From contig JAHBVV010000019.1 in NCBI GenBank assembly GCA_019637335.1, positions 391 to 64,390 of the forward strand: a stretch of 64,000 nt of DNA. The letters are read 5' to 3'. This stretch comes from Candidatus Hydrogenedentota bacterium (GTDB lineage: Bacteria; Hydrogenedentota; Hydrogenedentia; Hydrogenedentales; JAEUWI01). Made by a program: the position numbers and the translations under genes. Positions within the stretch are counted from its first letter, which is position 1. Each line of letters begins with the position of its first letter. The notes below the pieces were generated by a model that saw nothing but the letters and a program-made list of their open reading frames with translations, ran no database searches and had not been told where the DNA came from. Positions 1-64,000 of this stretch are shown here, in pieces.

Positions 1-35
1 GCGTTTGGGCCAAGGTTGGGATCACAGTTTGCTTC

Positions 36-542
36 GTGCTTGCCATGGTGAACGTCTGTCTGCTTGTATCCATCTACAGAAATAAGCGCGAGAGCATGGT
101 TCGCCAGAATGACACCCGTGAAATACAGTGGCTGCATATCGGCGGATTACGGGTCTCCGCGGCGTTCCTGTTATGGCTGAATGCGGCCTTGATACTCGTG
201 TTTGCCGCGGCAATGGCAATCACGGTGGTTTGGTACAAGGTTTCGATGGACGGAATGCGAAAGGACTTGTTGCGCCAGGCGGCTTTCAGCGATATGGCGG
301 TTTCTCATCTCAGTCTGCGATTGGCGCAGTCGGATTACGAATCCGGCAATTTGCGCCTCTTCACCCTGGAGGACACCGCCGTCGAGGGCGAATCGGAACC
401 CGACGGGGACCGTTCCCTGAGCGTTTCCCGGCTGGTGTGGTCCGGTGATGAAGCGACCGGCGCGGCGCTTGTCCGGAGGTTTGTTGCGGACTACAATCGA
501 AAGATGCGGGAACTGGTGAGCGCGCGTGCCGCAAATGAGTAG
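36..542 (+). CDS. hypothetical protein with a hydrophobic N-terminal segment. It may be 5'-truncated by the window edge
   Basis: 168-aa ORF with moderate GC, a predicted TM helix (LLWLNAALILVFAAAMAITVVW) and no recognisable motif. Confidence 0.3.
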   Translation: MLAMVNVCLLVSIYRNKRESMVRQNDTREIQWLHIGGLRVSAAFLLWLNAALILVFAAAMAITVVWYKVSMDGMRKDLLRQAAFSDMAVSHLSLRLAQSDYESGNLRLFTLEDTAVEGESEPDGDRSLSVSRLVWSGDEATGAALVRRFVADYNRKMRELVSARAANE

Positions 543-604
543 ATCGGGAAGCGCGGGCGCGGGTATAGAGGAATGGCGGCAAGCTCAGCAGGAGGGTATA
601 TGAT

Positions 605-1012
605 ATGTCGAATCACGCAGTGACAATGGCAATCCGTTGTTGCCAATTCCTGAATACCAAATACGTGATAGTGCTATACTTCGCGTGGTATTGGACCGAA
701 CTTGATGGACGAGGCTTTCCGTTTCCATCCGTCGTGTATGGTATTGGGGTTTGCGCAGTTTATTTTGTTATCTGGCTGGAACTTAACAAATTCACCAGTC
801 GGCGCGTTGTGTTTGGGAAGGGTGTCGGCTGCAGTATGGGCGAGCTTGGCTCGGCCCTCCTGATCCTGACGCATCCGGCGTTCTATCTGGCGGAGGATCG
901 CGGCATCTGGGGAGTTCATGAGGTCTTTTTATATTTGTGGCCTGTTGGCTATCTCGTCGTCCTGGGCTTTGTCATTGGCATGATAGTGGATCGAAATGAG
1001 AAACTTACCTGA
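605..1012 (+). CDS. small multi-pass membrane protein (hypothetical)
   Basis: 135 aa with about four hydrophobic helices. A strong SD (AGGAGGG) lies 8 nt upstream of the ATG. GC is about 45-50%, well below the window average. Confidence 0.4.
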   Translation: MSNHAVTMAIRCCQFLNTKYVIVLYFAWYWTELDGRGFPFPSVVYGIGVCAVYFVIWLELNKFTSRRVVFGKGVGCSMGELGSALLILTHPAFYLAEDRGIWGVHEVFLYLWPVGYLVVLGFVIGMIVDRNEKLT

Positions 1013-1165
1013 GGGCAAGGTGGCCCGGCTTGAAGTGGTGAGGAAGCAGGGGTGTTACAGAATGGCGCGTACCCTGGTCGAAACCAGCTATCTACACGCG
1101 AGCGACGGGAAGCGCTTGGGCGATGCGCCGCACACCGGGATCTCGCTACAGGAGGGTTCTCCAAG

Positions 1166-1375
1166 ATGAAAATTGATTCTGATCGCGCCATAATCGGCGG
1201 CAGCCTGTTAGGGATCTTTGGCGGATGCCTTGGGATGCTATTGGGAGACGTGAAGTCTGGACTTCTCTATGTTGTATTGTTCTTGATTCTTTTTAACGTG
1301 ACGCAAACACGCATGGAGGTAATGGCGGCGATTAGGAACAAGGGTGAACAGCATACCGACGATGCGGATGCGTGA
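1166..1375 (+). CDS. small 2-TM membrane protein (hypothetical)
   Basis: 69 aa, MKIDSDRAIIGGSLLGIFGGCLGMLLG... AGGAGG is upstream of an internal ATG of the 1052..1375 ORF. Lies in the low-GC island. Confidence 0.35.
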   Translation: MKIDSDRAIIGGSLLGIFGGCLGMLLGDVKSGLLYVVLFLILFNVTQTRMEVMAAIRNKGEQHTDDADA

Positions 1376-1483
1376 GTGTGTTGCGCCTGCCGGAGGCTCC
1401 GGGCGGTTGCGAAGGCGTTTAAAGCCCGCGTTCGCCGGGGCGGGCGCCAGCAGAGGAGGGCTTGGGTGAGAGCAATCGAAGAT

Positions 1484-1858
1484 ATGCGCAATAGAATCAG
1501 GTTGCTACACAAGCGTGAATTGGAATTGGAAGACCGTGTAATTGGCTTTTTGAGCGTTGAATTACGCCGTTGGGCGGGTCTCCTCTATGTGGTGGCGGGG
1601 TTCTTCGTCTACCTGCTAAGCCCTCTTGCAGATCTGATCGTACAATGGATCGTATCCTTTTTGTGTCTATTCGCGTGGTTACTAGCATTTCCCTTGCTCT
1701 TACGTGTTAAAGAAAAGTGGATGGTTTTCTACAAGTGGAGATTTGCGTACTGGACACTCATCGTGGTCGCTTTTGTCTGCGCGGCTCCATACACTCTTTT
1801 CCCGTGGGTGTGGCTCTGTCTCTACCGTGCTTACGCGGCATTCCCGAGTTTGTTGTAG
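1484..1858 (+). CDS. small multi-pass membrane protein (hypothetical)
   Basis: 124 aa, MRNRIRLLHKRELELEDRV... followed by 3-4 Trp/Phe-rich TM helices. Lies in the low-GC island. Confidence 0.4.
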   Translation: MRNRIRLLHKRELELEDRVIGFLSVELRRWAGLLYVVAGFFVYLLSPLADLIVQWIVSFLCLFAWLLAFPLLLRVKEKWMVFYKWRFAYWTLIVVAFVCAAPYTLFPWVWLCLYRAYAAFPSLL

Positions 1859-2023
1859 TGTTTCCACATAGCATCCCACTTTCCTTGCCCCGCCTTCGAT
1901 TTCGCGCCGGGGAAACACTGTTCAGGACGCATTCGACGTGGCTCCATCTTTGGCAGGTGTCGTGCTTTCTTTCGGCTGGCGTTGGAACACAAACGCGAGC
2001 GCCTCGCGGAGGGACTTGATCCC

Positions 2024-3187
2024 ATGGGGATGCACAACATGAATGGGTGGAATTGGTTCACCGGCAATAAATGGAAGGCGATCATCGCCGCGGCGGCCGT
2101 GCTCTGCCTCATTGCGGTTGGACTATGGTCGGGCGGCTACGCGGTCCTTCGGTATGTGTGGTATGGCGCCGTGGACGGCCCGATCGCCGTTATTCGCCCG
2201 GATGGCTCCCCGGCGCCCGCGGAAGCGCTTGCCTGGCTGAAACCGGCGGCGGAGAACTTCTTCGCGCAGTCCGGCGATTCCCACTTGCTCGACCTGTGGA
2301 CGAAGCACGGGGCCGCGGGCGTCCTGGCCACCCTGCATGCCGGCACGCGAACGTTTGGTTCGGGTTTCCTTCGTGAGTTCACTTTGGAGAACGCCCCCGA
2401 GATATTTCCCATCCGCACCGAGCGGGGCTGCAATCTGGTCGATTGGGAAGGCAATGTCCACCTGCGGTTGGGTCCCAATGTGGACGATGCGGGGCCTGTG
2501 TCCGGGGGGTTGGTCGCCGTGCGGCGACGTACGGTGGATGATGGGTCGGGAACGGCCAAAGCCGCCTGGGCGTACCAGAATCTGGACGGGGAGACTGTTG
2601 TTCCGGGGCCGTTCGAGATTGCGTTTCCCTTTCAGGAGGGCCTCGCCGCGGTGGCGGTAACGCAGGATGACGGGACGTTGCGCTGGGGAATGATCGACAC
2701 GAGCGGCGCCTGGGCCATTGCGCCCCGTTTCTGGAGTTTGGGCGGGTTTTCGAACGGGCTGGCGCCCGCGGAGATCCGGGCGGACGACAACACGTTGGAG
2801 ACCGCTGGATTCATCGACCGTTCGGGCGCGTTTGCCGTTACGTTGGACGGCGCCCGTGGGATGCTGAGTTCACATCGGGATGGGCTCGCGCTGGTATGGT
2901 ATGGGTCGAGCCCGGGATACGCCCTTGTCGACGAAGCCGGCGCCATCGCCCTGGCGCTCGACTACGAGGACGTGGCCCCCTTTTCAGACGGTCGAGCGCC
3001 GGTGCGGGTCGGCAACGCCTACGGGTATATCGACACGGCGGGCGCGCTGGTGATTCCGGCGAAGTACGAGCGCCCGGCTTCCTTTTGCAGGGGCCTGGCG
3101 GTGGTGGTTCGTTATTCCGCCGTTCGCCATTGGGTGCTTCAAACCTACCTGACGTGGAAAGAGGCGCTTCCGGCGGGCCTGGGGTAG
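2024..3187 (+). CDS. WG (KWG-type) repeat-containing protein, N-terminally membrane anchored
   Basis: N-terminal TM (KWKAIIAAAAVLCLIAVGLW). Repeated motifs are GLAAVAVTQDDGTLRWGMIDTSGAWAIAPRF, GFIDRSGAFAVT and YGYIDTAGALVIPAKYE, typical of the WG_beta_rep family. Confidence 0.6.
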   Translation: MGMHNMNGWNWFTGNKWKAIIAAAAVLCLIAVGLWSGGYAVLRYVWYGAVDGPIAVIRPDGSPAPAEALAWLKPAAENFFAQSGDSHLLDLWTKHGAAGVLATLHAGTRTFGSGFLREFTLENAPEIFPIRTERGCNLVDWEGNVHLRLGPNVDDAGPVSGGLVAVRRRTVDDGSGTAKAAWAYQNLDGETVVPGPFEIAFPFQEGLAAVAVTQDDGTLRWGMIDTSGAWAIAPRFWSLGGFSNGLAPAEIRADDNTLETAGFIDRSGAFAVTLDGARGMLSSHRDGLALVWYGSSPGYALVDEAGAIALALDYEDVAPFSDGRAPVRVGNAYGYIDTAGALVIPAKYERPASFCRGLAVVVRYSAVRHWVLQTYLTWKEALPAGLG

Positions 3188-3254
3188 CCCTGGATTCGCG
3201 GGCCGGCCCCGGAGCGACGCAGAGGCCAATCGCGCGCGGGCGGGCGGCGGCGGT

Positions 3255-4390
3255 GTGTGGGGGGGGGGACAGCCGAGACGGCTGTGCCACGTTCCTTTCG
3301 GGGTGGCTTTTTGGGGGCGGGTACAGGCCCCTTGGGGACTGCCTCCGGCTCTTAAGTGGGCCAACGTATTGTCCAATGGCGCCAATCCAGCCAGTGGCTG
3401 TACCCGCAGAGCTTTCGGCGGGTACAGTCCCCCGCGATTTTGGGGTGGTATTGGGCGCTTTCGCGGCTTGGGTGGAATTTGTCGCGGGCTCCAGTCCCCT
3501 TGGGTCAGCGACGGGACAGCCGCGCCGGTTGTTGGTGTTGTGGGTTGGTTGGGCTGGCTTTTGGTGTTGTGCGGGCTGTTGGTGCGTGGGGTGATGGGGC
3601 GCCGCAGTCCCTGGGGTGGGCGGATTGCGTTGCAGTCCGGGGACAGCCGGGACGGCTATCCTACTTTTCGGCGGGTACAGTTTTTCACTACGCTTCGCGT
3701 CACCCATTAAGGACGAAAAAAGACGGCGGCTTCGCCGCCTGGCAGGCGGGGACGCCTGCGCTCCCAGCCTTTGCCGCTTCCTTGTTTGGGATACTGTAAT
3801 CTGGTTTGCATGGGGCAGTTGTGGTGATGCTGGGGCGCAGGTCGGATTGCGTTGCAGTCCGGGGACAGCCGGGACGGCTATCCTACTTTTCGGCGGGTAC
3901 CGCCGTTCATGACGCGTTGCGTCACCCGTTAAGTTTGAGATACTGCTCCTGACGGTTGCGCTCTTCTGGAGTCTCGCACGCTCAAGCCTTCGCGGCGGAG
4001 CCGCGGAGCTTGAACTTGGCACCCGTGGCTCCCTTTGGGGGCGACGGGACAGCCGCGCCGGTTTTCGGTGTTGTGGGTTGGTTGGGCTCGCTTCTGGTGT
4101 TGTGCGGGCTGTTGGTGTGTGGGGTGGTGTGGCGCCGCAGTCCCTGGGGTGGGCGGATTGCGTTGCAGTCCGGGGACAGCCGGGACGGCTATCCTACTTT
4201 TCGGCGGGTACAGTCGTTCATGACGCGTTGGGTCACCGGTTAGGTTTGAGAAACTGCTCCTGACTGTTGGCGCTCTTCTGGAGTCTCGCACGCTCAAGCC
4301 TTCGCGGCGGAGCCGCGGAGCTTGAACGTCGGAGATCCGCCGCAGGAGGATGGCACCCATGGCTCCCTTGAAATTTCAGAGCAGTCCCCT
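3255..4390. repeat. complex GT-rich modular interspersed repeat block. Includes an internal ~310-bp tandem duplication and three copies of the unit ...GCGTTGCAGTCCGGGGACAGCCGGGACGGCTATCCTACTTTTCGGCGGGTACAG...
   Basis: Sub-units are shared verbatim or nearly so with 6690-7215, 8480-9020 and, in reverse orientation, 55270-55700. Contains the hairpins CCGGGGACAGCCGGGACGGCT and TGACGCGTTGCGTCA. The ORFs here encode low-complexity G/W/V/R peptides and are judged non-coding. Confidence 0.8.
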
Positions 4391-4394
4391 TGGG

Positions 4395-6492
4395 TCAGCG
4401 GTGTGCGATGAGGGTCCAGGCGAATCTTGAGGCGAGGAACATTTCGCAGGCGAGGGTCCAGGGGAGGGCGAGGGGGTTGATGCGGGGCCAGCGTCCGGCG
4501 CGGATGCGGTCGAGGGCGTTTTGGCGGAGGGCGTTGAACTGGCGTCGCCGGGCGACGTAGCGGATGGCGATTTCCTCGTAGCCGGCGATGAGTTTGGTGG
4601 TGACGAAGCGCTCGGCGTCGATGAGGGTGTTCTGGCCGGGGACGTTGACTTCGATGGCGCGGACGTAGGCCTCGACTTCGGCGGCTTTTTGCGCGAGTTT
4701 GCGGCGTGCGGAGGCGCTGAGGTGGCTGCCGGTTTCGCTGAGCTGGCGCAGGCGCGTGGCGGCGGTGTTCAACATTTCGCGCAGCTCGCTTTCGGCGTCG
4801 GCGTAGCGGCCTTCGAGGCGGAAGCCGGCGACCCGCCGCTGTGCGGCGATCCATCGTTCGCGGAGGTCGGCGAGGGTGGCCCATCGGGGGTCGCGGGGCT
4901 TGCGGGTGAGCATCCAGATTTCCTGGAACTCGATGAAGAGCTGGAAGTAGACGCGGAAGCTTTCTCGCGCGTCGAGGAGGCGTCTGCGCAGGTAGGCGAG
5001 GCGGCTTTCGCTGGGGTAGGTGGGCCGGCGGCCGCGGCGCTCTTTGAGGCGGTAGATGCCGGTCGCCATGGGGTGTTGTCCGGTGAGGGCGCCGTGGCGG
5101 TACCAGATGGAGAAGCCGAGGATGGTCCAGTACTGGCGCGCTTCGGCGCGGAGCAGGGCGGCGATGATGTTCTGGGTGCTGTAGAGGGCGTTCATGGCCT
5201 CGTCGTAGGCGGCGCGCCAGCCGCCGCTTCCGAGGCGGGGGTGGCGGAAGGTTTCGTGGAGCCCGTCGTAGTTGTTGTAGTCCGCGTCGATGGGGACGCC
5301 GTCCTGGATCATCCGCCAGTGGTCGCGCGAACCCGGCAGCGGGGTGAGCATGAAGAGGGAGGCGACATCGACCTGGACCTCGTTGCGCAGAAAGGCGATG
5401 TTCTCGCGGACGGATTCCCGGGAGTCGTGGGGGAGGCCGATGATGTAGCCCACATGGACGAGGATGCCGTGTTCGTGCCAGGCGTCGACCATGGCGCGAT
5501 ACTGGTCGGCGTGGTTCTGTCGCTTGCCGACGGCCTTGAGGTTTTCGGGGTTGACGCTTTCCATGCCGATGAAGGCGAGGTAGCATCCGGCGCGGGCGGC
5601 TTTTTCGACGAAGCCGGGGATGCGGTGGGCCTGGGTGTCGGTCTGCATCATGAATCGAACGGCGATGCCGCGCGCGCGCAGGGCGATGAGGCCATCGAAG
5701 ATCGCGCTCCAGGCGGGATTGCGGGAGAAGTTGTCGTCGGTGAAGAAGTAGGAACGGATGCCGCGGGCGTAGTTGTCCTCGACCGCCTCGAGCACGCGTT
5801 CGGCGGGGCGGTAGCGCATCTTGCGGCCCTGGACGTTGATGATGGTGCAGAAGGAGCAGTTGAAGGGGCAGCCGCGGCTGGTGTCGATGGTGGCCATGCG
5901 GCGGGCGAGGTAGCGGCGCTGTAGCCGTTCGCTGGCGCGGGGCACGGGGGCCTGGGCCAGGTCGGGGAACTCGGTGATGTTGTAGATGGGCTGGAGGGCC
6001 TGGCGGAGCGCGTCGCCGAGGAGCCGGGCCATGACGCCGGGGGCCTCCACCTCGCCGCGGACGAGGGTGACCCCGGCGTCGAGCAGGCGCTGGAGATCGT
6101 GGGAGGGCTGGTCGAAGAGCGCGAGCATGCCGCTGACGTGGAAGCCGCCGATCATGACCTGGACGCCGGCGGCGCGGAGATCGAGGGCGAGGTCGGTAGC
6201 GCGCATGAACTGGTTGCTTTGCACACCGGCGAATCCGACGACCACGGTGGTGTCCGGGCGGCGGTTCCAGCGGGCGATGCGGCGGACGGGGATGCGCTCG
6301 AGGGTGTCGTCGAAGACGGAGACGGATACGCGGACGTCCGGGCCCAGTTCGCCCGATTCGCCGGTGTGTTCGGCGAGGCGCTGGAGGCAGCAGAGGGTGT
6401 TGGAGGGGAGGACGCCGCGGAGATAGCGGACGACGTAGCCGTCGTCGTCGTAGCGCGATGGCCGGATGAATACGGCATGCAGGTGCTTCATG
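4395..6492 (-). CDS. B12-binding domain-containing radical SAM protein (class B rSAM with a long C-terminal helical extension)
   Basis: The N-terminal B12-binding region starts at MKHLHAVFIRPSRYDDDGY. The CxxxCxxC motif (CPFNCSFC) is present, followed by the radical SAM core (GMESVNPENL...) and a C-terminal DUF4070-like region. The start is set at the internal ATG (6492), because the upstream extension lies in repeat DNA. Confidence 0.8.
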
Positions 6493-6689
6493 GGTTTAAC
6501 CCGCCCTTTCGTGAAAAAACAGCAGTTCACGAAGCGCGAGCCCGGCCCACAGGCGCACGATTCTCTTGTGGCTTCCTTCCGTGCATGCGGAGGGAATGCT
6601 TTATTGTGGCACAAATCGGGAGGAAAGGGGTAGCGGGGAATTGGGGGTGTGGGGCGAGCCGCTCGGGTGGGGTGGCGCTGGTGGTGGAC

Positions 6690-7215
6690 GGTTGGTGTTG
6701 CTCCAGGCACACGAAGGCGCTGGGGCGCCATCGCGTGGCACGGGGAGTGACCTTTCGGCGGGTACAGTCCCTTTGGGGACTGCCTCTGGCTGACAAGTGA
6801 GCCTACAAAATGTCCAATGGCGCCGATCCAGCCGGTGGCTGTACCCGCAGAGCTTTCGGCGGGTACAGTCCCCCGCGATTTGGGGGTGGTTTTGGGCGCT
6901 TTCGGGGCGTGGGTGGATTTTGTCGCGGGCTCCAGTCCCCTTGGGGCGACGGGACAGCCGCGCCGGTTGTTGGTGTTGTGGGTTGGTTGGGCTGGCTTTG
7001 GGTTTTGTGCGGGCTGTTGGTATGTGGGGTGTTGGGGCGCCGCAGTCCCTGGGGTGGTTCGGATTGCGTTGCAATCCGGGGACAGCCGGGACGGCTATCC
7101 TGCCTTTCGGCGGGTACAGGCCCCCGCGATTTGGGGGTGGTTTTGGGCGCTTTCGCGGCTTGGGTGGTTTTTGTCGCGGGCTCCAGTCCCCCTGGGGGCG
7201 ACGGGACAGCTATTA
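6690..7215. repeat. GT-rich modular interspersed repeat block (same family as 3255-4390)
   Basis: Shares the units GGCGGGTACAGTCCCCCGCGATTTGGGGGTGGT...TTGTCGCGGGCTCCAGTCCCCTTGGGG and GCGACGGGACAGCCGCGCCGGTTGTTGGTGTTGTGGGTTGGTTGGGCTGG... with the other loci. Confidence 0.8.
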
Positions 7216-7266
7216 TGCAGGGATTAATGGGATATGTTCAGGTGGGCCAGCCCGGAGGGAATTCTA

Positions 7267-8474
7267 TGCGGCGTTACGTGGGAATCTGGATGACGGGTGC
7301 GGTGGCCGCGGTCGCCCTGGGCGGATGCGAGGAGATTCCGTGTCCGGAGGCTATTCCAGGGCGTGTGGAGTCGGAAATCACCGCGACCTTTGACGCGCGG
7401 GCGTGGGACATCTGCGCGGCTTCGGGCGGCGGCTTTGTGGTGGCGGGGTACGCCTCCGGACAGCCATTCTCTCCGGTAGCTTCCGCAACGTATGAGAGAA
7501 GTCTCGATTCCTTTGTCGTTATGCTGGACGCATCCGGGAATATCGAGTGGTCCAGGACCTTTGGCGGCGATGGGGCCGACGAGGTGCGAAATATTGAGCC
7601 GGCGGGGGATGGGGGGTATATTGTCGCCGGAAACAAGGGGGCCTCGCCCCTCGATCCGGTCTTCTTTTACGATCCGGCAAGCGTCTTCGCGGCCAGGCTG
7701 GACTCCCAGGGGAGCGTGCTGTGGACCGTGGAACCCGAGACCGATCGCTTCACGGCGGCGTATGGGCTTTGCGTAAATGCCGACGGGAGCTTCGTCGTGG
7801 CGGGGGACACACGAGACGCTGAATACGGGGCGTCCGACGCCTTTTTGATCAAATTCGACCCCAATGGGGCGGAGCTCTGGCGCCGGCGCTATGGCAGTGG
7901 CCGGGATGTGGGCGCCCAAGACGTCATCACAACGAGTGACGGCGGATATGCGTTTACGGGGTACGTACAGGATCAGATTGTAGCCAGGCTTGATGCCGGC
8001 GGCGAAGTACAGTGGGAGTTCTTTCTGGACGAGGTCGCCATTCTTAAGGAATTGGCGTTCAGAACGAAGAAAATCATTGAGACGTCCGACGGTGGGTTCG
8101 CCGTCGTCGGAAGCACCTTTGGCGAACTGCTTGTGCTTAAGCTGGATGGCGGCGGCAACTACTTGTGGCAGGCCCGCGTGTCCGATGTGGGCGAGGCGGA
8201 AGGGCATGCTATTCTGGAGACTGCCGAAGGGGACCTGGTGGCGGCGGGCGTGAGCTACGCGCGCAATTCGTTTGGAAGACGTGTCTGTTCGCATTTGCTT
8301 CTCGTTCGATTGGGGAGCGAAGGGGACATACGCTGGAGCGGTCAGGTGGGCAGCAAGGAAACGATATTTCCGTGCGCCATGGTCGTGGATGGCGATAGCC
8401 TCAAGCTGGCGGGCTCTATTCGGGAGGACTTCGTGCATTCGATCTATCTGGTGACCACGGATGCGGGAGGATGA
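7267..8474 (+). CDS. beta-propeller repeat lipoprotein (delta-60/SBBP-like repeats)
   Basis: Signal peptide plus lipobox (AVALGGCEE). About six repeats of the type DGGYIVAG / DGSFVVAGDT / DGGYAFTGY / DGGFAVVGSTF / EGDLVAAGVSY. Confidence 0.5.
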
Positions 8475-8479
8475 GGGCG

Positions 8480-9020
8480 GTGATGGGTCTCGGCGGGTAC
8501 AGTCCCCCGCGATTTGGGGGTGGTGTTGGGCGCTTTCGCGGCTGGGGTGGTTATTGTCGCGGGCTCCAGTCCCCTTGGGGACTGCCTCTGGCTGGTACGT
8601 GGGCCAACGTATTGTCCAATGGCGCCAATCCAGCCGGTGGCTGTACCCGCAGAGCCTTTCGGCGGGTACAGTCCCCCGCGAGTTGGGGGTGGTGTTGGGC
8701 GCTTTCGCGGCGTTGGTGGTTTTTGTCGCGGGCTCCAGTCCCCTTGGGGGGCGACGGGACAGCCGCGCCGGTTGTTGGTGTTGTGGGTTGGTTGGGCTGG
8801 CTTTGGGTGTTGTGCGGGCTGTTGGTGCGTGGGGTGTTGGGGCGCCGCAGTCCCTGGGGGTGGCGACGGGACAGCCGCGCCGGTTGTTGGTGTTGTGGGT
8901 TGGTTGGGCTGGCTTTGGGTGTTGTGCGGGCTGTTGGGCCGTGGGGTGGTGGGGCGCCGCAGTCCCTGGGGGGCGGCTTGGGTGGTTTTTGTCGCGGGCT
9001 CCAGTCGCCTTGGGGGGGCT
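8480..9020. repeat. GT-rich modular interspersed repeat block (same family). Contains two tandem copies of the ~105-bp GCGACGGGACAGCCGCGCCGGTTGTTGG... unit
   Basis: Direct sequence identity with the 3255-4390 and 6690-7215 blocks. Confidence 0.8.
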
Positions 9021-9023
9021 GCC

Positions 9024-9977
9024 TCAGTCGATGTCTTCCATGGCGACTTGCTGGTTGTAGAAGGCGACGATGCCTTTTTCGCGGAGGGGGTTGCCTTCCT
9101 GCATGTAGGCGAGGGAGGTTTTGGGGTGGCGGTTGAGGTTGCCGGCGATCATGTAGGGCATTTCGTAGCCCCACTTGAGCTCGGCTTTCAACGATTCGAA
9201 GTATTTTTCGATGAGGGCGAGGACGGGGCGCACGTCGTATTTGGGGTTTTTGAGAAAACCGAGGAGGAGTTCGGTGGTGCAGTTGCCGGCGGCGCGGCCC
9301 ATGCCGTAGATGCTGCCGTCGAGCATGTTGATGCCCTTGCGGATGCCCTCGATGGTGTTGGCGAAGGCGAGTTGCTGGTTGTTGTGGCAGTGGATGCCGA
9401 CGGTTTTGCCGTTGAGGCCGTCGAGGTATTTGTCGGCGAGGTAGTGGATCTGTTCGGAGAAGAAATAGCCGAAGCTGTCGACGAGGTAGACGGCTTCGAA
9501 GGAGGTTTTTGCGAGTTCGGCGAGGGCTTCGTCGAGGTCTGGCTCGATGACGGTGGAGGCGGCCATGATGTTCACGCAGACTTCGTAGCCGAGATCCTGG
9601 ATGTGGCGTCCCAGGTGGATGGCCTTGTCCACTTCCTTGGCGTAGGTGGCGACGCGGAACATGGAGATTATGGATTCGTCTTTGGGGAGGAAGGCGTCGT
9701 AGTCGGTGCGTCCGACGTCGACCATGACGGAGATCTTGGTGTCGCATTCGAAGGCGACGTCGCGGAGGTCCTCTTCGTCGCAGAAACGCCAGGGGCCGTG
9801 GTTTTTCGGGTCGAACTGTTTCTTGTCGGCGCGGTAGCCGAGCTCCACGTAGTCCACGCCGGCGTCGACGAGGCCCTGGAAGACGTCCTTCACCATGGGC
9901 TTGTCGAATTCCCAGTTGTTCATGAGTCCGCCGTCGCGGATGGTGCAGTCGAGAACTTTAATTTCGGGGCGGTACAT
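9024..9977 (-). CDS. DRE-TIM metallolyase / pyruvate carboxyltransferase (HMGL-like) family protein
   Basis: The N-terminal VLDCTIRDGG motif plus a TIM-barrel aldolase-like pattern (VDYVELGY..., GIHCHNN) match the HMG-CoA lyase-like family. Confidence 0.7.
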   Translation of the reverse strand: MYRPEIKVLDCTIRDGGLMNNWEFDKPMVKDVFQGLVDAGVDYVELGYRADKKQFDPKNHGPWRFCDEEDLRDVAFECDTKISVMVDVGRTDYDAFLPKDESIISMFRVATYAKEVDKAIHLGRHIQDLGYEVCVNIMAASTVIEPDLDEALAELAKTSFEAVYLVDSFGYFFSEQIHYLADKYLDGLNGKTVGIHCHNNQQLAFANTIEGIRKGINMLDGSIYGMGRAAGNCTTELLLGFLKNPKYDVRPVLALIEKYFESLKAELKWGYEMPYMIAGNLNRHPKTSLAYMQEGNPLREKGIVAFYNQQVAMEDID

Positions 9978-10147
9978 GCGTGGGGCTCCGTGGATTGCGT
10001 GGTTGGAATAGCGCGTATCCTACAATTTCACTGTGTGCGGGTGCAAGGTTGGCGCGGGCGTTCGGGTGGTTTGCGGGTTGCGAGGGGGCTGCGCTATGAT
10101 GCCGGGAGGAGGCGGAACGCCGATGGACGCAACAGGCCCGGGCCGTT

Positions 10148-11425
10148 ATGGAAACTGAGTCGCAGAGCGATTTTCCGTGGCTGGAGGATGCGACGCACGA
10201 GGAGATGGCGCGGGCGGTGGAGGCGATGTACCGCGTGCACAAGCTGATTCGGGCGATCACGGATCTGGACGCGCTGCTGGAGTACATCAGCCAGGAGAGC
10301 CAGCGGGTGGCGGGGGCGGAGGCCTCGTCCATCATCCTGTATGACCCGGATATGGGGGATCTGTATTTCCACACGGCGCTGGGCGACTATTCCAGCAGCG
10401 AGACGCTGAAACGGGACATCCGGCTCAAATTGGGGGAGGGCATTGCGGGGGTGGCCGCGGCGGAGCGCCGATCGGTTGTTGCGGACAACGCGCAGCAGGA
10501 TGATCGTTTCTTCCGGAACGCGGACCAGGCGACGAATTTTACGACGCGGAATGTGCTGGCCGTGCCCATGGTGGATCACGAGGAGCTGATCGGGGTGCTC
10601 GAGGTGATTAACAAGGTCGGCGACGGCGGGTTCACACTGCTGGATGTGCGGGTGATGGAAATGTTCTCGACCCTCGCGGCGACGTCGATATCCAATGCGC
10701 GCCTGGTGAAGGACAAGATCTCGACCGAACGGTTGGCGGCGATCGGGCAGGCGGTCACGGGGCTCTCGCACTACACGAAGAATATTGTGAGCGGGATGAG
10801 CAGCAGCGCCGAGCTCATTGAGGCCGGTCTTCGCCAGGGCAATCTGGAGTTGCTTGCCAAGACATGGCCTGTGTTCCGGCGCAGCACGCAGCGCATCAGC
10901 CACTGCGTCCAGGACATGCTGAGCTTTTCCAAGCCGCGCACGCCCTGCCGCGAGCCGTTTTCGTTGCGGCAATTGATCGACGAGGCGTATGAATCCTACG
11001 CGGAGCTTTTCAGCAAGCGTGGCGTCGAAGTGACGATCACGTGCGCCAATGTGCAGGATACGGTTTTTGCGGAGCCGGCTTCCCTGTACCGGAGCCTGTT
11101 GAATCTTCTGGCCAACGCGGCGGACGCGGCGCCGGACACGGGGGGGCGCATCGAGGTTCGCGCGACGGGGCTCCCATCGGGCATACTGGAGATTGTGGTG
11201 GAAGACAACGGGCCGGGAGTCCCCGAGGCGCTTGAAGAGCGGATATTCGACCCGTTCTTCAGCACGAAGGGGGCGAAGGGCACCGGGCTGGGCCTGGCGA
11301 TCACGCGCAAGGTGGTGGAGGAGCACGGCGGCCAATTGCAGCTTAGGAAGAGTTCGCTTGGCGGCGCGGCGTTTCATATCACGTTGCCCGCCGGCGCGCC
11401 GGAAAGGACATTGCTGTCACCATGA
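10148..11425 (+). CDS. GAF domain-containing sensor histidine kinase (cytoplasmic)
   Basis: GAF region (LGEGIAGVAAAERRSVVADNAQQDDRF). H-box (LSHYTKN). HATPase_c (LLNLLANAADA... VEDNGPGVP... GTGLGLAITRKVVEEHGG). No TM segments. Confidence 0.8.
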   Translation: METESQSDFPWLEDATHEEMARAVEAMYRVHKLIRAITDLDALLEYISQESQRVAGAEASSIILYDPDMGDLYFHTALGDYSSSETLKRDIRLKLGEGIAGVAAAERRSVVADNAQQDDRFFRNADQATNFTTRNVLAVPMVDHEELIGVLEVINKVGDGGFTLLDVRVMEMFSTLAATSISNARLVKDKISTERLAAIGQAVTGLSHYTKNIVSGMSSSAELIEAGLRQGNLELLAKTWPVFRRSTQRISHCVQDMLSFSKPRTPCREPFSLRQLIDEAYESYAELFSKRGVEVTITCANVQDTVFAEPASLYRSLLNLLANAADAAPDTGGRIEVRATGLPSGILEIVVEDNGPGVPEALEERIFDPFFSTKGAKGTGLGLAITRKVVEEHGGQLQLRKSSLGGAAFHITLPAGAPERTLLSP

Positions 11426-11709
11426 CTGCCACGAATCGAATGGACTCCGTAGGCTGGGTGTTTTTCTGGGTTGTGCTTGCGCTCTACACGCCGCTTTGCA
11501 TCTATCTGGTGCTTGCCATAACCGTCGAGTCGCTGGGGATGGCGGCGCGCGCGGGGACGGGCGTGTGCCTCGCGTTTTTCGCGGCGGCGTTTACATCGTG
11601 GCTTGCGAATAGTATCCTTTCCTACCGGGCGCAACGGTTGGACGCGCGGGAGGCGGCGGCGCGGGCGGCGGCGGGCAAGAAGAAGCGCAGCCGGGCATCC
11701 GAGAAGTAG
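11422..11709 (+). CDS. small membrane protein (hypothetical). Start overlaps the stop of the kinase
   Basis: 95 aa with two TM helices and a basic tail. ATGA overlap with the upstream kinase. Confidence 0.4.
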   Translation: MTATNRMDSVGWVFFWVVLALYTPLCIYLVLAITVESLGMAARAGTGVCLAFFAAAFTSWLANSILSYRAQRLDAREAAARAAAGKKKRSRASEK

Positions 11710-11720
11710 CCGGAGGTAAT

Positions 11721-12158
11721 ATGGCCGATATTTGGGACATCGCGCGGTACGTCGAGGCGAATCCGGACGATCACGAGCAGCGCTGGCGCCTGGCGAAGAA
11801 GCTGTATACCGCCTGGGAGTACCGGCTTGCGCTGGAGCACCTCCAGATCCTCAAGAACGAGGGGCCGCGCCGGATCAATATCCTGCGCTACCTCGGGGCC
11901 ACGTATTACCGGCTTGGCCGCTACGAGGAGGCGATCCGGGAACTGGAGGGGGCCATCGACCTCTGGCCCGACGAAATCGGGCTGTACGAGCAACTCGCGC
12001 GCGTCCTGGAAATTGCGGGGGACAACCGGCGCGCATCGGCCCTGTGGAAAAAGGCGCTGGAGCTGGATCCGCACCATCCGATGGCGGCGCATGCTGCGGC
12101 GCGCCTGATGGACGGCGGGCCGGAATCCGCCAAAAAAAAAACCAACAATCAGGCCTGA
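11721..12158 (+). CDS. tetratricopeptide repeat protein
   Basis: TPR-like helical repeats (LGATYYRLGRYEEAIRELEGAIDLWPDEIGLYEQLARVLEIAGD...). Confidence 0.6.
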   Translation: MADIWDIARYVEANPDDHEQRWRLAKKLYTAWEYRLALEHLQILKNEGPRRINILRYLGATYYRLGRYEEAIRELEGAIDLWPDEIGLYEQLARVLEIAGDNRRASALWKKALELDPHHPMAAHAAARLMDGGPESAKKKTNNQA

Positions 12159-12352
12159 TTTCCGATGCGGAGGACTTGCGCATCGGGGACAGCGACAGCG
12201 GCATTGACGTAAGCGAAGCGTTGCATTGCCCCCGGTGTGGCGCGCAGTGCGATGGCGCGGCGGAAACCTGCTGGCAGTGCGGGGCGGCCCTTCGTTCGGG
12301 GCGGCCTCGGGGGCGATTGACGCCGCGCCTCCTGCATCGTGATTCGCCCCCC

Positions 12353-13243
12353 ATGGACGCCCGGCGGCTTGAGCTCCGTCTGCTGGGAGCGGCCCTCGGG
12401 GGATTGCTGGTCGCGCTGGCGCTGAGCGGCATGGCGATCGTGCAGGCGTGGCGGCACGGGGATATGCCGGTGACGTCGGTGGCGGAGGCGCTGGCTTACC
12501 ACATCGCGGGCGCGCGCATTCTTACCGGCGCGCTGATGACGCTTGCCGCACCCCTCTTATTCCACCTGACGGCCCATGTGCTCCGCCTGCAATTCGCCCG
12601 CCCGACCCATTTTTTGACCCTGGCGGGCGTCGCCGGGGGCGCGCTGGCGTATTCGCTCAGTTTTCTGCCCCGGCCCGGCCTGTATCTCGCTGTTCTGATT
12701 CCACCGTTCGCGGTGTTTGCGCTGGCGCTGCTGGTGCTCCGCCTGCCCGCCGGCCGCAGCATCGCGCTCAGCCTGTCCCATGGCGTATTGAGTTTCGCGG
12801 CGGCCGCGGTTGCGATCTGGGGCCTCGAGTCGTTTGCGGTCGGGACCGTATTGAATCCGGTTTCCGAGGCCCGCGCCGTGTACCGGCTGGCCGGCCGGGA
12901 GCCGCAGCGGACGATTGAGATACATCCCCGGCGGACCGGCAGCGGGTACCCCGCGTTGATGTGGCACGAGAGCGGTTCCGTGTGGGTGAACCGGCGCGCC
13001 GCCCTCAGCGCGCTGCGGGTCGAGATGCCCGACGAAACCACCTCCTGGAGTATGCGCCTTGAGCCGCGCGACGGTGGCGGGCCGGTCGTGGCGTTGCGCG
13101 GTACGGGCAACCCGGCGCAGTCCCCCGTTTTTTTGCCCGTGCCCGGCACGGCCTATGTGATCAGGTTGGATCCGGCGCCGTTGCCCGACCACCCCCTGCG
13201 CATCATCACGCCGATTCCGGTGTCCGCGTTACCGGCCCGGTAG
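12353..13243 (+). CDS. polytopic membrane protein (hypothetical). May extend upstream to include a zinc-ribbon (CPRCG...CWQCG) if a non-ATG start is used
   Basis: The frame stays open from 12158. 12170-12300 encodes HCPRCGAQCDGAAETCWQCG. From the ATG at 12353 there are about six TM helices, followed by a soluble C-terminal domain. Confidence 0.45.
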   Translation: MDARRLELRLLGAALGGLLVALALSGMAIVQAWRHGDMPVTSVAEALAYHIAGARILTGALMTLAAPLLFHLTAHVLRLQFARPTHFLTLAGVAGGALAYSLSFLPRPGLYLAVLIPPFAVFALALLVLRLPAGRSIALSLSHGVLSFAAAAVAIWGLESFAVGTVLNPVSEARAVYRLAGREPQRTIEIHPRRTGSGYPALMWHESGSVWVNRRAALSALRVEMPDETTSWSMRLEPRDGGGPVVALRGTGNPAQSPVFLPVPGTAYVIRLDPAPLPDHPLRIITPIPVSALPAR

Positions 13244-14968
13244 GGCGGAATCGGGGGCGGAGATCGGCGCGCCGAAGTCTTGAAAGCATGCCTCTGCCTC
13301 GTGGCGCACGCCGCGGTTGAAGGGCCATCGCTGGAGTGCCTGGCCGTAGTGGCGGCATGCTCCGCCGCCATCGCCGAGGGCGGCTTTCGCTTGGGCCGAG
13401 AGGAGGTGGATACGCCCGGTGTCGAGGCCGGCTCGCGCGCGCGTGAAGGCGCGATCCGCGCCCGCGTAATAGCCCTGTTCGAGCGCCCAGATACCCCGCG
13501 ATTCGAAGGCTTCCGGCGGGGCGCCCCAGGCCGCGGTGGCGCGTGCGTAGGCATCGCCCGCGGGGAGGCCCGCCACGTGCCGGTCCTCCGCGCGGCAGAG
13601 CAGGTAGCTGGGGTAGAGGGCGAGTACGATATAAGCGAGCGAACCCGCGATGGCCAGCGAAACTGTGAGCGATTGCCGCGCAAAGCCGGGCAGGCGCGCC
13701 CGCCGGGAACGTGGCCCGCGCAGATTGCAGCCGAGAAACAACAACCCCGCCAGGGCGTGGGGCGGGCTGTACCAGAGGGGATGGAGGAAGGACATGGCCG
13801 CCAGGGCCGCGAGGCAGGCCAGCGCGCCGGTGGCGCGCGCGCGGAAGCGCATCGCCAGCCACACGGCGAACACGAGCCCGAGAATTCCGGTTTCGCAGCC
13901 TACCTCCAGGAGATCGAGGTGTGCGTGGTAGGTCACGCGCTCGGCGCTTTTTCCTAGGGCCGGTGTCGCGCGGGCCCCGAGCGGTTCGGGTATGTGCCGC
14001 GCGTACTGTCCCAGCCCGACGCCGGTGAAGGGGTGGGCGGCGGCCAGGTCAAGGCTTGCGCGGACGATCCAGGCGCGCGTGTTGCCGCCGTCGTCTCCGG
14101 GGCCGCCGGTGTTGGCGAGCCGCGTTGCCAGCGCGCTCAGTCCGGCGGCGTGGAGTAGTATGGCCAGCGCCACGGCGATTGCCGCCCAGGCGGCCGCGCG
14201 CCGCCACGCGATCATGTTTCGGGCGATCAATACGATGCCGCCCGCGGCGACACCCACCCACGCGGCGCGCGTTTCCGCGAGGAGGATGGCGGATAGAAGG
14301 AGGACCGCCCCGGCGCCGCGGGCCAGGCGGTGGAGCGGGCGCGCGGGGGCGCGGAGGCTCGCGAGCGCAACGAGGCCGCAGGCGAGATAGGCGCCGAGCA
14401 GGCCCTGATTGCCGAAAACGGAGTACATGGGCTGATCGTAGTGGGCGTAGGGCGGGAACCAGCGGTTGAGGGCGCCGGCGCGCTGGAGCAGCGCCAGGGC
14501 GGCGCAGAGGAGGCACGCCGCGGCGATGGCGGCGAGGAGCCCCTGCTCGCCCCGGGGATTGCGGAAGAGTGGCCAGGCCAGAGAGGCGAAGAGCAGGAGG
14601 GCGGTGAGGCGCAGGGCTTCGAGGCCGGCGAACAGGGGAAAAGATCCGGCGGCGAGGGTGGCGATCATGGCCGCGGCAAGCCCCGTCCAGGCGGGGGCCC
14701 AGGCGGCGAAGCCCCGGCCCGAGCGCGCGGCGGACCCGGCGGTGCAGAGCGCCAGGACGCCAGCCCAGAGTACAAGTTGTTTGGCGTCCAGGAACGAGAT
14801 GAGGGACATGGACCAGGCCACCGCGGTTCCGATGAGGGTCACGTAGACGAGGCTGCGTTGTCCAACGTCGCGGACGCCGGGCCGTGAAGCTACGAACCGA
14901 TCGCAGACGGGAATGGCCGCGTTCCGGCTTAAGGGATTGATGTATTTGACGATAGATTGATCGTGCAT
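13229..14968 (-). CDS. O-antigen ligase (Wzy_C) family protein with C-terminal TPR-like domain
   Basis: About ten TM helices. A periplasmic loop has the pattern characteristic of O-antigen ligase/polymerase family proteins (...THAHLDLLEVGCETGILG...). C-terminal TPR-like region. Confidence 0.65.
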   Translation of the reverse strand: MHDQSIVKYINPLSRNAAIPVCDRFVASRPGVRDVGQRSLVYVTLIGTAVAWSMSLISFLDAKQLVLWAGVLALCTAGSAARSGRGFAAWAPAWTGLAAAMIATLAAGSFPLFAGLEALRLTALLLFASLAWPLFRNPRGEQGLLAAIAAACLLCAALALLQRAGALNRWFPPYAHYDQPMYSVFGNQGLLGAYLACGLVALASLRAPARPLHRLARGAGAVLLLSAILLAETRAAWVGVAAGGIVLIARNMIAWRRAAAWAAIAVALAILLHAAGLSALATRLANTGGPGDDGGNTRAWIVRASLDLAAAHPFTGVGLGQYARHIPEPLGARATPALGKSAERVTYHAHLDLLEVGCETGILGLVFAVWLAMRFRARATGALACLAALAAMSFLHPLWYSPPHALAGLLFLGCNLRGPRSRRARLPGFARQSLTVSLAIAGSLAYIVLALYPSYLLCRAEDRHVAGLPAGDAYARATAAWGAPPEAFESRGIWALEQGYYAGADRAFTRARAGLDTGRIHLLSAQAKAALGDGGGACRHYGQALQRWPFNRGVRHEAEACFQDFGAPISAPDSALPGR

Positions 14969-15102
14969 TTGGCGGTGTTGCGCTCGTATCCCGGCGCCGG
15001 AGTCACTTCTGGACGAGCCGCCAGTGTAGCATGGCGGCTGGCTTGCTTCTTCGTTTGATCGTTAACGGGCGGCGGCCCCGGATTTGCGGCGCCCGCATCG
15101 CT

Positions 15103-15131
15103 CGAAATTGCGGCCTGCCGGACCGCGTGTT
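15103..15131 (+). promoter_or_regulatory. putative sigma70 promoter (TTGCGG-17-TAGAAT with extended-10 TG) upstream of the large TPR gene
   Basis: TTGCGG at 15103-15108, then a 17-nt spacer, then TGtTAGAAT at 15123-15131. Confidence 0.4.
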
Positions 15132-15237
15132 AGAATGCAGTTGTTGTCTCTGCGGCACAGCAAACATTTCGGGGATTGTTGGTAAGCGCCCGGCGCGCGG
15201 TGGTTTAGCGCGGGCTGGCCTGGATGGCGTGGCCGGA

Positions 15238-18200
15238 ATGGCCGGGCCAACGGCAGAATACCCTTCGGACAGCTTAATGAACGAACCAACCGATCAGAAC
15301 CCGTCTCCGCTCGATCCGGAATTGCTGCGGGAGTTGGAAGCCGCCGAGGCGGGAAGCGGCTCGTCGCTATTGGACGATGCGCCGCTGCTACCGGCTTACC
15401 ACGTCGATGATGATACGCCCCTGGCTCCGGTTGACCCGGATTTCGGGGTCCTTCCAGCCGGTTCCCAGGGTTCAGCGCCATCGGATTTTCTCGGTGGCGA
15501 CGATCAGGCGGAAGAGCCGGCCGGGGCGTCGAGTTCCGACGAGGGGATGATGGACGCAGGGGGCGTCGCTGCTCCAATGCCGACCGAAGTCCTGGATCGC
15601 TTGCTGGCGCCCGATCAAGAGGGCGGGGCATTGGAGGCGGAGCGTGCCGGCCTCGATACGCCCCCCGCCGGGCGTGCGCCCGCGGATCCGGAGGCCGGTA
15701 GGCTGGCGGACATGGATGCGGATGCGGAGCGCGCCCCGTCCGCGTCGTCTCCGCCGGCGCCCGCGGATGCCGCCGCGCCGCCGGTTGCGCCCGCACTTGA
15801 AACCGAAGCGCTTTCCCCGGCGAGGGAAGCCGGGGCCGGCGAGGATACGCTATCTCAAGAAGAACTCGAATCGCTGCTGGCCGCCGCCACGGGTAAGGGC
15901 GCGCTGCCCGAAAGCGCCGGGGCGCCGCCGGAATCCGTATCGGCCTTGGACCTCGAACAATTGCTCGACAGCGCGGTGTCCAGTCTGGCGCCGGGCGCGG
16001 GCGACGCCGGGCCGGAGGCGGAGCCCGAGGACGATCTGGACAGCTATCTGGATTCGGTGTTGCCGGCGGACAGCGCCGCCTCGACCGGGGCCGAGGACAT
16101 TCTCGATCAGTCCAGCATCGACTCATTGCTGTCGGCTTCCGGCGGGGATGAATCCCTTGCGCCGGAGGGGGTAGACGGCCCGATGGGCGGCCCGTTTGGC
16201 GGCGAGGCCGGCGAGAGCGCGCTGGAGGCGTCCGGGTTTGACGCGGATGCTGGATTGCCGGGGGATGCGTCCCCGCCGGACGTTGCGGACGATCTCGGTG
16301 CGGGGGTCGAAATATCTCAGGACATGATCGACGCGCTGATCGCAAGCGCGCAGGCCGAAGCGCCAGTGGAAGGGGGGAGCGGATCCGAGAGCGCCATCGG
16401 CTCCGAGAATCTTGCCGCGGCCGCGACGGCGTCTAGCCCGGACGCGGATCTGCTGTCGCCCAGCGATCTGGACCGGCTGATTGAAGAGTCCCGGCGCCCG
16501 GACTGGAAGCGGCCGGCTTCCGAGGGCGCGGCGCCGGAGATGCCCGCGCCGGAGGCTTCCGCTGGCGCTGTTCCGCCGGAAACGGTTCTGGACGGCGCGG
16601 CCGTTGCGGCCCGCACGCGGCGCTTCCGGAAGCCCGGCGTGATTATTCCGTTTGTCCGGCGTCACCCGTTGCGCCTGGCGGCCAGCCTGCTCGCGGGCCT
16701 CATCGCGGCGGCGGGGACGGGCGCGTTTCTCTGGTCCCACCGCGAGTTTGTGCCGCGCGGTCCGGGCCCGTCGGCCATTCAAGCGCTGGAAGTGGTCATC
16801 GAGCGCGCGCGGGAAGAGATGGCGCGGGGTGATTTCGCGGCCGCGATCGAGGAGCTTGAGGGGCCGCTGTCGCGGGCGCTTCCCAGCGCGCTGCGCGCGG
16901 ACGGGCAGTACCTGCTGCTCGAAGCGCGATACCGCGGCTTTCGCGGCGCGTATGGCACGCCGCCGTTCGACACCATGGTCGCCCAGATCGAGGCGGTGGT
17001 CGAGCAACTTCCCAACCATGCGCGCGCGCCCGAGGCCCTGGCCTGGGAGGCCCGCCTGTACACGCCCGAGCTGCCGTACAAGGCCCTCGACATCTACCGG
17101 CGGATTATTCAGGAATACAGCACGGGTCCGGGGATGGACGGCATCCTGCGCGACGCCGCACGGCTGGCGCTGGAGAACAATCAGACGCTCGACGCGGCGA
17201 TATTCGCGCGGGATCTGCTGCGGCGCTTTCCCGGGTCGCCCCACGCGGGGGACGCGATGCTGACCATTGCCGACACGAATGTTCGTGCGGGCAACATGGC
17301 GGACGCGCGGGCGACCTATGTGCGCATGGCGGAGTCGGAACCGAACTCTCGGCTGGGGGCCCAGGCGTATCTCCGCCTGGCGCGGCTCGCGTTCGAAGCG
17401 GGGCAATACGGCCAGGCGATCTTGCACCTGACGCGGCGCCTGGAGACGACGACGACGACCGAGGGCAACGACGAGGTGTACCTCCTGCTGGCGCAGGCCT
17501 ACCGGGCGTCGGGCCAGTTGAATGAGGCCCGCGATACGCTGGCGGACTTGCTGAACCTCTTTGAGCCGGGCCCGGTCACGCCGCGCGCGTACGTGGAGTA
17601 CACGCAGGTTCTCGAGGCGCTTGGAGATCGGGAGCGCGCCCTGCGCACGGCGCGCCGCGCGGCGCTGGAGTACCCGAATGCTCCGGAGGTGCTGCGCAAC
17701 CAGGGCGAGTTCGAGGGGCTGACGGGCAACGCGCTGCCAGCCGCAATTGCGTTTGTTGCGGCGGATCGGGCGGGGGCCGGCGACCCGAACCTGCTGCTTG
17801 CGGCGGCCCGCTACTACCGCACGGCCAATATGCCCCGCGAGGCGGCGGCGGCCTACGGCCGCCTGAAGACGTACTACGGCGGATCGCCGGCTTCCATTCA
17901 GGGCGGGATCGAAGCGGCCGAGTTGCGTTACGCCGAGGGGGCGGTGGAAGGGGCCATCGCGGACTTGAAATCGCTGCAGGCGGCGACCCGCGGCACCGAA
18001 CACCACCTGCCGGCGGTGCAGTCGCTGCTGGGGATTTACCAGGAGCTCGGGCTTTCGGATCATATAACCGCGCTTGCGGGCGAGGTCGCGCAATTGTCGG
18101 AGGAACCCGAGGTGGTCGCGCGGGCCGCGCTGGATCTCATGAGGGCGGGCGAACTGGAGCGCGCGCAGGCCGCGATTTCGCGGATCGACCTGGCCCGCCT

Positions 18201-18759
18201 CAAGGAGCGAACCGCCTTTGACCTGCTCATGCGCGAGGGCGAGGCCCTGCTTGCGGTCGCCCCGCAACGCGGGCTCGAAAAGATGGAAGCCGCCTTCTTC
18301 AATTACCCCGCCGCCCGGACGCGCGAGGCCGACCAGAAACTGCTCGACACCTACCTGCGGACGGGCCGGGCGGCAGCCGCGCGGCGCATGGTGATGGATC
18401 TGAAGGCCGGGGTCGAACAGCGCCCCGCCGATGCGCCGTATCTCATCGACGCCGCGATTGCGTGGGGGGACTATCTGTACGACCGGGAAGACTACCGGAC
18501 CGCGGTGTTCGCGTATGCCCTGGCGGAGGAAGCGGGTGTTGATCGCGGCGAGCGGGTCTCGGGCATGCGGTCCACGCCGGAATGGGCGCGCTACCAGCGG
18601 GCCAATGCGCTGCTTCGCCTGGCCGATTACGCCGGTTGCCTGCCCCTGTACGAGGCGATTGCGGCGTCCGATTCGCCCTGGGCCGGTGAGGCGGCGGTCA
18701 AGGCGACCGCGGCGCGCCTCGAACAGCGCCAGCGGGGCGTCTCCGTGGCGGCGGGCTAG
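15238..18759 (+). CDS. large TPR repeat protein with ~450-aa acidic low-complexity N-terminal region and a single TM segment (FimV/HubP-like architecture)
   Basis: The N-terminal part is D/E/A/P-rich and disordered. A TM helix (LRLAASLLAGLIAAAGTGAFLW) follows, then about 700 aa of TPR-like repeats. Alternative start at 15277. Confidence 0.6.
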   Translation: MAGPTAEYPSDSLMNEPTDQNPSPLDPELLRELEAAEAGSGSSLLDDAPLLPAYHVDDDTPLAPVDPDFGVLPAGSQGSAPSDFLGGDDQAEEPAGASSSDEGMMDAGGVAAPMPTEVLDRLLAPDQEGGALEAERAGLDTPPAGRAPADPEAGRLADMDADAERAPSASSPPAPADAAAPPVAPALETEALSPAREAGAGEDTLSQEELESLLAAATGKGALPESAGAPPESVSALDLEQLLDSAVSSLAPGAGDAGPEAEPEDDLDSYLDSVLPADSAASTGAEDILDQSSIDSLLSASGGDESLAPEGVDGPMGGPFGGEAGESALEASGFDADAGLPGDASPPDVADDLGAGVEISQDMIDALIASAQAEAPVEGGSGSESAIGSENLAAAATASSPDADLLSPSDLDRLIEESRRPDWKRPASEGAAPEMPAPEASAGAVPPETVLDGAAVAARTRRFRKPGVIIPFVRRHPLRLAASLLAGLIAAAGTGAFLWSHREFVPRGPGPSAIQALEVVIERAREEMARGDFAAAIEELEGPLSRALPSALRADGQYLLLEARYRGFRGAYGTPPFDTMVAQIEAVVEQLPNHARAPEALAWEARLYTPELPYKALDIYRRIIQEYSTGPGMDGILRDAARLALENNQTLDAAIFARDLLRRFPGSPHAGDAMLTIADTNVRAGNMADARATYVRMAESEPNSRLGAQAYLRLARLAFEAGQYGQAILHLTRRLETTTTTEGNDEVYLLLAQAYRASGQLNEARDTLADLLNLFEPGPVTPRAYVEYTQVLEALGDRERALRTARRAALEYPNAPEVLRNQGEFEGLTGNALPAAIAFVAADRAGAGDPNLLLAAARYYRTANMPREAAAAYGRLKTYYGGSPASIQGGIEAAELRYAEGAVEGAIADLKSLQAATRGTEHHLPAVQSLLGIYQELGLSDHITALAGEVAQLSEEPEVVARAALDLMRAGELERAQAAISRIDLARLKERTAFDLLMREGEALLAVAPQRGLEKMEAAFFNYPAARTREADQKLLDTYLRTGRAAAARRMVMDLKAGVEQRPADAPYLIDAAIAWGDYLYDREDYRTAVFAYALAEEAGVDRGERVSGMRSTPEWARYQRANALLRLADYAGCLPLYEAIAASDSPWAGEAAVKATAARLEQRQRGVSVAAG

Positions 18760-18764
18760 ACGCC

Positions 18765-19205
18765 GTGCCCACGTTTTCGCTGCACCACCGCGTGACCGAT
18801 TTTCTCGGGCGCCAGATCGCGTGGAGCGAGGGGGTGCTGGCGGAACTGGACGCGTTTTGCCATGCCGGCGACGCGGCGGATGTGGAGGCCCACCTGGCCC
18901 AGCAGGAGGTCCGCGCCCGCGAGTCAAACGAACTCGCCCGCGAATACGCCGGACTCGCCAGCGAGTGGGCGCGGGGCGCGGACGTTCCACCCGGCGCGCG
19001 CGAGGAGATCGCGCGGCTTTCGAGCGTCTCCGAGGAACTTCTGGGGCGGGTTCAGGCGGGGTATGCGCGGGCTGAAACCGTGGTGGCGGCGCTGCGCGAC
19101 AGAAATCGTGAGGCGCAGGCCGACTTGCGGCGGGGCCGCCGCTCTGTCACTATTTACACACCGCCTAACCTGGAGCCGCCGGGCTTTCTGGACACCGACG
19201 CCTGA
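18765..19205 (+). CDS. hypothetical helical protein
   Basis: 146 aa and helical. It is co-directional and tightly spaced between the TPR gene and the PAS kinase. No firm family assignment. Confidence 0.35.
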   Translation: MPTFSLHHRVTDFLGRQIAWSEGVLAELDAFCHAGDAADVEAHLAQQEVRARESNELAREYAGLASEWARGADVPPGAREEIARLSSVSEELLGRVQAGYARAETVVAALRDRNREAQADLRRGRRSVTIYTPPNLEPPGFLDTDA

Positions 19206-19249
19206 ATGCGTGGCTTGGCGTATGGACGCGACAACGACAAGAGCACCCG

Positions 19250-20398
19250 ATGAAACCTCCACAAACCGACGTAGAGGCGCTTGCGCAGGCGCTGGACCTC
19301 TTCACGCGAACGACAGCCAGCATGGAAGAGGCCTACCGCCACTTGCAGCAGCGCGTCACCAATCTCGACCAGGAACTCGCCACCAAGAACCTCCAGCTGG
19401 CCCTGACCACCGATTATCTGTCAAATCTGCTGGAGAGTATCACCGATGGGGTGATTGCGGTGGACATGGCGGAGCACATCACCCGGTACAACCGGGCGGC
19501 CCGGGTTGTACTCGGTTTTGAGGCGGATGAGGTGGTCGGTCGCCCGTTTCGGGAGGTTTTCGGGCGTTCGTTTCACGCGCCCAGCATGCCGGGCGCGATG
19601 GAGCTCATTTCCCGAAGTGGGAGGCGGGTTCCCGTGAGTGAGAAGGATTCCGTTATAGCGGATCGGGACGGACACCGGCTGGGGTATGTGAAGACCTTCC
19701 AGGATTTGAGCGAATTGAGCGCGCTCCGGGAGCAGGTGCGTCAGATTGATCGGCTTGCGGCGATCGGCGAGATGGCGGCGACGGTGGCGCACGAGATCCG
19801 AAACCCTCTCGGCGGAATTCGCGGTTTTGCATCGTTTTTGGCGCAGGATACACCGGAGGACGATCCCCGACATCGATTGGTCCAGAAAATCCTCGCGGGC
19901 GTCGGCAGCCTGGAGAAAGTGGTCAGCGGACTGCTGGAATACACGCGTCCCGTGGAGTTGAAGCTCGCCCCGGCGTCCTGCGCGGCGATCGCCCACGCGG
20001 CGATGCGCTATATGGAATACGATCCGGCGCGAATCACGATCTTCACTGAAGTCGATCCGGACTTGCGGGTGCTGGCGGACGCGGACCGGATCCGCCAGGT
20101 TTTGATGAACATTCTGCTGAACGCGGTGCAGAGCATTGAGGGGCGGGGCGAGATCCGGATCAGCGCGGACGCGGACGAGACGGCGGTGTACCTTTCGGTA
20201 CAGGACAATGGATGCGGCATGGACGAGGCGGCGCTCCAGCAGGTATTTTCGCCGTTTTTCACGACGAAGGAGAAGGGGACGGGCCTGGGGATGGCGGTGT
20301 CGCAGAAGATCGTGGACGGGCATGGCGGGGCCATCACGGCGGACAGCGCGCCGGGAACGGGAACCCGGATCGTGATCCAGCTGCCCCGCGCGGAGTAA
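19250..20398 (+). CDS. PAS domain sensor histidine kinase (soluble; NtrB/FleS-like)
   Basis: PAS (LLESITDGVIAVDMAEHITRYNRAARVVLGFEADEVVGRPF). H-box (ATVAHEIRNPLGGIRGF). HATPase_c (DNGCGMDEAALQQVFSPFFTTKEKGTGLGMAVSQKIVDGHGG). Confidence 0.85.
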   Translation: MKPPQTDVEALAQALDLFTRTTASMEEAYRHLQQRVTNLDQELATKNLQLALTTDYLSNLLESITDGVIAVDMAEHITRYNRAARVVLGFEADEVVGRPFREVFGRSFHAPSMPGAMELISRSGRRVPVSEKDSVIADRDGHRLGYVKTFQDLSELSALREQVRQIDRLAAIGEMAATVAHEIRNPLGGIRGFASFLAQDTPEDDPRHRLVQKILAGVGSLEKVVSGLLEYTRPVELKLAPASCAAIAHAAMRYMEYDPARITIFTEVDPDLRVLADADRIRQVLMNILLNAVQSIEGRGEIRISADADETAVYLSVQDNGCGMDEAALQQVFSPFFTTKEKGTGLGMAVSQKIVDGHGGAITADSAPGTGTRIVIQLPRAE

Positions 20399-20407
20399 GA
20401 TCGCCGG

Positions 20408-21805
20408 ATGGACACTCCCAAGGCGAAATACCGGTTGCTGGTGATTGACGACGAGTCGTTGATGCGTGAATACGTCGAAGAGGCCCTGGTTCGGGCGGGC
20501 TACACCGTCGACACGGCCTCGAATGGCGCGGACGGCGTGGCGCTGTTTGACGCGCACCAGCACGACGTGGTGGTGACGGATTTGAAGATGACCCCGATGG
20601 ACGGGCTTCAGGTGCTTCAGGCGATCGAGGAGCGTAAGACGCAGTCGCGGGTTATCGTGATGACGGCGTACGGCACGATCGAAACCGCCATCAGCGCGCT
20701 CAAGGGCGGGGCGGCGGATTACATTCTGAAACCGTTCACGCCCGACGTGCTCGAAGTGGCGGTAAGCCGGGCGCTGGAGCACCAGCGGCTGGCGCGAGAG
20801 AACCAGTACCTCCGGGAGGAGCTGAACGTTCGGTACCATGCGGCGGCGATGGTGGGGAACAGCCAGGGCATGCGCCGGGTGCATGACGAAATCGGCAAAG
20901 TCGCCAACAGCCGCGCAACCATCCTGATTCGCGGCGCGAGCGGCACGGGCAAGGAGCTTGTCGCCCGAGCGATCCACCACGGGGGCGGGCGCGCGGAGAA
21001 GCCTTTTGTGAAGGTGAACTGTGCGGCGCTGTCGGCGGGGATCCTGGAAAGCGAGCTTTTCGGTCACGAGAAGGGCGCGTTTACCGGGGCGCACGACCGG
21101 AAGATCGGGCGTTTTGAACTGGCGGATGGCGGGACGCTGCTGCTCGACGAGGTGAGCGAGATCAACGTGGAGTTGCAGGCGAAATTGTTGCGCGCGCTGC
21201 AGGAGCGGGAAATCGAGCGCGTGGGCGGCACGCGGACGATCCCGGTGGACACCCGCATCGTCGCGACGTCCAACCGCGATCTGGAGGCGGCGGTGCGCGA
21301 GGGGAAGTTCCGGGAGGACCTGTTTTTCCGGCTCAATGTGATCACGATTGAATTGCCGCCGTTGCGGGAGCGCCGGGAGGACGTCCCGCGCCTGGCCGAG
21401 CATTTTCTGCAGGTTTTCAACCGGGAGAACGGGCGCCGGATCCAGGGCTTTACAGAGGCGGCGCGCGACGCGCTGCTGGCGTATGCGTGGCCGGGGAATG
21501 TGCGTGAATTGCAGAACGCGATTGAGCGGGCGGTGGTGCTGGCGCGGGGGGAGTGGCTCACGCCGGACGATTTTCAGTTTAATACGGCGGGGCTGCTGGC
21601 CGGGGGGCGGGAGAATGGCGGCGGGTTGGCTCCGGGGACGACGGTGGCGGAGATGGAGCGCGCCTTGATCTTCAAGACGCTGGAGCATTGCGATCAGAAC
21701 CGGACGCGCGCGTCGGAATTGTTGGGGATCAGCGTCCGGACGTTGCGGAACAAGCTGAAGGAGTATCAGGACGCCGGGATTGAACCGCGAATGGACGCGA
21801 ATTGA
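20408..21805 (+). CDS. sigma-54-dependent Fis-family response regulator (NtrC/FleR-like)
   Basis: REC domain (LLVIDDE...VVTDLKMTPMDG). AAA+ sigma54-interaction domain (GASGTGKELVARAIH, ESELFGHEKGAFTGA, GAFTGA motif). C-terminal Fis HTH (NRTRASELLGISVRTLRNKLKEY). Confidence 0.9.
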   Translation: MDTPKAKYRLLVIDDESLMREYVEEALVRAGYTVDTASNGADGVALFDAHQHDVVVTDLKMTPMDGLQVLQAIEERKTQSRVIVMTAYGTIETAISALKGGAADYILKPFTPDVLEVAVSRALEHQRLARENQYLREELNVRYHAAAMVGNSQGMRRVHDEIGKVANSRATILIRGASGTGKELVARAIHHGGGRAEKPFVKVNCAALSAGILESELFGHEKGAFTGAHDRKIGRFELADGGTLLLDEVSEINVELQAKLLRALQEREIERVGGTRTIPVDTRIVATSNRDLEAAVREGKFREDLFFRLNVITIELPPLRERREDVPRLAEHFLQVFNRENGRRIQGFTEAARDALLAYAWPGNVRELQNAIERAVVLARGEWLTPDDFQFNTAGLLAGGRENGGGLAPGTTVAEMERALIFKTLEHCDQNRTRASELLGISVRTLRNKLKEYQDAGIEPRMDAN

Positions 21806-21823
21806 CGCGAATGAGGATCTGAA

Positions 21824-22260
21824 TTGGGGGTTGGTGTTGTGAGGTTGGGTGCGGTCGTTGCCGTGGGCAGGAATGCTCGCGATCCTGGGGGGCGATCGCG
21901 TAGCGCGGGTGTCGGTGGGGTTGGGGTGGCTTGGGTTGGGGGTGATCGCTCGTTCAGGGTGGTGGGGCTGGATGTGGGGTGGTTGTTGCTCCGGGCACAC
22001 GAACGCGCCTGGGGCGCGATCGCGTGGCACGGGTGTCGGTGGGGTTTGGGTGGATTGGGAAGGGTTGGGGAGCGTGTGGAATCCGGGGGTTGTGTTGGGT
22101 CAGGCAGGGATGCCTAACCTCCTGTTGCGTCGCTGGTGTGTGGTGGGGTTGGGTGGATTGGGAAGGGTTGGGGAGCGTGTGGAATCCGGGGGTTGTGTTG
22201 GGTCAGGCAGGGATGCCTGACCTCCTGTTGCGCCGCTGGTGTGGTGTAGGGTTGGTTGTT
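21824..22260. repeat. GT-rich repeat block. Includes a perfect ~105-bp tandem duplication (22044-22148 / 22149-22253) with the hairpin GTCAGGCAGGGATGCCTGAC
   Basis: The two 105-bp units differ at about three positions. The upstream part (GGTTGTTGCTCCGGGCACACGAACGCGCCTGGGGCGCGATCGCGTGGCACGGG) matches 6695-6750. Confidence 0.8.
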
Positions 22261-22261
22261 T

Positions 22262-22300
22262 GCTTTTTGGCCGATATTTTGATATATTTAGAAATATGGA
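22262..22300 (+). promoter_or_regulatory. AT-rich putative ars promoter/ArsR operator with inverted repeat ATATTT-N13-AAATAT
   Basis: TTGGCCGATATTTTGATATATTTAGAAATATGG lies immediately upstream of and overlaps the arsR start. It is the only AT-rich stretch in its GC-rich surroundings. Confidence 0.4.
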
Positions 22301-22661
22301 AACTATGGATGCGATAGGCGCGCTGCAGAGTCTGGCGCAGGAGACGCGGCTGGCGGTGTTTCGGCTGCTGGTGCGGGCGGGTCACGGCGGTATGACGGCG
22401 GGCGACATTGCGGGCGCGCTGGATGTTCCGGGGCCGACGCTTTCGTTTCATCTGAAGCACCTTTGTCATGCGGGGCTGATTACGTGTCGCCGGGACGGGC
22501 GGTCGCTGTGGTATCGCGTGGAGTTCGAGCAGGTGCGTCTGTTGCTGGCGTATCTGATGGAAGATTGTTGCCAGGGGAATCCGGCGGTATGCGGCGATGG
22601 CGCGCTGTTGTGCGGGATTTCGCCGGGAAACGATGGAGACGAACATGGCGGATGCTGCTGA
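22296..22661 (+). CDS. arsR: ArsR/SmtB family metalloregulatory transcriptional repressor
   Basis: Winged HTH (LAQETRLAVFRLL...GGMTAGDIAGALDVPGPTLSFHLKHLCHAGLI). C-terminal Cys-rich tail. Sits upstream of arsC and arsM. Confidence 0.75.
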   Translation: METMDAIGALQSLAQETRLAVFRLLVRAGHGGMTAGDIAGALDVPGPTLSFHLKHLCHAGLITCRRDGRSLWYRVEFEQVRLLLAYLMEDCCQGNPAVCGDGALLCGISPGNDGDEHGGCC

Positions 22662-23091
22662 AAAACTGAAGGTGCTGTTTCTCTGCACGGGGAATTCGTG
22701 CCGCAGCCAGATGGCGGAGGGTTGGGCGCGGGCGCTGAAGGGCAACGAAATCGAGGCGTATTCCGCGGGCATTGAGACGCACGGGCTGAATCCGAATGCG
22801 GTGCGGGTGATGGCGGAGGCGGGGGTGGACATTTCGGGTCACCAGAGCCAGCACCTGGACGAATTGAAGCATGTTTCGTTCGATTATGTGGTGACGGTTT
22901 GCGGCCACGCGCACGAGACGTGTCCGGTGTTTCCGGCGGGCGCGCGGGTGGTGCATGCCGGGTTTGACGATCCGCCGAAGCTGGCGAAGGACGCGAAGAC
23001 GGAAGCGGAACTGCTTGCGCCGTACCGGCGTGTGCGGGATGAAATCAAGGCGTACGTAGCGGGCCTGCCCCAGGCTTTTGAGGAGATCTGA
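22633..23091 (+). CDS. arsC: arsenate reductase, LMW-PTP (thioredoxin-coupled) family
   Basis: CTGNSCRSQMAEG P-loop, a DP motif and conserved Cys residues. Overlaps the arsR 3' end (operon). Confidence 0.85.
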   Translation: METNMADAAEKLKVLFLCTGNSCRSQMAEGWARALKGNEIEAYSAGIETHGLNPNAVRVMAEAGVDISGHQSQHLDELKHVSFDYVVTVCGHAHETCPVFPAGARVVHAGFDDPPKLAKDAKTEAELLAPYRRVRDEIKAYVAGLPQAFEEI

Positions 23092-23093
23092 AC

Positions 23094-23972
23094 ATGAGTG
23101 ATGCGCAAGCGATTCGAGAGACGGTCCGCGCGGGTTATGGCGCGATTGCCGAGGGCGGCGGATCGTGCTGCGGCCCGGCGACGAACTGCTGCGGCGGCGT
23201 AACGGCGGATGCCGCGACGGAGCTGGCGGCGGCGGTGGGCTATGACCTGGAGGATTTGAGCGCGCTGCCGGAGGGCGCCAACCTGGGCCTTTCCTGCGGG
23301 AACCCGACGGCGCTGGCGGCATTGAAGGCGGGCGAGGTGGTGCTCGACCTGGGCAGCGGCGGCGGCTTTGACGTGTTTATCGCGGGCCGCAAGGTGGGGC
23401 CCGGCGGCCGGGCGATCGGCGTGGACATGACGCCGGCGATGCTGGATCGCGCGCGGAAGAACATCGCCGGCTATCGCGAGCGGACGGGCCTGGACAACGT
23501 GGAGTTCCGGCTGGGCGAAATCGAGCACCTGCCGCTTCCGGATGAATCGGTGGATGTGGTTATCTCCAATTGCGTTATTAATCTGTCGCCGGACAAGCCC
23601 CAGGTGTGGCGCGAGATCGCGCGCGTGCTCAAGCCCGGCGGGCGCGTGGCCGTGAGCGACATCGCGCTGCTGAAACCGCTGCCCGCGGAGGTGGTGGCCA
23701 TGGCCGAGGCTCTGATCGGGTGCATTGCGGGCGCGGTGACCGTGGCGGAGACGGCGCGGATGGCGGAGGCGGCTGGGCTGGAGCGCATTGCGCTGGATCC
23801 GAAGAGCGCGTATGTGGACGCGATGATGGATTCGGTGCAGGATTTCTCCTACCGCGAGATGATGGCGCACCTGCCGGAAGGCGCGAAGGCGAGCGATTTT
23901 GTGGTGAGCCTCGGTGTGAGCGCGGTGAAGCCGGGCGGCGCGGAAGCGTGCTGCGGGCCGGGTTGCTGCTGA
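23094..23972 (+). CDS. arsM: arsenite S-adenosylmethionine methyltransferase
   Basis: N-terminal Cys pairs (GGSCCGPATNCCGG). SAM-binding motif VLDLGSGGGFDV. C-terminal CCGPGCC. The overall pattern matches ArsM/AS3MT. Confidence 0.85.
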   Translation: MSDAQAIRETVRAGYGAIAEGGGSCCGPATNCCGGVTADAATELAAAVGYDLEDLSALPEGANLGLSCGNPTALAALKAGEVVLDLGSGGGFDVFIAGRKVGPGGRAIGVDMTPAMLDRARKNIAGYRERTGLDNVEFRLGEIEHLPLPDESVDVVISNCVINLSPDKPQVWREIARVLKPGGRVAVSDIALLKPLPAEVVAMAEALIGCIAGAVTVAETARMAEAAGLERIALDPKSAYVDAMMDSVQDFSYREMMAHLPEGAKASDFVVSLGVSAVKPGGAEACCGPGCC

Positions 23973-23984
23973 GCGATGGGGGGC

Positions 23985-24200
23985 CGCGGGGCCGCAACCA
24001 AAGAAATGATCACCACGAAGGGCGCGAAGACCACGAAGCGAAGGAGAGACGAAGCTTTGACCGCAGAGAACGCAGAGAGCGCATAGGGTGATTTCTTGTA
24101 CGCAGAGGGATTGGGTGGATGATCTAGAGCGCATTCTTAACCACGAATGAACACCAATGCACACGAATGCATCGGGAGCAGCCGCGGGCGGCGATAAAGA
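23985..24200 (+). repeat. ~200-bp interspersed repeat element, copy 1 (GGCCGCAACCAAAGAAATGATCACCACGAAGGGCGCGAAGACCACGAAG...CGCAGAGAACGCAGAGAGCGCATAG...CCACGAATGAACACCAATGCACACGAATGC)
   Basis: Near-identical 5' part to 24346-24560. A reverse-complement copy is at 59620-59850. Confidence 0.75.
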
Positions 24201-24345
24201 ATTGTGCCCACGGATTGCACTGATGACACGGATAGAAAATGATTTCGGTCGTTGGGGTGTGCAGGCGGCTGCGTGCTGTTTCCAAGGCAGCCTGTTTGGA
24301 TTGTTCAGCATCGGAATTGTAGCGGGGTTGATCGGTGGGCGGGCG

Positions 24346-24560
24346 GCTTCTGGCCGCAACCAAAGAAATGATCACCACGAAGGGCACGAAGACCACGAAG
24401 GAAAGAAGTTGGAGAAGGATTGATATTCACGCGAAGGCGCAAATACGCAAAGAAGCTGGTGTGGGCGTGATGCACAGTCACGGCGGGCGGGGGACTGGAT
24501 TTGGAGCCACAAAGAGCGCATAGAACACAGAGAAATTCTGTGATGGCGACTGGCCTGAGG
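24346..24560 (+). repeat. ~200-bp interspersed repeat element, copy 2
   Basis: The first ~50 nt are identical to copy 1 with one mismatch. The 3' part is diverged. Confidence 0.75.
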
Positions 24561-25001
24561 GGCATCTTCTTCCCGAAGGGCCAGCGCAGCCTGGTGTGAT
24601 CGCGAGTGGAAAGACCGAATACAGCGTCCTGGCTATCATGCCGATAAACCGTTTTTCATCAATGACTTGTGCTGTGGCGTGTTTGGAAATCCTGCTAAAA
24701 AAATTGACGGATAGTAGTACGAATGAAGAACAGGTGTTTCAGGCTCGGGATTCCGGGACTGCGGTGATGGCGTCAACGGGTCGTTCAGACACAAAGCACG
24801 CGTTGTCTCAGGCTGGAAGCCCAAGCGACGTTGGCGCATGTTGAATGATCTCGGTGTCCGTGGATCCACGGGGGCTGTCATTTCGGCGGGAAACCTGTTG
24901 TTGAGACGGATCGTGGCGGCTTACGCCGGGCCGCAGAAATTTTTTGAAAGGTAAGATCGATGGGTTGCTCCACCGTACCGGCCCCGAGCACGGGCCAGGC
25001 C

Positions 25002-26156
25002 ATGGGTATTTTTGAACGTTACCTGACCGTATGGGTGGGGCTGTGCATTGCCGGCGGGATTGTGCTGGGGAAGGTGGCGCCGGGTGTCGCCTCGACGCTT
25101 GACGGTCTGTCTATCAACGTGAATGGCGCGCCGGTCGTCTCGATTCCGATTGCGGTCTGCCTGTTTTTCATGATGTACCCGATCATGGTGAAGATTGACT
25201 TCGCCAGCGTGGTGCGGGCGGGGAAATCCGGCAAGCCCGTGCTGCTCACGTTGTTCATCAACTGGGGCATCAAGCCGTTTACGATGTACGGCATCGCCGC
25301 GCTGTTTCTCGGGGTGCTGTTTCGCGGGTTCATCGGCGAAGACGCCACGGATCTGGTGAAGATGCCGTTCGGGCTTGACCTGCCGGTCGGGGCGGAGTAC
25401 GGTTCGGGCGTGGTCGTGCTGCACGAGGGGGCGAAGATGCTACAGGTCCCGCTGTGGCGCAGCTACCTGGCGGGCTGTATTCTGCTCGGCATTGCGCCCT
25501 GCACGGCGATGGTGCTGGTTTGGGGTTTCCTCTCGCGCGGCAATGACGGGCTGACCCTGGTCATGGTGGCCATCAACTCGCTGACCATGCTGGTGCTCTA
25601 CGGCGTGCTGGGCGGTTTTCTGCTGGGCGTGGGGCGGCTTCCGGTTCCGTGGCAGGCGCTGCTGCTTTCGATTGGGGCGTATGTCGCGCTGCCGCTGGTT
25701 GCGGGGTACTTCAGCCGCCGCTGGATCATCGCGGCGAAGGGGGAGGCGTGGTTCAAGGAGAAATTCCTGCACGTGCTGACGCCGATCACCATTGTGGCGC
25801 TCCTGGTGACGCTTGTGCTGCTTTTTTCTTTCAAGGGTGAAGTGATCCTTGAAAACCCGCTGACGATCCTCTGGATTGCGATCCCGCTTTTCATCCAGAC
25901 TGTGGCCATTTTCGCGCTGGGCTATTTTCTGGCATGGACGCTTAAGCTGCGTTACGAAGACGCCGCGCCGGCCGCCATGATTGGCGCGTCGAACCACTTT
26001 GAAGTCGCGATAGCGACCGCTGTGATGCTTTTCGGGCTTTCGAGCGGGGCCGCACTGGCGACGGTGGTGGGGGTGCTTATTGAAGTGCCGTTGATGCTGA
26101 TGCTCGTACGTTTCTGTCTGCGCACGCGGGGGGCCTTCGGTCCGGGCGGAGATTGA
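25002..26156 (+). CDS. acr3: ACR3 family arsenite efflux transporter
   Basis: The N-terminus [24 protein letters not shown] is typical of ACR3. There are ten TM helices, including the conserved Cys-containing TM4 region. Confidence 0.85.
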
Positions 26157-26158
26157 GT

Positions 26159-26437
26159 TCAGCGCCCGTAGTTTCGGTTCATACGGTAGACGAAGGCGAG
26201 GACTTCGGCGACGGCCTGGTAAAGCTCTTCGGGGACGGGGCTGTTGAGATCGAGTTTGGCGAGGAGGCCGACGAGGTCGGGGTCCTGCTCGATGTGGATG
26301 CCTTCGGCGCGGGCGATTTCGAGGATGCGATCGGCGATTTTTCCCTGGCCCTTGGCGATGACGCGGGGGGCGTCGTCCTCGCCGGCGTTGTAGCGGAGGG
26401 CGACGGCTTTCGGGAGGTTTTCGCGGGGTTCCTTCAT
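26159..26437 (-). CDS. FlhB C-terminal domain-like protein (EscU/YscU/FlhB family, small stand-alone form)
   Basis: 92 aa. KAVALRYNAGEDDAPRVIAKGQGKIADRILEIARAEGIHIEQDPDLVGLLAK matches the FlhB/YscU cytoplasmic domain. Sits downstream of the fliK-like gene. Confidence 0.7.
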   Translation of the reverse strand: MKEPRENLPKAVALRYNAGEDDAPRVIAKGQGKIADRILEIARAEGIHIEQDPDLVGLLAKLDLNSPVPEELYQAVAEVLAFVYRMNRNYGR

Positions 26438-27675
26438 CCTTCGAGGTCCAGTTTCTGGTAGGGCGCGAGCAGGTGTATGAGCGCCTCGATGCGGTCTCCG
26501 TCCCCGGCTTCCACGGTGACGTCCGCATCCGGGTAGCCCGCCGTGGCGAGGGCTTCCCGGAGGGCGGGCGCGGATTCCGCCAGGTGGGCGGCGACGCCGG
26601 GGTCAGCCGCGCGAATGTGACAGGCGCAATGCGTTCCGGCGGCGCGCAGGGCGACCCAGAGGGGCCCGAGGCGGGTGGTATCGAGATCCAGGATGGCCTG
26701 GGCGGGCTGCCCGCGCCGGCCCCGCCCTTGCGCTCCGCCTTCGCCGAAGAGGTGGAGGTCGGCGCGGAAGAATCCGCCGGATTCCCGCACGGGGAGCGAA
26801 AGGAACTGGTAGGGTTGATCGAGGCTGCGGAGGTTTTGCAGGTCGGCCCCGCGGGTGTGTTCGGCGAGGCGGTTTGCCGCTTCTTGAAAATTCTGTAGCT
26901 GTCCGCGTTCGGTGGCGAGGGCGCGAAACGCGGGGTCATCGAGCAGGCGCTGGGCCAGCGACGCGGCGGAATCCCGCAAGGCGGCGAGTTCCGCGCGCGC
27001 GGCGGGGCTCGCGATCGCGCGGGCGATTCGCGCGGCGGCGTGGTGTTCGGCGCGGGCCTGATCGAGCAGCGCGCGCCAGGCCGCGGGGCGATCCGAGTCG
27101 AGGCCGAGCCAGCGCGTCACCGATGCGGCGAGGTCCGGGGGGAGCACGCCTTCCGGCTGGAGGGCGGCCAACACCTGCTGGAACTGTCCCAGGGCCTGCG
27201 CGGCGCCCCGGTCCGCCAGCAGCGCGCGGACGACCGGCTCGATGGCCTGGGCTGTCGCGGGGAGCGCGGGCGGGAGCACGGCGGGAATGCGCGGCGCCAG
27301 GTCGGTTCTGCCGAGGGCCTCCAGCACGGGCTGGATGGCGCCGCTCAGGGTGGTGGCGGCGGGGGCGGCTCCTGGTGAGGTCGCGGCGGTGGCCTGTGCG
27401 CTGGTTGCGGTTGCGGTTGGCGCGGCGTGGGGCGCGACGGGGCGGATTTCGATCTGTACGCCGTTGGCGGCGGCGCGCACGGTGAGGATGACGCGCTGTC
27501 CTTCGCGCAAACCGCTATCCGGCGGGATCGGGATGGAGAGCGGGCCGGTGTGGGCGACGAGGGCGCCGTCGAGGAGCCGGATCAGGGCGCTGTGGGTCTG
27601 GCCGGTGTAGAGTGCGGCGTGGGGGGGCGCCGGGGTTACGAAAACCGGGGCCGGCAGGTGGCCGCCGGTCAGCAT
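26434..27675 (-). CDS. flagellar hook-length control protein FliK-like
   Basis: Ala/Pro-rich central region. The C-terminal Flg_hook-like segment is (LDLDTTRLGPLWVALRAAGTHCACHIRAADPGVAAHLAESAPALREALATAGY). Flagellar gene context. Confidence 0.55.
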   Translation of the reverse strand: MLTGGHLPAPVFVTPAPPHAALYTGQTHSALIRLLDGALVAHTGPLSIPIPPDSGLREGQRVILTVRAAANGVQIEIRPVAPHAAPTATATSAQATAATSPGAAPAATTLSGAIQPVLEALGRTDLAPRIPAVLPPALPATAQAIEPVVRALLADRGAAQALGQFQQVLAALQPEGVLPPDLAASVTRWLGLDSDRPAAWRALLDQARAEHHAAARIARAIASPAARAELAALRDSAASLAQRLLDDPAFRALATERGQLQNFQEAANRLAEHTRGADLQNLRSLDQPYQFLSLPVRESGGFFRADLHLFGEGGAQGRGRRGQPAQAILDLDTTRLGPLWVALRAAGTHCACHIRAADPGVAAHLAESAPALREALATAGYPDADVTVEAGDGDRIEALIHLLAPYQKLDLEG

Positions 27676-27712
27676 GGGCCGTGTCCGCCCGCGTCCGGGG
27701 GGCGCCGGGAGA

Positions 27713-28888
27713 TCATGCGCGCGGGGGCGACTGCTGCCGGGCCAGGCTGAGCATGAGCCGGACTTCGCCCTTTCCGATGCCCAGCTCGCGCGAAACTTGC
27801 GCCACGGTCATCCCGGCTTCACTGTATTCCAGGACCCGCTGTTGCAGCGGAATGCTGAGGTGATCCTGGCTTTCGGGCGGCGCGGGGTGCGTATCGCGGG
27901 ACGCGCTGTCTCCGGGCACGAAGTCGAGCGGGCGGTCGATGTCCGGGCTTGCTGGCGATTGGGCGGGCATGTTGAGGAGGGCCCGGAAGGCCTCGCGCGC
28001 GGCGTCCCCATTGCCCGGGCCGGCATCCGCGGGATCGGGTGGCGCCGGCGCGGGGGGGGCTGGGCGCGGCGGCGGTTGTTTTTCCTCGATTGCGGGTTCC
28101 GGCGGGAGGAGATCCTCGGCGATCCAGGAGGTGAAGGGGGCGCGCGTGACGCCGGTATCTCGCAAGCGTTCGGCCTCCTCGGGGGTGAGGCTTTGAGCGC
28201 GATCCCGGGCCGGGGCGGCGGCGCGGGCGGGCAGCGGATCGGGATCGCGCGGCGTCGCGGGCAGATCGCGCGGGTCCTCGCGCACCAGGGGCTCGCGCAC
28301 CAGGGCATCGCTTGTGCGCGGCAGCGCGGCGGCGGGCGTCTGGGCGGGTCGTGCGGGTTGCACAGCCGGTTCGGCGCGTGGGGGCAGGGTTGCGGCGCCG
28401 CTCAAGTTTGCGAGGGCTGGTGCGGGCTTACGCGGCGGCGCGGTTGCGGGTTCCGGGGCCTTTGCGCCGTTGGGGGCCGGGCCTGCCGGGGCGGGGGCCT
28501 GTGCGCGGGCCAGCTGGCGGTAGATTCCGTCGATCCGTGCCTGGGCCTCTTCCAGTTCCGCCGTGATGCGCTGCTGTTTTTCGTAAAGCTGCTTGTTTTT
28601 TTCCATACCCTGGTGGAGGATATGTTTGACCTGCTCCATCTTGTGTTCGAGTTCTTCGTTGAAGTCCTTCGCCAGGGATTTCTGCTGCCCGATGATGTCG
28701 CGCATGGTCTGGAAGAGAATGGTCATATCCGTGATGTCCGCACGGGCCTGCTTCAGCCGCTGGTCGGCTTTTCGCTCCGTGTGCCGGACGAGATAGGCGA
28801 AATAGGCGGCGACGGCCAGGCACGCGAGCGCCAGGGTGAAAAAGAAGACGATGAAAGCGCCCTGGTTTTGTTCGATGATTTCGTACAT
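27713..28888 (-). CDS. DUF2802-like flagellar-locus protein: N-terminal TM, coiled coil, Pro-rich linker, C-terminal HTH
   Basis: TM (FIVFFFTLALACLAVAAYFAYLV), then a coiled coil, then about 200 aa that are P/A-rich. The C-terminal segment is MTVAQVSRELGIGKGEVRLMLSLAR (HTH). Confidence 0.5.
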   Translation of the reverse strand: MYEIIEQNQGAFIVFFFTLALACLAVAAYFAYLVRHTERKADQRLKQARADITDMTILFQTMRDIIGQQKSLAKDFNEELEHKMEQVKHILHQGMEKNKQLYEKQQRITAELEEAQARIDGIYRQLARAQAPAPAGPAPNGAKAPEPATAPPRKPAPALANLSGAATLPPRAEPAVQPARPAQTPAAALPRTSDALVREPLVREDPRDLPATPRDPDPLPARAAAPARDRAQSLTPEEAERLRDTGVTRAPFTSWIAEDLLPPEPAIEEKQPPPRPAPPAPAPPDPADAGPGNGDAAREAFRALLNMPAQSPASPDIDRPLDFVPGDSASRDTHPAPPESQDHLSIPLQQRVLEYSEAGMTVAQVSRELGIGKGEVRLMLSLARQQSPPRA

Positions 28889-28946
28889 GCTCCCGCCTGT
28901 CAGCGCGGCGCCGCGCGCCGGGGCGCGGGGTTCAACCGCGCGCCTG

Positions 28947-29291
28947 TCAAATCTCTATATCGAGTGTCCGCCCTTCCGGCGCATCCGCGACGACATCTTT
29001 CTCCGCGGCGTCGTAGAAATGCCGGCTCCGTTCCTCTTCCGGGGCATCGGGCCGCCGTCCCTGGCTCCGCCGCCGCCCGGCGAAGGGGGGGCGGCGCTTT
29101 AGTTCCCGTTCGACTTCTTCGTTCTTCTGCATGGCCTGGCGCACCTGGGATTCGGCGCTGACCCGGGCTTCGGCGGCCTCGGCGGATACGCGCGCCTGGG
29201 CCGCGAGCGACGCCCGCTCGGCAATCTGCTGTATGCGCTCGGCCGCGGTTGCGCGCCCGATTTCGGTGTGCGGATCGATGGGCTGGGGCAT
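28947..29291 (-). CDS. hypothetical helical protein in the flagellar operon (an FlgM-like anti-sigma role is possible but unsupported)
   Basis: 114 aa, immediately downstream of fliA. No confident motif. Confidence 0.3.
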   Translation of the reverse strand: MPQPIDPHTEIGRATAAERIQQIAERASLAAQARVSAEAAEARVSAESQVRQAMQKNEEVERELKRRPPFAGRRRSQGRRPDAPEEERSRHFYDAAEKDVVADAPEGRTLDIEI

Positions 29292-29313
29292 GGAAACCTC
29301 CCGGGCGGTGCGG

Positions 29314-30072
29314 TCAGTCGTCTTCGTTAACCGCCTTCCGGAGCCGCTTCATGGCCGCGCTGTGGATCTGGCAGATGCGGGACTCGGAAACGTCGAGCAC
29401 CGCGCCAATCTCCTTCAGCGTAAGTTCTTCATAATAGTACAAGTTTAACACTTTTTGCTGCTGGTCGGGAAGATCGAGTATCGCGCGCACCAGCCGCTCC
29501 TTGCGCTCCTGGTGCTCGGCCGCGCTCGCGGGATGGGGCGCGGCGGGGTTCCCGATGAGTTCGAGCTTCCGCGTTTCGGCGCTGTCTTCGGACGGCAGGT
29601 AGTCGTCGAGCGAGAGAATCTGGGCGGTCTGGAGCTGGGCGACGGTGTCTTCCACTTGCTCGGCGGTGGCCCCGATTTCGCCGGCGATCGCGTCGAGGCT
29701 GGGTTCGCGGCCCTCGGCGTGGCGGAGTTTTTCGCGTGCGGCCCCGACTTTTCGGGCCATGGTGCGGAGCGAGCGCGGGGCCCAGTCCAGCGATCGGATC
29801 TGGTCGATGATGGCCCCGCGAATGCGAATGGAGGCGTAGGTCGAGAACTTGATGTCCTGCGTGTGGTCATATTTCTCGACGGCGTCCATCAGGCCCATGC
29901 ATCCCCAGCCCACGAGGTCGTCCATTTCGACGTTGCTGGGCACATGGATCGCCATGCGCCCGGCGATGAATTTGACGATCCGCATGTGGTGCAGGATCAG
30001 GGCGTCGCGGGCGGCGGAGTCGGCCGATTCCTTGAAGCGGCGCCAGAGATCTTTTTCTTCGGTATCTGTCAA
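29314..30072 (-). CDS. fliA: FliA/WhiG family RNA polymerase sigma-28 factor
   Basis: Sigma70 regions 2, 3 and 4 (HMRIVKFIAGR...; TLKEIGAVLDVSESRICQIHSAAMKRLR). Size 252 aa. Flagellar context. Confidence 0.9.
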   Translation of the reverse strand: MTDTEEKDLWRRFKESADSAARDALILHHMRIVKFIAGRMAIHVPSNVEMDDLVGWGCMGLMDAVEKYDHTQDIKFSTYASIRIRGAIIDQIRSLDWAPRSLRTMARKVGAAREKLRHAEGREPSLDAIAGEIGATAEQVEDTVAQLQTAQILSLDDYLPSEDSAETRKLELIGNPAAPHPASAAEHQERKERLVRAILDLPDQQQKVLNLYYYEELTLKEIGAVLDVSESRICQIHSAAMKRLRKAVNEDD

Positions 30073-31013
30073 CGCAGGCTCTCGATCCGCGCGCGGGTAC
30101 TGACGATTTCGGTGATGCGCAGCCCGAATTTTTCATCCACCACGACGACATCGCCCCGGGCGATGAGTTTTCCGTTCACCAGCAGGTCCACCGGCTCGTC
30201 CACGAGGTGGCCGACTTCTATGATCGAGCCGGGCCCCAGGTTGAGGATTTCGCCGATGGGCATTTCGACATGCCCCAGGCGCGCGGTGGCCACAAGTCCG
30301 ATATCGAGCACCATGTCCAGGTTGCCGTGGTAGGCGGGCTCGCTGGGGATAGTGGAATCGGTGGCGGCGGCCCCGAATCCGCTCAGGATATCGCTCATTT
30401 CCTCGGGGCTCAACTCCGCTTCCGCCGAGAATTCGCTCTCGCGCGCGGTCGGCGAAACGAGCATGTCATCCGGCACGCGATCGATCAGGGGCGCGCTGAA
30501 GAGGATGGCCCCTTCGCCCGCGATGCCCGACGGGTCGCTGAAGTGGAAGCGGGCGGCGCAGGCGCCGGTTTCCAGCAACGCGGCGAGGGCGGGCGCGCCG
30601 TCCGGGCCGCGTTCGTTTACGGCTGCGTCGTCGACGGGTTCGACGGGCGCGCCGATACGCTGGAGGAGGCTCGCGACGCCGCCGCTGAGGGCGGGGTCGG
30701 CGATTTCCTGGAGCACGGCGCGGTCCTCTTCGCTGAGAACGGATGCGCCCGTGAACTCGGTCTCCTGTATCATGGCGGCGAACTGTGCGGCGTCGTTTAC
30801 GGTGAAGAGGAGGGCGATGGCCCCGAGCTCGTTCTGGATCTGTGCCTGCATGGTGACGCCGAACTCCGTAAGCAGCGCGGCGGCGGATTCCTCCGAGAGG
30901 GGGACGGGATCGTCGATCCGGTGATCGAAGGCCGTGCTGAGCATCGCGTCAAAGACCTCGAAGGCTCCCTTGAGCAGCGCCTCACCGGCGATTCGTGCAG
31001 CGATTTCATTCAT
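30069..31013 (-). CDS. fliN: flagellar motor switch protein FliN/FliY (C-terminal SpoA domain with N-terminal extension)
   Basis: The C-terminus LDIGLVATARLGHVEMPIGEILNLGPGSIIEVGHLVDEPVDLLVNGKLIARGDVVVVDEKFGLRITEI is a canonical FliN/SpoA domain. Confidence 0.8.
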   Translation of the reverse strand: MNEIAARIAGEALLKGAFEVFDAMLSTAFDHRIDDPVPLSEESAAALLTEFGVTMQAQIQNELGAIALLFTVNDAAQFAAMIQETEFTGASVLSEEDRAVLQEIADPALSGGVASLLQRIGAPVEPVDDAAVNERGPDGAPALAALLETGACAARFHFSDPSGIAGEGAILFSAPLIDRVPDDMLVSPTARESEFSAEAELSPEEMSDILSGFGAAATDSTIPSEPAYHGNLDMVLDIGLVATARLGHVEMPIGEILNLGPGSIIEVGHLVDEPVDLLVNGKLIARGDVVVVDEKFGLRITEIVSTRARIESLR

Positions 31014-31022
31014 GCCCGTCCA

Positions 31023-32000
31023 TTACTCCTGGTAGAAGTCCAGTACCTGCAGCGCCGTCGTTTCGCGCCGCCGCCCGGGCTGCGCGAGAAACTTCGGGCG
31101 GCCCCCCAGCTCAACCACGAGCGGCCGGCGCGGCGACGTGTCGAGCTGGATAACGTCGCCCACGCTCAGGCTGGCGACGTCCTGAACGGACATGCGCGCG
31201 CGCCCGAGAATGGCCTCGACGGAAACCTTGCTTCGCAAGAGGGTGCGCAAGATGGCCTTCTGCGTGATCGCGGTCATTTCGTCGCTCTGCCGGCGCGAGT
31301 AGTGCACCTGCTGCGAGATCTGGTCGAGAATCGGGTTGAGGACTACGAGCGGAATGCAGAAGTTCATGGTGCCGACGGTTTCGCCGATGTGCACCTCATA
31401 GCCGACCAGAATCACCATTTCGCTCCCGGCGACGATCTGAACAATCAGCGGGTCGCTCTCCTGCTGAAGGACGCTCAGGCGAAACTCTATCAGCTGTTCC
31501 CACGAGCGGCGCAGGCTGTCGAGGATCATCATCACGATGCGCTGGATGATACGGTTCTCGATTTCGGTAAGCTCCCGCGGCTCGGGGAGGGTGAGGCCCT
31601 TGCCGCCGAGGACGCGGTCGACGATGGGAAAGACCATGGAGGGGCTCATTTCGATGACCGCGGTGCCCTCCAGGGGGGACATGTCGATAATCGAGAGGGC
31701 CGTGGGCCGCGCCACCGAGAGGATGAACTCGTCGTAGGTGAGCTGGTCGATGGAGGTCAGATCGACGCGCACGACGGTGCGGAGAAAGGGGGGGAAGATG
31801 ATGCTGATTTCGCGGGAAAAGGCCTCGAAAAGGCTCTGCAGGCCCTTGAGCTGTTCCTTGGAGACGCGCTCCGGGCGGCGGAAATCGTAAACACTGAGAT
31901 GAAGATCCGGTTGCGCCTCTTCCTCGGCCTCGCCGATGTCCCCCTCGGACACGGCGCCCAGGAGGAGATCGACTTCATCCTGGCTGAGAATATCGGCCAT
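31023..32000 (-). CDS. fliM: flagellar motor switch protein FliM
   Basis: The N-terminal CheY-P binding motif is MADILSQDEVDLLL. The FliM middle domain and a C-terminal SpoA-like segment are present. Confidence 0.85.
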   Translation of the reverse strand: MADILSQDEVDLLLGAVSEGDIGEAEEEAQPDLHLSVYDFRRPERVSKEQLKGLQSLFEAFSREISIIFPPFLRTVVRVDLTSIDQLTYDEFILSVARPTALSIIDMSPLEGTAVIEMSPSMVFPIVDRVLGGKGLTLPEPRELTEIENRIIQRIVMMILDSLRRSWEQLIEFRLSVLQQESDPLIVQIVAGSEMVILVGYEVHIGETVGTMNFCIPLVVLNPILDQISQQVHYSRRQSDEMTAITQKAILRTLLRSKVSVEAILGRARMSVQDVASLSVGDVIQLDTSPRRPLVVELGGRPKFLAQPGRRRETTALQVLDFYQE

Positions 32001-32049
32001 GCTAACCCTTCAATCCCGATCGCGGTTGCGCCCTGGTGGAAATTGAGGC

Positions 32050-32078
32050 GAGTATAGCACAGGGGCCGGGGTCGCGCA
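32050..32078 (-). promoter_or_regulatory. putative sigma70 promoter for the fliM operon (TTGCGC-17-TATACT on minus strand)
   Basis: The reverse complement reads CCGGTTGCGCgaccccggcccctgtgcTATACTcgcc, about 55 nt upstream of the fliM ATG. Confidence 0.35.
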
Positions 32079-32270
32079 ACCGGAACGGGGGTGATAAGAC
32101 ATTTAATTTGAGCTAGATACGCACCGGGGTGGCCTGGCCGTGGGGTTACGTCAACCCCCAGTCCCGCAGGTGCGTTGTTCCCTGTAGAATCTTTTCCCTA
32201 TCCCAAGATTCAGCGGCGGCGTGCTGGCGTCGCGGTTGCGGGCCGGGCCAGGCGGCGCCGGCTCGCGATT

Positions 32271-33113
32271 TTATTTTCGGGCGGTTGCCGCCAGGACGGT
32301 GTTGAGCAGGCGGCGCGCGCGAATGCCCCAGGCGCTGTCCTGGATTCGCAGGAGGTCCAGGCGTCCGCTCACCTTGGCTTCAAACGAGGCGAGGGTATCG
32401 GTCGAATCGATCCAGATTCGCCGGAGGTCCAAGGGGGCGTCTTCGGGGTAAACGGGGCCGTAGCGGTTGGAGCAGATCACCGAGAACCCGGCGCGAATAG
32501 CCGTTTCGCGGGAGCTGGCGTCGTAATCCAGCGCGGATCCGTAGGGATAGGCGAAGGCATCGATGGTCTCGCCGAGCACGGCTTCAAGATCGGCCTTGCA
32601 ACCGCCGATTTCGGCGGACTGGGCCCCGGGCGACAATGCGGAAAGCCGGGGGTGGGTCCGCGTATGGCCACCGATTGCGATCCCGCGCTGGCGCAGGGTC
32701 TGGATCTCTTCGGGCGAGAGAATTCGGCCGGTTTGCGAATCCAGATCGCCCGGCAGCGCGGCGCCCAGGCATCCGGACACGACGAAGATGGTCGCGGGAA
32801 AACCGTATCGCTCCAAGATGGGGAGCGCGTGGATGAAATTGTCCTGATAGCCGTCGTCGAAGGTGAGCGCGACGCCCCCGCCGCCGGTTGCGGCTTCCGC
32901 CAGGGGGATGACATTGGTGTGGCTCGCGAGCCAGGCCATCTGATCGGCGAAGGCTTCCGGGGTTACGTTCATTTCGTGGGCGCGGTACCCGATGCTGTGG
33001 TACGTGAGAATGCGTGCGGCCGCCGGGGCGCCGGGGAAAGAAGGCCCCAGGGCGGCGGCGGCGGCGCGCGCGGCGCGCTTGAGCCGGGTTTTGGCGGCTC
33101 GCGCGCTACTCAC
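32271..33113 (-). CDS. polysaccharide deacetylase (NodB/CE4 family)
   Basis: The NodB-type motifs are ILTYHSIG, TFDDGYQDN and GGHTRTHPRL. A GTG start overlaps the stop of the upstream GT2 gene (GTGAGTAG). The six-frame ORF extends further upstream, but the extension is an out-of-frame overlap with the GT2. Confidence 0.75.
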   Translation of the reverse strand: MSSARAAKTRLKRAARAAAAALGPSFPGAPAAARILTYHSIGYRAHEMNVTPEAFADQMAWLASHTNVIPLAEAATGGGGVALTFDDGYQDNFIHALPILERYGFPATIFVVSGCLGAALPGDLDSQTGRILSPEEIQTLRQRGIAIGGHTRTHPRLSALSPGAQSAEIGGCKADLEAVLGETIDAFAYPYGSALDYDASSRETAIRAGFSVICSNRYGPVYPEDAPLDLRRIWIDSTDTLASFEAKVSGRLDLLRIQDSAWGIRARRLLNTVLAATARK

Positions 33114-33954
33114 GCGGTCGCTCCCGCGCGGTGAGGAGCCCCCAGGCGTAGCCGGCCGCATAGCCGCAATAGGCGCCGAAGCGGATGAACTGAAAGCGCG
33201 CGAACGCCCACAGGAGCCGCAGGGGAAAGCGGGCGAGCCGGTAGGGAAGGGACGTGCGCGGCTGGAAGTCCCGGTCGTGGAGGGATTCATGGGTCTCCAC
33301 GACGCTGTCCGGCTGGAACTTCCAGGCGTATGCGGAGCCGTAGCCATTTCGGAAGAAGACGCGGAGCAGGCCGCGCCAGTTGGGGGGTAGGGGGTGGTGG
33401 ATGGTGGCGCCGGGCGCGAGCACCACGCGGTAGCCGGCGGCGCGGAGGCGCGCGCGGAGGTCGGGGTCGAGGCCGCGGAGGATATCTTCCCGCTCGCCGC
33501 CGACCTCGTGGAAAACCCGGCGGGGAATGGCGCAGCAGCCGTGGCAGGCGAGATCGCTGTCGGTAATCTCGCGGACGGCGGGCGTGTGGAATCGGGGAAA
33601 CTGGCGCGCCGCGCGCTTTTGGAAGGGGCTCGCGTCCGGGTGGGGCACGATGCTGGCCCCGGCGAGGCCGATCTGTTCGTCCGCATCGAGGGCCGCCACG
33701 AGGCGCGCGAAGACATCGGCGTCGGCCAGCAGGCTGTCGTCGTCCAGGATCACGAGTATGTCGCCTCGGGCCCGGGCGGCGCCCTGGTTGATCGCGCGGC
33801 CCTGGGGGGCGACGCCCGTGATCAGGAGGGTTTCATGGCTGGTGAAGGTCTGGCGCCGGATGCTTTCGAGGAGTCTGGGAACCGCGCCGTTGCGATGGCC
33901 GTCCAGCGAGGGGATGACGATGGAAATGCGGGGGGTGTCGGCGGGCGCGTTCAT
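33106..33954 (-). CDS. glycosyltransferase family 2
   Basis: ISIVIPSLD..., the DDD region (ILVILDDDSLL) and a GT-A fold pattern. Confidence 0.8.
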   Translation of the reverse strand: MNAPADTPRISIVIPSLDGHRNGAVPRLLESIRRQTFTSHETLLITGVAPQGRAINQGAARARGDILVILDDDSLLADADVFARLVAALDADEQIGLAGASIVPHPDASPFQKRAARQFPRFHTPAVREITDSDLACHGCCAIPRRVFHEVGGEREDILRGLDPDLRARLRAAGYRVVLAPGATIHHPLPPNWRGLLRVFFRNGYGSAYAWKFQPDSVVETHESLHDRDFQPRTSLPYRLARFPLRLLWAFARFQFIRFGAYCGYAAGYAWGLLTARERPRE

Positions 33955-34081
33955 GGGCGGGAGTATACGTCACGGGCCGGAACCGAGAAAAGGGGAGCGA
34001 GGTCCGAAGCCAGGCTGTGCTGCACCGCTCGCCAATGCCGCGGCATTGTACCCACGAATTGTTTCATGTACATTAGCCGAC

Positions 34082-34201
34082 TCAGGCAGCGGGCAACACC
34101 CGGAGCAGGCCCATGAACCAACCCAATCCCAAGGTGGACGATTACCTCGCCAACGGCTGCGGGCGCTGTCCCCTTGGCGGGACGCCCGATGCGCTGGCAG
34201 A
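34082..34201 (+). pseudogene. truncated duplicate of the 5' end of the YdeI/DUF1801 gene found at 36808
   Basis: Encodes MNQPNPKVDDYLANGCGRCPLGGTPDALAENKKRMGSLR*. Nucleotide-level identity with 36808-36880, and the upstream 34040-34080 also matches 36525-36560. Confidence 0.6.
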
Positions 34202-34228
34202 AAACAAGAAACGAATGGGGTCCTTGCG

Positions 34229-34996
34229 ATGACACGACACACCGAAGAGTTTGATGAATTGGTGGTCGTACATCAGGACCCGCAATCCCGCCGCTGGTTC
34301 CCGGTTGGCCGGTTGTCGTTTGATGGCGAACTGTATCATTTTCAGTACACTCGGGGAGCCGTCGAAGCCCACGCAGCAGGCGCATTTCTTCCATTCGGCG
34401 TGATGAAAGACCTGGAGGCTGACTACCGCTCGCGCAAGCTTTTTCCACTCTTCCAGAACCGCGTCATGCCCCGGTCGCGCCCGGAATACGCCGATTACAC
34501 GCGCTGGCTGCTTGGCGCACCCGGTGAACTGACGCCCCTGGAGGAGCTGGGCCGCTCCGGGGCGGCGCGCGCGACGGACAACATCCAGTTGTACCCGGTG
34601 CCGAGGCCGGTGGACGGTTACTACCGCATGTCATTCTTCGCGCATGGGGTTCGGCACTTGCCGCAAGCGGCGCAGGCCGTTATCGGCGAACAGGCGGCGG
34701 GTACGCGGCTGTTCCTGATGCGGGACATCCAGAACGCCCGGGATCCCGACGGCCTGGCGTTGCGTACGGAAAGCCCCATTGCCCTGGTTGGCTACTGCCC
34801 GCGCTTTCTCTGCACGGATTTCATGAAGATCGTGCGCGAAGACCAGGAAGCCATCGTCGTACTCGCGCAGGTTAACTCGGATGCGCCGCTGCAGTTCCGA
34901 TTTCGTTGCGAATTATCGGCGCATTGGCCTGAAGGGTTCCGCCCGTTTGACACGGAGGCTTTCCAGATGGTGACTGCGGCGGTGGCAGCCACGTAG
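34229..34996 (+). CDS. hypothetical protein with HipA N-terminal-like region (no kinase domain)
   Basis: LVVVHQDPQSRRWFPVGRLSFDGELYHFQYTRGAV and LFPLFQNRVMP resemble HipA_N motifs (GxL...F.Y...W; LPxFxNLLPEG). Only 255 aa. Confidence 0.35.
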   Translation: MTRHTEEFDELVVVHQDPQSRRWFPVGRLSFDGELYHFQYTRGAVEAHAAGAFLPFGVMKDLEADYRSRKLFPLFQNRVMPRSRPEYADYTRWLLGAPGELTPLEELGRSGAARATDNIQLYPVPRPVDGYYRMSFFAHGVRHLPQAAQAVIGEQAAGTRLFLMRDIQNARDPDGLALRTESPIALVGYCPRFLCTDFMKIVREDQEAIVVLAQVNSDAPLQFRFRCELSAHWPEGFRPFDTEAFQMVTAAVAAT

Positions 34997-35107
34997 ACAG
35001 ATTGCGTTATCGCGCTATACGTGCGTTGGCATTTGTTCGTGGTCGTTGGCGGATTTGCGGCGCGAGAGCCAGCGGACTATCATGTCACCCATCAGGAGGG
35101 CAGGGTC

Positions 35108-36442
35108 ATGTGGATCTGGATATTCGGCACGCTGGCCGTGGCTGCGGCGCTCATCGCCATTGTCGGCTACTTCCTTTTCATGCGCTTCCGCGCGCCGGGC
35201 GGAAGGACTGGCCGCATCGAGGGCGTTCTTCTCATCGACGGCAAGCCTGCGCCGCCAGGAACCCCGGTGGCCTGCTCGCTCTCCCGCGAATGCAGTAGCT
35301 CCCCGCGCTGGCTCTCGTTCATCACGGGCGTACCACGCGAGGATGTCGGTCAAAGTTTCATCATGTGGTCCGAATACACCATGACCGAAGACGAAGGAAA
35401 GTTCGCCTTTGAACGCATCCCGGAAGGCAAGGCCAATCTCGGGCGCGCCCACGGCGGATTGTTACGAAAATCCTGGCTCTTCGGTCTGGTGAATATTTCG
35501 CTCGAATCCAAAATTGAGGCGGATCAAGAGCGAACCGTGAGCGTCCGGGCCAATGAAACAACGTATGTCACGCTCGGTGTCGCCGCCACGATTCTCCGCG
35601 GCCGATTCGTAGACCCCCGTGACACCGGCCGGACTTTCAATAGCGTGAATTCCCATTGCGCATTCTTATCGAGCAAGGCCGAACTCCCGGAGATTCCCGA
35701 CGATGTCCCGCCCGAGGAGCGTGACGCCTGGTGGAAAGAGTTTCAGGCCTCCGAAGAGGGATTGCGGTGGCTTGAGCGCCTGCAGCGCATGTACCACATC
35801 GCCGTGGATGAACAGGGACATTTCAGCGCATCCAATGTTCAGCCTGGGCGTTACAAGTTGTGCGCGCAATTGGATCACGCGCCCGGCGGCGGGACCGCGC
35901 GACCCTTCGGGGAGTATGAGGGGATTGTTGAGGTGCCATCATCCGACAATGGCGACGCACCGGTCGAGTTGGACCTGGGCGATCTGCCACTATTGTTGCA
36001 CTTCCCCCTGAAGCCCGGCGAACCCTTGCCGGCCATCCCGGTGCGCAACCACAAAGGCGACCCGCTGGAAATCCCATCCGGCAAGGACGGTTACCTGCTC
36101 CTCTGCCTCTGGTGGCCTCACGACGATATACACGGCGTCGTTCCCAAGATATTGAAGGCCTTGGAGAAAAGTCGGGCCCGCCGCAACAACATACCCGAAG
36201 TGTTCGTCATCACGATGGACGGTCAATGGGCGCCGGCGCACCACCAATTGCGCGGCAAAAAACCAGATTGGCCTCTGAAGTTCGTCTCCGAGGAAGACTC
36301 GCTCCGGCTTGCGACGACTTTCGGTGTTCGTTCTTCGGCCTTCTTCCTGTTCTCTCCAGAAGGAACCCTCATCGAGGGAGAGATTGCGCCAGAGGGACTG
36401 AAGTCCAGCCTGCGCCGAGCCCAATATGCTCGGGCAATGTAG
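35108..36442 (+). CDS. membrane-anchored hypothetical protein with possible thioredoxin-fold C-terminal region lacking CxxC
   Basis: N-terminal TM (MWIWIFGTLAVAAALIAIVGYFLFM). C-terminal YLLLCLWWPHDD...PEVFVITMDG resembles a TlpA/redoxin fold but has no catalytic Cys pair. Confidence 0.4.
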   Translation: MWIWIFGTLAVAAALIAIVGYFLFMRFRAPGGRTGRIEGVLLIDGKPAPPGTPVACSLSRECSSSPRWLSFITGVPREDVGQSFIMWSEYTMTEDEGKFAFERIPEGKANLGRAHGGLLRKSWLFGLVNISLESKIEADQERTVSVRANETTYVTLGVAATILRGRFVDPRDTGRTFNSVNSHCAFLSSKAELPEIPDDVPPEERDAWWKEFQASEEGLRWLERLQRMYHIAVDEQGHFSASNVQPGRYKLCAQLDHAPGGGTARPFGEYEGIVEVPSSDNGDAPVELDLGDLPLLLHFPLKPGEPLPAIPVRNHKGDPLEIPSGKDGYLLLCLWWPHDDIHGVVPKILKALEKSRARRNNIPEVFVITMDGQWAPAHHQLRGKKPDWPLKFVSEEDSLRLATTFGVRSSAFFLFSPEGTLIEGEIAPEGLKSSLRRAQYARAM

Positions 36443-36807
36443 TCACCAGTCGCGATTCGAGCAAACCGACAGTCCCACCCGCCTCTCAATAGCTTCTCGG
36501 CAATGAGGCAGCATTGTGCGTCTTGAAGATTTCATGTACATTAGACAACTCAGGCAGCGAGCAATGAATTCGGAGCAGCCGCTCATGACGCGTTTCGTCA
36601 CCCATTAAGGATGAATGCCGCTTCTGACTGTTGGCGATCAACGGAAGTCCCGTACCCTCAAGTCGTGACCGCTTTTGGCGGGGGTTCGAGAAAGAAAACG
36701 CAGAGATACGGATTGACGCCTCCCGTCACCCACAAGCTGATGGCCGCTTGAGGCGGCCCGCTTGAGGGTGGCACCCGTCGCTTCTTTTTAAATTTCGGAG
36801 CAGGCCC

Positions 36808-37458
36808 ATGAACCAACCCAATCCCAAGGTGGACGACTACCTCGACAACGGCTGCGGGCGCTGTCCCCTCGGCGGCACGCCCCAGTGCAAAGTCCACCAA
36901 TGGACCGACGAACTGGTCCGCCTGCGCGCCATTCTGCTCGAATGCGGCCTGGCCGAGGAGCGCAAGTGGGGCGCCCCCTGCTACACCTGGGAAAACAACA
37001 ACGTCGCCATGCTCGGCGCGCTCAAGGAGTCCTGCACGCTGGGCTTCTTCAAGGGCTCCCTCCTGGACGACCCCGCCGGAATCCTTGAAAAACCCGGCGA
37101 GAACTCCCGCGCCATGCGCGTCATACGCTTCCGCGACGTCCGTGAAATTGAGGCGAGGAAATCGGCCCTGAAACGCGTCATCGGCGCGGCGATTGAGGCC
37201 GAGAAGGCCGGGCTCAAGGTGGATCTGGAAAAGGACGGCGCGCTCCCGATACCCGAAGAGCTCCAGGAACAATTCGACCAGGACCCCGCCTTCAAGGCCG
37301 CCTTCGACGCGCTCACGCCCGGCCGCCAGCGCGGCTACCTCCTCCATTTCGTCGCGCCAAAACAATCCAAAACCCGCGCCTCGCGAATCGAGAAGTGCAT
37401 GCCCCAGATCTTCGAGGGCATCGGCCTGCACGACCACTACAAGCAGCGCGCGCGGTAG
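36808..37458 (+). CDS. YdeI/OmpD-associated family protein (DUF1801)
   Basis: The N-terminal signature is MNQPNPKVDDYLDNGCGRCPLGGTPQCKVHQW. Confidence 0.65.
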   Translation: MNQPNPKVDDYLDNGCGRCPLGGTPQCKVHQWTDELVRLRAILLECGLAEERKWGAPCYTWENNNVAMLGALKESCTLGFFKGSLLDDPAGILEKPGENSRAMRVIRFRDVREIEARKSALKRVIGAAIEAEKAGLKVDLEKDGALPIPEELQEQFDQDPAFKAAFDALTPGRQRGYLLHFVAPKQSKTRASRIEKCMPQIFEGIGLHDHYKQRAR

Positions 37459-37537
37459 CCCAATCCGCCCAGGCGGGCGACAGCGGCCGAGTTATCATCA
37501 TATTGAACCTCGCGCCTAACGCGTCACACACTCCCCC

Positions 37538-38575
37538 TCACTCCAGCGGCGCATCCGCGTTCCAAATCGGCGTGTCCCATCCCGCGATGTCCGCCGGCCG
37601 GACGCCCCGCCGGAAGCTGGTGAAGCTGAACTTCGTCGGGTTGTACGGCCCCACGAACCCGATTTCGCCGTCGGGCGTGATCGCGTCTTCCAGGCCCGCG
37701 GCCCAGAGCTGCGCGTTGACGAGCATCCGCCGGAACCCGTCGCTCACGATGTCCTGCGAGGCGCCCTGGGTGGTGGTGAAGACGCGTGCGGACTTGCCGG
37801 ACTTGCTTTCGTAGTCGCGGGTCCACGCCACCGGCATGAGCGTCTTCGTGCTGTCGACCGGCGCGTCCTTTTCCATGCCGTTGAGTATGATGCCGCGCGC
37901 GATGATGGTGGCGGGGGCAAGAGGGTTGGCGGTGTAGCCGCCGGCCTGGGTGTGCATGTCGGTGACGCCGCGCAGGATGGGGTGCTCGCTGTTGTCGGGC
38001 TGGATGCCGATGATGGAGCTCTGCTCGTGGTTCTTGCCGTAGTGCGTGACCCACGTCTCGCCCAGCACCTGCCGTCCGAAGCCCATGTGGAACTCCTCGC
38101 CCGGGTAGCGGTAGTCGTAGGGGTAAAACTTTCGGTCCGGCTCGATCTTGAACGCGTGCGTCGACGTCCGCAGCGCGACGATGGGGCCGCCGCGATCGAC
38201 GTAATCGGCGAAATGCTGCATCTCCTCGTCCGGCATACTGATGAAGCGCATGAAGATGACCATCAGGTCCGCCTCCTTCAGGATCTCCAGCCCTTCCAGG
38301 TGGCTGCTCCCCGGCAGGATGGTCCCATCCTCCGGGTTCGTCCCGAAGATCACCGTGCACCGGAAGCCGTAGTGCCGGGCCATGATCCGCGCCAGCGCGG
38401 GAAGCGCCTCCTCGCTTCGGTATTCGTGGTCCGAGGCGATATAGACAATGTGCTTCCCCTCGCCGACGCCGCCTGAACCTTCGTAAGTCACATGGGATGG
38501 GTATTCGGCGCGGGCCGTGAGGGCGAGCAGCACTGGTAGGGCGAGGGAGAGGAGAATGCGTTGGACGATGGGCAT
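37538..38575 (-). CDS. ThuA domain-containing protein (secreted)
   Basis: Signal peptide (MPIVQRILLSLALPVLLALTARA). ThuA-like core (KHIVYIASDHEYRSEEALPALARIM...ADLMVIFMRF...GGPIVALRTSTHAF). The start is chosen at the signal-peptide Met, not at the longer 434-aa ORF. Confidence 0.6.
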   Translation of the reverse strand: MPIVQRILLSLALPVLLALTARAEYPSHVTYEGSGGVGEGKHIVYIASDHEYRSEEALPALARIMARHYGFRCTVIFGTNPEDGTILPGSSHLEGLEILKEADLMVIFMRFISMPDEEMQHFADYVDRGGPIVALRTSTHAFKIEPDRKFYPYDYRYPGEEFHMGFGRQVLGETWVTHYGKNHEQSSIIGIQPDNSEHPILRGVTDMHTQAGGYTANPLAPATIIARGIILNGMEKDAPVDSTKTLMPVAWTRDYESKSGKSARVFTTTQGASQDIVSDGFRRMLVNAQLWAAGLEDAITPDGEIGFVGPYNPTKFSFTSFRRGVRPADIAGWDTPIWNADAPLE

Positions 38576-38683
38576 GGCGTTGGCTCCGGTTGCGGTTGCG
38601 ATGACTATAATGGGGATGGCGGGCGGAAGCAAAAAATGGAGCACCGGGACTTGTGCTAAAATGGAGGGGGTTAAAATGAGGAC

Positions 38684-38989
38684 TTGCGAATGGTAGCGAA
38701 TTTGCAGATCGATGAGGCATCCATAGCCGAATTCTGCCAGCGGCATCACCTCCGGCGTCTGGCTTTTTTCGGATCTGTCCTTCGAGACGATTTCACGGAG
38801 AACAGTGATGTGGATGTGCTGGTGGAATACGCTCCAGAGCACGTACCCGGGTTCATCGCCCTTGCGGGGATGGAGGAGGAATTGTCTGCGATTCTGGGGC
38901 GCAAGGCGGATATACGCTCAGCGGCTGACCTGAGCCATTACTTCCGCGACGAAGTGCTTCGCGAAGCACAGGTACAATATGTCGCGTAG
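38684..38989 (+). CDS. nucleotidyltransferase (MNT/MntA-like antitoxin of type VII HepT/MNT pair)
   Basis: The motifs are RLAFFGSVLRDDFTENSDVDVLVEY (GSx10DxD). Confidence 0.65.
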   Translation: MRMVANLQIDEASIAEFCQRHHLRRLAFFGSVLRDDFTENSDVDVLVEYAPEHVPGFIALAGMEEELSAILGRKADIRSAADLSHYFRDEVLREAQVQYVA

Positions 38990-39330
38990 CTCCACGCAAT
39001 TGCTATTGGGGCACATGCTGGATGCGGCTCGCGAGGCGCACGGCTATGTTGAGACGCTCGAACGGCCCGCATTGGACAATAACCGCCTGCTCCAGCACGG
39101 GCTGGTTCGTTGTATTGAAGTAATCGGGGGAGGCGGCGGCCCGAATGGATGTCGGCTTCAGGGAGACGCATCCCCAGTTGCCTTGGCGCAAGATCATTGC
39201 GATGCGCAATCGGATCGTCCATGCCTATTTTGACATTGACCTGGATGTGGTCTGGTCGACGGCTAAGATTGAACTCCCGAAGTTGATTGAAATACTGGAG
39301 GCGCTTATCGCCGAGTTTCAGGCCGAATAG
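38979..39330 (+). pseudogene. HepT/DUF86 toxin gene, frameshifted
   Basis: The N-terminal half (LLLGHMLDAAREAHGYVE...RCIEVIGG) lies in one frame and the C-terminal half (ETHPQLPWRKIIAMRNRIVHAYFDIDLDVVW, an RX4HXY-type motif) in another. The frames switch near the G-run at 39120-39140. Confidence 0.55.
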
Positions 39331-39766
39331 CAATTCCTGGAAAATGAGTAATACTTTAGCCGTATGAAGTAAGGCGTTCGCTGATACGAGATGCCTTACT
39401 TGCACTGGATGTATTCGTCATTCCCGCGAAGGCGGGAATCCAGAGGGTTTGCGAGGTTAACGTTGCATGATCTCTGGATCCCCACTTTCGTGGGGATGAC
39501 GGTTTTCGATCACCGAAAGCCGCCACCGTTGGGTGCGACGAGGGTGACTACTTCAGACGACTAAAGAATTTCGAAAATGAGACGTATCGATCGTATCGGA
39601 CCAATCGGCCCTATGTTCGAAACCAGCAACGCGTGCACGTCTCCAATCGACCAATTGGCCCCATTCTCCCCTCGCCATTGCCGCCCGCTATGCGGTATCC
39701 TGTTTCCGTGCTCGCGCACCGGCGAGTCCCGAGAGCAATATCCACGAACAGTGAAGCGGCAGCGCC

Positions 39767-41683
39767 ATGTCCAATCTCCACCAGCACCTCCAGCAACATT
39801 TCGGCTTCGAGGCCTTCCTCGACGGCCAGGAACCGGCCATCGCACGCCTGCTCGACGGTAAGTCCGTCCTCGCCATCTTCCCCACCGGCGGCGGCAAGAG
39901 CATGTGCTATCAGCTCCCCGCGCTCCTGCTCGACGGCCTCACGCTCGTCATCTCGCCCCTCATCGCCCTCATGAAGGACCAGCTCGACTTTCTCAACCGC
40001 CACGGCGTGCCCGCCGCGCGCCTGGATTCCACCCTGACCCGCGAGGAAAACCTCAAGCTCTTCGACGATCTGAATTCCGGCGCGCTGAAGCTCCTGTACA
40101 TCGCCCCCGAGCGCCTCGGCAACGAGCGCTTCCTCAAATCCATCGCCCGCCGCAATATCGCGCTCCTCGCCATCGACGAGGCCCACTGCATTTCGGAATG
40201 GGGCCACAATTTCCGCCCGGACTACCTCAAGATTGCGCGCCTCGCAAAGGAGTTGCGGGTCGAGCGTGTCCTGGCGCTCACCGCCACCGCCACACCCGCC
40301 GTCGCGGACGACGTGCGGGCCGCTTTCGATATCGCGAAGGAGGACGAAGTACACACCGGCTTCTACCGGCCCAACCTGAAGCTCAGCGTGGTCCCGTGCA
40401 CCGCCCGCGAGCGGGACGCGTCCCTGCTGGAGCGGATTCAGCGGCGTCCCCCCGGCCCCGCCATCGTCTACGTCACGCTCCAGAAGACCGCCGAGGCCGT
40501 CGCGGAATTCCTCGCGCGCCACGGGCTCGACGCGACCGCCTACCACGCCGGCCTGAAGCCCGAGGACCGCACGGCTATCCAGGACCGCTTCATGGCCTCG
40601 GAGAACAGCATTATCGTGGCCACCATCGCCTTCGGCATGGGCGTGGACAAGTCCAATATCCGCTACGTGTACCACTACAACCTCCCCAAGAGCCTCGAAA
40701 GTTACAGCCAGGAGATCGGCCGCGCCGGGCGCGACGGGCGCACGTCGGTCTGCGAAATGCTGGCCTGCCCCGCCGACGCCACCGTGCTGGACAACTTCTC
40801 CTACGGCGACACCCCGGAGCCCGACGCCGTGGCGGGTCTCGCGCGGCATTTGTGCGGCGCGGGCGAATCCTTCGACATCTCCGAGTACGACCTGTCCCAC
40901 GAGTTCGACGCGCGCCCGCTCGTCGTGCGCACCCTCATCACCTACCTTGAGCTCGATGGCCTCATCGCGTCCACGGGTCCCTTCTACACGGAGTACAAGT
41001 TCCAGCCGCAGCGCCCATCCGCGGAGATCTTCGCGCAGGTCAGCGGCGAACGCTCGGAATTCCTCAAAAAGATCTTCCGCTTCGCGAAGAAGGGCCCGAA
41101 ATGGTTCACGCTCGACATCGCCCGCGTCGCCGAGACCATTGGCGAGCCGCGCGACCGTATCGTTGCCGCGCTCACCTTCCTGGAAGAGCGGGGCGACCTC
41201 ATCGTGCAGGTGGCGGGACTGCGCCAGGGCTACCGCAGGTTACGCGAGCCCGACGATCTGGAGGCACTCATCGAATCCCTCAACCAGCGCTTCCAGCAGC
41301 GCGAGGGGAACGATATCGCGCGGACGCGCCAGGTGCTCGACTACGCGGCAGGCGCCGGTTGTCTCACGCGCCGCCTGCTCGCCCACTTCGGCGAGGAGCG
41401 CGGCGACTGCGGCCACTGCGACCGGTGCAAAGGCGTCCCCCGCGATCCCCTGCCCGATCTGCCCGCCGCGCAATTCAATGGGGAGGACGAGGCCCGTGTG
41501 CGCGCGCTCCTGGCGCAGCGGCGCGATGCCCTGGCCAGCCCGAGGCAGGTCGCCCGCTTCCTCTGCGGCATCAGCTCCCCCCGGGCCACCCGCGCGAAGC
41601 TGCACAAGGACACCCTCTTCGGCGTCTACGAGCACGCGCCGTTTCGGGACGTGCTCGATTTCGTGGAGGGGCTCGGGGGCTGA
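39767..41683 (+). CDS. recQ: ATP-dependent DNA helicase RecQ
   Basis: Motifs are GQEPAIARLL, PTGGGKSMCYQLPAL, DEAHCISEWGHNFRPDY, ALTATAT and FGMGVDKSNIRYVYHYNLPKSLESYSQEIGRAGRDG. A C-terminal RQC-like region with a Cys cluster (CGHCDRC) is also present. Confidence 0.9.
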   Translation: MSNLHQHLQQHFGFEAFLDGQEPAIARLLDGKSVLAIFPTGGGKSMCYQLPALLLDGLTLVISPLIALMKDQLDFLNRHGVPAARLDSTLTREENLKLFDDLNSGALKLLYIAPERLGNERFLKSIARRNIALLAIDEAHCISEWGHNFRPDYLKIARLAKELRVERVLALTATATPAVADDVRAAFDIAKEDEVHTGFYRPNLKLSVVPCTARERDASLLERIQRRPPGPAIVYVTLQKTAEAVAEFLARHGLDATAYHAGLKPEDRTAIQDRFMASENSIIVATIAFGMGVDKSNIRYVYHYNLPKSLESYSQEIGRAGRDGRTSVCEMLACPADATVLDNFSYGDTPEPDAVAGLARHLCGAGESFDISEYDLSHEFDARPLVVRTLITYLELDGLIASTGPFYTEYKFQPQRPSAEIFAQVSGERSEFLKKIFRFAKKGPKWFTLDIARVAETIGEPRDRIVAALTFLEERGDLIVQVAGLRQGYRRLREPDDLEALIESLNQRFQQREGNDIARTRQVLDYAAGAGCLTRRLLAHFGEERGDCGHCDRCKGVPRDPLPDLPAAQFNGEDEARVRALLAQRRDALASPRQVARFLCGISSPRATRAKLHKDTLFGVYEHAPFRDVLDFVEGLGG

Positions 41684-41705
41684 TGCTGGGGCGCGCTGGG
41701 GACAG

Positions 41706-41948
41706 CGTGGACGGAGTGGACGGAGTGGACGGCGTGGACGGCGTGGACGGAGTGGACGGAGTGGACGGAGTGGACGAGGTGGACGGACTGGACGGAGTGG
41801 ACGGAGTGGACGGAGTGGACGGAGTGGACGGAGTGGACGAGGTGGACGAGGTGGACGAGGTGGACGAGGTGGACGAGGTGGACGAGGTGGACGAGGTGGA
41901 CGAGGTGGACGAGGTGGACGAGGTGGACGGAATGGATCGAGCCATTAT
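41706..41948 (+). repeat. perfect tandem array of ~27 copies of the 9-bp unit GTGGACGRR. In the frame overlapping the recQ stop it is translatable as (VDG)n(VDE)n
   Basis: Direct reading: GTGGACGGA x7, GTGGACGAG, ..., GTGGACGAG x10. It is followed by reverse-complement half-units (CCGTCCAC). Confidence 0.9.
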
Positions 41949-42060
41949 GGCGCGCGTCCACCCGGTCCATGCTGTCCACCCCCGTCCACAGGGCTTGCAA
42001 AAGAAGCGGCCCCGCATAGCGGAGCCGCAAAACCAACTGAGATAGCGCCAGCTCCCGCCC

Positions 42061-43305
42061 CTATGGCGCGGTATACTCGCTCACATCCAGCACATACACC
42101 TGCCGCGTATCCCCCTCGTGCATGGAGTCGATCGCGATCGTGCGCCCGTCGCGGCTCCACGCGGGGTGAAGGTCGCAGCGCCACTCGTTTTCGCTCGGCT
42201 TCGGTCGGTAGAACTGGCCCAGGTCCACCCGCTTCCCGTCGCTCACGCGATAAAGATACAAGTGCTGCATCTTGTTCTTGTCCGGGTAGGTGTCGGAAAG
42301 AATCCATTTCCGGTCCGGCGAGTACGTGCAGTGCCCGTCGCGCGCCAGCACCCCATCGCCGATCACCGTCATCGCGTCGGACTGATCCCGGTACAGGATG
42401 AAGCGGTCGCCAATGTCCGGCTCGCGCGACCACGCCAGAATATGCTCCGGATCCCGCCAGATGAAGTGGCTCACCATCCCGTGGTCGGCCACCACGTGGA
42501 GGTTTCCGCCATTCGCGTCCGCCGTAAACATCCGCGTCGTGCGCGCTGTCGATCCCGGCTCGTTGTGCACGCGATGCAGAAACGTATACCGGCTTCCGTC
42601 CATGTTGTAAAGCAGGTGGTTAAACCAGTGCTTGCCCGCCGGCTTCGCCTCCTGTGGGATCGCCGCCGCCTGCGCGTAGGAAAAAAGCAACTCGGATTCG
42701 CCCGTCTCCAGGTTCATGCGCCAGATGCCGTCGCCCTCCGGCGCAAACTGCTCTGCAAGCGGGTCCACTCCGCCGTGGTAGCCGTAGCCCGGGCGCGTGT
42801 CCTGTATCCGCGCGAAGTTCACGCTCAGGCCCCACTTCCCGTCCGGGCTCACGCAATAGATCGCCCGCGGAAGTTTTCGGCGCTCGCCGCTGAACACATC
42901 CTGGATATACGAGACGAATGCCTCGCCGTCGCGGTCGTTGTAGATCACCTCCGAGTCGCTGCCCGGCAGCCATTGAAGCATGCAGCCCTGCTGCCAGCTC
43001 CAGGCACGGCTTTCGCCCAGGGGGATCCAGTGATCGCCGTCCTCCAGGTCCACCATACCCAGTTGGATGGCGTCGTCGGGGTTGGGCGTGCGGTCTTCGA
43101 AGCCCACCTGCATGGCCAACAGATAGCGGCCCGACGGATCGAACTGCTCCTTGTCGTAATAGCCGAACCAGTGGGCTTTGCCGGAGGTGACGGCGCGGAT
43201 GGGCACAATACATTCCGACCGTGCGCCCGTCTCCGGGATTTGCGTCCCGGCGCGAAGCGGAAAAGCGAACCCCGCCAGCAATACGATAATACAAGCCGTC
43301 CTCAT
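42061..43305 (-). CDS. secreted beta-propeller protein, oligogalacturonide-lyase-like/TolB-like (paralog 1)
   Basis: Signal peptide, then WFGYYDKEQFDPSGRYLL... and a C-terminal CDLHPAWSRDGRTIAIDS. 60-65% identical to the adjacent paralog. Confidence 0.45.
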   Translation of the reverse strand: MRTACIIVLLAGFAFPLRAGTQIPETGARSECIVPIRAVTSGKAHWFGYYDKEQFDPSGRYLLAMQVGFEDRTPNPDDAIQLGMVDLEDGDHWIPLGESRAWSWQQGCMLQWLPGSDSEVIYNDRDGEAFVSYIQDVFSGERRKLPRAIYCVSPDGKWGLSVNFARIQDTRPGYGYHGGVDPLAEQFAPEGDGIWRMNLETGESELLFSYAQAAAIPQEAKPAGKHWFNHLLYNMDGSRYTFLHRVHNEPGSTARTTRMFTADANGGNLHVVADHGMVSHFIWRDPEHILAWSREPDIGDRFILYRDQSDAMTVIGDGVLARDGHCTYSPDRKWILSDTYPDKNKMQHLYLYRVSDGKRVDLGQFYRPKPSENEWRCDLHPAWSRDGRTIAIDSMHEGDTRQVYVLDVSEYTAP

Positions 43306-44576
43306 CGCGAGCCCTCCGGATCCGTATATTCACTCACATCGAGCAAGTGCACCTGCCGCTTGCCGTCCAGGTACATCGCGTCAATGGCGACCGTCCTTCC
43401 GTCGCGGCTCCAGCCAGGGTGAAGATCGCAACGCCATTCGTTGTCGCTCGGCTTGGGCCGGTAGATCTGCGCCAACTCGATGAAGCGCTTGTCCTCCAGG
43501 TTGTACAGGTACAGGTGGTGCAGGTTGTTCTTGTCCGGATACGTGTCCGTAAGCATCCACTTGCGGTCCGGCGAATACGTGCAGTGCCCGTCGCGCGTGA
43601 AAACCTCCGCCCCGACGATCTCCTTCTCCTCGCTCTGGTCCCGGTACAGATAGTACGCGTCGCCCGTGTCCGGCTCCCGGCTCCACGCCAGAATATGCGC
43701 CGGGTCGCGCCAGATGAAATGGCTCACCATCCCGTGATCCGCCACAATGTGCAGGCCGCCACCGCCCGAGTCCGCCGTAAACATCCGCGTGGTCCAGCGG
43801 TTTTTCACGTCCAGCTCGTTGTGCGCGCGGTGGAGAAAAATGAAGCGGCTCCCGTCCGTGTTGTAGAGCAGGTGGTTGAACCAGTGCTTTCCGGACGGCG
43901 CCTTCTCCTGCGGGATCGCGGCAATATCGGCATACGAAAATAGCAGCGTCGATTCGCCGCTCGCCAGATCGACCGACCAGATCCCGTCCCCTTCCGGCGC
44001 GAGCTGATCCGCAACCGGATCCACCCCGCCCGCGTAGCCGTAGCCCGGGCGCGTATCCTGGATCCGCGTAAAATTGACGCTCAGCGCGCGCTTGCCATCC
44101 GGGCTCAGCGTATAGATCGGGCGGGGCAACACCCGCTTCTCCCGCGTAAACACATCCAGGATCACCGCCACATGCCGATCGCCCTCGATCGTGTTGTAGA
44201 TGATCTCCGAGTCCGACCCCGGTATCCACTGAAGCATGCACCCCTGCTGCCATCCCCACGCAGTGCTTTCCCCGAGCGGGATCCACGTATCCCCCTCCGC
44301 CGTGTCCACCATGCCGATGACGATCGCGTCGTCCACCGTCGGCGACCGGTCCTCAAAGCCCACCTCCATCGCAAGCACATAGCGGTCCGACGGATCGAAC
44401 TGTTCCTTGTCGTAATAGCCGAACCAGTGCGCCTTCCCGCTCGTGATGGCGCGAATGGGAACAATACACTGTATCTTCTCGCCGGTCTCCGGGATCTGGG
44501 CGCCCGAAGGCAGCATCCCCGCAAGCAGTACGCCCAGCACGGCGCCCATTCGGTTTACACGCGCGATATGTTTCAT
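43302..44576 (-). CDS. secreted beta-propeller protein, oligogalacturonide-lyase-like/TolB-like (paralog 2)
   Basis: SD GGAGAG lies 6 nt upstream of ATG (MKHIARVNRMGAVLGVLLAGMLPSGA). Its stop overlaps the start of paralog 1 (ATGA). Confidence 0.45.
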   Translation of the reverse strand: MKHIARVNRMGAVLGVLLAGMLPSGAQIPETGEKIQCIVPIRAITSGKAHWFGYYDKEQFDPSDRYVLAMEVGFEDRSPTVDDAIVIGMVDTAEGDTWIPLGESTAWGWQQGCMLQWIPGSDSEIIYNTIEGDRHVAVILDVFTREKRVLPRPIYTLSPDGKRALSVNFTRIQDTRPGYGYAGGVDPVADQLAPEGDGIWSVDLASGESTLLFSYADIAAIPQEKAPSGKHWFNHLLYNTDGSRFIFLHRAHNELDVKNRWTTRMFTADSGGGGLHIVADHGMVSHFIWRDPAHILAWSREPDTGDAYYLYRDQSEEKEIVGAEVFTRDGHCTYSPDRKWMLTDTYPDKNNLHHLYLYNLEDKRFIELAQIYRPKPSDNEWRCDLHPGWSRDGRTVAIDAMYLDGKRQVHLLDVSEYTDPEGSR

Positions 44577-44795
44577 CACTATTCTCTCCATCTTGGAACC
44601 AAACGATAATCGGGCAACCATACCACGCCATTCCCCTCCCGGCCAAGCCCTTGCGAATCCCGGATCGCCGCGCTACAATGCCCGGATTGGCGGCCGGCGG
44701 CAGTCCGGCCCAAACCCGGCGCCGGAAGTCCGCCCCGGTCTCGAATCCATACCTGCCTTGTAGCAATCTAGTGTTCTCTCACGAAAGGAATTCGC

Positions 44796-46595
44796 ATGCA
44801 CCGCCTTTCCCTCCTGCTCGGCCTCCTGCTCATAACCGGCCTGGCGAACGCCCACGTCGGCAACCACCCGTCCATACACGACGCCGTCGCCGGAATTATC
44901 GAGCGCTTCCAGCAAACGATGGACCCCGAAGCCCTGAAGTCCATCACTGTCGACCAGGTCCATGAGGCGCTCACGCCCGATGAGCGCGAAACCCTGGGCG
45001 CCCACCACATCACCTTTCGCGTGAATGTCCCCGTTACCGTCTACCTCTGCCGCGAGGCCTCGCAGGAGGAGGTCGTCTTCTGGCTGGGGGAGCGCGGTTT
45101 TGAGAAAACCGCCGACACCGTCAAGACCAGCGGCGGCCCCTTCGAAGTCTGGCGTAAGGACTTCCCCGCGGGCGAAGTCGGGCTCGGCGTAAATTCGCTC
45201 AGCGGCGACGGAAACCACTACTTCGCCGCCATCGTGCCGAAAAACGCGGGCGACAAGGTGGAACTGAGCGACATCTACCCCGGCCAGCACACGGCCGGCG
45301 TCTTCGAGCCCGGCGCGCGGACCTACATCAGCTGGAACAACAACGCCATCACCGAGGTTCCCCGGGCCCTCAAGGGACAGGTCCTCCTGCGCGGCAACGA
45401 AAACGCCCGCCGCTCCGCACGCCTCACCAGCGTGTACAACACGACCATGTACCCGGCCACGGCGACGCCGGACCAGATCACCCTTACCTGGGCAAGCGAT
45501 CCCCGCACCACGCAGGCCATCCAGTGGCGCACGAGCACCGAAGTGAGCCAGGGCGTCGTCCGCTACCGCGTGAAGAAGACCCCCGGCGCGGAAGTCGCCG
45601 ATCCGTGGATTACCGTGGCCGCGCAGATGTCGGTCCTCGAAAACCACAACACCCTCAATGACCCCGTCTGCCACCGTTTCTCCGTGAACCTGGTCGGCCT
45701 CGAAGCTTCCACCACCTACGAGTACGTCGTCGGCGACGGCACGCCCGCCGGCTGGGTCCTTCCCAGCGAGTTCACAACGGCCCCCGACAAGACCACGCCC
45801 TTCAAGTTCATCTACATGGGCGACGCCCAGAACGGCCTCGACACCTGGGGCAAGGTCGTTCGCGGCGCGCACGCCGCCGAGCCCGACGCCGCCTTCTACG
45901 TCATGGCGGGCGACCTGGTCAACCGCGGCAACCAGCGCGACGACTGGGATCACTTCTTCTTCAACGCCGATGGCGTGTACAACAATAAGCAGCTCGTGCC
46001 CGCCATCGGCAACCACGAAGACCAGGGCGACATGGGCCCGTGGATGTATCTTTCGCTGTTCGACCTGCCAAAGAACGGGCCGGAGGGCGTGACGCCCGAG
46101 CGGGTCTACAGCTTCACGTACAGCAACGCCCTCTTCCTCGTGCTGGACTCGAATGTCGCGCCGGCCGACCAGGTGGAGTGGATCGAAGAGCAACTCAAAA
46201 ACTCCGACGCCACCTGGAAATTCGCCATCTACCACCACCCCGCCTACTCTTCCGGCCCCCGGCGGGACAACCTCGAAGTGCGCGAGTTGTGGGGCGCCCT
46301 CTTCGACAAGTACCATGTCGATCTCGCGCTGCAAGGCCATGACCACGCCTACCTGCGCACCTGGCCGATGCGCGGCGGCAAGAAAGTGGACTCCCCCGCC
46401 GAAGGCACCATCTACATCGTCTCCAATTCCGGCGCGAAGTTCTACGACCAGGGCGAATTCGACTACACCGAGGTGGGCCTGACGAACCTCTCCATGTACC
46501 AGGTGCTCGACCTCCGCATCGACGGCAACAAGCTCAGCTACAAGGCCTACGACATCGAAGGCAACCTCCGCGACGAGTTCGTCATTGAGAAGTAA
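44796..46595 (+). CDS. purple acid phosphatase family metallophosphoesterase (secreted)
   Basis: Signal peptide and PAP N-terminal Fn3-like domain. Metallophosphatase motifs are GDAQNG, GDLVNRG, GNHED and GHDHAY. Confidence 0.8.
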   Translation: MHRLSLLLGLLLITGLANAHVGNHPSIHDAVAGIIERFQQTMDPEALKSITVDQVHEALTPDERETLGAHHITFRVNVPVTVYLCREASQEEVVFWLGERGFEKTADTVKTSGGPFEVWRKDFPAGEVGLGVNSLSGDGNHYFAAIVPKNAGDKVELSDIYPGQHTAGVFEPGARTYISWNNNAITEVPRALKGQVLLRGNENARRSARLTSVYNTTMYPATATPDQITLTWASDPRTTQAIQWRTSTEVSQGVVRYRVKKTPGAEVADPWITVAAQMSVLENHNTLNDPVCHRFSVNLVGLEASTTYEYVVGDGTPAGWVLPSEFTTAPDKTTPFKFIYMGDAQNGLDTWGKVVRGAHAAEPDAAFYVMAGDLVNRGNQRDDWDHFFFNADGVYNNKQLVPAIGNHEDQGDMGPWMYLSLFDLPKNGPEGVTPERVYSFTYSNALFLVLDSNVAPADQVEWIEEQLKNSDATWKFAIYHHPAYSSGPRRDNLEVRELWGALFDKYHVDLALQGHDHAYLRTWPMRGGKKVDSPAEGTIYIVSNSGAKFYDQGEFDYTEVGLTNLSMYQVLDLRIDGNKLSYKAYDIEGNLRDEFVIEK

Positions 46596-46599
46596 TTCC

Positions 46600-46635
46600 A
46601 GAATATCCAATCTTGTCATTTCAAGGGCGCAACTC
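46600..46635 (+). terminator. rho-independent terminator after the phosphatase gene
   Basis: GGGCGCAAC-TCGGTT-GTTGCGCC hairpin followed by TTTGTTG. Confidence 0.6.
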
Positions 46636-46927
46636 GGTTGTTGCGCCTTTGTTGTGTCTGATCTTACGCTGGCGCCGCCTCCAGAGATACGACCCAGTCG
46701 CGAACTTGCCTACCGCCGATAAGCTATCGCTTCTGGCATGGTGTTCCTGCGTTTGGATTTTCCCTTCCAGTCTTAACGCCTTACGTTAACCCAGCAATAC
46801 TAAACCTCAATTGAAGTACTCGACCGCTCCCGTAAATCTGGCCCGTCTCAGTTTCGGCCGGGACATTTTCTTGCGTTGACGTACACCTCGCTGTGTTACA
46901 CTGGCAATTGCCAAGGAGACCGACGCC

Positions 46928-47581
46928 ATGAACTTTCGAAGCACCGCCCCAGCGTCCATTTTATTCCTCTTCGCCCCGGTCGCGATTATGGCGCTGTTCG
47001 CCATCATGCTCTTCCTTTCCCAACTTGCCCATGCGGCGGCGAAGCGTGAGGAGGCCAAGCCCGGAGACTTCGAACTGAAGCTCTCCGCGGACAAGGCCGA
47101 ATACCGGGTGGGGGAGCCCCCCCGTCTGTCCGCGATAGTGACCAACAAATCCGGCAAAGAGGTCCTGCTAGTGCCCGCCCTGGACGGCTCCGATATGGGA
47201 CGGTACCCGGCCGTTCGATTTACGGTAACGCGTCCGCAAGACGCGCCGCCCCCCGAGATGCTCGGGAGGTGCGGCAACACCAATAATATCCAGCCGGGCG
47301 ATTTTGTAAGGGTGGAAAAGGGCGGAAGTCTCGACGTCGCGGCCGCGTGGGTGGCCCCCCGCGAGCGCCTGTTCAATGCGCCCGGAACCTACACCATTGC
47401 GGTGACCTATGATACCAGTGCAGGGAATAAGAGCTGGTACGGGTTCATGGGGGTATTGAAGGGGAAGAGGGAAATTGACCGGCTGCTGGCCCAGGTCCCC
47501 AAACTGAGTTTGAAGAGCAACGAAATAACGATTACCTACAGCGCCAAGCCGCCCGCGCGAGTGCTATCCGCGCCCGAATAG
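46928..47581 (+). CDS. hypothetical secreted/membrane-anchored protein
   Basis: N-terminal hydrophobic segment and a predicted beta-rich region. Preceded by a low-GC leader with TTGACG...TGtTACACT promoter-like elements at 46868-46895. Confidence 0.4.
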   Translation: MNFRSTAPASILFLFAPVAIMALFAIMLFLSQLAHAAAKREEAKPGDFELKLSADKAEYRVGEPPRLSAIVTNKSGKEVLLVPALDGSDMGRYPAVRFTVTRPQDAPPPEMLGRCGNTNNIQPGDFVRVEKGGSLDVAAAWVAPRERLFNAPGTYTIAVTYDTSAGNKSWYGFMGVLKGKREIDRLLAQVPKLSLKSNEITITYSAKPPARVLSAPE

Positions 47582-48616
47582 GAACGCATGCGCCCCGCGC
47601 GCTACCGCCTCGCGGCCGGTCGGCGAAGTGCGAGCCGCGGGTCATCTCGCGGTCGCATCTGATCGCGGTCTCCGGATTCGACCGCCACCGAGAATCCGCC
47701 CCGGACCCACAGCCGGGCTATGGCCCTCGGATTTTCAGCTTGTTTGTTTCCCGCAGTTCATGCTAGACTCCACGAGTTAGTTCACTGGTTCTGTTCCGGC
47801 CCCAAAGCCGGCGACAGATGAAATGGGAACCCGCGCACACGGCGTCTGCTGATCGTGCGGCCTCAACACCGGAGCCTCTCCGGCGTTGACTGGCGTGAGA
47901 ATCCGGGACTGCCCCGCAGCGGTATTCAGGAACGACCGCCGTCCGATGAGCGCATCGCTCAGGGAAAGCACTGGCCCGACAGGGCCGGGAAGCGACGGCC
48001 AGTAGAGATCCACGAAACACATCGTGGCCCGCCTGAGAGTCCGAAGACCTGCCCGTGGATGGAGGTGCCGATTATAGGTGCCGGCTGCGATAAGGCCTTC
48101 GCGGGAAAGGCTGTTGTGGCGTTGCGGATCCGTGCCCCGGGCGCATCACGACTTCGTGCCGTGACTCCGAGGCAAAGGGTAATCTTGCAGCTCACTTCGC
48201 CCTCCCCGATCAATTCCCTGTCGCCGCGGCTCCATCCGGCCCCCCCGAACAATTGGTTTCCGCAGCCCCCCCACACGGGGTGTCTGCGGGGTTCTTCATC
48301 GCCAGGTCGATGCGGAACCGGATCCTCGCGGGTAGGGCCCGACCGGAGTATAGCGAACTGTTCCGTCACGTCATCGGCCGTGGCGGTGCGGCGCGCCGTA
48401 CCCCCATCGCCAGACCCGCCATCCGGTCACCCCGCATCGCCGGGCCCGCAGCGCCGGCCTCCATCCCGCTGGCGCGGAAAGGAGTGATCGGTTCGTCGGC
48501 GCCTTGAACGGGCACAATTGCGGCGCATTTTGCGGGCCGCGCCGCCGCGACAAGCGCCCGTTTAACCTTTTTCCACTCGCGTACTATCGGTCGTGAGTAT
48601 TGGAGCATTGCAGCTA

Positions 48617-49606
48617 ATGATAAAAAAAAGTACTTTTCTGACGGCCTCCCTGACCCTTCTGGCCCTTCTGGGAACCGCGTTCCCTGCGGGGGCGACCTCG
48701 ATAGGCCCGTATTCGGGCGGCGTGGGAAACCCCAACGACCCCAATCCGTTCGACGAACCGATCCCCGGCTTTGTCGGCCCCGACGGCGACGGGCGGGTAA
48801 CCAACAACAACTACGTGAATCCGGCTTTTGTGGCGTGGGCCACGGGCTACCTCGACTATCTGCCCGCGCCGGGCGTATCGGCCGGCTTTCAGACGCCGGA
48901 GCGGTTCCTCGGACCGGTAACAGGCGATAACTTCGATATCGTGTCCCTGGGCGATCTGAACCAGTCGCAGATCGACGCGTGGCTCGCCGATCCGGAGAAC
49001 AATCCCGGTCCGGGGCAGATCACGCTGACGTTCGAATCGGGCATCGGCAACGGGGCCGGGGCCGATTTCGCCATCTTCGAAAACGGTTTCTTTTCCAACT
49101 TCACCATACCGGAAACCGGTTCGGTCGAGGGCATGCTCTTCGGGGAGTTGGCCTATGTCGAAGTATCGTCCAACGGCGTCGACTTCGCGCGATTCGATTC
49201 CCACGCCCTCCAGGATTCGCCCGTCGGCGCCTACGGCAGCTTCGACCCCACGGGCTACTACAACCTGGCGGGGAAGCACGCCAATGCCTACGGCCAGAGC
49301 TGGGGCACGCCCTTCGACCTGGCGACGCTGAGCTCCCACAGCCTCGTGCTCGACGGTCGCGTCGATCTGAACAATATCGGCTATGTGCGCCTGATCGACA
49401 TTCCAGGCAGCGGGAATTTCCTGGACGCCTACGGCAATGCGATTTACGACGCCTGGGTTACCTGGGGCAGCGGCGGGGCCGATCTCGAAGCTATCGGCGT
49501 GCTGAACGCGGCCCGGTCGTCGGCGCCAGTTCCCGAGCCCGCAACCCTCACGCTGCTCGCTATGGGCGCGGCTTTCCTGGCGCGGCGGGCCCGCTCGGGG
49601 AATTAG
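48617..49606 (+). CDS. PEP-CTERM sorting domain-containing protein
   Basis: Signal peptide (MIKKSTFLTASLTLLALLGTAFPAGA). C-terminal VPEPATLTLLAMGAAFLARRARSGN (PEP motif, then a TM helix, then a basic tail). Confidence 0.8.
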   Translation: MIKKSTFLTASLTLLALLGTAFPAGATSIGPYSGGVGNPNDPNPFDEPIPGFVGPDGDGRVTNNNYVNPAFVAWATGYLDYLPAPGVSAGFQTPERFLGPVTGDNFDIVSLGDLNQSQIDAWLADPENNPGPGQITLTFESGIGNGAGADFAIFENGFFSNFTIPETGSVEGMLFGELAYVEVSSNGVDFARFDSHALQDSPVGAYGSFDPTGYYNLAGKHANAYGQSWGTPFDLATLSSHSLVLDGRVDLNNIGYVRLIDIPGSGNFLDAYGNAIYDAWVTWGSGGADLEAIGVLNAARSSAPVPEPATLTLLAMGAAFLARRARSGN

Positions 49607-49681
49607 GGGACATCCTGCAATCGGCCGCCCGCGGCGACTTTTCGTCGCGGCGGGCGGCCCTGGCACTGGAGAAAGTGAGCC

Positions 49682-50575
49682 ATGTCCGTGCGAATTTCCA
49701 ACCATACTTCCCGCCGGCGCGCCGGTTTCACCTTGGTCGAGCTGCTCGTGTCGATCGGGATCATTGCCATTCTGGCCACCTTACTCTTGCCCGCACTATC
49801 GAAGGCGAGAGGCGGCGCGCGCTCGATCCGGTGTGTAAGCAACCTGCGCCAGTTGTACCTGGCGAACACCATGTATGCGCAGGAGCACCACGGCCGCTAT
49901 GTCGCGGCCGCGCCGGACATGTTGCCCGGCGGCGAGAACGTCACGCGCTGGCACGGCGTGCGCGAGAAACTGGGGCCTTTCGGCCCCTACTCGGACTACG
50001 ATCCGCAGCGGGGGGCGCTGGCGGAGTATCTTCTGGACGGGCGCGTGAAGGAATGTCCGGAGTTCTACGAGTACCGGCGCAACGGCGAGGCCCCCAATGC
50101 TTTTGACTCCGGGGCCGGCGGCTACGGTTACAACATCGCCTATGTCGGCGGCAGCTTCCACCGCTACGACTACACGGACATTCGGGCCTATACCGAGGGG
50201 GCCATGGCGTCGCGCATCGCCGAGCCGGGCCGCACCATTATGTTTGCCGACGCCGCCATCGCGCAGGTGGGCTATATCATCGAGTATGGGGAGCTGTGGC
50301 CGCCCTATTTCGCGTCCCCCGAAAACCCGACGGGCGACCCGTCGCTGGCGCTCCACCCCAACAGGGCCGACCCCGGCATGCACTTCAGGCACAATTTCCG
50401 GGTCAACGTGCTCTGGTGTGACGGGCACATCTCCAGCGAGCGCTGGGGTTGGGCCCACAGTGTGGGAGATATTGGCTATCCGGATGCGAACAACTACCGC
50501 CACGGCCTCGGATGGTTCGGGCCGAGGGATAACCAACTTTTCTTCACGGGATATCGTTCCGGCTCTTTCCGTTGA
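49682..50575 (+). CDS. DUF1559 / H-X9-DG domain protein with prepilin-type N-terminal cleavage/methylation domain
   Basis: The N-terminal motif is [25 protein letters not shown]. The C-terminus is [13 protein letters not shown] (H-X9-DG). Confidence 0.85.
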
Positions 50576-50683
50576 CAGAAGGTGCGGGGCGGCTCTACTT
50601 CACGGGCCAGGTTAACTGCGGCAGCTCCGGCATGCTATGCTGCGCCCACGACCCAACTGGTTCTGTACGAAGGAGACCACCCG

Positions 50684-52696
50684 ATGTTTCGTATCGCCTG
50701 TCTACTCATTCTTGCCCCCGCCGTTTCCGGCCTGGCTACCGCCGCCCCCCTCGTATTCCACGTGCATCCCGAGGGGGCGGACGGCGCCCTCACCACCCTG
50801 GCCCAGGCGCGGGACGCCATCCGCGCGTCGCGAGATGCCGGCGTCCTCCCCGACGGCGCCGAAGTGCGTGTCCACGGCGGAGACTACCTCCTCAGCGAAC
50901 CGCTGACGCTGGGCGGCGAGGATTCCGGCACGGCCGACGCCCCGATCCGGTATATCGCGGATCCCGCCACCCCCGCGCGCCTGTTGGGCGGACGACTCGT
51001 ATCCGGCTTTGCGCCGGTGGCCGATCCCGCCGTGCTCGCTCGCATCGACGACGCGGCGCGCGATCACGTGCTCCAGCTCGACCTGAAGGCCCTGGGCATA
51101 ACGGACTACGGCTCCCCGAAGGGTGGCGGCCTCGAACTCTTCTTCAACGGCAAACGCATGACCCTCTCCCGCTGGCCCAACGAGGGCTTCGTGAATATCG
51201 CGGACATCGTTGTGGATGATGGCCACAAGATCCACGGCATCCCGGGCAGCCTCGTGGGGAGATTCACCTACGAAGACGAACGCCCTGCCCGCTGGCTCGA
51301 TGAGCCCGACCCCTGGCTCCACGGCTACTGGTTCTGGGACTGGTCCGACGAGCGCCAGCCTATCGCGGCCATCGACACCGAGAACAAGACCATCACCGTT
51401 CAAGAGCCCTACCACAACTACGGCTACCGCAAGGGCCAGTGGTACTACGCCTACAACCTTCTCGCCGAGTTGGACCGGCCCGGCGAGTGGTTCCTCGACC
51501 GCGAAGCCGGCCTGCTCTACTTCTGGCCGCCTTCGGACCCCACCGGCGCCGAAATCATGCTCACGCTACTCCCCAATCTCATCGTCCTCGAAGGCGCGTC
51601 CCACGTGACTTTCCAGGGCTTCACCCTCGAAGGCATGCGCAATACCGCCGCCATCGTGCGGGAGGGCGAAGGCGTGCGCCTGAACGCCCTGACGATCCGC
51701 AACGGCGGCGGCAGTGCGATCTCCGTCAGCGGCGGACGCGATCACGGCGTGCAGGCCTGCAACATCCACGGCATGGGCGCCGCCGGAATCAGCATCAGCG
51801 GGGGCGACCGTAATACGCTCGAACCCGCGGGGCATTTCGCCATCAACAACCACATCCACCACTTCGCCGAGGTCTACCGCGTCTACAACGCGGGCATACA
51901 CGTGCAGGGCGTCGGCAACCGTGTCGCGCACAACTACATCCACGACGCGCCCCACATGGCCATCGGCTTCGGCGGAAACGACCACCTCATCGAATACAAC
52001 GAAATCCACGACGTCTGCCTGGAGTCCAACGACGCCGGCGCCCTCTACACCGGCCGCAACTGGACCATGCGCGGCCATGTCATCCGCTACAACCACCTCT
52101 ACAACATCAACGGCTTCCGGGACCACGGCTCCGTCGGCGTTTACCTCGACGACATGTTCTCGTCCGCCGAAATCTATGGCAACCTCTTCCGCAATGTCTA
52201 CCGCGCGGCCTTTATCGGCGGCGGGCGCGACTGCACCGTCGAAAACAACATCTTCATCAACTGTACGAAGGCATTGCACATTGATGCGCGGGCCTTGGGC
52301 TGGGCGCACCAGCACGCGGACGACTGGATCGCGGAGGCCGCCGAAAAAGGGACCATCTCCGGAATCGCGTACAAAAAGCCGCCCTACTCCGAGCGCTACC
52401 CGAAGCTCGTCAACATCCTCGAAAACGAGCCCAAGGCCCCCGTCGGGAATCTTGTGGCGCGTAATATTTTCGTCGGCGAAGGCTGGAAGGATGTCGAGGA
52501 CAAGGCCGACCCCTACATCGAATACAAGGACAACCTGGCCGACGCCGATCCCATGTTTGTCGACCCGGAGAACGGCGATTACCGCCTCAAACCCGAGTCT
52601 CCCGCACGGGGCCTCGGCTTTGAGGAGATCCCTTTCGAGAAGATCGGCCTCTACAAGGACGATCTGCGGACTACCCTCCCAGACCGAGAAAACTAA
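50684..52696 (+). CDS. right-handed parallel beta-helix repeat protein (pectate-lyase-fold; putative polysaccharide lyase/hydrolase)
   Basis: Signal peptide (MFRIACLLILAPAVSGLATA). Multiple PbH1-like repeats (NTAAIVREGEGVRLNALTIRNGGGSAISVSGG..., NRVAHNYIHDAPHMAIGFGGNDHLIEYNEIH). Confidence 0.65.
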   Translation: MFRIACLLILAPAVSGLATAAPLVFHVHPEGADGALTTLAQARDAIRASRDAGVLPDGAEVRVHGGDYLLSEPLTLGGEDSGTADAPIRYIADPATPARLLGGRLVSGFAPVADPAVLARIDDAARDHVLQLDLKALGITDYGSPKGGGLELFFNGKRMTLSRWPNEGFVNIADIVVDDGHKIHGIPGSLVGRFTYEDERPARWLDEPDPWLHGYWFWDWSDERQPIAAIDTENKTITVQEPYHNYGYRKGQWYYAYNLLAELDRPGEWFLDREAGLLYFWPPSDPTGAEIMLTLLPNLIVLEGASHVTFQGFTLEGMRNTAAIVREGEGVRLNALTIRNGGGSAISVSGGRDHGVQACNIHGMGAAGISISGGDRNTLEPAGHFAINNHIHHFAEVYRVYNAGIHVQGVGNRVAHNYIHDAPHMAIGFGGNDHLIEYNEIHDVCLESNDAGALYTGRNWTMRGHVIRYNHLYNINGFRDHGSVGVYLDDMFSSAEIYGNLFRNVYRAAFIGGGRDCTVENNIFINCTKALHIDARALGWAHQHADDWIAEAAEKGTISGIAYKKPPYSERYPKLVNILENEPKAPVGNLVARNIFVGEGWKDVEDKADPYIEYKDNLADADPMFVDPENGDYRLKPESPARGLGFEEIPFEKIGLYKDDLRTTLPDREN

Positions 52697-52720
52697 ACCC
52701 GGATCGAAAGGGCGCATGGC

Positions 52721-52969
52721 TTGGATTATCGTCTGACACGCCACGCAGCGGATATGCTGGAGAAGCGCGAAATCGCGGTCGCGTGGGTGGAGCGGGTCCT
52801 GCGTGAGCCCGAGAGGACAGAAACGGATTCCGCCGATCCCACTCTGGAGCACCACCTCGGCCGCATCGCCGATTTTGATAACCGTGTACTTCGTGTTATT
52901 GTTAGGCCAAGTGGTGGATACCTGCTCGTTGTGACCGCATACTTTGATCGAAGGAGCACCCGGTCGTGA
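52721..52969 (+). CDS. DUF4258 domain protein (putative toxin component)
   Basis: (L)DYRLTRHAADMLEKREIAVAWVERVL matches the DUF4258 N-terminal motif. TTG start. Overlaps the downstream gene by 4 nt. Confidence 0.55.
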   Translation: MDYRLTRHAADMLEKREIAVAWVERVLREPERTETDSADPTLEHHLGRIADFDNRVLRVIVRPSGGYLLVVTAYFDRRSTRS

Positions 52970-53178
52970 AGCTTACGATTGACCACGAGGCAGATGCGTT
53001 GTATCTGAGCCTCAGCGAGGCCGCGGCGGCGACCTCCCAAGAGGTCGCGCCCGGCATTGTTGTGGATTTCGATGCGGCGGGCCATGCCGTGGGCATTGAG
53101 ATGCTGCATCTGTCGCGGTGCGCGCCCGACGCGGATATTCAGCGGCTGCTTTTCGAGCGCATCCCGCTGGCGGGTTAG
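52966..53178 (+). CDS. DUF2283 domain protein (putative antitoxin partner)
   Basis: MKLTIDHEADALYLSLSE...GIVVDFDAAGHAVGIEMLHLS matches the DUF2283 consensus. Confidence 0.6.
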   Translation: MKLTIDHEADALYLSLSEAAAATSQEVAPGIVVDFDAAGHAVGIEMLHLSRCAPDADIQRLLFERIPLAG

Positions 53179-53239
53179 GTCCGCCACCTTCTGGTTCCTA
53201 TCCCGCTAATAGTTTCTACAATACTCCCGCAGCATACCC

Positions 53240-53719
53240 ATGTTCGATTCCCCCCACATCTACATCGACGCCGACGGCTGCCCCGTCAAGGACGAAACCT
53301 ACCGGGTCGCGCGCCGCTACGGCCTCGGCGTGACCCTCGTCGCCAACAAGTGGATGCACACCCCGGACGACCCCGCCATCCACCTCGAAATCGTGGGCCA
53401 GGGATTCGACGAGGCGGACGACTGGATTGCCGATCGCTGTGCCCCGGATGATATTGTTATCGCTATCGACATCCCTCTGGCCGACCGCTGCCTGAAAAAG
53501 GGCGCGCGGGTGCTCGGCCACAAGGGGAAGCCGTTCAGCGTTGAATCCATCGGCGAGGTCATGGCCAACCGCGAAATCGCCTCGGGCCTGCGCGAGTATG
53601 GCGTCATGACCGGCGGCCCGGCGCCCTTTGGCCCGCAGGACCGCTCCCGCTTCCTGCAGGCCCTCGACCGTGAAGTAAACGCCGCGCTGCGAAGCGCCAA
53701 GGAGAGAAAAAGCCCATGA
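53240..53719 (+). CDS. YaiI/YqgE family protein (UPF0178/DUF188)
   Basis: HIYIDADGCPVKDETYRVARRYGLGVTLVAN. Confidence 0.7.
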   Translation: MFDSPHIYIDADGCPVKDETYRVARRYGLGVTLVANKWMHTPDDPAIHLEIVGQGFDEADDWIADRCAPDDIVIAIDIPLADRCLKKGARVLGHKGKPFSVESIGEVMANREIASGLREYGVMTGGPAPFGPQDRSRFLQALDREVNAALRSAKERKSP

Positions 53720-55266
53720 AGTTTGCCGTATCCATCGCCCTGGCCCTGTTCCTATCGCTTCCCGCCACCGCACAGACCGTCTACGACGTCGTCGTCTACG
53801 GCGGAACCTCCGGTGGCGTCGCCGCCGCCGTCCAGACCGCGCGCATGGGCAAGACCGCCATCCTCATTGAGCCCAGCCCCCACCTCGGCGGCCTGAGCAG
53901 CGGCGGTCTGGGCGCCACGGACATCGGCAACAAGGCGGCCATCGGCGGAATCTCGCGCGAGTTCTACAAGCGCCTCGGCAAGCACTACGGGAACGAGGAA
54001 AACTGGACCTTCGAGCCGCACGTCGCCGAGAAAACATTCAACGAAATGATCGCCGAAGCCGGCGTGCCCGTGGTCCACGGCGAGCGCCTCGATCTGGAGA
54101 AGGGCGTCGAAAAGAAAAACGGCGCCATCGTTTCGATACGGATGGAAAGCGGCAAACAATACCACGGTAAAACCTTCATCGACGCCACCTACGAAGGCGA
54201 CCTCATGGCCCTGGCCGGCGTCCCCTACCACGTCGGCCGCGAATCAAACGCCACCTACGGCGAAACCCTCAACGGCGTGCAGACCAAACACGCGATCTAC
54301 CACCAGTTCGAGGTCCCCATCGATCCCTACGTCGTCCCCGGCGACCCGTCCAGCGGCCTGCTGCCCTACGTGCAGGCGGAAGTCCCACCGGCGGACGGGA
54401 CCGGCGACCACCGCGTCCAGGCCTACTGCTTCCGCATGTGCCTCACCAACGACCCCGACAACCGCATGCCCTTCCCCAAGCCGGTCAACTACGACCCGCT
54501 GAACTACGAACTGCTCCTCCGCTACCTCCACGCCGGCCATTGGACCGTCATGAACCTCTCCAAGGACATGCCGAACATGAAGACCGACACCAACAACAAG
54601 GGCGCCTTCGCGACGGACTTCATCGGCGGGAATTACGACTACCCCAACGGCGACTACGCCACGCGCGAACGCATCATCCAGGAGCACAAGGACTACCAGC
54701 AGGGACTCATGTGGTTCCTCGTGAACGACCCGCGCGTCCCCGAACACGTCCGCAAGGAAATGTCCCAGTGGGGCCTCCCGAAGGACGAATTCCAGGACTA
54801 CGGCGGCTGGCCCCACCAGCTCTACATCCGCGAGGCCCGGCGCATGATCTCCGACTACGTCATGACCGATCACAATTGCTTCGGCGATCGGACCGTCGAA
54901 GATTCCATAAGCCTGGCGGCCTATACCATGGACTCCCACCACGTGCAGCGCTATGTCAAGGACGGACGCGTCCTTAACGAAGGGGACGTGGAAGTCGGCG
55001 GCTTCCCGCCCTACCCCATCGCCTACCGCTCCATCCGCCCGATGAAGCAGGACTGCACCAACCTCCTCGTGCCCGTGGCCCTGTCCGCTTCCCACATGGC
55101 CTACGGCTCCATCCGCATGGAACCCGTCTTCATGATCCTCGGCCAATCCGCCGCCACCGCCGCTGTTCACGCCATCGAGGCCGGCGTCGCCGTGCAGGAC
55201 ATCGACGTGAAGAATCTACAGGAGCGCCTGCTGGCGGACGGACAAGTTCTCGCCTGGAACCCGTGA
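53716..55266 (+). CDS. FAD-dependent oxidoreductase (FAD_oxidored family, secreted)
   Basis: Signal peptide. Rossmann GxGxxG motif (YDVVVYGGTSGGVAAAV). Family pattern GGLSSGGLGATDIG. Confidence 0.7.
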   Translation: MKFAVSIALALFLSLPATAQTVYDVVVYGGTSGGVAAAVQTARMGKTAILIEPSPHLGGLSSGGLGATDIGNKAAIGGISREFYKRLGKHYGNEENWTFEPHVAEKTFNEMIAEAGVPVVHGERLDLEKGVEKKNGAIVSIRMESGKQYHGKTFIDATYEGDLMALAGVPYHVGRESNATYGETLNGVQTKHAIYHQFEVPIDPYVVPGDPSSGLLPYVQAEVPPADGTGDHRVQAYCFRMCLTNDPDNRMPFPKPVNYDPLNYELLLRYLHAGHWTVMNLSKDMPNMKTDTNNKGAFATDFIGGNYDYPNGDYATRERIIQEHKDYQQGLMWFLVNDPRVPEHVRKEMSQWGLPKDEFQDYGGWPHQLYIREARRMISDYVMTDHNCFGDRTVEDSISLAAYTMDSHHVQRYVKDGRVLNEGDVEVGGFPPYPIAYRSIRPMKQDCTNLLVPVALSASHMAYGSIRMEPVFMILGQSAATAAVHAIEAGVAVQDIDVKNLQERLLADGQVLAWNP

Positions 55267-55269
55267 GGG

Positions 55270-55700
55270 GACTGCCAAGGGGTCTGCCTCCCGCGACAAG
55301 TTACACCCCAGCCGCGAAAGCGTCCAAGCCTACCCCCAGCTCGCGGGTGGCTGCTCCGAAAAAACACAGGCGGGACGCCTGTGCCACATTCCCTCAAAGG
55401 TACTCTTGAGAACCAAGGTGAAGCGCGCAAAGAACGTGGCACAGCCGTCCCGGCTGTGTACCGGTTGCAACGCAACCGGCTTTTATCCTTAACGAGTGAC
55501 GCAACGCGTCATGATAGGCCGTAGCAGCCAATCCCGAGGGCATTGCCTCCCGCAAAAAGATCCACCCCAGCCGCGAAAGCGCCCAAGCCTACCTCCAGCT
55601 CGCGGGTGGCTGCACCCGTGAGGCACAATGTTATAAAGGGCGCGTTTTGGATCGTTGGCATTTCGCCTACGGCGAATCCCGGACCGTGCCGGCACAGATG
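55270..55700 (-). repeat. reverse-orientation copies of the GT-rich modular repeat family (two sub-copies at 55270-55355 and 55540-55625, plus the TGACGCGTTGCGTCA hairpin unit at 55490-55512)
   Basis: The reverse complement is GCCACCCGCGAGCTGG(G/A)GGTAGGCTTGG(A/G)CGCTTTCGCGGCTGGGGTG...TTGTCGCGGGAGGCAGACCCCTTGGCAGTCCCC, which parallels the plus-strand units at 3420-3500 and elsewhere. Confidence 0.7.
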
Positions 55701-55877
55701 CCGGCGCTCCAAAACGCTCACTATCGTTGATTCAAGGTTCCAAATCGACTCAAGTTTACGCCCATATACCGAGATCGAGTTTAAATGCGATTGCCCTGGC
55801 CAGCCAGCCAGTTGACAGCCACGCCGCGTTCGCGTATGCTGGCGGCGGTCAATCAAGCTATCATGGGAGAGCATACT

Positions 55878-57197
55878 ATGCGCAGTTTTCGCCGATTGGC
55901 GTCCCTCGCCACCCTCATCACCGTCTTCGCCGCGCCCGGCGCCCTCGCCGACAGCCCCTACACCGACGGCGTCGCACGCAGCGGACTCAACCACACGGAC
56001 CCGCGCTACCAGCGCGCCATGATCACGCCGACACTAGTCCATCTCGACCCGGGTGAACAGCAGAAATTCGTCGCGGTGATGTTGGCGACCCGGCTCATGG
56101 CCGCCGAGGTGCCGGAAAAAGTGATCTGGTCGGTGAACGACATCCCCGGCGGCAATGAGATCATCGGGACCATCGACGAGAAGGGCGTCTACACCGCGCC
56201 GGCCGCCATGCCCTCCCCCCGCGAGATCCACATCGTCGCCGAAGTGCCCCAGGCGGCCAACCGCTTCCTCTTCGCCACGGTCATCATCGGCGACGCGCCG
56301 ATCCAATACAAATCCGTGCACGTCTGGTCCGAGAAGCGCAGCGGCGAAGGCGCGCACCTCGCCACGCCCCACGGCATCGGCCTGGACAAAGAAGAAAACA
56401 TACTCATCGCGGACACGGGGAATTCCTCGGTTCACCGCTTTTCACAGACCGGCGAGTACCTGGGCGGCATCGGTCTCGGCCGCGGACGGGACGACGGCTA
56501 CCTTACAGAGCCCCGGGAAGTAATCAGCGATGTCGAGGGCCGCATCATCGTCACGGACAGCAAGGGCGATCGCCCGCGCGTCCAGGTCTTCTCCAACGAC
56601 GGCGAGTTTCTCCAGATATTCGGCGAGAAAGGGAAGCTTCCGGGCATGCTGCTGCGCGCGCACGGCATGGGCTTTGATCCCGCCCGCAACCTCTACATCG
56701 TCGATGTCGACAACATGCGCGTGAGCGTGTACGACCAATTCGGAAAGTCCATTCGCGACTGGGGCACGGAAGGCCTCCTGCCGGGCGAGTTTAACGCGCC
56801 CCACGGCCTCTTCGTCGATCGCAGCGGCGACGTCTTCGTCACCGGCTACTACGGCCCGACCCAGAAGTTCAACGGGCACGGCGAATTCGTGACCGTCTTT
56901 GCGCACGGAACCCCGCCCGACGGCCCGAGCTACTTCCACAGCGTCGCCGGCGATCGGTGGGGCAACGCCTACGTCTCCGTACGCAACAAGGGCGGGTATG
57001 ACGGCGCCATCCAGCGCGGCGACGAAGGCTACTACAGCATCATGAAATACAACAACAATGGGGATTTCATCTGCGGCTGGTCCTACACCGCCAAGGAACA
57101 CTCGGAATCCGCCGTGGCCATCGCCAAAGACGGCCGGGTCTTCTGCCTCTTCAACGGCCCCGACATCTCCGGCGTGGAAACCTTCGCCCAGGAGTAG
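55878..57197 (+). CDS. NHL repeat-containing protein (secreted 6-bladed beta-propeller)
   Basis: Signal peptide (MRSFRRLASLATLITVFAAPGALA). NHL repeats (ENILIADTGNSSVHRF, GRIIVTDSKGDRPRVQVF, NLYIVDVDNMRVSVY, GDVFVTGYY). Confidence 0.7.
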   Translation: MRSFRRLASLATLITVFAAPGALADSPYTDGVARSGLNHTDPRYQRAMITPTLVHLDPGEQQKFVAVMLATRLMAAEVPEKVIWSVNDIPGGNEIIGTIDEKGVYTAPAAMPSPREIHIVAEVPQAANRFLFATVIIGDAPIQYKSVHVWSEKRSGEGAHLATPHGIGLDKEENILIADTGNSSVHRFSQTGEYLGGIGLGRGRDDGYLTEPREVISDVEGRIIVTDSKGDRPRVQVFSNDGEFLQIFGEKGKLPGMLLRAHGMGFDPARNLYIVDVDNMRVSVYDQFGKSIRDWGTEGLLPGEFNAPHGLFVDRSGDVFVTGYYGPTQKFNGHGEFVTVFAHGTPPDGPSYFHSVAGDRWGNAYVSVRNKGGYDGAIQRGDEGYYSIMKYNNNGDFICGWSYTAKEHSESAVAIAKDGRVFCLFNGPDISGVETFAQE

Positions 57198-57204
57198 GAG
57201 CGAG

Positions 57205-57226
57205 GGCCGCCCGCGCGGCCGGCGAG
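57205..57226. terminator. putative bidirectional terminator hairpin between convergent NHL and gpsA genes
   Basis: GGGCCGCCCGCGCGGCCGGC (GGCCGC/GCGGCC stem). Confidence 0.4.
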
Positions 57227-57258
57227 ACGCCTTTCCCATTCCGTTTGGTTCGCGCAGC

Positions 57259-58230
57259 CTATTCGGGTTTGGCGTCCCGCGCCATGAGGGCCTCTATCGC
57301 GTCTCCGGGAGAAAGCCCCTCGAAAAGCACCTGGCCGACGGCCTCGGCGAGCGGCATGTCCACGTTCATCCGGGCCGCCAGGGCGCGGGCGGATCGCGCG
57401 GTGCGAACGCCCTCCGCGACCATCGGGCTGCTGGCCAGAATTTCTTCCAGGGAGCGCCCTTGCGCGATGGCTTCCCCGACGCCGCGGTTGCGCGAGTGGC
57501 GGCTCGTGCACGTCGTGATGAGGTCGCCCATGCCGCTGAGCCCGGCGAAGGTGAGCGGGTCCGCGCCGCATGCGACCCCCAGCCGCGCCATTTCCGCAAG
57601 CCCCCGGGTGATCAGCGCGGATTTGGCGTTGTCGCCGAGGCCAAGCCCGTCGCATACGCCCGCCGCGATCGCAACCACGTTCTTGAGCGATCCCCCGAGC
57701 TCGACTCCAACGATATCCGGGCTGGTGTAAACCCGGAACGCGCGGCTGAAGAACGCCGCCTGGACCGCGTTGCGCGCGGGCTCGTCCGAAGAGGCGGCGA
57801 CGACGGATGCGGGCAGGCCGCGGCCGACCTCTTCGGCGTGGCTGGGTCCCGAAAGCGCGACGATGGGGCCTCCTGGGACAACGGCGCCGAGCACTTCGCT
57901 CATGCGCAACAGGGAGTCGTTCTCGATGCCCTTGGCCACACTGACGCGAATCGGATTGCCCTGAAAACGAAATTGGGGCGCCACGGCGCGCATGGCGTGG
58001 GAAGGGACGGCGTAGACCACCATCTCCGCCCCGGCATCGACATCCGGGGAAACCACGACGTTGTCCGGCAGGAGCACGCCCGGGAGATAGCGCTTGCTTT
58101 CGCGCGTCTCCCGAAGGGTATCGGGATCGTCATCCGGGCGGCACCAGAGGGTCACCGCCTGGCCGTTCAGCGCCAGCAGGCGGGTCAGGGCAAGCCCCCA
58201 GCTTCCACCGCCAATCACTTGTATCTGCAT
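57259..58230 (-). CDS. gpsA: NAD(P)H-dependent glycerol-3-phosphate dehydrogenase
   Basis: MQIQVIGGGSWGLALTRLLA (the GxGxxG motif), the GSLKNVVAIAAG motif and full-length similarity. Confidence 0.9.
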   Translation of the reverse strand: MQIQVIGGGSWGLALTRLLALNGQAVTLWCRPDDDPDTLRETRESKRYLPGVLLPDNVVVSPDVDAGAEMVVYAVPSHAMRAVAPQFRFQGNPIRVSVAKGIENDSLLRMSEVLGAVVPGGPIVALSGPSHAEEVGRGLPASVVAASSDEPARNAVQAAFFSRAFRVYTSPDIVGVELGGSLKNVVAIAAGVCDGLGLGDNAKSALITRGLAEMARLGVACGADPLTFAGLSGMGDLITTCTSRHSRNRGVGEAIAQGRSLEEILASSPMVAEGVRTARSARALAARMNVDMPLAEAVGQVLFEGLSPGDAIEALMARDAKPE

Positions 58231-58324
58231 CCGTAAAGGGTATCCCGGTAGGTTGTGGTCGCGCCGCGCCGCGCCGCGCGTAACGTAGCAGAGGGGCGCG
58301 CCATGCCGCAAGGCGCCCCGCGGT

Positions 58325-58700
58325 GAATAAAAACGCCCGCCGAGGGGGGCACCTCGACGGGCTGCGGCAGGTAGGCTCTATTTGTTTGGCAGGGGGCTTG
58401 CCAAATGAGGGAGCTGAGACTCCGAAGAGTCATTCAACTGAGCGAGCCTACGCCCGTAGTATGCACCAATTGGGGGGGGGATGTAAAGAAAAAAATTCGC
58501 CCGCCCTGGAATTTTCCGGATGCAAACGCCGGACCATCGTGATATACTGCTCGACCGCGTTTCGGGGACAAAAAAGGAAGCGCCCGCCGAGGGGGGCACC
58601 TCGGCGGGCTGCGGCAGGTAGGCTCTTTTGTTTGGCAGGGGGCTTGCCAAAGTGAGGGAGCTGTGACTCCGAGGAGTCATTCAACTGATCGAGCCTACAA
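58325..58700 (+). repeat. two direct copies (58325-58450 and 58575-58700) of a ~125-nt element carrying two strong hairpins (GCCCGCCGAGGGGGGCACCTCGGCGGGC and TTGGCAGGGGGCTTGCCAA). This is a candidate small-RNA or REP-like element
   Basis: The copies are about 90% identical and separated by ~125 nt. They sit in the 670-nt gpsA / response-regulator divergent intergenic region. Confidence 0.6.
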
Positions 58701-58898
58701 TCAATACAGTAGCAAAAAATTATGAAGAAAGTATAACAAAAAGTGCTCGATTATATGAAGAATTCCAACTTTGATACAGTTTTTGGTGTATTTCCGACGG
58801 AAGCTGCGTCATAATTGTCGAAAAACGGGATGCAATGGCATCCCGGAGCCCCAACCACGATTGCCCTGTGACCCGCGCACAGGCAGGGAGAGCCGGGG

Positions 58899-59351
58899 AT
58901 GGCAAGAATCCTGGTAATTGATGATCACTATGCGATGCGCCAGACGATTCGGGAGATTCTGGAAGTCGAAGGGCACGAGGTGATCGAGGCGCCCGAAGGG
59001 GATTCGGGCATTCAGATGCAGCAGCGCACGCCGGCTGATCTGGTGATCACGGACATCTTCATGCCGCACAAAGAAGGCATGACGACCATCCGGGAGCTGC
59101 GCGCGGCGAATCCCGCGCTTCCTATCATCGCCATGTCGGGCGGAACGCGGGATCTGCATGCGCCCGAGGGATTCATCGATCTTGCGCGCCGCTTCGGGGC
59201 GACCGGCACGCTGACCAAACCGTTTCAGATTGCGGAGTTGCTGCTGGCGGTGGGCCAGGCGCTGGGAGCCGAACAAAAATTCCCGGCCTTGGAAGCCGAA
59301 GAATCACGCCCCGCGCTGACTACGGAAAAAGAAAGCCCGGCGCCATCATAA
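58899..59351 (+). CDS. single-domain response regulator (CheY-like receiver)
   Basis: ILVIDDHYAMRQ...DLVITDIFMPHKEGMTT...IIAMSGG...LTKPF. No output domain. Confidence 0.8.
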   Translation: MARILVIDDHYAMRQTIREILEVEGHEVIEAPEGDSGIQMQQRTPADLVITDIFMPHKEGMTTIRELRAANPALPIIAMSGGTRDLHAPEGFIDLARRFGATGTLTKPFQIAELLLAVGQALGAEQKFPALEAEESRPALTTEKESPAPS

Positions 59352-59362
59352 CGGCGCCGGGA
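59333..59362. terminator. bidirectional rho-independent terminator between the response regulator and the convergent micro-ORF
   Basis: CCCGGCGCC-ATCATAA-CGGCGCCGGG perfect 9-bp stem. Confidence 0.55.
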
Positions 59363-59388
59363 AATATTCCGGTAACTGAACGGGTGAT

Positions 59389-59502
59389 TAGAATCCGTCG
59401 AAGAACCCAGTCGCGATTCCAAAGATGAAGAAGAGCGCGGCGCCCAGGGTGAAGAGGAAGCCCTGCGCGATGGTGTCAAAAATCTGCGTGAAAATCGTCA
59501 TG
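59389..59502 (-). CDS. 37-aa hydrophobic micro-protein (MTIFTQIFDTIAQGFLFTLGAALFFIFGIATGFFDGF)
   Basis: Not in the ORF track because it is under 60 aa. It has an excellent SD (AGGAGA) 6 nt upstream of the ATG, ends at the terminator hairpin, and contains a single TM helix. Confidence 0.5.
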
Positions 59503-59619
59503 TAAGGTCTCCTGTCGAGGACAAGCCAGCGTTGGGTGTTACGATTGGATGCCACAAACTAGCACGCGCGGCCAGCGGAAAACAACCTGCACTGTCTTCG
59601 TATGCCCCAAACGTTGGCC

Positions 59620-59850
59620 GGGCGCCGGATTCGCCCCCACGGGCGCCGTGAGCGGGGGCAGATCGCGGCGCGCGGCATGTGTGTGCATTGGTATTCATTC
59701 GTGGTTTCAAAAACGCCCCCGTTCAACCGCCCCAATCCATCCACACACAAGAATCACCCAGTGCGCTCTCCGCGTTCTCCGCGTTAGGAGCCTCTTCTCC
59801 GTTTCACTTCGCGCCCTTCGTGGCGATCGCTCTTCACGCTTTGGTTGCGG
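59620..59850 (-). repeat. reverse-orientation copy 3 of the ~200-bp repeat element seen at 23985 and 24346
   Basis: CGCCCTTCGTGGCGATCGCTCTTCACGCTTTGGTTGCGGCC is the reverse complement of GGCCGCAACCAAAG...CCACGAAGGGCG. GCGCTCTCCGCGTTCTCCGCG is the reverse complement of CGCAGAGAACGCAGAGAGCGC. CATTCGTGG...CATTGG matches CCACGAATGAACACCAATG. Confidence 0.7.
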
Positions 59851-59906
59851 CCAGCGGCGGCCCCGCAGCTTCTTCGGTGGGGCCGCCCAAGGGTTTTCCC
59901 CGTCCT

Positions 59907-61649
59907 CTACCGAATCCGGTAGGTGATGATGCCGCCATCCGAATGGCGCAGTATCACGCGTTTGCGCCGCGGGTCGTAATCCCAGCGTTCGCGCGGCACG
60001 GGCGCGCCGTTCTGTTCAATTCGGCCGGGGGCTTCGTCCAGTCGCACGTAGAGGCGCGTGGGGCTGCGGTGGCCAGCAACGGTAATCCCGATACCGTCAT
60101 CGGCAACGGTGACGGTTGCGTTGGCGGGGTGCGCGTCTTCGGTGTCGTACCACGTGAATTGTCCGGACGCGCCGGGATAGATGTTCAGCGTGAGATCGCC
60201 CGCCCAGGAGCGATCGCCGATGCCGGTGTAGTGCCGCTCGACGCGCATCGGGAGAATGGCGCCTTCGCGGACATAGACCGGGTATTCATCGAGCGGAAAA
60301 TCGCGCGTGATGGTCGTGGGGCCTTCGATTAGCGCGGCGTCGTCAAACCAGTAGCGCCAGCGGCCTTCGGGCACGTGCACGGTATGCTGGTTTCCGGGCT
60401 GGTGGATCGGCGCAATCAATAGATCATCGCCGAAGCGATAGTGGTAGGGGCCGGTTTCCAGCGGCTGCATCAGCCGGGCGCCGCCCTCGTGCGCGGTGAC
60501 GGCGTAGCGGTACATGTAGGGAACGAGTTCGTCGTGCAGCCAGGCGAACTTCCGAACGATCTCCAATTCCGCCGGCGACCGCATCCACATGCGCCGTTCC
60601 CCGTGGCCGCCGTTTAGGAAGAGGCCGCAGAACGTGGAAAACTGGGCCCATCGGATGTAGAGCTCCGCATCGATGGGTTCGTCGCCGTGGTAACCGGCAA
60701 CGTCGGATCCGATGATGTTGTAGCCCATTTCCGCGCTCTTGAGCGCCAGGCGGATGGCGCGTTCGAGCCCCCGCGTTTCCTCGTCCCAGGTGTGCAGGTT
60801 GTCGCCGAGCCAGTTCACGGGGGAGGCGTCAATGGGCGCGAACCCCTCCGGATGGATCCACGGCATCACCGAATCCAGGGAACGCGACAGCGTGATGAAC
60901 TCGAGGTTGTGCGCGAGTCCCCCGGCGTACTCATCGCGGTAGTAGTGATCCATGTAGGTGCGCGTGCTGATTGTCCCGGCGTGGGCCCGATGGTAGGGCC
61001 AGGGGAGGATGCCTTTCATGTCGAGCGCCAGGGTGGCGGCGCCGTCGAGCTTCCACCCGTCAACGCCCCAATCGAGGAGCGTCTTCTGCATGCCGCGCCA
61101 CCAGGCGAGCGCGGCGGGATTGGTGTAGTCGATAAAGCCGCCCTCGCCCTTCCACCATCGCCGCTGGAAGTCGCCGCCCAGCAGATACCCGTTGTCGGCG
61201 GCCTCCTGATGCCAGCCGGAGGCGTCTTCAATCGCGGTGTCCTTGTTGCGGCTGTTGACCATGCACGTCATCCAGAGCACGGCGCGAATCCCGCGCTCCT
61301 CGAGGCCCCGGAAAAAGGCTTCCGGATCCGGGAAGCGGTCTTCGTCGACCTGAAAATCGTTGTAGCGCGTGGACCAGGGGCTGTCGATTAGCACGGTGCG
61401 CACGGGGAAATCATGGCGTAAGTGGCCGTTTACGAGTTCGAGGGTGGATTCGGCGGTGTTGGTGTCATCCTCCCAGACCCACAGCCCAAGGGCCCAGGCC
61501 GGCGTGAGCGGCGGGGCCCCGTGGCGATCTGAGTTCAGCGGAAAACCCCAGAACGGGTAGAGGAAGAGGGACCAGGCCAGCACCAGGAGGAGGAGCGCGG
61601 CGGCGGCCGAAATCCGAAGCAGGAGCCCCCAGTAGTTTCGTTTTTTCAT
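59907..61649 (-). CDS. glycoside hydrolase family 31 protein (alpha-glucosidase/alpha-xylosidase-like), N-terminal signal/TM
   Basis: The GH31 catalytic region is WGVDGWKLDGA ... IGSDVAGY. The N-terminal hydrophobic segment is LLLRISAAAALLLLVLAW. Confidence 0.65.
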   Translation of the reverse strand: MKKRNYWGLLLRISAAAALLLLVLAWSLFLYPFWGFPLNSDRHGAPPLTPAWALGLWVWEDDTNTAESTLELVNGHLRHDFPVRTVLIDSPWSTRYNDFQVDEDRFPDPEAFFRGLEERGIRAVLWMTCMVNSRNKDTAIEDASGWHQEAADNGYLLGGDFQRRWWKGEGGFIDYTNPAALAWWRGMQKTLLDWGVDGWKLDGAATLALDMKGILPWPYHRAHAGTISTRTYMDHYYRDEYAGGLAHNLEFITLSRSLDSVMPWIHPEGFAPIDASPVNWLGDNLHTWDEETRGLERAIRLALKSAEMGYNIIGSDVAGYHGDEPIDAELYIRWAQFSTFCGLFLNGGHGERRMWMRSPAELEIVRKFAWLHDELVPYMYRYAVTAHEGGARLMQPLETGPYHYRFGDDLLIAPIHQPGNQHTVHVPEGRWRYWFDDAALIEGPTTITRDFPLDEYPVYVREGAILPMRVERHYTGIGDRSWAGDLTLNIYPGASGQFTWYDTEDAHPANATVTVADDGIGITVAGHRSPTRLYVRLDEAPGRIEQNGAPVPRERWDYDPRRKRVILRHSDGGIITYRIR

Positions 61650-61801
61650 CGTGATTGCGACTTTCGCGCGCCGGTTGCGTTTGGCGGCATCCCGCTCGAC
61701 AGGTTATTGGCGCTGTGACGAATTATGGGCGCTCACGGGCCGATTTGCAATGGGGCATACTATGCCTGGGGAGCCGGTTCCGCCTTGCCAGGGCGCCGTG
61801 T

Positions 61802-64000
61802 TCAAGCGACGCTTCGCGCGGCGATCGATTGCTCGATCATCTGGAACAGGTGCGCGACCTCGAATGGTTTGCGAAGAATCTGGCGGGGGCCGGCGCCGGC
61901 GGCGAGATCGGGCGGCGAGGCGGCGCCGAGCAACAAGACCGCGGGCAGGGTGGGTTTGCGCCGCTGGATTTCGTCCACGAGCGCTTGCGGCGCGTTTACG
62001 CCGGGGACACCGCCATCGAGGATGACGAGGTCCACGCGGTTGGCGATAACCTCCGCAAGCGCCTCCAGGCCGTCGGCGGCGGTCGTCACCTGGTAGCCGC
62101 GTCCCCGGAGCGCCTCGGCGAGCACGTCGCGAAGTTCGGTATCCTGATCGACCAGCAGCAGGCTGCCCCGCGATTCGGCGGCGAATCGTGACGGCGGCTG
62201 AGAGGCCTCATTTCGCGCGCGGATGGCGGCTTCGACTTCCGGCGCCATGGGCGCCATGGGCGCCGTCGCGGCGGGGCGCTCCGGAGCGGTTTCGGGGGCC
62301 GCCGGCGCGGTGGGCCGGGGCGCGGCGTACCTGTCCGGACGGGGTTGCTCCGCCCGATCGGCATGGCCGCCGGCGGCTTCCGAGGGGGCAGTGGCCCGAT
62401 CCGCCGACACAGGGAGCGTCAGGGTGCAGGTCGTCCCGGAGCCTTCCTGGCTGTGCAGGGTGATGGTGCCCCGATGCGCCTCGACAATGCCATGGCAGAC
62501 CGCGAGGCCCATTCCGGTTCCTTCATTGCCCGGGCGCGTGGTGAAAAACGGCTCGAAGACCTTGTCCATGACGTCCGCTGCGATGCCCTGGCCGGTATCG
62601 ATGATCTGGATGATGATCGCGGTGCGATCCTGGTTGGGCCGGACGCGGAGCGTGAGTTTGTCGCCCTGCTTGGTCATGGACTGCTCGGCGTTCTCCAGGA
62701 TATTGCGGAAGACCTGGTCCATTTGCACGCGGTCCACGTGGACCAGGGGCAAATCGGGCGCGTAGTCCTCGATGAGCTGGATGCCTTCGTCCTCGAGGCG
62801 CTGGCGCACGCGGTCGGCGGCGCCGCGCAAAACGGCGTTGATCCGGCTCGGCATCAATTGCGGGGGATTGGGCCGGGCGAACTGGAGCAGATCGCGTAGG
62901 ATGCCACTTGCGCGCTGGCTGTGCTCGACGATGAGTTCGAGCGCCCTGCGGTCTTCCGCGCGCTCGGCATTCGCCAGCAGCAATTGCGCCTTTCCGGAGA
63001 TTACGGCGAGGGGATTGTTGATTTCGTGGGCCGCGCCGGCCGCGATCTTGCCGACGCTGACCAACCGTTCGGTCCGGCGATCGTTGCGGTGGCTCAGCTC
63101 CTGCTTCCAAACCGCCGCCGCGAGCGACTCGGCCTCCTCGCTCGCGCCGCGAACGGCGCTGCAGCGGGCGAGGGCCAGGCCCGCGGATCGCATGAAGCGC
63201 ATGAGCGAGTTCAGGAAATTCTCCGAAAGCGCCGGAGCGCCCTGGCCCGCCTGAAAGATCAACTGGCCGACGCTGCGGTGGTTGTCGAGAATGGGCAGGG
63301 CCATGAAACCATGCCGGTGGACCGCGGCGCCCGGCGCGCCCGATCCGGGTGCGTCTTTCAGGGCCGCGATGAGCTCGTCCAGGGAGGCGGACGCGCCGCC
63401 GCCCTTAAGCGGTACGGCTTCGGGTTCGCTGTCCAACTGGAACCAGCGGAGCACCTCGGCGACTTCGCCGCCGGGTCCGGTGAGGTAGCACAGGCCGCTC
63501 GCGATACCGAACGCGGTCCGGAGGCCGTTAATAAGGACCGCAAGCTGCGCGCTGGAGGAGAGGCCGGGCTGCATGCCTTCGTGCACGGCGCAGAGGGCCG
63601 CGTAATAGTCGCGGTCCTGGCGTGTGCGGGAGAGATCATCCGAGGCGCCCGCGGGCGCCAGTTCGGGCGCGGGCGCGGGGGCGACCGGTGAATCCTCGCC
63701 CCGGGTTCCGCCGCTCCGCTCGCGCAGCATCTCGATGACGTCGATCCGGTTCAGGCCCAGGCGCAGCCAGCGCTGTTCATCCATCGCGGCGACCCGTTCC
63801 TGCGGGGCGGTTTCGAGTTCGTCGCCGTGAGCCAGGAAATTCGCGAGAGAAACAATCTCGATCAGTTCCACAGGGTATGGCGTGTTGTCGAGCGTGCCCG
63901 GCGGATGGTGGTGAAGCCAGATCGCCGAGACCAGCGGCGCGGGCAGGCCCCAGCTTTCGGCAAGCCACTTGCCGGCTACCGTGTGGTCCGCGCCCAGCTC
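61802..64000 (-). CDS. hybrid sensor histidine kinase/response regulator with N-terminal HDOD and GAF-like domains. 5' end beyond window
   Basis: C-terminal REC (LLLVDQDTELRD...DLVILDGGVPGVN...LRKPF). HisKA (AAGAAHEINNPLAVISG). HATPase_c (DTGQGIAADVMDKVFEPFFTTR...GTGMGLAVCHGIVEAHRG). The frame stays open upstream to the window edge and encodes HTVAGKWLAESWGLPAPLVSAIWLHHHP, which is HDOD-like. Confidence 0.8.
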   Translation of the reverse strand, partial: ELGADHTVAGKWLAESWGLPAPLVSAIWLHHHPPGTLDNTPYPVELIEIVSLANFLAHGDELETAPQERVAAMDEQRWLRLGLNRIDVIEMLRERSGGTRGEDSPVAPAPAPELAPAGASDDLSRTRQDRDYYAALCAVHEGMQPGLSSSAQLAVLINGLRTAFGIASGLCYLTGPGGEVAEVLRWFQLDSEPEAVPLKGGGASASLDELIAALKDAPGSGAPGAAVHRHGFMALPILDNHRSVGQLIFQAGQGAPALSENFLNSLMRFMRSAGLALARCSAVRGASEEAESLAAAVWKQELSHRNDRRTERLVSVGKIAAGAAHEINNPLAVISGKAQLLLANAERAEDRRALELIVEHSQRASGILRDLLQFARPNPPQLMPSRINAVLRGAADRVRQRLEDEGIQLIEDYAPDLPLVHVDRVQMDQVFRNILENAEQSMTKQGDKLTLRVRPNQDRTAIIIQIIDTGQGIAADVMDKVFEPFFTTRPGNEGTGMGLAVCHGIVEAHRGTITLHSQEGSGTTCTLTLPVSADRATAPSEAAGGHADRAEQPRPDRYAAPRPTAPAAPETAPERPAATAPMAPMAPEVEAAIRARNEASQPPSRFAAESRGSLLLVDQDTELRDVLAEALRGRGYQVTTAADGLEALAEVIANRVDLVILDGGVPGVNAPQALVDEIQRRKPTLPAVLLLGAASPPDLAAGAGPRQILRKPFEVAHLFQMIEQSIAARSVA

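Follow-up and report, generated by a model that had tools for sequence, protein, structure and literature searches.

BIME-like mosaics of candidate REP palindromes in the intergenic spaces of an uncultured Hydrogenedentota bacterium

Introduction

On either side of an rSAM gene in the Hydrogenedentiales-like chromosome of an uncultured Hydrogenedentota bacterium, the intergenic spaces hold GT-rich modules in varying order and copy number, which raises the question of what kind of element these arrays represent and how they arose. Analysis of the window (the whole 64-kb stretch of DNA) together with loci of relatives suggests that the arrays are probably clusters of REPs organised as BIME-like mosaics in one uncultured lineage. 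This kind of element is already known, as GTAG-tagged REP clusters with co-amplified linkers; the lineage-specific family itself is undescribed.

Genome-wide copy number is a defining feature of REPs, and in BIMEs the REPs alternate in orientation and are separated by short linkers of tens of nucleotides. Other intergenic repeats include the streptococcal BOX elements, which are modular (boxA-boxB(n)-boxC), and the Correia elements, which show terminal inverted repeats as well as a TA duplication. By the published definition, GTAG REPs may also be tagged with GTGG, show compensatory changes in the stem, form dimers or clusters, and donate stop codons (PMC3733652, PMC2817692, PMC8266576).

Results

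Organisation of the arrays

The repeat blocks are real, as they were reproduced both by self-blastn of the window and by nhmmer profiles for each module. The profiles recovered about 31 copies of seven modules, A to G (54-232 nt), across six intergenic spaces, all 31 copies being extragenic and none (0) lying inside a gene. Motifs listed in the original prediction were found again, the 14-mer TTCGGCGGGTACAG occurring nine times at no more than one mismatch (0.04 expected), and the strand asymmetry is evident from an array G+T content of 0.61-0.74. Copies are 90-95% identical within the 3-9 kb cluster and about 80% identical when dispersed (pairwise divergence 5-20%), junctions are unique, and multi-module blocks are in common at 91-92% identity over 320-366 nt in self-blastn.

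The first array (R1, 3255..4394, +) lies between the convergent WG-repeat gene (end 3187) and rSAM gene (stop 4395), with modules D'-C-A-B-D-E'-D-E-B-D-E at 3265-4377. R2 (6671..7210, +) separates the rSAM and lipoprotein genes, which are divergent; its GT-rich lead-in is followed by modules F-C-A-B-D-A (6697-7194) and by the opening 12 nt of a B. R3 (8486..9017, +), between the convergent lipoprotein and HMGL-like genes, reads A-C-A-B-B-A (8504-9012), the last A being a 3' half. R4 (21824..22260, +), 3' of a sigma-54 activator gene, comprises a GT-rich stretch, a partial F and then F-G-G (21986-22240). R5 (55268..55625, -), between FAD-oxidoreductase and NHL-repeat genes, holds A, the head of E, a variant of D, a second, inverted hp1 REP and A (55276-55608), and a solo E of 232 nt occupies 36578..36809 (+; profile match 36580-36796). 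Modules of any one array share the same direction.

This layout narrows two earlier statements. A single module set was proposed for all blocks, which is overstated for 21824-22260, where only F (about 73 nt, 85%) is in common with the other blocks and the remainder is a 103-nt tandem unit of its own, repeated 2.2 times. Likewise, the spaces separating the WG-repeat, rSAM, beta-propeller and HMGL-like genes (3188-4394, 6492-7265 and 8475-9023) are largely filled with modules, with the exception of 6492-6670, a conserved, non-repeat rSAM leader.

Modules without the tagged palindrome

Module A (3429..3503, +; further + copies at 6870-6943, 7121-7194, 8504-8577, 8673-8746 and, as a 3' half, 8973-9012; reverse copies at 55276-55349 and 55536-55608) consists of about 55 nt of GT-rich sequence between CCCGCGA and TCGCGGG, with the conserved centre TTGGRCGCTTTCGCGGCTKGGGTG. 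Module B (3520..3612, +; also 4053-4145, 6958-7050, 8763-8855 and 8875-8967) has imperfect 14-nt inverted ends, GGGACAGCCGCGCC and GGCGCCGCAGTCCC, that enclose about 70 nt of GT-rich sequence, and module C (3329..3427, +; also 6770-6868 and 8572-8671) starts with the palindrome CAGTCCCC-TT-GGGGACTG and ends in GTGG-CTGTACCCGC-AGAGCTTTCG-GCGGGTACAG. The tandem unit G within R4 (+) forms a hairpin, GGTCAGGCA-GGGA-TGCCTGACC.

Element E (3904..4035, +; complete at 4215-4377 and 36580-36796; represented by its head alone at 3684-3719 and, in reverse, 55475-55515) is 165-232 nt long, and a palindromic motif previously listed as a fourth module is present but turned out to be its head. E has a left hairpin (TGACGC-GTT-GCGTCA), an internal hairpin that varies from copy to copy (CGCGGC-GGA-GCCGCG, or GGCCGC-TTGA-GGCGGCC in the 36.7 kb copy) and the right end TGGCACCC..GCT..AAATTTC(G/A)GAGCAG.

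Module F (6697..6749 and 21986-22038, +) is a long imperfect hairpin, GCACACGAAGGCGC-TGGG-GCGCCATCGCGTG, and is conserved in the relative L060 with two compensatory stem pairs; across five copies from two organisms, 11 stem pairs are 100% paired and two pairs have changed on both sides. Hairpins are thus kept despite sequence change in F, in hp1 (below) and at the internal hairpin of E, whose sequence differs between copies. Whole-module folding energies of A, B and E were indistinguishable from those of shuffles. In their behaviour, A, B, C, E and F resemble the additional motifs that accompany REPs in BIMEs, and the co-amplified flanks known from BIMEs and REP clusters.

A GT[AG]G-tagged palindrome in module D

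The decisive evidence for a REP comes from module D (3617..3680, +; also 3839-3901, 4150-4213 and 7057-7119), in which two hairpins abut. The first, hp2, is CGGATTGC-GTT-GCAGTCCG and is preceded by GTGG in three of the four copies. The second, hp1, reads GGACAGCCG-GGA-CGGCTATCC followed by TAC on the + strand and GTAG-GATAGCCG-TCC-CGGCTGTCC on the - strand. With eight copies in the window, hp1 is a 23-24-nt palindrome, GT[AG]G-(G/C)A-CAGSCG-TCC-CGSCTG-T, whose stem is 8-9 bp long and whose loop is 3 nt; in 6/8 copies an unpaired GT[AG]G sits at the foot. The tag, on the - strand, is GTAG at 3641-3664, 3863-3886 and 4174-4197, GTGG at 3267-3290, GCAG at about 7080-7103 and GGAG at about 3741-3762, where the stem is CAGGCG. 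At 55365..55458 hp1 forms an inverted doublet with inward tags (CACAGGCGGGACGCCTGTGCCAC, a 48-nt spacer, GTGGCACAGCCGTCCCGGCTGTG), whose stems differ by a single compensatory C-G/G-C exchange; more generally, CAGCCG/CGGCTG stems alternate with CAGGCG/CGCCTG. Within the window hp1 therefore occurs singly, abutting hp2 in module D, and as an inverted doublet, and R3 and R4 lack it.

In the relative L061 (74% aa) hp1 occurs as a canonical head-to-head dimer, GTAG-GACAGGTG-TCC-CGCCTGTC-AAA-GACAGCCG-GGA-CGGCTGTC-CTAC, with both copies tagged and the TAG of a tag serving as stop codon of the upstream gene. Among relatives hp1 is sparse: about 100 kb of loci yielded a single dimer. The REP/BIME likeness noted in the original prediction is borne out by this dimer and by the tagged palindrome of D, which conforms to the published REP definition (PMC3733652, PMC8266576). 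A generic scan for GT[AG]G plus palindrome showed no enrichment (43 observed against 33 +/- 6 in shuffles), and the GTGG that precedes hp2 or tags the C hairpin, sitting in GT-rich sequence, could have arisen by chance.

Relatives and databases

The modules matched nothing in Rfam, where a search proposed at the outset returned no family even at E <= 1, nor in plasmid and phage records, species-representative genomes or JGI metagenomes, and six-frame translation gave no protein homologue. In a strain of 96% aa identity a different module adjoins the rSAM stop codon. That the blocks are collapsed or chimeric low-complexity sequence is highly improbable: short-read contigs of this strain do terminate inside the arrays, in exactly these sequences, but copies diverge and junctions are unique, hairpins related to F and hp1 are seen in assemblies made from different samples, and the arrays are not an artefact of the contig because the orthologous rSAM gene of a close relative is flanked at both ends by module sequences in two independent assemblies.

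Discussion

Comparison with known REP systems

GTAG-superfamily REPs and REPINs (Nunvar 2010; Bertels & Rainey 2011; Di Nocera 2013) are like hp1 in size, stem, loop and unpaired GT[AG]G foot, in sub-families that differ by complementary stem changes, and in occurring as singletons, dimers and clusters. For hp1, pairing is seen in the 55.4 kb inverted doublet and in the L061 dimer, and the tag in L061 donates a TAG stop codon. The window arrays differ in being mostly non-REP sequence; hp1 has no match among the consensus sequences in the portion of PMC2817692 compared, and Hydrogenedentota is absent from the REP-bearing phyla named in the parts of the REP literature compared. The C-A-B-D blocks are similar, by description, to clustered REP blocks such as GTAG-23 of Thermomicrobium roseum and other 'grouped' REPs (Di Nocera 2013), although their structure is more elaborate and draws on at least seven types of module.

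Like the arrays, BIMEs of E. coli are extragenic mosaics that join REPs to a few other conserved motifs, the order and number of which vary, and they are often found where two genes converge. The modular shuffling once regarded as unusual is therefore ordinary, as mosaicism is typical of BIMEs. Unlike them, the window modules are 54-232 nt long, strongly GT-rich and co-oriented, with R3 and R4 devoid of tagged REPs. Several points speak against the REP reading: no RAYT or Y1 transposase gene was found among the approximately 45 ORFs of the window scanned against Pfam, the tagged palindrome is missing from the greater part of the arrays (A, B, C, E and G), hp1 is sparse in relatives, the generic scan shows no enrichment, and the co-orientation departs from the alternating REPs of classic BIMEs.

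If the arrays are REP clusters, a REP-associated tyrosine (HUH/Y1) transposase whose gene lies elsewhere in the genome would act on the tagged hairpins in single-stranded DNA, cutting at CT dinucleotides and transferring strands. A published RAYT cleaves between the C and the T, to either side of a REP and also at a distance (PMC3479197). All module junctions are CAG on the GT-rich strand and thus C|TG on the hp1-tag strand, which is compatible with RAYT-type joints, an argument that is statistically weak because the exact junction is ambiguous within shared motifs. Tandem duplication, together with recombination at short motifs common to all modules (CAGTCCCC, GGGACAG and TTTCGGCGGGTACAG), may then enlarge and reshuffle the arrays, and C-A-B-D blocks may have been copied to adjacent intergenic spaces. 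The arrays are dynamic, as seen in filled and empty sites for E, the tandem B-B of R3 and G-G of R4, the strain-specific module next to the rSAM stop, and an extra A in R3, which lies between GGGTACAG and TCCCCTTGGGGACTG where R1 and R2 have none.

Alternative origins

Alternatively, several MITE-like families could have inserted next to or into each other by means of a DDE-type or other transposase with target duplications of about 8 bp, the REP-like hairpin being a passenger or one of the families. This is unlikely. The solo E is a discrete 232-nt insert between the promoter and Shine-Dalgarno site of a DUF1801/OmdA gene, flanked by 8-bp direct repeats of CGGAGCAG that occur once at the paralogous empty site (34093-34110); the first A of R3 has CAGTCCCC on either side, and short inverted repeats lie close to the ends of A and of B. 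However, E has no terminal inverted repeats, and the CGGAGCAG 'duplication' belongs to the 3' end of the element and is not a duplicated target, because the copy at 4215-4377 ends in TTTCAGAGCAG but its left flank is GGGTACAG. The 91-92% identity of long blocks indicates block copying instead of independent insertions, and no transposase was found in the window. A MITE-like character, suggested previously, applies loosely and to E only. Streptococcal BOX and Neisseria Correia/MITE-type elements are comparable in being intergenic, hairpin-forming, modular and variable in copy number, with E matching the latter as a discrete insert, but neither has a sequence relationship with the window modules, and E lacks the terminal repeats and TA duplication of Correia elements.

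Perhaps an IS200/IS605-family TnpA, rather than a RAYT, mobilises palindrome-associated elements by strand-specific insertion 3' of a short target resembling the element's end, which would string modules together head to tail and couple their orientation to replication. Consistent with this and with IS608-type transposition, terminal inverted repeats and a clean target duplication are both absent, hairpins are subterminal, all modules end in CAG and start directly after another CAG, and co-orientation is regional, the GT-rich strand being the locally G-rich one (the + strand up to about 34 kb and the - strand at 55 kb). Such an origin is nevertheless quite improbable: orientation rests on three independent regions, the E copy at 36.6 kb is + where skew is almost nil, neither tnpA nor tnpB was found in the window, any guide/target relationship is only putative, and the GT[AG]G tag is a signature of RAYT-associated REPs, pointing to that clade.

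It is similarly doubtful that the modules are mainly RNA elements, copied for their usefulness at gene ends as terminators, mRNA-stabilising 3' hairpins or small RNAs. Correctly oriented terminator-like hairpins do lie 3' of the rSAM gene (3721..3740, -, with a T-run on the CA-rich strand of an E'-type composite) and of the FAD-oxidoreductase gene (55461-55479, +), compensatory changes preserve hairpins, and REPs are reported to act on mRNA (PMC3733652). Yet the modules lack an Rfam match, A, B and E fold like shuffles, G-T/A-C mismatches of hp1 and hp2 favour opposite strands, and orientation is independent of flanking genes, R2 being bordered by two 5' ends and R4 having its GT-rich strand as the sense strand. 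RNA function would moreover be a possible effect rather than an alternative origin.

As REP clusters, the arrays would likely have the effects of known REPs, providing hairpins at the 3' ends of genes that are terminator-like or mRNA-stabilising, acting as hot spots of recombination and causing breaks in short-read assemblies.

Composition and setting of the repeat arrays

Self-blastn of the window recovered repeat blocks at 3300-3711, 3840-4327, 6671-7210, 8490-9017, 21884-22255 and 36578-36662, together with reverse-orientation blocks at 55275-55354 and 55544-55618. The recurrence at several loci described in the original prediction was reproduced by this search, by alignments and by nhmmer profiles. 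The repeats are genuine and well above chance expectation, and the junction 14-mer TTCGGCGGGTACAG occurs 9 times where 0.04 occurrences are expected. Alignments and nhmmer profiles resolved seven modules: A (~75 nt; 7 full copies, 2 of them reversed, and one 3' half), B (~94 nt; 5 copies), C (~100 nt; 3 copies), D (~64 nt; 4 copies and 2 variants), E (133-232 nt; 3 full copies and 2 heads), F (~54 nt; 2 copies) and G (~103 nt; 2 tandem copies). Among the five arrays, R1 (D'-C-A-B-D-E'-D-E-B-D-E), R2 (F-C-A-B-D-A, then the start of B) and R3 (A-C-A-B-B-half A) lie at 3-9 kb, R4 (F-G-G) at about 22 kb and R5 (A, D variant, E head, A; all reversed) at about 55 kb. Derivation of all blocks from one module set, as originally proposed, holds except for the block at 21.8-22.3 kb, which has only F in common with the others, and a palindromic fourth module once listed as its own unit turns out to be the head of element E, a longer unit. 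Copies within the 3-9 kb cluster are 90-95% identical, whole blocks are shared (C-A-B-D at 91.5% over 366 nt), and for the copies dispersed at 55 and 36.6 kb self-blastn gives 78-82% identity.

All 31 module copies are intergenic, and G+T in the arrays ranges from 0.61 to 0.74. Neighbouring genes with Pfam assignments encode a WG-repeat protein (1982-3187, +), a radical SAM protein (rSAM; 4395-6491, -, between R1 and R2), a PQQ-like beta-propeller lipoprotein (7266-8474, +), an HMGL-like protein (9024-9977, -), a sigma-54 activator (20408-21805), an FAD oxidoreductase (53716-55266) and an NHL-repeat protein (55785-57197). The remaining window is ordinary chromosome, with flagellar switch and hook-length genes, sigma factors, an ars-type cluster, a RecQ-like helicase, a GH31 glycosidase and two-component systems.

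Several further features were recorded in this remainder. A 9-nt tandem repeat of GTGGACGGA (x25.6, 94% matches) occupies 41707-41936, just 3' of the RecQ-like helicase gene (39767-41683), and two adjacent paralogous genes on the minus strand (42061-43305 and 43302-44621) are 76% identical in nucleotides over ~1.15 kb and have no Pfam domain. A second interspersed repeat, unrelated to modules A-G, occupies two long intergenic regions (23977-24170 and 24352-24403, with the inverted sequence at 59675-59867) and is rich in ACCACGAAG / CACGAATG motifs (GGCCGCAACCAAAGAAATGATCACCACGAAGGGC.CGAAGACCACGAAG). A 121-nt intergenic direct repeat (58331-58451 and 58578-58698, 94% identity) precedes a response-regulator gene. 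The first 2000 nt of the window have a GC content of 54-55% against ~65%, and the ORFs there (36-542, 605-1012 and 1376-1858) have no Pfam match.

Small hairpins bound or build the modules

All modules either have small hairpins at their ends or consist of them. Module A consists of CCCGCGA, about 55 GT-rich nucleotides and TCGCGGG, and module B has a GT-rich core inside imperfect 14-nt inverted ends (GGGACAGCCGCGCC / GGCGCCGCAGTCCC). Module C starts with a perfect palindrome, CAGTCCCC-TT-GGGGACTG, and ends with CTGTACCCGC-AGAGCTTTCG-GCGGGTACAG. Module D is formed by two abutting hairpins, with folding z-scores of -1.8 on the plus and -2.9 on the minus strand. Read on the GT-rich strand, all module junctions end in CAG (GGGTACAG, CTCCAG, CCGCAG, TTGCAG, GGGACAG and GAGCAG).

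The second hairpin of D, hp1, reads GTAG-GATAGCCG-TCC-CGGCTGTCC on the opposite strand, and variants are found at 3290 (GTGG-CACAGCCG-TCT-CGGCTGTCC), 55387 (GTGG-CACAGGCG-TCC-CGCCTGTG) and 55436 (GTGG-CACAGCCG-TCC-CGGCTGTG). The latter two form an inverted doublet at 55365-55458 with a 48-nt spacer, in which the stems differ by a single compensatory C-G/G-C exchange. The hp1 hairpin has a stem of 8-9 bp and a loop of 3 nt in 8 copies in the 64-kb window and 2 copies in L061, a contig of a more distant relative. A GTAG or GTGG tag accompanies 8 of these 10 copies, at three separate window loci and in one other organism; the remaining two carry GCAG and GGAG in the tag position. Clusters of hp1 occur in R1 and R2, and R3 and R4 contain no tagged hairpin of this kind. 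A generic scan for GT[AG]G followed by a palindrome was not enriched (43 observed vs 33 +/- 6 in shuffles), so the assignment to repetitive extragenic palindromes (REPs) rests on the recurrent hp1 family and not on tags in general. The apparent tags of hp2, the other hairpin of D, and of the C hairpin are doubtful because their surroundings are GT-rich.

Conservation and turnover in relatives

In NCBI, homologues of the rSAM protein bear the name Candidatus Hydrogenedentes. The closest relative, with an rSAM protein 96% identical, is represented by ~2.3-kb Logan contigs from two sequencing runs. Both contigs (L055, 2387 nt, and L056, 2301 nt) carry the rSAM gene alone and end within repeats on either side, which indicates that the repeats defeat short-read assembly and that metagenome-assembled genomes (MAGs) of this lineage will be fragmented at the arrays. 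A stretch of 234 nt upstream of rSAM, F included, matches the window at 90.6% identity. After the rSAM stop, the relative has the end of B joined to the 3' half of A and the window has the end of E; array content thus differs between very close strains.

Modules A-E were not found in four contigs of more distant relatives (L057, L060, L061 and L063; 70-77% amino acid identity), the exceptions in these contigs being the F hairpin in L060 and hp1 in L061. In L060 the F hairpin lies inside an intergenic repeat of that organism's own, present in three copies. Across 5 copies from two organisms, 11 of 11 stem pairs of the F hairpin are paired and 2 pairs have changed on both sides; the covariation score was reached by 12 of 500 shuffles, and slid controls collapse. 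In L061 a head-to-head hp1 dimer (15473-15524; GTAG-GACAGGTG-TCC-CGCCTGTC-AAA-GACAGCCG-GGA-CGGCTGTC-CTAC) lies directly 3' of a Metallophos gene, which takes its stop codon from the TAG in the dimer's tag. The presence of hp1 in L061, with A-E missing from relatives at 70-77% identity, indicates that hp1 is an older family common to the order and that A-E are young and lineage-specific.

The rSAM leader and promoter (~110-150 nt; window 6492-6600, -) are kept in relatives down to 76% amino acid identity (L055 90-238; L060 8880-9000; L057 7387-7475 and 9876-9965). An inverted repeat, CTTCGTGAA-N-TTCACGAAG, stands immediately before the ribosome-binding site in this leader, and L057 has a second leader copy (83%) ahead of an unrelated gene (AP_endonuc_2).

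Traces of movement

The promoter and 5' end of a DUF1801/OmdA gene (36808-37458) are duplicated at 34062-34187, which provides a filled and an empty site for E. At 36.5 kb a 232-nt E lies between ...TTCGGAGCAG and GCCCATG, and at 34.1 kb the sequence reads ...CCCGGAGCAG|GCCCATG without E. CGGAGCAG is present on both sides of the insert as an 8-bp direct repeat. The full E copy at 4215-4377 ends in TTTCAGAGCAG despite its left flank being GGGTACAG, so that the two flanks do not match; the apparent duplication is thus the 3' end of E itself, set behind a motif that resembles it. In R3, an extra A lies exactly between GGGTACAG and TCCCCTTGGGGACTG, which directly adjoin each other where C begins in R1 and R2. 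Tandem growth is seen in B-B (112 nt x2.1, 94% identity) and in G-G (103 nt x2.2).

The duplication at the DUF1801/OmdA gene covers the promoter and the first ~75 nt (34062-34187 vs 36530-36564 and 36796-36882; 91-95%). The 2.4-kb segment between the duplicates has a GC content of 60-62% in 1-kb windows, lower than its surroundings, and its ORFs (34229-34996 and 35021-36442) have no Pfam match; it looks like an inserted island with a duplicated attachment region.

Larger rearrangement is apparent from gene order. In L060 (1675-11097) a TPR protein, a 146-aa ORF, a PAS kinase, a sigma-54 activator and rSAM follow one another. The matching series in the window (15031-21805) ends in R4 and is followed by the ars-type cluster, and the window rSAM (4395-6491) is inverted and 15 kb off, between R1 and R2. 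The two junctions of this synteny break each have a copy of F. The dynamics observed here comprise tagged hairpins kept by compensatory changes, discrete insert-like behaviour of E and A, duplication of blocks and in tandem, and arrays that turn over rapidly from strain to strain.

Comparison with known repeat systems

REPs of the GTAG superfamily are palindromes of 20-50 nt with a 6-13-bp stem, a short loop and an unpaired GTAG tag at the hairpin foot. They are extragenic, often at the 3' ends of genes, and usually exceed 100 copies per genome, and the gene of the REP-associated tyrosine transposase (RAYT; TnpA-REP, a Y1 HUH enzyme) is typically flanked by its own REPs. Mosaic REP clusters (BIMEs) combine REPs in alternating orientation with a small number of conserved linker motifs, and tandem reiteration is common. 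The hp1 hairpin resembles GTAG REPs in its stem-loop, tag, extragenic site, inverted dimers and clusters, and has every structural REP feature compared here. The 64 kb of the window contain 8 hp1 copies, and the array-internal ends of the close relative's contigs are the sole indirect hint of a high copy number. A limited motif set and reiteration are likewise present in the arrays; unlike in BIMEs, however, alternating orientation is confined to D and the 55.4-kb doublet, and the modules of one array are co-oriented. The modular shuffling, which had been called unusual, is ordinary in kind because a BIME is by definition a mosaic of few motifs in varying order. Less usual for a REP/BIME system are the long modules (54-232 nt), their co-orientation within each array, the strong strand asymmetry, and R3 and R4, where tagged REPs are missing.

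In Di Nocera et al. (PMC3733652), REPs have stems of 6-13 bp and 2-3-nt loops, their tags can degenerate to GTRG or GTGG, and complementary changes in the stem set sub-families apart. Dimers there, head-to-head or tail-to-tail, have spacers of 1-100 nt; heterodimers, a species with blocks concentrated at few loci, and TAG stop codons donated by tags are also described. GTAG- and GTGG-headed REPs of the size of hp1 are listed by Nunvar et al. (PMC2817692), and a further study notes that REPs are often organised in BIMEs and tandem copies (PMC8266576). On balance, the repeats probably represent a genuine lineage-specific REP/BIME-type system in the Hydrogenedentota chromosome, with a slight possibility of the long strand-oriented modules being something more distinctive.

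Another mobile type considered is the non-autonomous IS200/IS605 element, which has subterminal hairpins, lacks inverted ends and target duplication, inserts 3' of a 4-5-nt target and depends on a cognate TnpA. Subterminal hairpins, the lack of inverted ends and duplication, and an insertion motif are all compatible with the modules here. A transposase (Y1_Tnp, RAYT or tnpA) was not found among ~45 window ORFs scanned against Pfam, a set that covers small ORFs in part. MITEs carry terminal inverted repeats and a fixed-length target-site duplication; E has no terminal inverted repeats and its second full copy has no matching flanks, and in A and B the inverted repeats are internal and the flanks are shared motifs rather than clean duplications. 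Module B does not fit a CGTC-type REP, since published examples have 8-9-bp stems and 4-5-nt loops.

Several further readings were rejected. Long ORFs across the arrays are spurious, have no homologues and are shifted in frame by module order; canonical G-quadruplex motifs show no concentration in A or B (3 of the 16 on the plus strand lie in R4); the GGGA-loop hairpins are not a genome-wide class, with 11 of 13 inside arrays; and on inspection the TGGCAC motifs have the wrong spacing between GG and GC elements for a sigma-54 promoter.

Database searches gave the arrays no known family. The Rfam search proposed with the original prediction matched none to them even at E <= 1 (Rfam 15, 3100-9100), blastn of the modules against plasmids and phages returned nothing, and six-frame translations of C-A-B-D and E had no match at E <= 1e-3 in a collection of 5.8 billion proteins. 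In genome contigs, from which the source genome is absent, 35 single matches to the centre of A in unrelated taxa are attributed to chance, because none extended past the pattern. Metagenome contigs contained 0 matches to a mismatch-tolerant A pattern and 0 to the left end of E, and viral contigs gave single matches to a junction 16-mer, at about the number expected by chance. A chimeric query of six flanking proteins retrieved no near-identical match, its result being swamped by giant repeat proteins. The only Rfam match in the window is a cobalamin riboswitch (RF00174, 66.6 bits; 47769-48070, +), upstream of a Pfam-less gene run, a gene with a prepilin-type N-terminal methylation motif and a beta-helix protein.

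Possible mechanism and strand orientation

A RAYT-type Y1 HUH enzyme encoded elsewhere may recognise the tagged hairpin on single-stranded DNA; strand transfer after recognition by such enzymes is described in PMC3479197. Recombination at short motifs common to the modules would then reshuffle the arrays. On the strand bearing the hp1 tag every module junction is C|TG, and E can be read as TGCTCCG...GAGCGGC inserted within CC|TG at the empty site. These junctions are compatible with RAYT joints, weakly so because junction position is ambiguous within shared motifs.

In every case the GT-rich repeat strand is the locally G-rich strand, which fits replication-tied single-strand mobilisation, in three independent regions only. 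Plus-strand GC skew is positive for all genes up to ~34 kb in either orientation, mostly negative at 36.8-57 kb, and once more weakly positive beyond 58 kb. The changes at ~34-37 kb and ~58 kb could mark a terminus-like replication switch or an inverted segment. Terminator-like hairpins with a T-run lie on the CA-rich strand, correctly downstream of the rSAM (3721-3740, -) and FAD-oxidoreductase (55461-55479, +) genes, and are possibly by-products of the arrays.

It is rather unlikely that A, B, G and E, instead of being passive linkers, are a distinct class of strand-oriented single-strand mini-elements whose insertion site is a C|TG joint similar to their own ends. If they were, they would be concatenated head to tail into cassette-like arrays whose orientation tracks the replication strand, and the tagged REP would be one among several substrates of a single HUH enzyme. 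The arrays would then also mark rearrangement breakpoints, rSAM having left its ancestral sigma-54-regulator neighbour with F at both junctions.

Implications for Hydrogenedentota

The family is a new example of the already known REP/BIME type. Its long, co-amplified and strongly strand-asymmetric modules make it an unusually rich example of REP-cluster growth and leave the known REP mechanism unchanged. The hp1 consensus supplies what a search for the cognate RAYT and a census of the family require. The arrays break short-read assemblies; they may serve as flags of rearrangement breakpoints in Hydrogenedentota MAGs and, because they differ between strains 96% identical in protein, perhaps also as strain markers. 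A REP/BIME-type system is thereby added for a candidate phylum known almost solely from metagenomes.

Follow-up and report, generated by a model that had tools for sequence, protein, structure and literature searches.

Results

Organization of the ars cluster

The window, which is the whole 64-kb stretch of DNA analyzed here, contains four arsenic resistance genes on the plus strand, all of which were recognized by family models. arsR (22296-22661) encodes an ArsR/SmtB metalloregulator (NF033788, 66.6 bits, cut-off 55; Pfam HTH_20 and HTH_5), arsC (22645-23091) a protein of the low-molecular-weight phosphatase/thioredoxin-coupled type (Pfam LMWPc, 72 bits), arsM (23094-23972) an arsenite S-adenosylmethionine methyltransferase (NF008823, 315.1 bits, cut-off 263; Methyltransf_31, E = 9e-36), and acr3 (24960-26156) an intact arsenite efflux permease (TIGR00832, 377.9 bits, cut-off 282.8; full model, 1-327/327). 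ArsC scored 155.6 bits against TIGR02691, the model of pI258-type, thioredoxin-coupled ArsC, which is under the equivalog cut-off of 174.3; a CTGNSCRS P-loop (CX5R) and the cysteine pair of VCGHAHETC are visible in its translation. ArsM is 100% identical to an NCBI protein of a Candidatus Hydrogenedentes MAG, and the exact-protein look-up made to check assembly continuity returned no record of Acr3 with either start codon.

Gene order and strand are those of the arsR-arsC-arsM-acr3 operons in related Hydrogenedentes contigs. The promoter/operator region of arsR (22260-22295, plus strand) is also kept; TTGCTT (22260-65) and TATATT (22283-88), separated by a 17-nt spacer, were read from the sequence, and the same promoter layout lies upstream of arsR in two relatives (L003 and L004). 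Because the ATG of arsR follows TATATT by only 7 nt, the arsR transcript looks leaderless. The initial annotation described arsR, arsC and arsM as packed with overlapping ends; arsR and arsC share 17 nt of overlap, and arsC and arsM are 2 nt apart. Its placement of acr3 about 1 kb downstream agrees with the arsM-acr3 gap of 987 bp.

This repeat-rich, non-coding gap is where the locus differs from the related operons. In three relatives whose ArsM proteins are 79-83% identical to the one here, arsM and acr3 are separated by 4 bp (L004), about 11 bp (L128) and 120 bp (L126), and the 120-bp spacer has no homology to the repeat described below. With a gap of only 4-120 bp in the relatives, comparison of the sequences indicates that the long spacer is an acquisition of this lineage. 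The earlier proposal that a repeat insertion split the operon thus holds in its physical sense: since the repeat-bearing DNA is absent from the relatives, the ancestral operon of four genes has been interrupted in this lineage.

Modular repeats in the arsM-acr3 gap

Three copies of the repeat were compared from this genome, all within the 64-kb window. In each, an invariant 14-nt leader, GGCCGCAACCAAAG, precedes several modules. A module comprises about three heptamers set at a 9-nt phase, the heptamers being of the types CACGAAG, CGCAGAG/CGCGGAG, CACGAAT, CACGGAT, CGCAAAG and CACAGAG. Copy A (23977-24235, plus strand), delimited by its homology to copy C over 23977-24170 and by a 9-nt periodicity scan, begins a few nucleotides past the arsM stop codon. 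Its leader (23990-24003) is followed by M1 (CACGAAG three times, 24012-24040), M2 (CGCAGAG three times, 24057-24088), M3 (CACGAAT-type, 24139-24170) and M4 (CACGGAT-type, 24207-24235), all found by the periodicity scan. Copy B (24333-24560, plus strand) has the same leader (24352-24365) and M1 (24373-24404), after which the scan found a CGCGAAG/CGCAAAG-type module (about 24428-24455) and a CACAAAG/CACAGAG-type module (24507-24534). Copy C (59568-59867, minus strand) shares the leader and modules M1 to M3 with copy A. A minus-strand gene for a GH31 glycosidase (59907-61649) has copy C on its 3' side, with a GC hairpin ahead of the copy (fold z = -2.8), and a direct repeat of 11 nt without mismatches, CCGCTGGCCGC, encloses the copy (59857-59847 and 59578-59568). 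The periodicity scan gave 12 matches in 64 kb, half of them in the arsM-acr3 gap. Separately, another heptamer forms an array of 26 units at 41.7 kb in the window.

The initial annotation listed two direct copies of a unit of about 200 bp and a third in reverse. This is correct for A (23977-24170) and C (59867-59675, minus strand), which share 73% identity across some 200 nt (BLAST E = 3e-28; global alignment z = 26.9 against dinucleotide shuffles), but not for B, whose similarity to A is limited to roughly the first 90 nt (24333-24423, 81% identity, E = 3e-16); their 3' halves align no better than shuffled sequence (z = -1.0). Copy B thus does not repeat the unit of about 200 bp in A, but combines the leader and first module of A with different modules behind them. 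The single-copy remainder of the spacer (24561-24959, plus strand; lower in GC, at 46-59%) has no other copy in the window and contains a few degenerate module-like fragments. In two independent Logan assemblies the junctions of arsM with copy A and of the GH31 gene with copy C were reproduced exactly, and Logan contigs of the same organism stop inside the repeat, as would be expected of a sequence present in several copies.

The purine-rich strand of the repeat is the sense strand of the flanking genes, with a purine content of 0.60-0.67 across the gap and G in excess of C. The predicted RNA folds of A, B and C are not more stable than those of shuffled sequences (z = -0.98, -0.43 and -0.21), and the array segments reach about -33 kcal/mol per 150 nt against a window mean of -56.7 (sd 11.3); the copies rank among the least structured RNA of the window. 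No Rfam family matched 21800-25000 at the gathering score or at E <= 10, and none matched the arrays at 20 loci with typical array hairpins. The only Rfam matches in these searches, a cobalamin riboswitch and a tRNA, lay elsewhere. The leader was also considered as a tRNA 3' end or integration-site relic, which was rejected, as a search of the window found no tRNA and the upstream hairpin is not conserved.

Reading frames and transcription signals in the gap

It had been claimed that each copy encodes a similar short hydrophobic peptide, MVF[A/V]PFVVIISLVAA. Copies A and B do contain reverse-strand open frames with GTG starts (61 and 90 aa, respectively), which could suggest a small hydrophobic peptide gene, for instance a type I toxin-like membrane peptide, but these frames are not conserved as genes. 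The frames of A and B run into antisense arsM or spacer DNA and their tails are unrelated, copy C has no equivalent start codon, and no Shine-Dalgarno sequence can be read before the GTG. Between A and C all codon differences are non-synonymous (V>A, I>A, S>L in copy C, plus a two-codon insertion; synonymous changes, 0). The reverse-strand frames had no Pfam match, and the 90-aa frame had no homologue among 5.8 billion protein clusters. The FVV/FVP pattern arises directly because CTTCGTGNN recurs every three codons, so that the peptide is, as read from the repeat, a translation artefact of the 9-nt periodicity, and we consider a genuine peptide gene extremely unlikely. An 82-aa frame in the spacer remainder had no Pfam match either.

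How acr3 is expressed across the gap is less obvious. The insertion might split the operon functionally, with transcription from the arsR promoter ending in the gap and a new promoter in 24560-24960 driving acr3. The gap is long (987 bp) and untranslated, it contains a lower-GC segment at 24600-24750, and acr3 is intact and so presumably expressed. There are, in addition, an imperfect hairpin between A and B (24262-24300) followed by the T-rich TTTGGATTGTT, and a weak terminator-like hairpin (24916-24934, z = -1.0) with a T-run, together 24916-24944, 25 nt upstream of acr3. However, none of the gap hairpins folds better than shuffles, the terminator scan gave 5 matches where 4.6 were expected, and the sense strand, with more G than C, would be a poor substrate for Rho loading. 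The search for a promoter upstream of acr3 found no sigma-70-like -35/-10 pair in the gap matching the quality of the arsR promoter, a pattern that may not be that of the host phylum, and no copy of the arsR operator. We therefore regard a functional split as possible but on the unlikely side. A weak AAGG ribosome-binding site lies 8 nt ahead of the acr3 ATG.

Distribution of the arrays in other genomes

The array class was defined by at least three CACGAAG-type heptamers at 9-nt spacing that stand behind the leader GCCGCAACCAAAG at a distance of 7-20 nt. Copies A and B are exact matches to CACGAAGNNCRCGAAGNNCACGAAG, and copy C matches it with a 9-nt deletion. At least 120 contigs from metagenomes and at least 120 viral contigs from IMG/VR carry CACGAAG arrays. 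The leader and array together occur in 10 metagenome elements, one viral contig and one deltaproteobacterial MAG, and the leader is identical in A, B and C and in three elements from elsewhere (L002, L033 and L048). As a DNA pattern, leader plus array had one match in GTDB genomes and none in JGI metagenomes, and a BLAST search of plasmids returned no match for the gap or for a typical hairpin element. About half of the metagenomic instances are hairpins of array, loop and inverted array with TTCAC...GTGAA extensions. A phage contig (L150) that encodes a terminase, a portal protein and a repressor has, ahead of its terminase gene, a stop codon, CACGAAG three times, CGCGGAG/CGCGAAG three times and a CACAGATGAA-type module, which is the same order as here. 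Literature searches on the sequences of the leader and the arrays, and on intergenic hairpin repeats of 9 bp, returned only unrelated primers and papers on other repeat types. These matches place the repeat in a class of short-array elements that is widespread, apparently has no name and is also present in other bacteria and phages.

Several features of this class would be expected of functional cis-elements, that is, of phased sites, with a heptamer every 9 nt, at which a multimeric protein would bind RNA or DNA and control transcription elongation, the stability of the mRNA or the translation of the gene downstream, by analogy with REP/BIME, MIRUs and phage stoperators; at the present locus the arrays would then set acr3 expression relative to arsRCM. 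The heptamer, the strict 9-nt phasing and the leader of about 13-14 nt are kept across very different genomes (GC 36-74%), which suggests a sequence-specific partner. The heptamers are conserved whereas the 2-nt spacers are variable and purine-biased, and in the hairpin forms the heptamers pair while the spacers pair 38 of 80 times, close to chance. A consensus fold of 12 leader regions (-0.9 kcal/mol) has no covariation, the leader being conserved as sequence, and 9 of 10 leader-type copies, the three of the window also being considered, lie just 3' of a co-oriented ORF. In the repressor-encoding phage contig, arrays in sense orientation fill several intercistronic gaps. Yet solo arrays have only a weak orientation bias (33 vs. 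23), the hairpin forms have no clear preference between convergent and co-directional gene pairs, and no candidate binding protein was found. The copies of the window are divergent (73%) and B has swapped modules, which speaks against a strong constraint on anything but the leader and M1. On balance such a role is unlikely, if credible.

The copies could instead be decayed, non-autonomous MITE-like transposable elements, moved by a transposase in trans or by phage, with the hairpin version found elsewhere as the intact form and its array and inverted array as terminal inverted repeats. The multi-copy nature of the element, inside which assemblies break, the abundance of hairpin forms, the occurrence in phage contigs and the cross-phylum distribution, which suggests horizontal spread, are in line with this. 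A check for target-site duplications found flanking direct repeats of 8 nt at A, 6 nt at B and 11 nt, perfect, at C; the GH31 relatives were too distant (<=71% identical) to serve as an empty site for copy C. Such repeats could be the insertion footprints of a mobile element, but their lengths differ, unlike target duplications made by a transposase. Moreover, A, B and C contain neither internal inverted repeats nor a hairpin-forming imperfect palindrome of the REP/REPIN kind, no inverted arm or terminal inverted repeats occur in or around them, the hairpin forms being confined to other organisms, and no transposase adjoins any copy examined. A MITE-like origin is quite improbable.

Discussion

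The explanation that we favor, with a little better than even confidence, is that the gap is lineage-specific non-coding DNA, most of it two copies of a modular interspersed repeat arranged head to tail, across which arsRCM-acr3 can still be read as one transcript. The copies may have been seeded beside GC hairpins at gene ends, by recombination at short GC-rich microhomologies or by phage exchange, and the arrays would lengthen and shorten by slipped-strand mispairing. Because it has few U, more G than C and no strong hairpin with a U-tract, the insert would be transcriptionally inert in its present orientation, so that arsR-arsC-arsM-acr3 would remain readable as one ArsR-controlled transcript, and acr3 would be translated from its own weak ribosome-binding site. 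The modular repeat, being non-coding, is probably transcribed within the ars mRNA. Against this explanation, the weak hairpins with T-rich tails upstream of acr3 and between A and B may matter, the direct repeats flanking A, B and C could point to a mobile element, and the conservation of heptamer, phasing and leader suggests more than would be expected of junk DNA.

More generally, the three-unit, 9-nt-phased arrays may form an unnamed modular class, often built into long mismatched hairpins, with the leader GCCGCAACCAAAG in one sub-family, and common to the chromosomes of unrelated phyla and to phage genomes. That this class consists of binding sites for a conserved factor or of the ends of a new mobile element, and influences the genes it separates, is a tentative proposal that we rate as doubtful. 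If the arrays are factor-bound or mobile, they would be a common, overlooked intergenic component of environmental bacteria and their phages. Locally, the locus clearly illustrates how repeat DNA can separate the genes of a compact resistance operon and leave all of them intact. It also calls for caution in annotation, as a 9-nt phase makes plausible-looking hydrophobic ORFs, and such repeats break short-read assemblies exactly at operon junctions.

Among known systems, the REP/BIME elements and REPINs of proteobacteria are likewise short, multi-copy and extragenic and often lie just 3' of genes, and the array class elsewhere is commonly, as they are, a hairpin of two inverted halves. The arms here, however, are arrays of a 7-nt motif at 9-nt phase rather than imperfect palindromes of 20-40 nt, the arrays have no GTAG or CGTC tag, and the copies of the window have no inverted arm or significant fold; we know of no RAYT transposase linked to the array class. 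The STRR heptamer repeats of heterocystous cyanobacteria, reportedly described by Mazel et al. in 1990, are similar in being short tandem heptamer repeats between genes that come in several sequence 'flavours' within one genome and have no known function. They differ in that the period here is 9, made up of the 7-nt motif and 2 variable nt, usually with only three units per module, that the modules are chained in recurring order behind a conserved leader, and that the class occurs in many phyla and phages. MIRUs, said to have been described by Supply et al. in 1997 as mycobacterial units of 46-101 bp with small ORFs translationally coupled to their neighbours, resemble the repeat in being intergenic within operons, oriented with transcription and present in tandem copies, but the repeat here has no conserved ORF and is built from 9-nt arrays. 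Finally, the stoperators of cluster A mycobacteriophages are single repressor sites of 13-14 bp. The arrays of the phage contig share with them an asymmetric short motif in many intergenic gaps, mostly in one orientation to transcription, whereas the elements described here are phased arrays, at most candidate repressor sites, that also occur in chromosomes.

The ars genes and the arsM-acr3 gap

Four ars genes were identified in the window, namely arsR (22296-22661; NF033788, 66.6 bits against a cut-off of 55), arsC (22645-23091; LMWPc domain, 72 bits), arsM (23094-23972; NF008823, 315 bits against a cut-off of 263) and acr3 (24960-26156; TIGR00832, 378 bits against a cut-off of 283, full length). 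ArsC scored 155.6 bits with TIGR02691, slightly below the equivalog cut-off, and contains a CX5R loop and a distal pair of cysteines. The window derives from a Candidatus Hydrogenedentes MAG. NCBI proteins under that name match its ArsM and its GH31 glycosidase, each at 100% identity. The arsR and arsC genes share 17 nt, a 2-nt gap lies between arsC and arsM, and 987 bp separate arsM from acr3.

Upstream of arsR, TTGCTT, a 17-nt spacer and TATATT are followed after 7 nt by the ATG (22260-22298), and this promoter-like layout is kept in two relatives (L003, 5105-5141; L004, 9168-9205). No Shine-Dalgarno sequence was found between the layout and the ATG in these three sequences. The arrangement suggests a leaderless arsR mRNA transcribed from an ArsR-controlled promoter, and the imperfect palindrome ATATTT...AAATAT is likely the ArsR operator. 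Between a sigma-54 activator gene and arsR lies a G/T-rich 103-nt unit in tandem (22032-22134 and 22135-22237, 93% identical; partial third copy at 21884-21940), each unit containing the hairpin GGTCAGGCAGGGATGCCTGACC, with a related 73-nt piece at 6671-6744.

Judged by comparison with relatives, the long arsM-acr3 gap is derived in the lineage of the window. The order arsR-arsC-arsM-acr3 is found in a Hydrogenedentiales contig (L004, ArsM 80% identical), where acr3 follows arsM after 4 bp, while in a JGI contig (L128, ArsM 79% identical) the arsM stop and acr3 start are ~11 bp apart, and in a closer Logan contig (L126, ArsM 83% identical) the spacer is 120 bp long with one strong GC hairpin. 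From these spacings, the window lineage gained ~870-980 bp, which agrees with the proposal of the initial annotation that repeats interrupt the operon. The Acr3 N-terminus of L126 is almost identical to that of the window, the 6 nt directly after the arsM stop are still similar, and possibly so is the ribosome-binding region before acr3. The contig of another relative (L003, ArsM 89% identical) terminates ~100 bp past arsM in GTCATCCCCGCGAACGCGGGGATCCAGAGA (L003 6900-6937), which is similar to a type I-E CRISPR repeat, with no acr3 before the contig end.

Structure of the repeat copies

Copy A, in the gap (23977-24170), and copy C, behind the GH31 gene (59867-59675, minus strand), share ~200 nt at 73% identity (E=3e-28), far above random in global alignment (z=26.9). 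Copy B, also in the gap, had been described as another full copy, but its 81% identity with A is limited to the first ~90 nt (E=3e-16), and the 3' halves of A and B show no likeness (z=-1.0). The rest of the gap (24561-24959) has no further copy within the window. The arsM-to-A and GH31-to-C junctions recur in Logan assemblies made independently from two runs, and the two contigs stop within the repeat, as expected of multi-copy sequence. The source organism is present in SRR21722023 and SRR21722013.

All three copies contain an invariant 14-mer, the leader GGCCGCAACCAAAG (3 matches observed against 0.9 expected), followed by modules in which one heptamer occurs three times at 9-nt spacing. 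The modules of copy A are CACGAAG (24012-24040), CGCAGAG (24057-24088), CACGAAT type (24139-24170) and CACGGAT type (24207-24235), and those of copy B are CACGAAG, CGCGAAG/CGCAAAG and CACAAAG/CACAGAG. When the 64 kb were filtered for 9-nt periodicity, 6 of the 12 passing windows fell in the arsM-acr3 gap. Copy A starts a few nt past the arsM stop codon; at copy C, a GC hairpin lies between the GH31 stop and the repeat. In 3/3 copies the neighbouring genes have the purine-rich strand as their sense strand.

Folding of A, B and C was not better than that of shuffled sequences, and a search of Rfam gave no match to them. Among 150-nt stretches, those with the arrays fold least stably (~-33 kcal/mol, compared with a mean of -56.7 and sd of 11.3 across the window), with a purine fraction of 0.60-0.67 and more G than C. 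No terminal inverted repeats were found at the copies. Direct repeats do flank them, but their lengths are inconsistent (8 nt at A, 6 nt at B, a perfect 11 nt at C), so that microhomology fits better than duplications made by a transposase. A larger, different interspersed family occupies 3300-9075, 36578-36662 and 55275-55618, in pieces of 90-360 nt that are 90-95% identical and occur in both orientations and several arrangements; intergenic repeats are unusually abundant in the source genome.

The copies had also been read as each encoding a similar short hydrophobic peptide. Because the 9-nt period equals three codons, CTTCGTGNN repeated gives F-V-x on the reverse strand. The reverse-strand frames of A (61 aa) and B (90 aa) run on into unrelated sequence, and copy C lacks an equivalent start codon. 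Between A and C the frame shows the changes V>A, I>A and S>L and an insertion of two codons in C, and none of the differences is synonymous. The 90-aa ORF had no match among 5.8 billion protein clusters and none in Pfam. On these grounds a peptide gene was rejected. Overall, the observation in the initial annotation is borne out in part, and its interpretation finds partial support. Locally, the finding is a modest one, an operon interrupted by non-coding repeats.

Expression of acr3

A split operon, in which a cryptic promoter would drive acr3, is a real though less favoured possibility. Scans of the gap revealed neither a promoter of arsR quality nor a copy of the arsR operator. No hairpin in the gap beats shuffled sequences; a weak hairpin of terminator type, followed by a T-run, lies 25 nt upstream of acr3, and the terminator scan of the region gave 5 terminator-like matches against 4.6 expected. 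The sense strand of the gap is U-poor, G-rich and unstructured, for which reason the insert is probably inert and hence tolerated. Read-through from the arsR promoter would then still reach acr3, and a weak AAGG site of its own would serve for its translation.

A wider class of arrays

The class to which these arrays belong, with a three-unit array written (CACGAAGNN)3, holds more interest than the peptide first proposed. The pattern of leader, 3-12 nt and ATCRCCACGAAGG had a single match among GTDB genomes, in a deltaproteobacterial MAG (L002) whose array makes up one arm of a long hairpin. Without the leader, the array CACGAAGNNCRCGAAGNNCACGAAG (<1 occurrence expected by chance) was found in at least 120 contigs in JGI metagenomes and at least 120 in IMG/VR. 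Among the matches listed, the metagenome loci range in GC from 36 to 74%, and about half of the array instances form hairpins (array and inverted array 8-170 nt apart, with TTCAC...GTGAA extensions). In these hairpins the heptamers pair, but the 2-nt spacers, which are purine-biased (65% are GA, AG, AA or GG among the matches listed), pair in only 38/80. Further heptamer flavours co-occur and nest at such loci (L091, L010 and L011).

The leader lies 7-20 nt upstream of the array in 10 of ~116 listed metagenome elements and in one viral contig (~0.1 expected); its sequence is conserved, with no covariation. Nine of ten leader-type elements, window copies included, lie directly 3' of a co-oriented ORF; solo arrays overall have a weak orientation bias among the matches listed (33 vs 23). 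No Rfam family covers typical members, literature searches by array and leader sequence found nothing relevant, and the class appears to be uncharacterised.

Elsewhere in the window, the stop of a recQ-like ORF (41683) is followed by 26 tandem 9-mers, GTGGACGGA / GTGGACGAG (element at 41697-42036), a 17-nt loop, four inverted units CGTCCACCC... (41955-41982) and, beyond them, a leader-like GCCGCAAAACCAA (42024-42036). The architecture matches that of the studied class, but the heptamer is different and one arm is far more expanded, which indicates that such arrays expand. Adjoining it on the minus strand is a tandem gene duplication (42059-44468), whose adjacent ~1.25-kb segments (42071-43212 and 43324-44468) have 76% DNA identity. 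At 47271, ~500 nt upstream of a cobalamin riboswitch (RF00174, 66.6 bits, 47769-48070), a GC hairpin precedes a leader-like GCGGCAACACCAA with no arrays behind it.

Arrays are also carried by L150 (IMGVR_UViG_3300010347_003297), a contig that is genuinely of phage origin, encoding a terminase, a portal protein and a repressor; it is GC-rich and has five arrays within 11.8 kb. Several intercistronic gaps at 600-9650 consist of short, T-poor, purine-rich arrays in sense orientation, of the types CACGAAG, CGCGGAG, CACAGATGAA, GACGGAAG and CGGCAAC. Inert DNA does not account for why heptamer, phase and leader are conserved in different phyla and in phages, and this conservation keeps two other readings alive, that the arrays are protein-binding sites and that the copies are a mobile element. 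Before the terminase gene of the phage, a stop codon is followed by CACGAAG x3, CGCGGAG/CGCGAAG x3, the CACAGATGAA type, a hairpin and a ribosome-binding site, and this order of modules is the same as in copies A and C of the window.

Follow-up and report, generated by a model that had tools for sequence, protein, structure and literature searches.

A probable seven-gene flagellar operon of Candidatus Hydrogenedentota and a small unnamed protein family adjoining its sigma factor gene

The gene order of the fla/che operon of Bacillus subtilis includes the segments fliM-fliY and sigD-swrB. The comparison with this organism in the current analysis refers to the studies of SwrB (PMC4526659; bioRxiv 10.1101/2021.04.30.442225). 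FipA/FlrD proteins with a DUF2802 domain are known from Vibrio, Shewanella and Pseudomonas (PMC11620751). The adjacency of a fliK gene with flhX has been described as fliK2-flhX in Pseudomonas putida (bioRxiv 10.1101/2021.08.29.457346) and as flhX-fliK in Nitratiruptor (PMC9321776).

In the current analysis we have considered a 64-kb window, which is the whole stretch of DNA that was analysed. The region 26159-32000 of its minus strand encodes seven closely spaced co-directional genes. The flagellar block of seven ORFs claimed for this strand in a sequence-only reading is real and its coordinates have been verified. The genes and the elements preceding them are the following.

32092..32120, minus strand, AT-rich upstream element GTATCTAGCTCAAATTAAATGTCTTATCA, read from sequence, about 12 nt upstream of the -35 hexamer
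32051..32079, minus strand, promoter-like motif with -35 TTGCGC, N17 spacer and extended -10 TGTGCTATACT
31023..32000, minus strand, fliM, C-ring switch protein of 325 aa (PF02154, PF01052, TIGR01397)
30069..31013, minus strand, fliY-type fliN, 314 aa (PF01052, TIGR02480, structure comparison)
29314..30072, minus strand, fliA, sigma-28 of the FliA/WhiG family, 252 aa (TIGR02479, Sigma70 r2/r3/r4)
28947..29291, minus strand, gene of the 114-aa protein, unannotated family
27713..28888, minus strand, SwrB/FipA-family gene, 391 aa (DUF6115 match)
26434..27675, minus strand, fliK-like gene, 413 aa (PF02120)
26159..26437, minus strand, flhX, free-standing FlhB C-terminal (CC) subdomain of 92 aa (PF01312)

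The genes are arranged as fliM - fliY - fliA - 114-aa gene - swrB/fipA-like - fliK-like - flhX with the overlaps and short gaps of an operon (successive distances of 9, -4, 22, 58, 37 and -4 nt), the start of fliA overlapping the stop of fliY, and that of flhX the stop of fliK, by 4 nt; no excess of terminators has been found within the block. Its gene content and order are identical in essentially all of the 80 related loci of sufficient length. Across these 80 genome loci, which are named Hydrogenedentota, FliM is 57-87% identical. The dN/dS values lie between 0.03 and 0.43 for each of the seven genes, and purifying selection appears to act on all of them. The block is therefore not a chance set of ORFs, since its order is kept in related loci at such dN/dS values. 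It is a genuine and largely ordinary flagellar gene set, and its sole new element is the small unnamed protein family adjoining the flagellar sigma factor gene. We consider it likely that these seven genes form a self-contained flagellar operon of Candidatus Hydrogenedentota, kept as a unit throughout the phylum and acting as proposed below. The flanks of the related loci are variable and no flagellar genes have been identified in them. FliG, FlhA and full-length FlhB are absent among the 20 large flanking ORFs scanned in the window, in agreement with the earlier suggestion that the block is only part of the regulon. The lack of further flagellar genes in the window and the flanks is counted against the explanation favoured here.

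The closest relatives are metagenome-assembled genomes of Candidatus Hydrogenedentota, in which FliM is 86-87% identical and the whole block is syntenic. This phylum is placed within the FCB group in the NCBI taxonomy. The lineage had been described as PVC-like, an affiliation that is rejected on the basis of these nearest FliM and block matches.

The identities proposed from the sequence for FliM, FliN/Y, FliA and the FliK-like and FlhB_C-like proteins are borne out by Pfam and NCBIfam searches and by comparisons with orthologues and Salmonella FlhB. FliM scores 205.4 bits with PF02154 (gathering cut-off 27), 66 bits with PF01052 and 303 bits with TIGR01397 (cut-off 219.6). The CheY-P-binding motif LSQDEVDLLL occupies residues 5-14 at its N-terminus, and the strict pattern of this motif is present in 56 of the 76 ORFs of the FliM cluster. 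FliA, which is 56-84% identical across all the related loci, scores 255.8 with TIGR02479 FliA_WhiG (cut-off 189.6), 57.2 with Sigma70_r2 and 66.9 with Sigma70_r4, and Sigma70 r3 is also matched.

The FliY-type protein is comprised of a CheC-like N-domain (1-185) and a FliN domain (231-314), joined by a linker in which the motif LSxxEMxDIL (201-210) is conserved, with scores of 78.7 for FliMN_C (PF01052; cut-off 23.8) and 85.8 for TIGR02480 (cut-off 84.05). The family profile matches FliY of T. maritima, 4HYN, over residues 17-181 (E=5e-7). The AF2 model of the N-domain (pLDDT >90) also finds 4HYN by Foldseek (E=5e-10, TM 0.76). No intact ExxN phosphatase sites are found in the protein, which scores 105.7 with the NCBIfam FliY equivalog, far under the cut-off of 218; both observations are counted against the explanation favoured here. 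The protein has a CheC fold and is probably not a phosphatase.

The succession of FliM and a FliY-type protein (CheC-like and FliN), and that of a sigma-28 gene and a single-pass DUF6115/SwrB membrane protein with a cytoplasmic C-terminal HTH-like domain, are shared with B. subtilis. In contrast, the Hydrogenedentota operon lacks some 25 genes that intervene in B. subtilis (export gate, flhF/G and che genes), and the 114-aa gene separates fliA from its SwrB-like gene, whose product has more than twice the length of SwrB and contains a Pro-rich linker. Its FliY has neither the N-terminal CheY-binding peptide nor the ExxN sites.

The 391-aa SwrB-like protein has an N-terminal transmembrane segment (11-33), a conserved junction and coiled coil (MTILFQTMRD...), a Pro/Ala-rich linker and a C-terminal HTH similar to sigma region 4 with the residues G359-x15-E375-x2-L378. 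This HTH had been assigned to the DUF2802 type. The formal match is to DUF6115 (33.5 against a threshold of 27), only the last third of the profile being covered, which is counted against the favoured explanation; DUF2802 (FipA/FlrD) stands as a sub-threshold relative (14.8 against 33.5). Among the relatives of the protein, DUF6115 is matched in 49 of 49, DUF2802 in 43 of 49 and Sigma70_r4_2 in 28 of 49, and E375 is invariant. SwrB of B. subtilis matches DUF6115 over its full length at the threshold (27.0 bits) and DUF2802 with 15.7 bits. The B. subtilis SwrB sequence used as a query was cross-checked at five published residue positions.

The spacing of G359, E375 and L378 is that of G110/E126/L129 in FipA and G136/E152/L155 in SwrB. 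The substitutions G110A and L129A of FipA abolish binding to FlhF (PMC11620751), and SwrB L155P is impaired in its ability to restore sigma-D-dependent expression (bioRxiv 10.1101/2021.04.30.442225). The likeness to FipA/FlrD comprises the N-terminal membrane anchor and coiled region, a C-terminal domain in which the conserved G, E and L are spaced by 16 and 19, and the position of the gene at the end of an operon that includes fliA; the DUF2802 score under threshold is the difference.

At its N-terminus the FliK-like protein has a small conserved domain (about 20-78), which is followed by a low-complexity Ala/Pro middle region and a C-terminal Flg_hook (T3S4-type) domain (324-394). The latter is matched by PF02120 (40.7, cut-off 29.8), as are 37 of the 38 orthologues. 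FlhX, which has neither a membrane domain nor an NPTH cleavage site, scores 76.2 with PF01312 (Bac_export_2; cut-off 24.4; profile positions 262-335), so that both calls are above the Pfam thresholds; its score of 103.7 with TIGR00789 is slightly under the cut-off of 117.35 and is counted against the favoured explanation. It has been aligned to Salmonella FlhB 274-352. The early-substrate site of Salmonella FlhB consists of A286, P287, A341 and L344 (PMC13344023). FlhX, from its aligned sequence, retains all four pocket residues (A23, P24, A77 and L80), and these are shared by 55-56 of 56 orthologues.

The cytoplasmic face of the nascent basal body would be the site of action of all the products of the operon. 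The C-ring switch would be built from FliM and FliY, with the CheY-P docking peptide kept by FliM. The membrane-anchored SwrB/FipA-like protein may help to position or activate the export apparatus, for which SwrB in Bacillus, and FipA acting through FlhF in gamma-proteobacteria, are the precedents. The FliK-like protein would act through its T3S4 domain on the FlhB C-terminal domain, flipping export from early to late substrates, and the late genes would then be transcribed by FliA. FlhX would provide the FlhB C-terminal domain in soluble form, its early-substrate pocket intact, and could serve the switch as a spare part, a reset or a buffer.

[quoted passage not shown] A stand-alone FlhB C-terminal domain of about 90 aa, with no membrane part, is common to P. 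putida, H. pylori (HP1575), Nitratiruptor and this locus, and in P. putida and Nitratiruptor too the gene of a Flg_hook-domain protein adjoins flhX. There is about an even chance that the pair is an auxiliary second copy, which tunes or backs up the specificity switch beside a canonical fliK and a full-length self-cleaving flhB encoded elsewhere. P. putida has its FliA-dependent fliK2-flhX operon besides a canonical fliK, and H. pylori FlhX partially replaces FlhB-CC (bioRxiv 10.1101/2021.08.29.457346). The FliK-like family profile has no match to solved structures of canonical FliK, a result also counted against the favoured explanation, and its N-terminal region resembles a small folded domain as opposed to the disordered N-terminus of FliK. 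However, the Nitratiruptor pair is listed as holding the fliK of that system (PMC9321776). Moreover, the Hydrogenedentota pair is retained in all genomes within a core operon with fliM and fliA. In P. putida fliK2-flhX is a separate sigma-28-dependent late operon; the Hydrogenedentota pair forms the distal end of an operon that also encodes sigma-28 and the C-ring and is preceded by a housekeeping-type promoter-like motif.

The 114-aa protein begins with an invariant MPQPxD, followed by a single long helix at residues 7-66 (AF2). Further features are a basic patch, NPFxGRRR, a tail that is disordered and LD(I/V)x(I/V) at the C-terminus. The protein has no match in Pfam, NCBIfam or PDB. Only 113 matching clusters are found among 1.84 billion representatives. 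Beyond Hydrogenedentota the family occurs in Firmicutes and two unclassified lineages. It adjoins fliA/sigD in four kinds of genomic context, its genes lying just downstream of the sigma factor gene and usually upstream of a SwrB-like gene. The protein resembles FlgM in being small, partly disordered and encoded beside fliA, but its conserved portion is the N-terminal helix and not the C-terminus. The lack of a FlgM signature noted earlier is confirmed, and identity with FlgM is ruled out, by the absence of a PF04316 match and by an hhalign probability of 0.1% or less against FlgM sequences of Salmonella and B. subtilis. As a non-FlgM regulator the protein would most likely modulate sigma-28 or couple it to the SwrB-like protein, which is the weakest point of the proposed mechanism.

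It is rather unlikely that the 114-aa protein primarily partners the SwrB-like protein, for example its coiled coil, and is unrelated to sigma-28, its position after fliA reflecting operon history. In Hydrogenedentota, and in two contexts of Firmicute type in which FapA separates it from sigD, the gene does lie directly upstream of a DUF6115/SwrB-like gene, and long predicted helices are common to both proteins. In two other lineages (L085 and L089), however, the family gene follows fliA directly with no SwrB-like gene alongside.

A natural division of FlhB in this phylum, with a membrane part lacking the CC subdomain encoded elsewhere and FlhX as the essential CC piece beside FliK in place of NPTH autocleavage, is improbable. 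FlhX begins at the equivalent of Salmonella residue 274, just past the cleavage site, and keeps the substrate pocket, and all related loci of sufficient length have it in the same position. In a 2026 model the CC domain is a removable module, and the export switch is flipped when FlhB-CCD is removed in a FliK-dependent manner (PMC13344023). However, every characterised organism with FlhX also has full-length FlhB (bioRxiv 10.1101/2021.08.29.457346), and a full-length flhB of 356-357 aa is found in the other lineages examined.

A repurposed or decaying flagellar or T3SS remnant in a non-motile organism, to which the lack of other flagellar genes among the flanking ORFs scanned and the lost phosphatase motif of FliY might point, is most improbable in view of the apparent purifying selection and phylum-wide gene order, the scores of FliM and FliA above equivalog/subfamily cut-offs, the retained CheY-binding peptide of FliM, and the flagellin genes (PMC7018530) and magnetotactic members described for the phylum.

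The operon is probably read, to judge from its upstream sequence, from a housekeeping-type extended -10 promoter and not from a sigma-28 or sigma-54 promoter. The motif TTGCGC-N17-TGTGCTATACT, whose -10 hexamer is followed, after about 50 nt, by the fliM ATG, has a single match in the window against 0.02 expected. The extended -10 motif is matched 43 times in 1.15 Mb of related loci, 41 times no more than 200 nt upstream of fliM, and a position-specific consensus has been derived across these loci. The search for sigma-28 promoters proposed earlier, as run upstream of fliM, gave no consensus match, nor was a sigma-54 consensus found there. In one related locus (L007) yicC-gmk is preceded by the same type of promoter. 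The AT-rich element GTATCTAGCTCAAATTAAATGTCTTATCA keeps a fixed distance to the promoter in many Hydrogenedentota loci, including those without GT2/deacetylase neighbours, and is a candidate UP element or regulator site.

Positions 26159-32000 of the window carry the flagellar block, which is encoded on the minus strand and comprises seven ORFs of 325, 314, 252, 114, 391, 413 and 92 aa, which correspond to fliM, a fliY-type fliN, fliA, a gene for an unnamed 114-aa protein, a gene for a SwrB/FipA-like protein, a fliK-like gene and flhX. The spacings of 9, -4, 22, 58, 37 and -4 nt between them amount to operon-like packing. Pfam and NCBIfam scores have confirmed six of the seven gene calls made in the sequence-only reading, and the assignments of FliM, FliN-domain, FliA, Flg_hook and FlhB_C proteins are essentially right. 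The flagellar operon as such is ordinary and forms a further example of a well-known kind. Its packaging, in which C-ring switch proteins, sigma-28, a SwrB/FipA-type protein and a specificity-switch pair are placed behind one putative promoter, is unusual yet phylum-wide.

A search with FliM against one genome per species has yielded 80 loci, the closest of which share 86-87% identity in FliM and are labelled Candidatus Hydrogenedentota or Hydrogenedentales. Since the nearest relatives are Hydrogenedentota, which are placed in the FCB group in the NCBI taxonomy, the proposal of a lineage with PVC-like hallmarks is not supported. The identical seven-gene order has been recovered by tblastn with the seven proteins in every sufficiently long locus, down to a FliM identity of 57%. 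Clustering of the flanking ORFs of the 80 loci reveals that no genes other than these seven are general across loci and that no flagellar gene recurs in the flanks. The recurrent flank clusters that were scanned include a GT2 glycosyltransferase (23 loci) and a polysaccharide deacetylase (21 loci), besides histidine kinases, a beta-ketoacyl synthase, proteins of the DUF4432, TPR and hydrolase types, and a further cluster without a Pfam match. Pfam searches of 20 of the larger ORFs outside the block in the 64-kb window have also identified no flagellar gene, in agreement with the suggestion that it represents only part of the regulon. The dN/dS ratios of each of the seven genes lie between 0.03 and 0.43 in pairwise comparisons with three relatives, the values being rough with dS near saturation. 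Based on these ratios and the retained order, the seven genes appear to be working genes held together by selection and no remnant. Hydrogenedentota, an uncultured phylum, joins the lineages with Firmicute-like flagellar features (FliY and a SwrB-type protein) and a fliK-flhX pair.

FliM scores 303.2 against a cut-off of 219.6 for TIGR01397 and 205.4 against 27 for PF02154. Its residues 5-14 (LSQDEVDLLL) correspond to the CheY-P-binding peptide LSQxE(I/V)DxLL, the strict pattern of which is found in 56 of 76 FliM-cluster ORFs. The 314-aa protein carries a C-terminal FliN (SpoA) domain (PF01052, 78.7 against 23.8; TIGR02480, 85.8 against 84.05). A profile of 68 orthologues matches 4HYN, the FliY middle domain from Thermotoga (E=5e-7, residues 17-181) and, weakly, CheC. 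In the AlphaFold (AF2) model residues 1-185 have pLDDT above 90, and a Foldseek search with this N-terminal domain retrieves 4HYN (E=5e-10, TM 0.76, rmsd 3.2 A) followed by CheC, CheX and FliM middle domains. On these matches the protein is assigned to the FliY type, with a CheC/FliM-middle fold preceding the FliN domain. The score for the NCBIfam FliY equivalog NF005995 is below cut-off (105.7 against 218).

The phosphatase signature of CheC, CheX and FliY is D/S-x3-E-x2-N, and it is not intact in the 68 FliY sequences: site 1 lacks both E and N, while at site 2 E103 is retained in 61 of 68 and N does not belong to the five most frequent residues of position +3 (D, E, G, S and T). An N-terminal CheY-binding peptide has been found in none of 67 orthologues within the first 40 residues. 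A conserved motif in the linker resembles the CheY-P-binding N-terminal LSQDEVDLLL of FliM:

30384-30413, minus strand: FliY linker motif LSxxEMxDIL (residues 201-210), preceding the FliN domain

FliA is assigned to the FliA/WhiG family TIGR02479 with a score of 255.8 against 189.6, and its sigma-70 regions 2, 3 and 4 score 57.2, 24.2 and 66.9.

The 391-aa protein had been described as carrying a helix-turn-helix of DUF2802 type. Its DUF2802 score is far below the gathering cut-off (14.8 against 33.5), and the family proposed is therefore wrong, though in the right neighbourhood. DUF6115 is matched with 33.5 against 27, over profile positions 97-133 of 134 only. The protein has a single putative membrane segment, formed by hydrophobic residues 11-33. 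It is accompanied by a junction of strong conservation, DxTxMxILFQTMRDxxxQQKxLA, together with a coiled coil, by a linker that is variable and rich in Pro and Ala, and by a C-terminal HTH-like domain with the pattern RVxEYsdAGMxxxEIAxELGIGKGEVRLiLSL. The gene is situated downstream of fliA with one gene in between. The protein thus resembles SwrB of B. subtilis in its DUF6115 match, its N-terminal hydrophobic segment, its junction and its place downstream of the sigma gene. In the SwrB sequence used as query, H13, L48, F51, L53 and L155 agree with published SwrB mutations (bioRxiv 10.1101/2021.04.30.442225). This sequence scores exactly the gathering value of 27.0 for DUF6115 (positions 12-131) and is sub-threshold for DUF2802.

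In a set of 49 proteins consisting of the Hydrogenedentota orthologues, three neighbours from Firmicute contexts and SwrB, matches have been observed to DUF6115 in all 49, to DUF2802 in 43 (sub-threshold, best E=2.7e-4) and to sigma-70 region 4 in 28. By itself, a BLASTP comparison between the 391-aa protein and SwrB yields no significant match (E=0.11); the link is drawn from the profile matches and the spacing of a motif. In the joint alignment (A6) E375 does not vary, and conservation is above 90% at G359 and at L378. The three residues form a G-x15-E-x2-L pattern, and their 16/19 spacing recurs in G110/E126/L129 of Vibrio FipA and in G136/E152/L155 of SwrB. From the profile matches and this spacing we conclude that the 391-aa protein is a predicted member of a SwrB/FipA superfamily. 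It is similar to FipA/FlrD in the spacing of G, E and L but differs in its DUF2802 score, which stays under threshold. SwrB (DUF6115) and the Vibrio FipA/FlrD proteins (DUF2802) appear to have in common one C-terminal domain with the G-x15-E-x2-L pattern.

Vibrio FipA is a DUF2802 protein that recruits FlhF, and the substitutions G110A and L129A abolish FlhF binding (PMC11620751). The SwrB mutant L155P is defective in restoring sigma-D-dependent gene expression (bioRxiv 10.1101/2021.04.30.442225), and L155P of SwrB and L129A of FipA fall on one aligned position. DUF6115 is not mentioned in the literature searched, and the paper on FipA (PMC11620751) names neither SwrB nor Bacillus subtilis in its main text. 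The result is a bridge at the sequence level between SwrB and FipA/FlrD, so far studied apart, and it gives rise to a testable idea of how SwrB acts.

The 114-aa protein occupies the position following fliA. It had been noted to lack a FlgM signature, and this is borne out: no Pfam or NCBIfam family, FlgM (PF04316) included, is matched at E<=0.1, and the hhalign probability against the FlgM sequences of Salmonella and B. subtilis is at most 0.1%, so that identity with FlgM is rejected. A word-based search has retrieved 126 relatives, all of them unnamed, and those labelled by organism belong to Hydrogenedentes. An alignment of 63 members reveals that the N-terminal MPQPxD and the residues R19, R26 and L29 are invariant; the sequences also share the basic patch NPFxGRRR and end in LD(I/V)x(I/V). 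In the AlphaFold (AF2) model residues 7-66 form one long helix, in which 11-50 have pLDDT above 90, and the tail is disordered. The c-di-GMP motif of RsiG (E-x3-S-x2-R-x3-Q-x3-D) was looked for by eye in this helix and was not found. Searches of the family profile against PDB give no solved structure but only chance matches to the C-terminal peptide of Nibrin (E=0.18).

Among 1.84 billion representative proteins, the profile matches 113 clusters and no more. The weakest of these matches give informative gene contexts. In Firmicute MAGs the order is cheD-x-sigD-FapA-[114-aa homologue]-DUF6115(SwrB)-rpsB-tsf-pyrH-frr. The layout running from cheD through sigD and SwrB to rpsB-tsf-pyrH-frr is that of the Bacillus-type end of the fla/che operon. 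In these Firmicute-type operons sigD-fapA-X-swrB, where X is the homologue of the 114-aa protein, forms a recurrent module, which is not known from B. subtilis. The FapA (DUF342) gene lies between sigD and the homologue in three of the loci gathered for comparison:

6034-7998 of locus L083: FapA (DUF342) gene
7268-8890 of locus L087: FapA (DUF342) gene
5357-6979 of locus L090: FapA (DUF342) gene

A lineage of 31% GC has the arrangement flhA-flhF-flhG-...-sigma-FapA-[114-aa homologue]-SwrB-like. In two loci from unclassified lineages (L085 and L089) the homologue comes immediately after the fliA gene that closes the series fliOPQR-flhBA-flhFG-fliA, and no SwrB-like gene adjoins it; FliA of L085 shares about 41% identity with that of the window. 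Judging from these contexts, the 114-aa family is real and multi-lineage. As a best guess, put forward tentatively, the protein would be a regulator or coupling factor of sigma-28, whose gene is the constant neighbour of the family. The main alternative is that it serves as a partner of the SwrB-like protein, whose gene is a frequent neighbour. An unannotated family of small proteins tied to the sigma-28 gene in several distant lineages provides a concrete candidate for a missing regulator.

The fliA-linked small-protein family and the connection between SwrB and FipA are the parts of the block that deserve attention. The family keeps its place next to fliA/sigD in Hydrogenedentota, in Firmicutes and in two or more further lineages. 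A joint reading, which we regard as rather unlikely as a whole, is that the 114-aa protein is the founding member of a new class of sigma-28 partners unrelated to FlgM, with an anti-sigma or coupling role, and that SwrB and FipA/FlrD constitute one ancient family. If the latter two are one family, with a membrane anchor and a sigma-region-4-like domain bearing G-x15-E-x2-L, the long-unexplained SwrB may act through FlhF, or else the export gate may be the target of FipA.

The two proteins that close the block had been called FliK-like and FlhB_C-like, with HMM searches proposed as a check, and both score over their Pfam cut-offs. The 413-aa protein has a C-terminal Flg_hook domain (40.7 against 29.8), which is matched in 37 of 38 orthologues. 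Its family profile retrieves no solved FliK from PDB at E<=1 but only a de novo designed protein (E=0.002). FlhX, of 92 aa, matches PF01312 with 76.2 against 24.4 over positions 262-335 of 335, and misses the cut-off of the NCBIfam family flhB_rel (TIGR00789; 103.7 against 117.35). It consists of the C-terminal subdomain of FlhB alone, with no membrane domain and no NPTH. Its N-terminus is MKEPRENLPK, and it aligns to residues 274-352 of Salmonella FlhB, starting just past the NPTH autocleavage site.

The pocket of FlhB-CC for docking of early substrates is formed by A286, P287, A341 and L344 (PMC13344023). The equivalents in FlhX are A23, P24, A77 and L80, conserved in 55-56 of 56 orthologues. 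[quoted passage not shown] The pairing of fliK and flhB_C genes was correctly described as already known. The fliK2-flhX genes of P. putida, which are sigma-28 dependent (bioRxiv 10.1101/2021.08.29.457346), and the flhX-fliK pair of Nitratiruptor (PMC9321776) show the same pairing as the Hydrogenedentota block, and FlhX of H. pylori is partly able to replace FlhB-CC (bioRxiv 10.1101/2021.08.29.457346).

The following features have been identified upstream of fliM:

32051-32079, minus strand: promoter-like motif TTGCGC-N17-TGTGCTATACT, about 50 nt 5' of the fliM ATG
32092-32120, minus strand: AT-rich conserved element (GTATC...AAAnAAA...TTAtc), which in many loci keeps a constant distance to the -35 on its 3' side
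32271-33954, minus strand: polysaccharide deacetylase and GT2 glycosyltransferase genes, directly upstream of fliM and on the same strand

The motif TTGCGC-N17-TGTGCTATACT occurs once in the window, where 0.02 matches are expected. Its position-specific consensus is cTTGCGC-N17-CTGTGcTATACTCgcc, and the form TTGCGC-N17-TGTGCTATACTCGC is almost nucleotide-invariant 5' of fliM across a whole phylum (related loci L002-L081). The extended -10 motif is matched 43 times in 1.15 Mb of related loci. Of these matches, 41 are located no more than 200 nt 5' of fliM; the remaining two are upstream of yicC-gmk, a housekeeping pair, with equal -35/-10 layout. On account of these two occurrences the motif is read as a putative strong promoter of the primary sigma factor with an extended -10. 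A generic sigma-70 scan had overlooked it because TTGCGC agrees with TTGACA at only 3 of 6 positions. The consensus sequences of sigma-28 (TAAA-N13-17-CCGATA) and sigma-54 (TGGCAC-N5-TTGC) are absent upstream of fliM in 75 loci; sites of the sigma-28 type TAAA-N15-GCCGATAA are found nowhere in the window, and it has no late flagellar gene either. The AT-rich element, which may be an UP element or the site of a regulator, is also kept in loci with no GT2/deacetylase neighbours, whatever the upstream gene. The GT2/deacetylase pair precedes fliM in about a third of the related loci (21-23 loci), and it may serve to modify the flagellum or the envelope.

Other features of the window lie outside the block:

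19250-21805, plus strand: PAS histidine kinase and NtrC-type sigma-54 activator pair, 4 kb from the flagellar block
22239-26156, plus strand: putative arsenic resistance cluster (ArsR/ArsC/ArsM-like/ACR3), downstream of the block and convergent on flhX
23990-24046 and 24352-24408, plus strand: 57-nt direct repeat in two copies of 93% identity, situated between the arsM-like and ACR3 genes
47769-48070, plus strand: cobalamin riboswitch (Rfam RF00174, 66.6 bits), followed after about 500 nt by a gene for a PEP-CTERM protein

The neighbour clusters that recur in the related loci do not contain the pair of PAS kinase and NtrC-type activator, and a flagellar role of the FlrBC/FleSR kind is therefore unsupported. 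The same clusters do not include the arsenic genes, whose names (ArsR, ArsC, ArsM-like methyltransferase and ACR3 efflux protein) are our presumptive reading of the translations. No further copies of the 57-nt repeat are present in the window. The stop codons of the arsenic cluster and of flhX are 2 nt apart.

Many 'binchicken' MAGs from third parties that bear the name of uncultured Nitrospirales or Nitrospiraceae have been found to encode a block of the Hydrogenedentota type, with FliM 62-73% identical to that of the window. Loci that look mislabelled include L017, L019-L021, L025, L026, L028-L031 and others, and the Nitrospirales/Nitrospiraceae labels of these MAGs are probably wrong.
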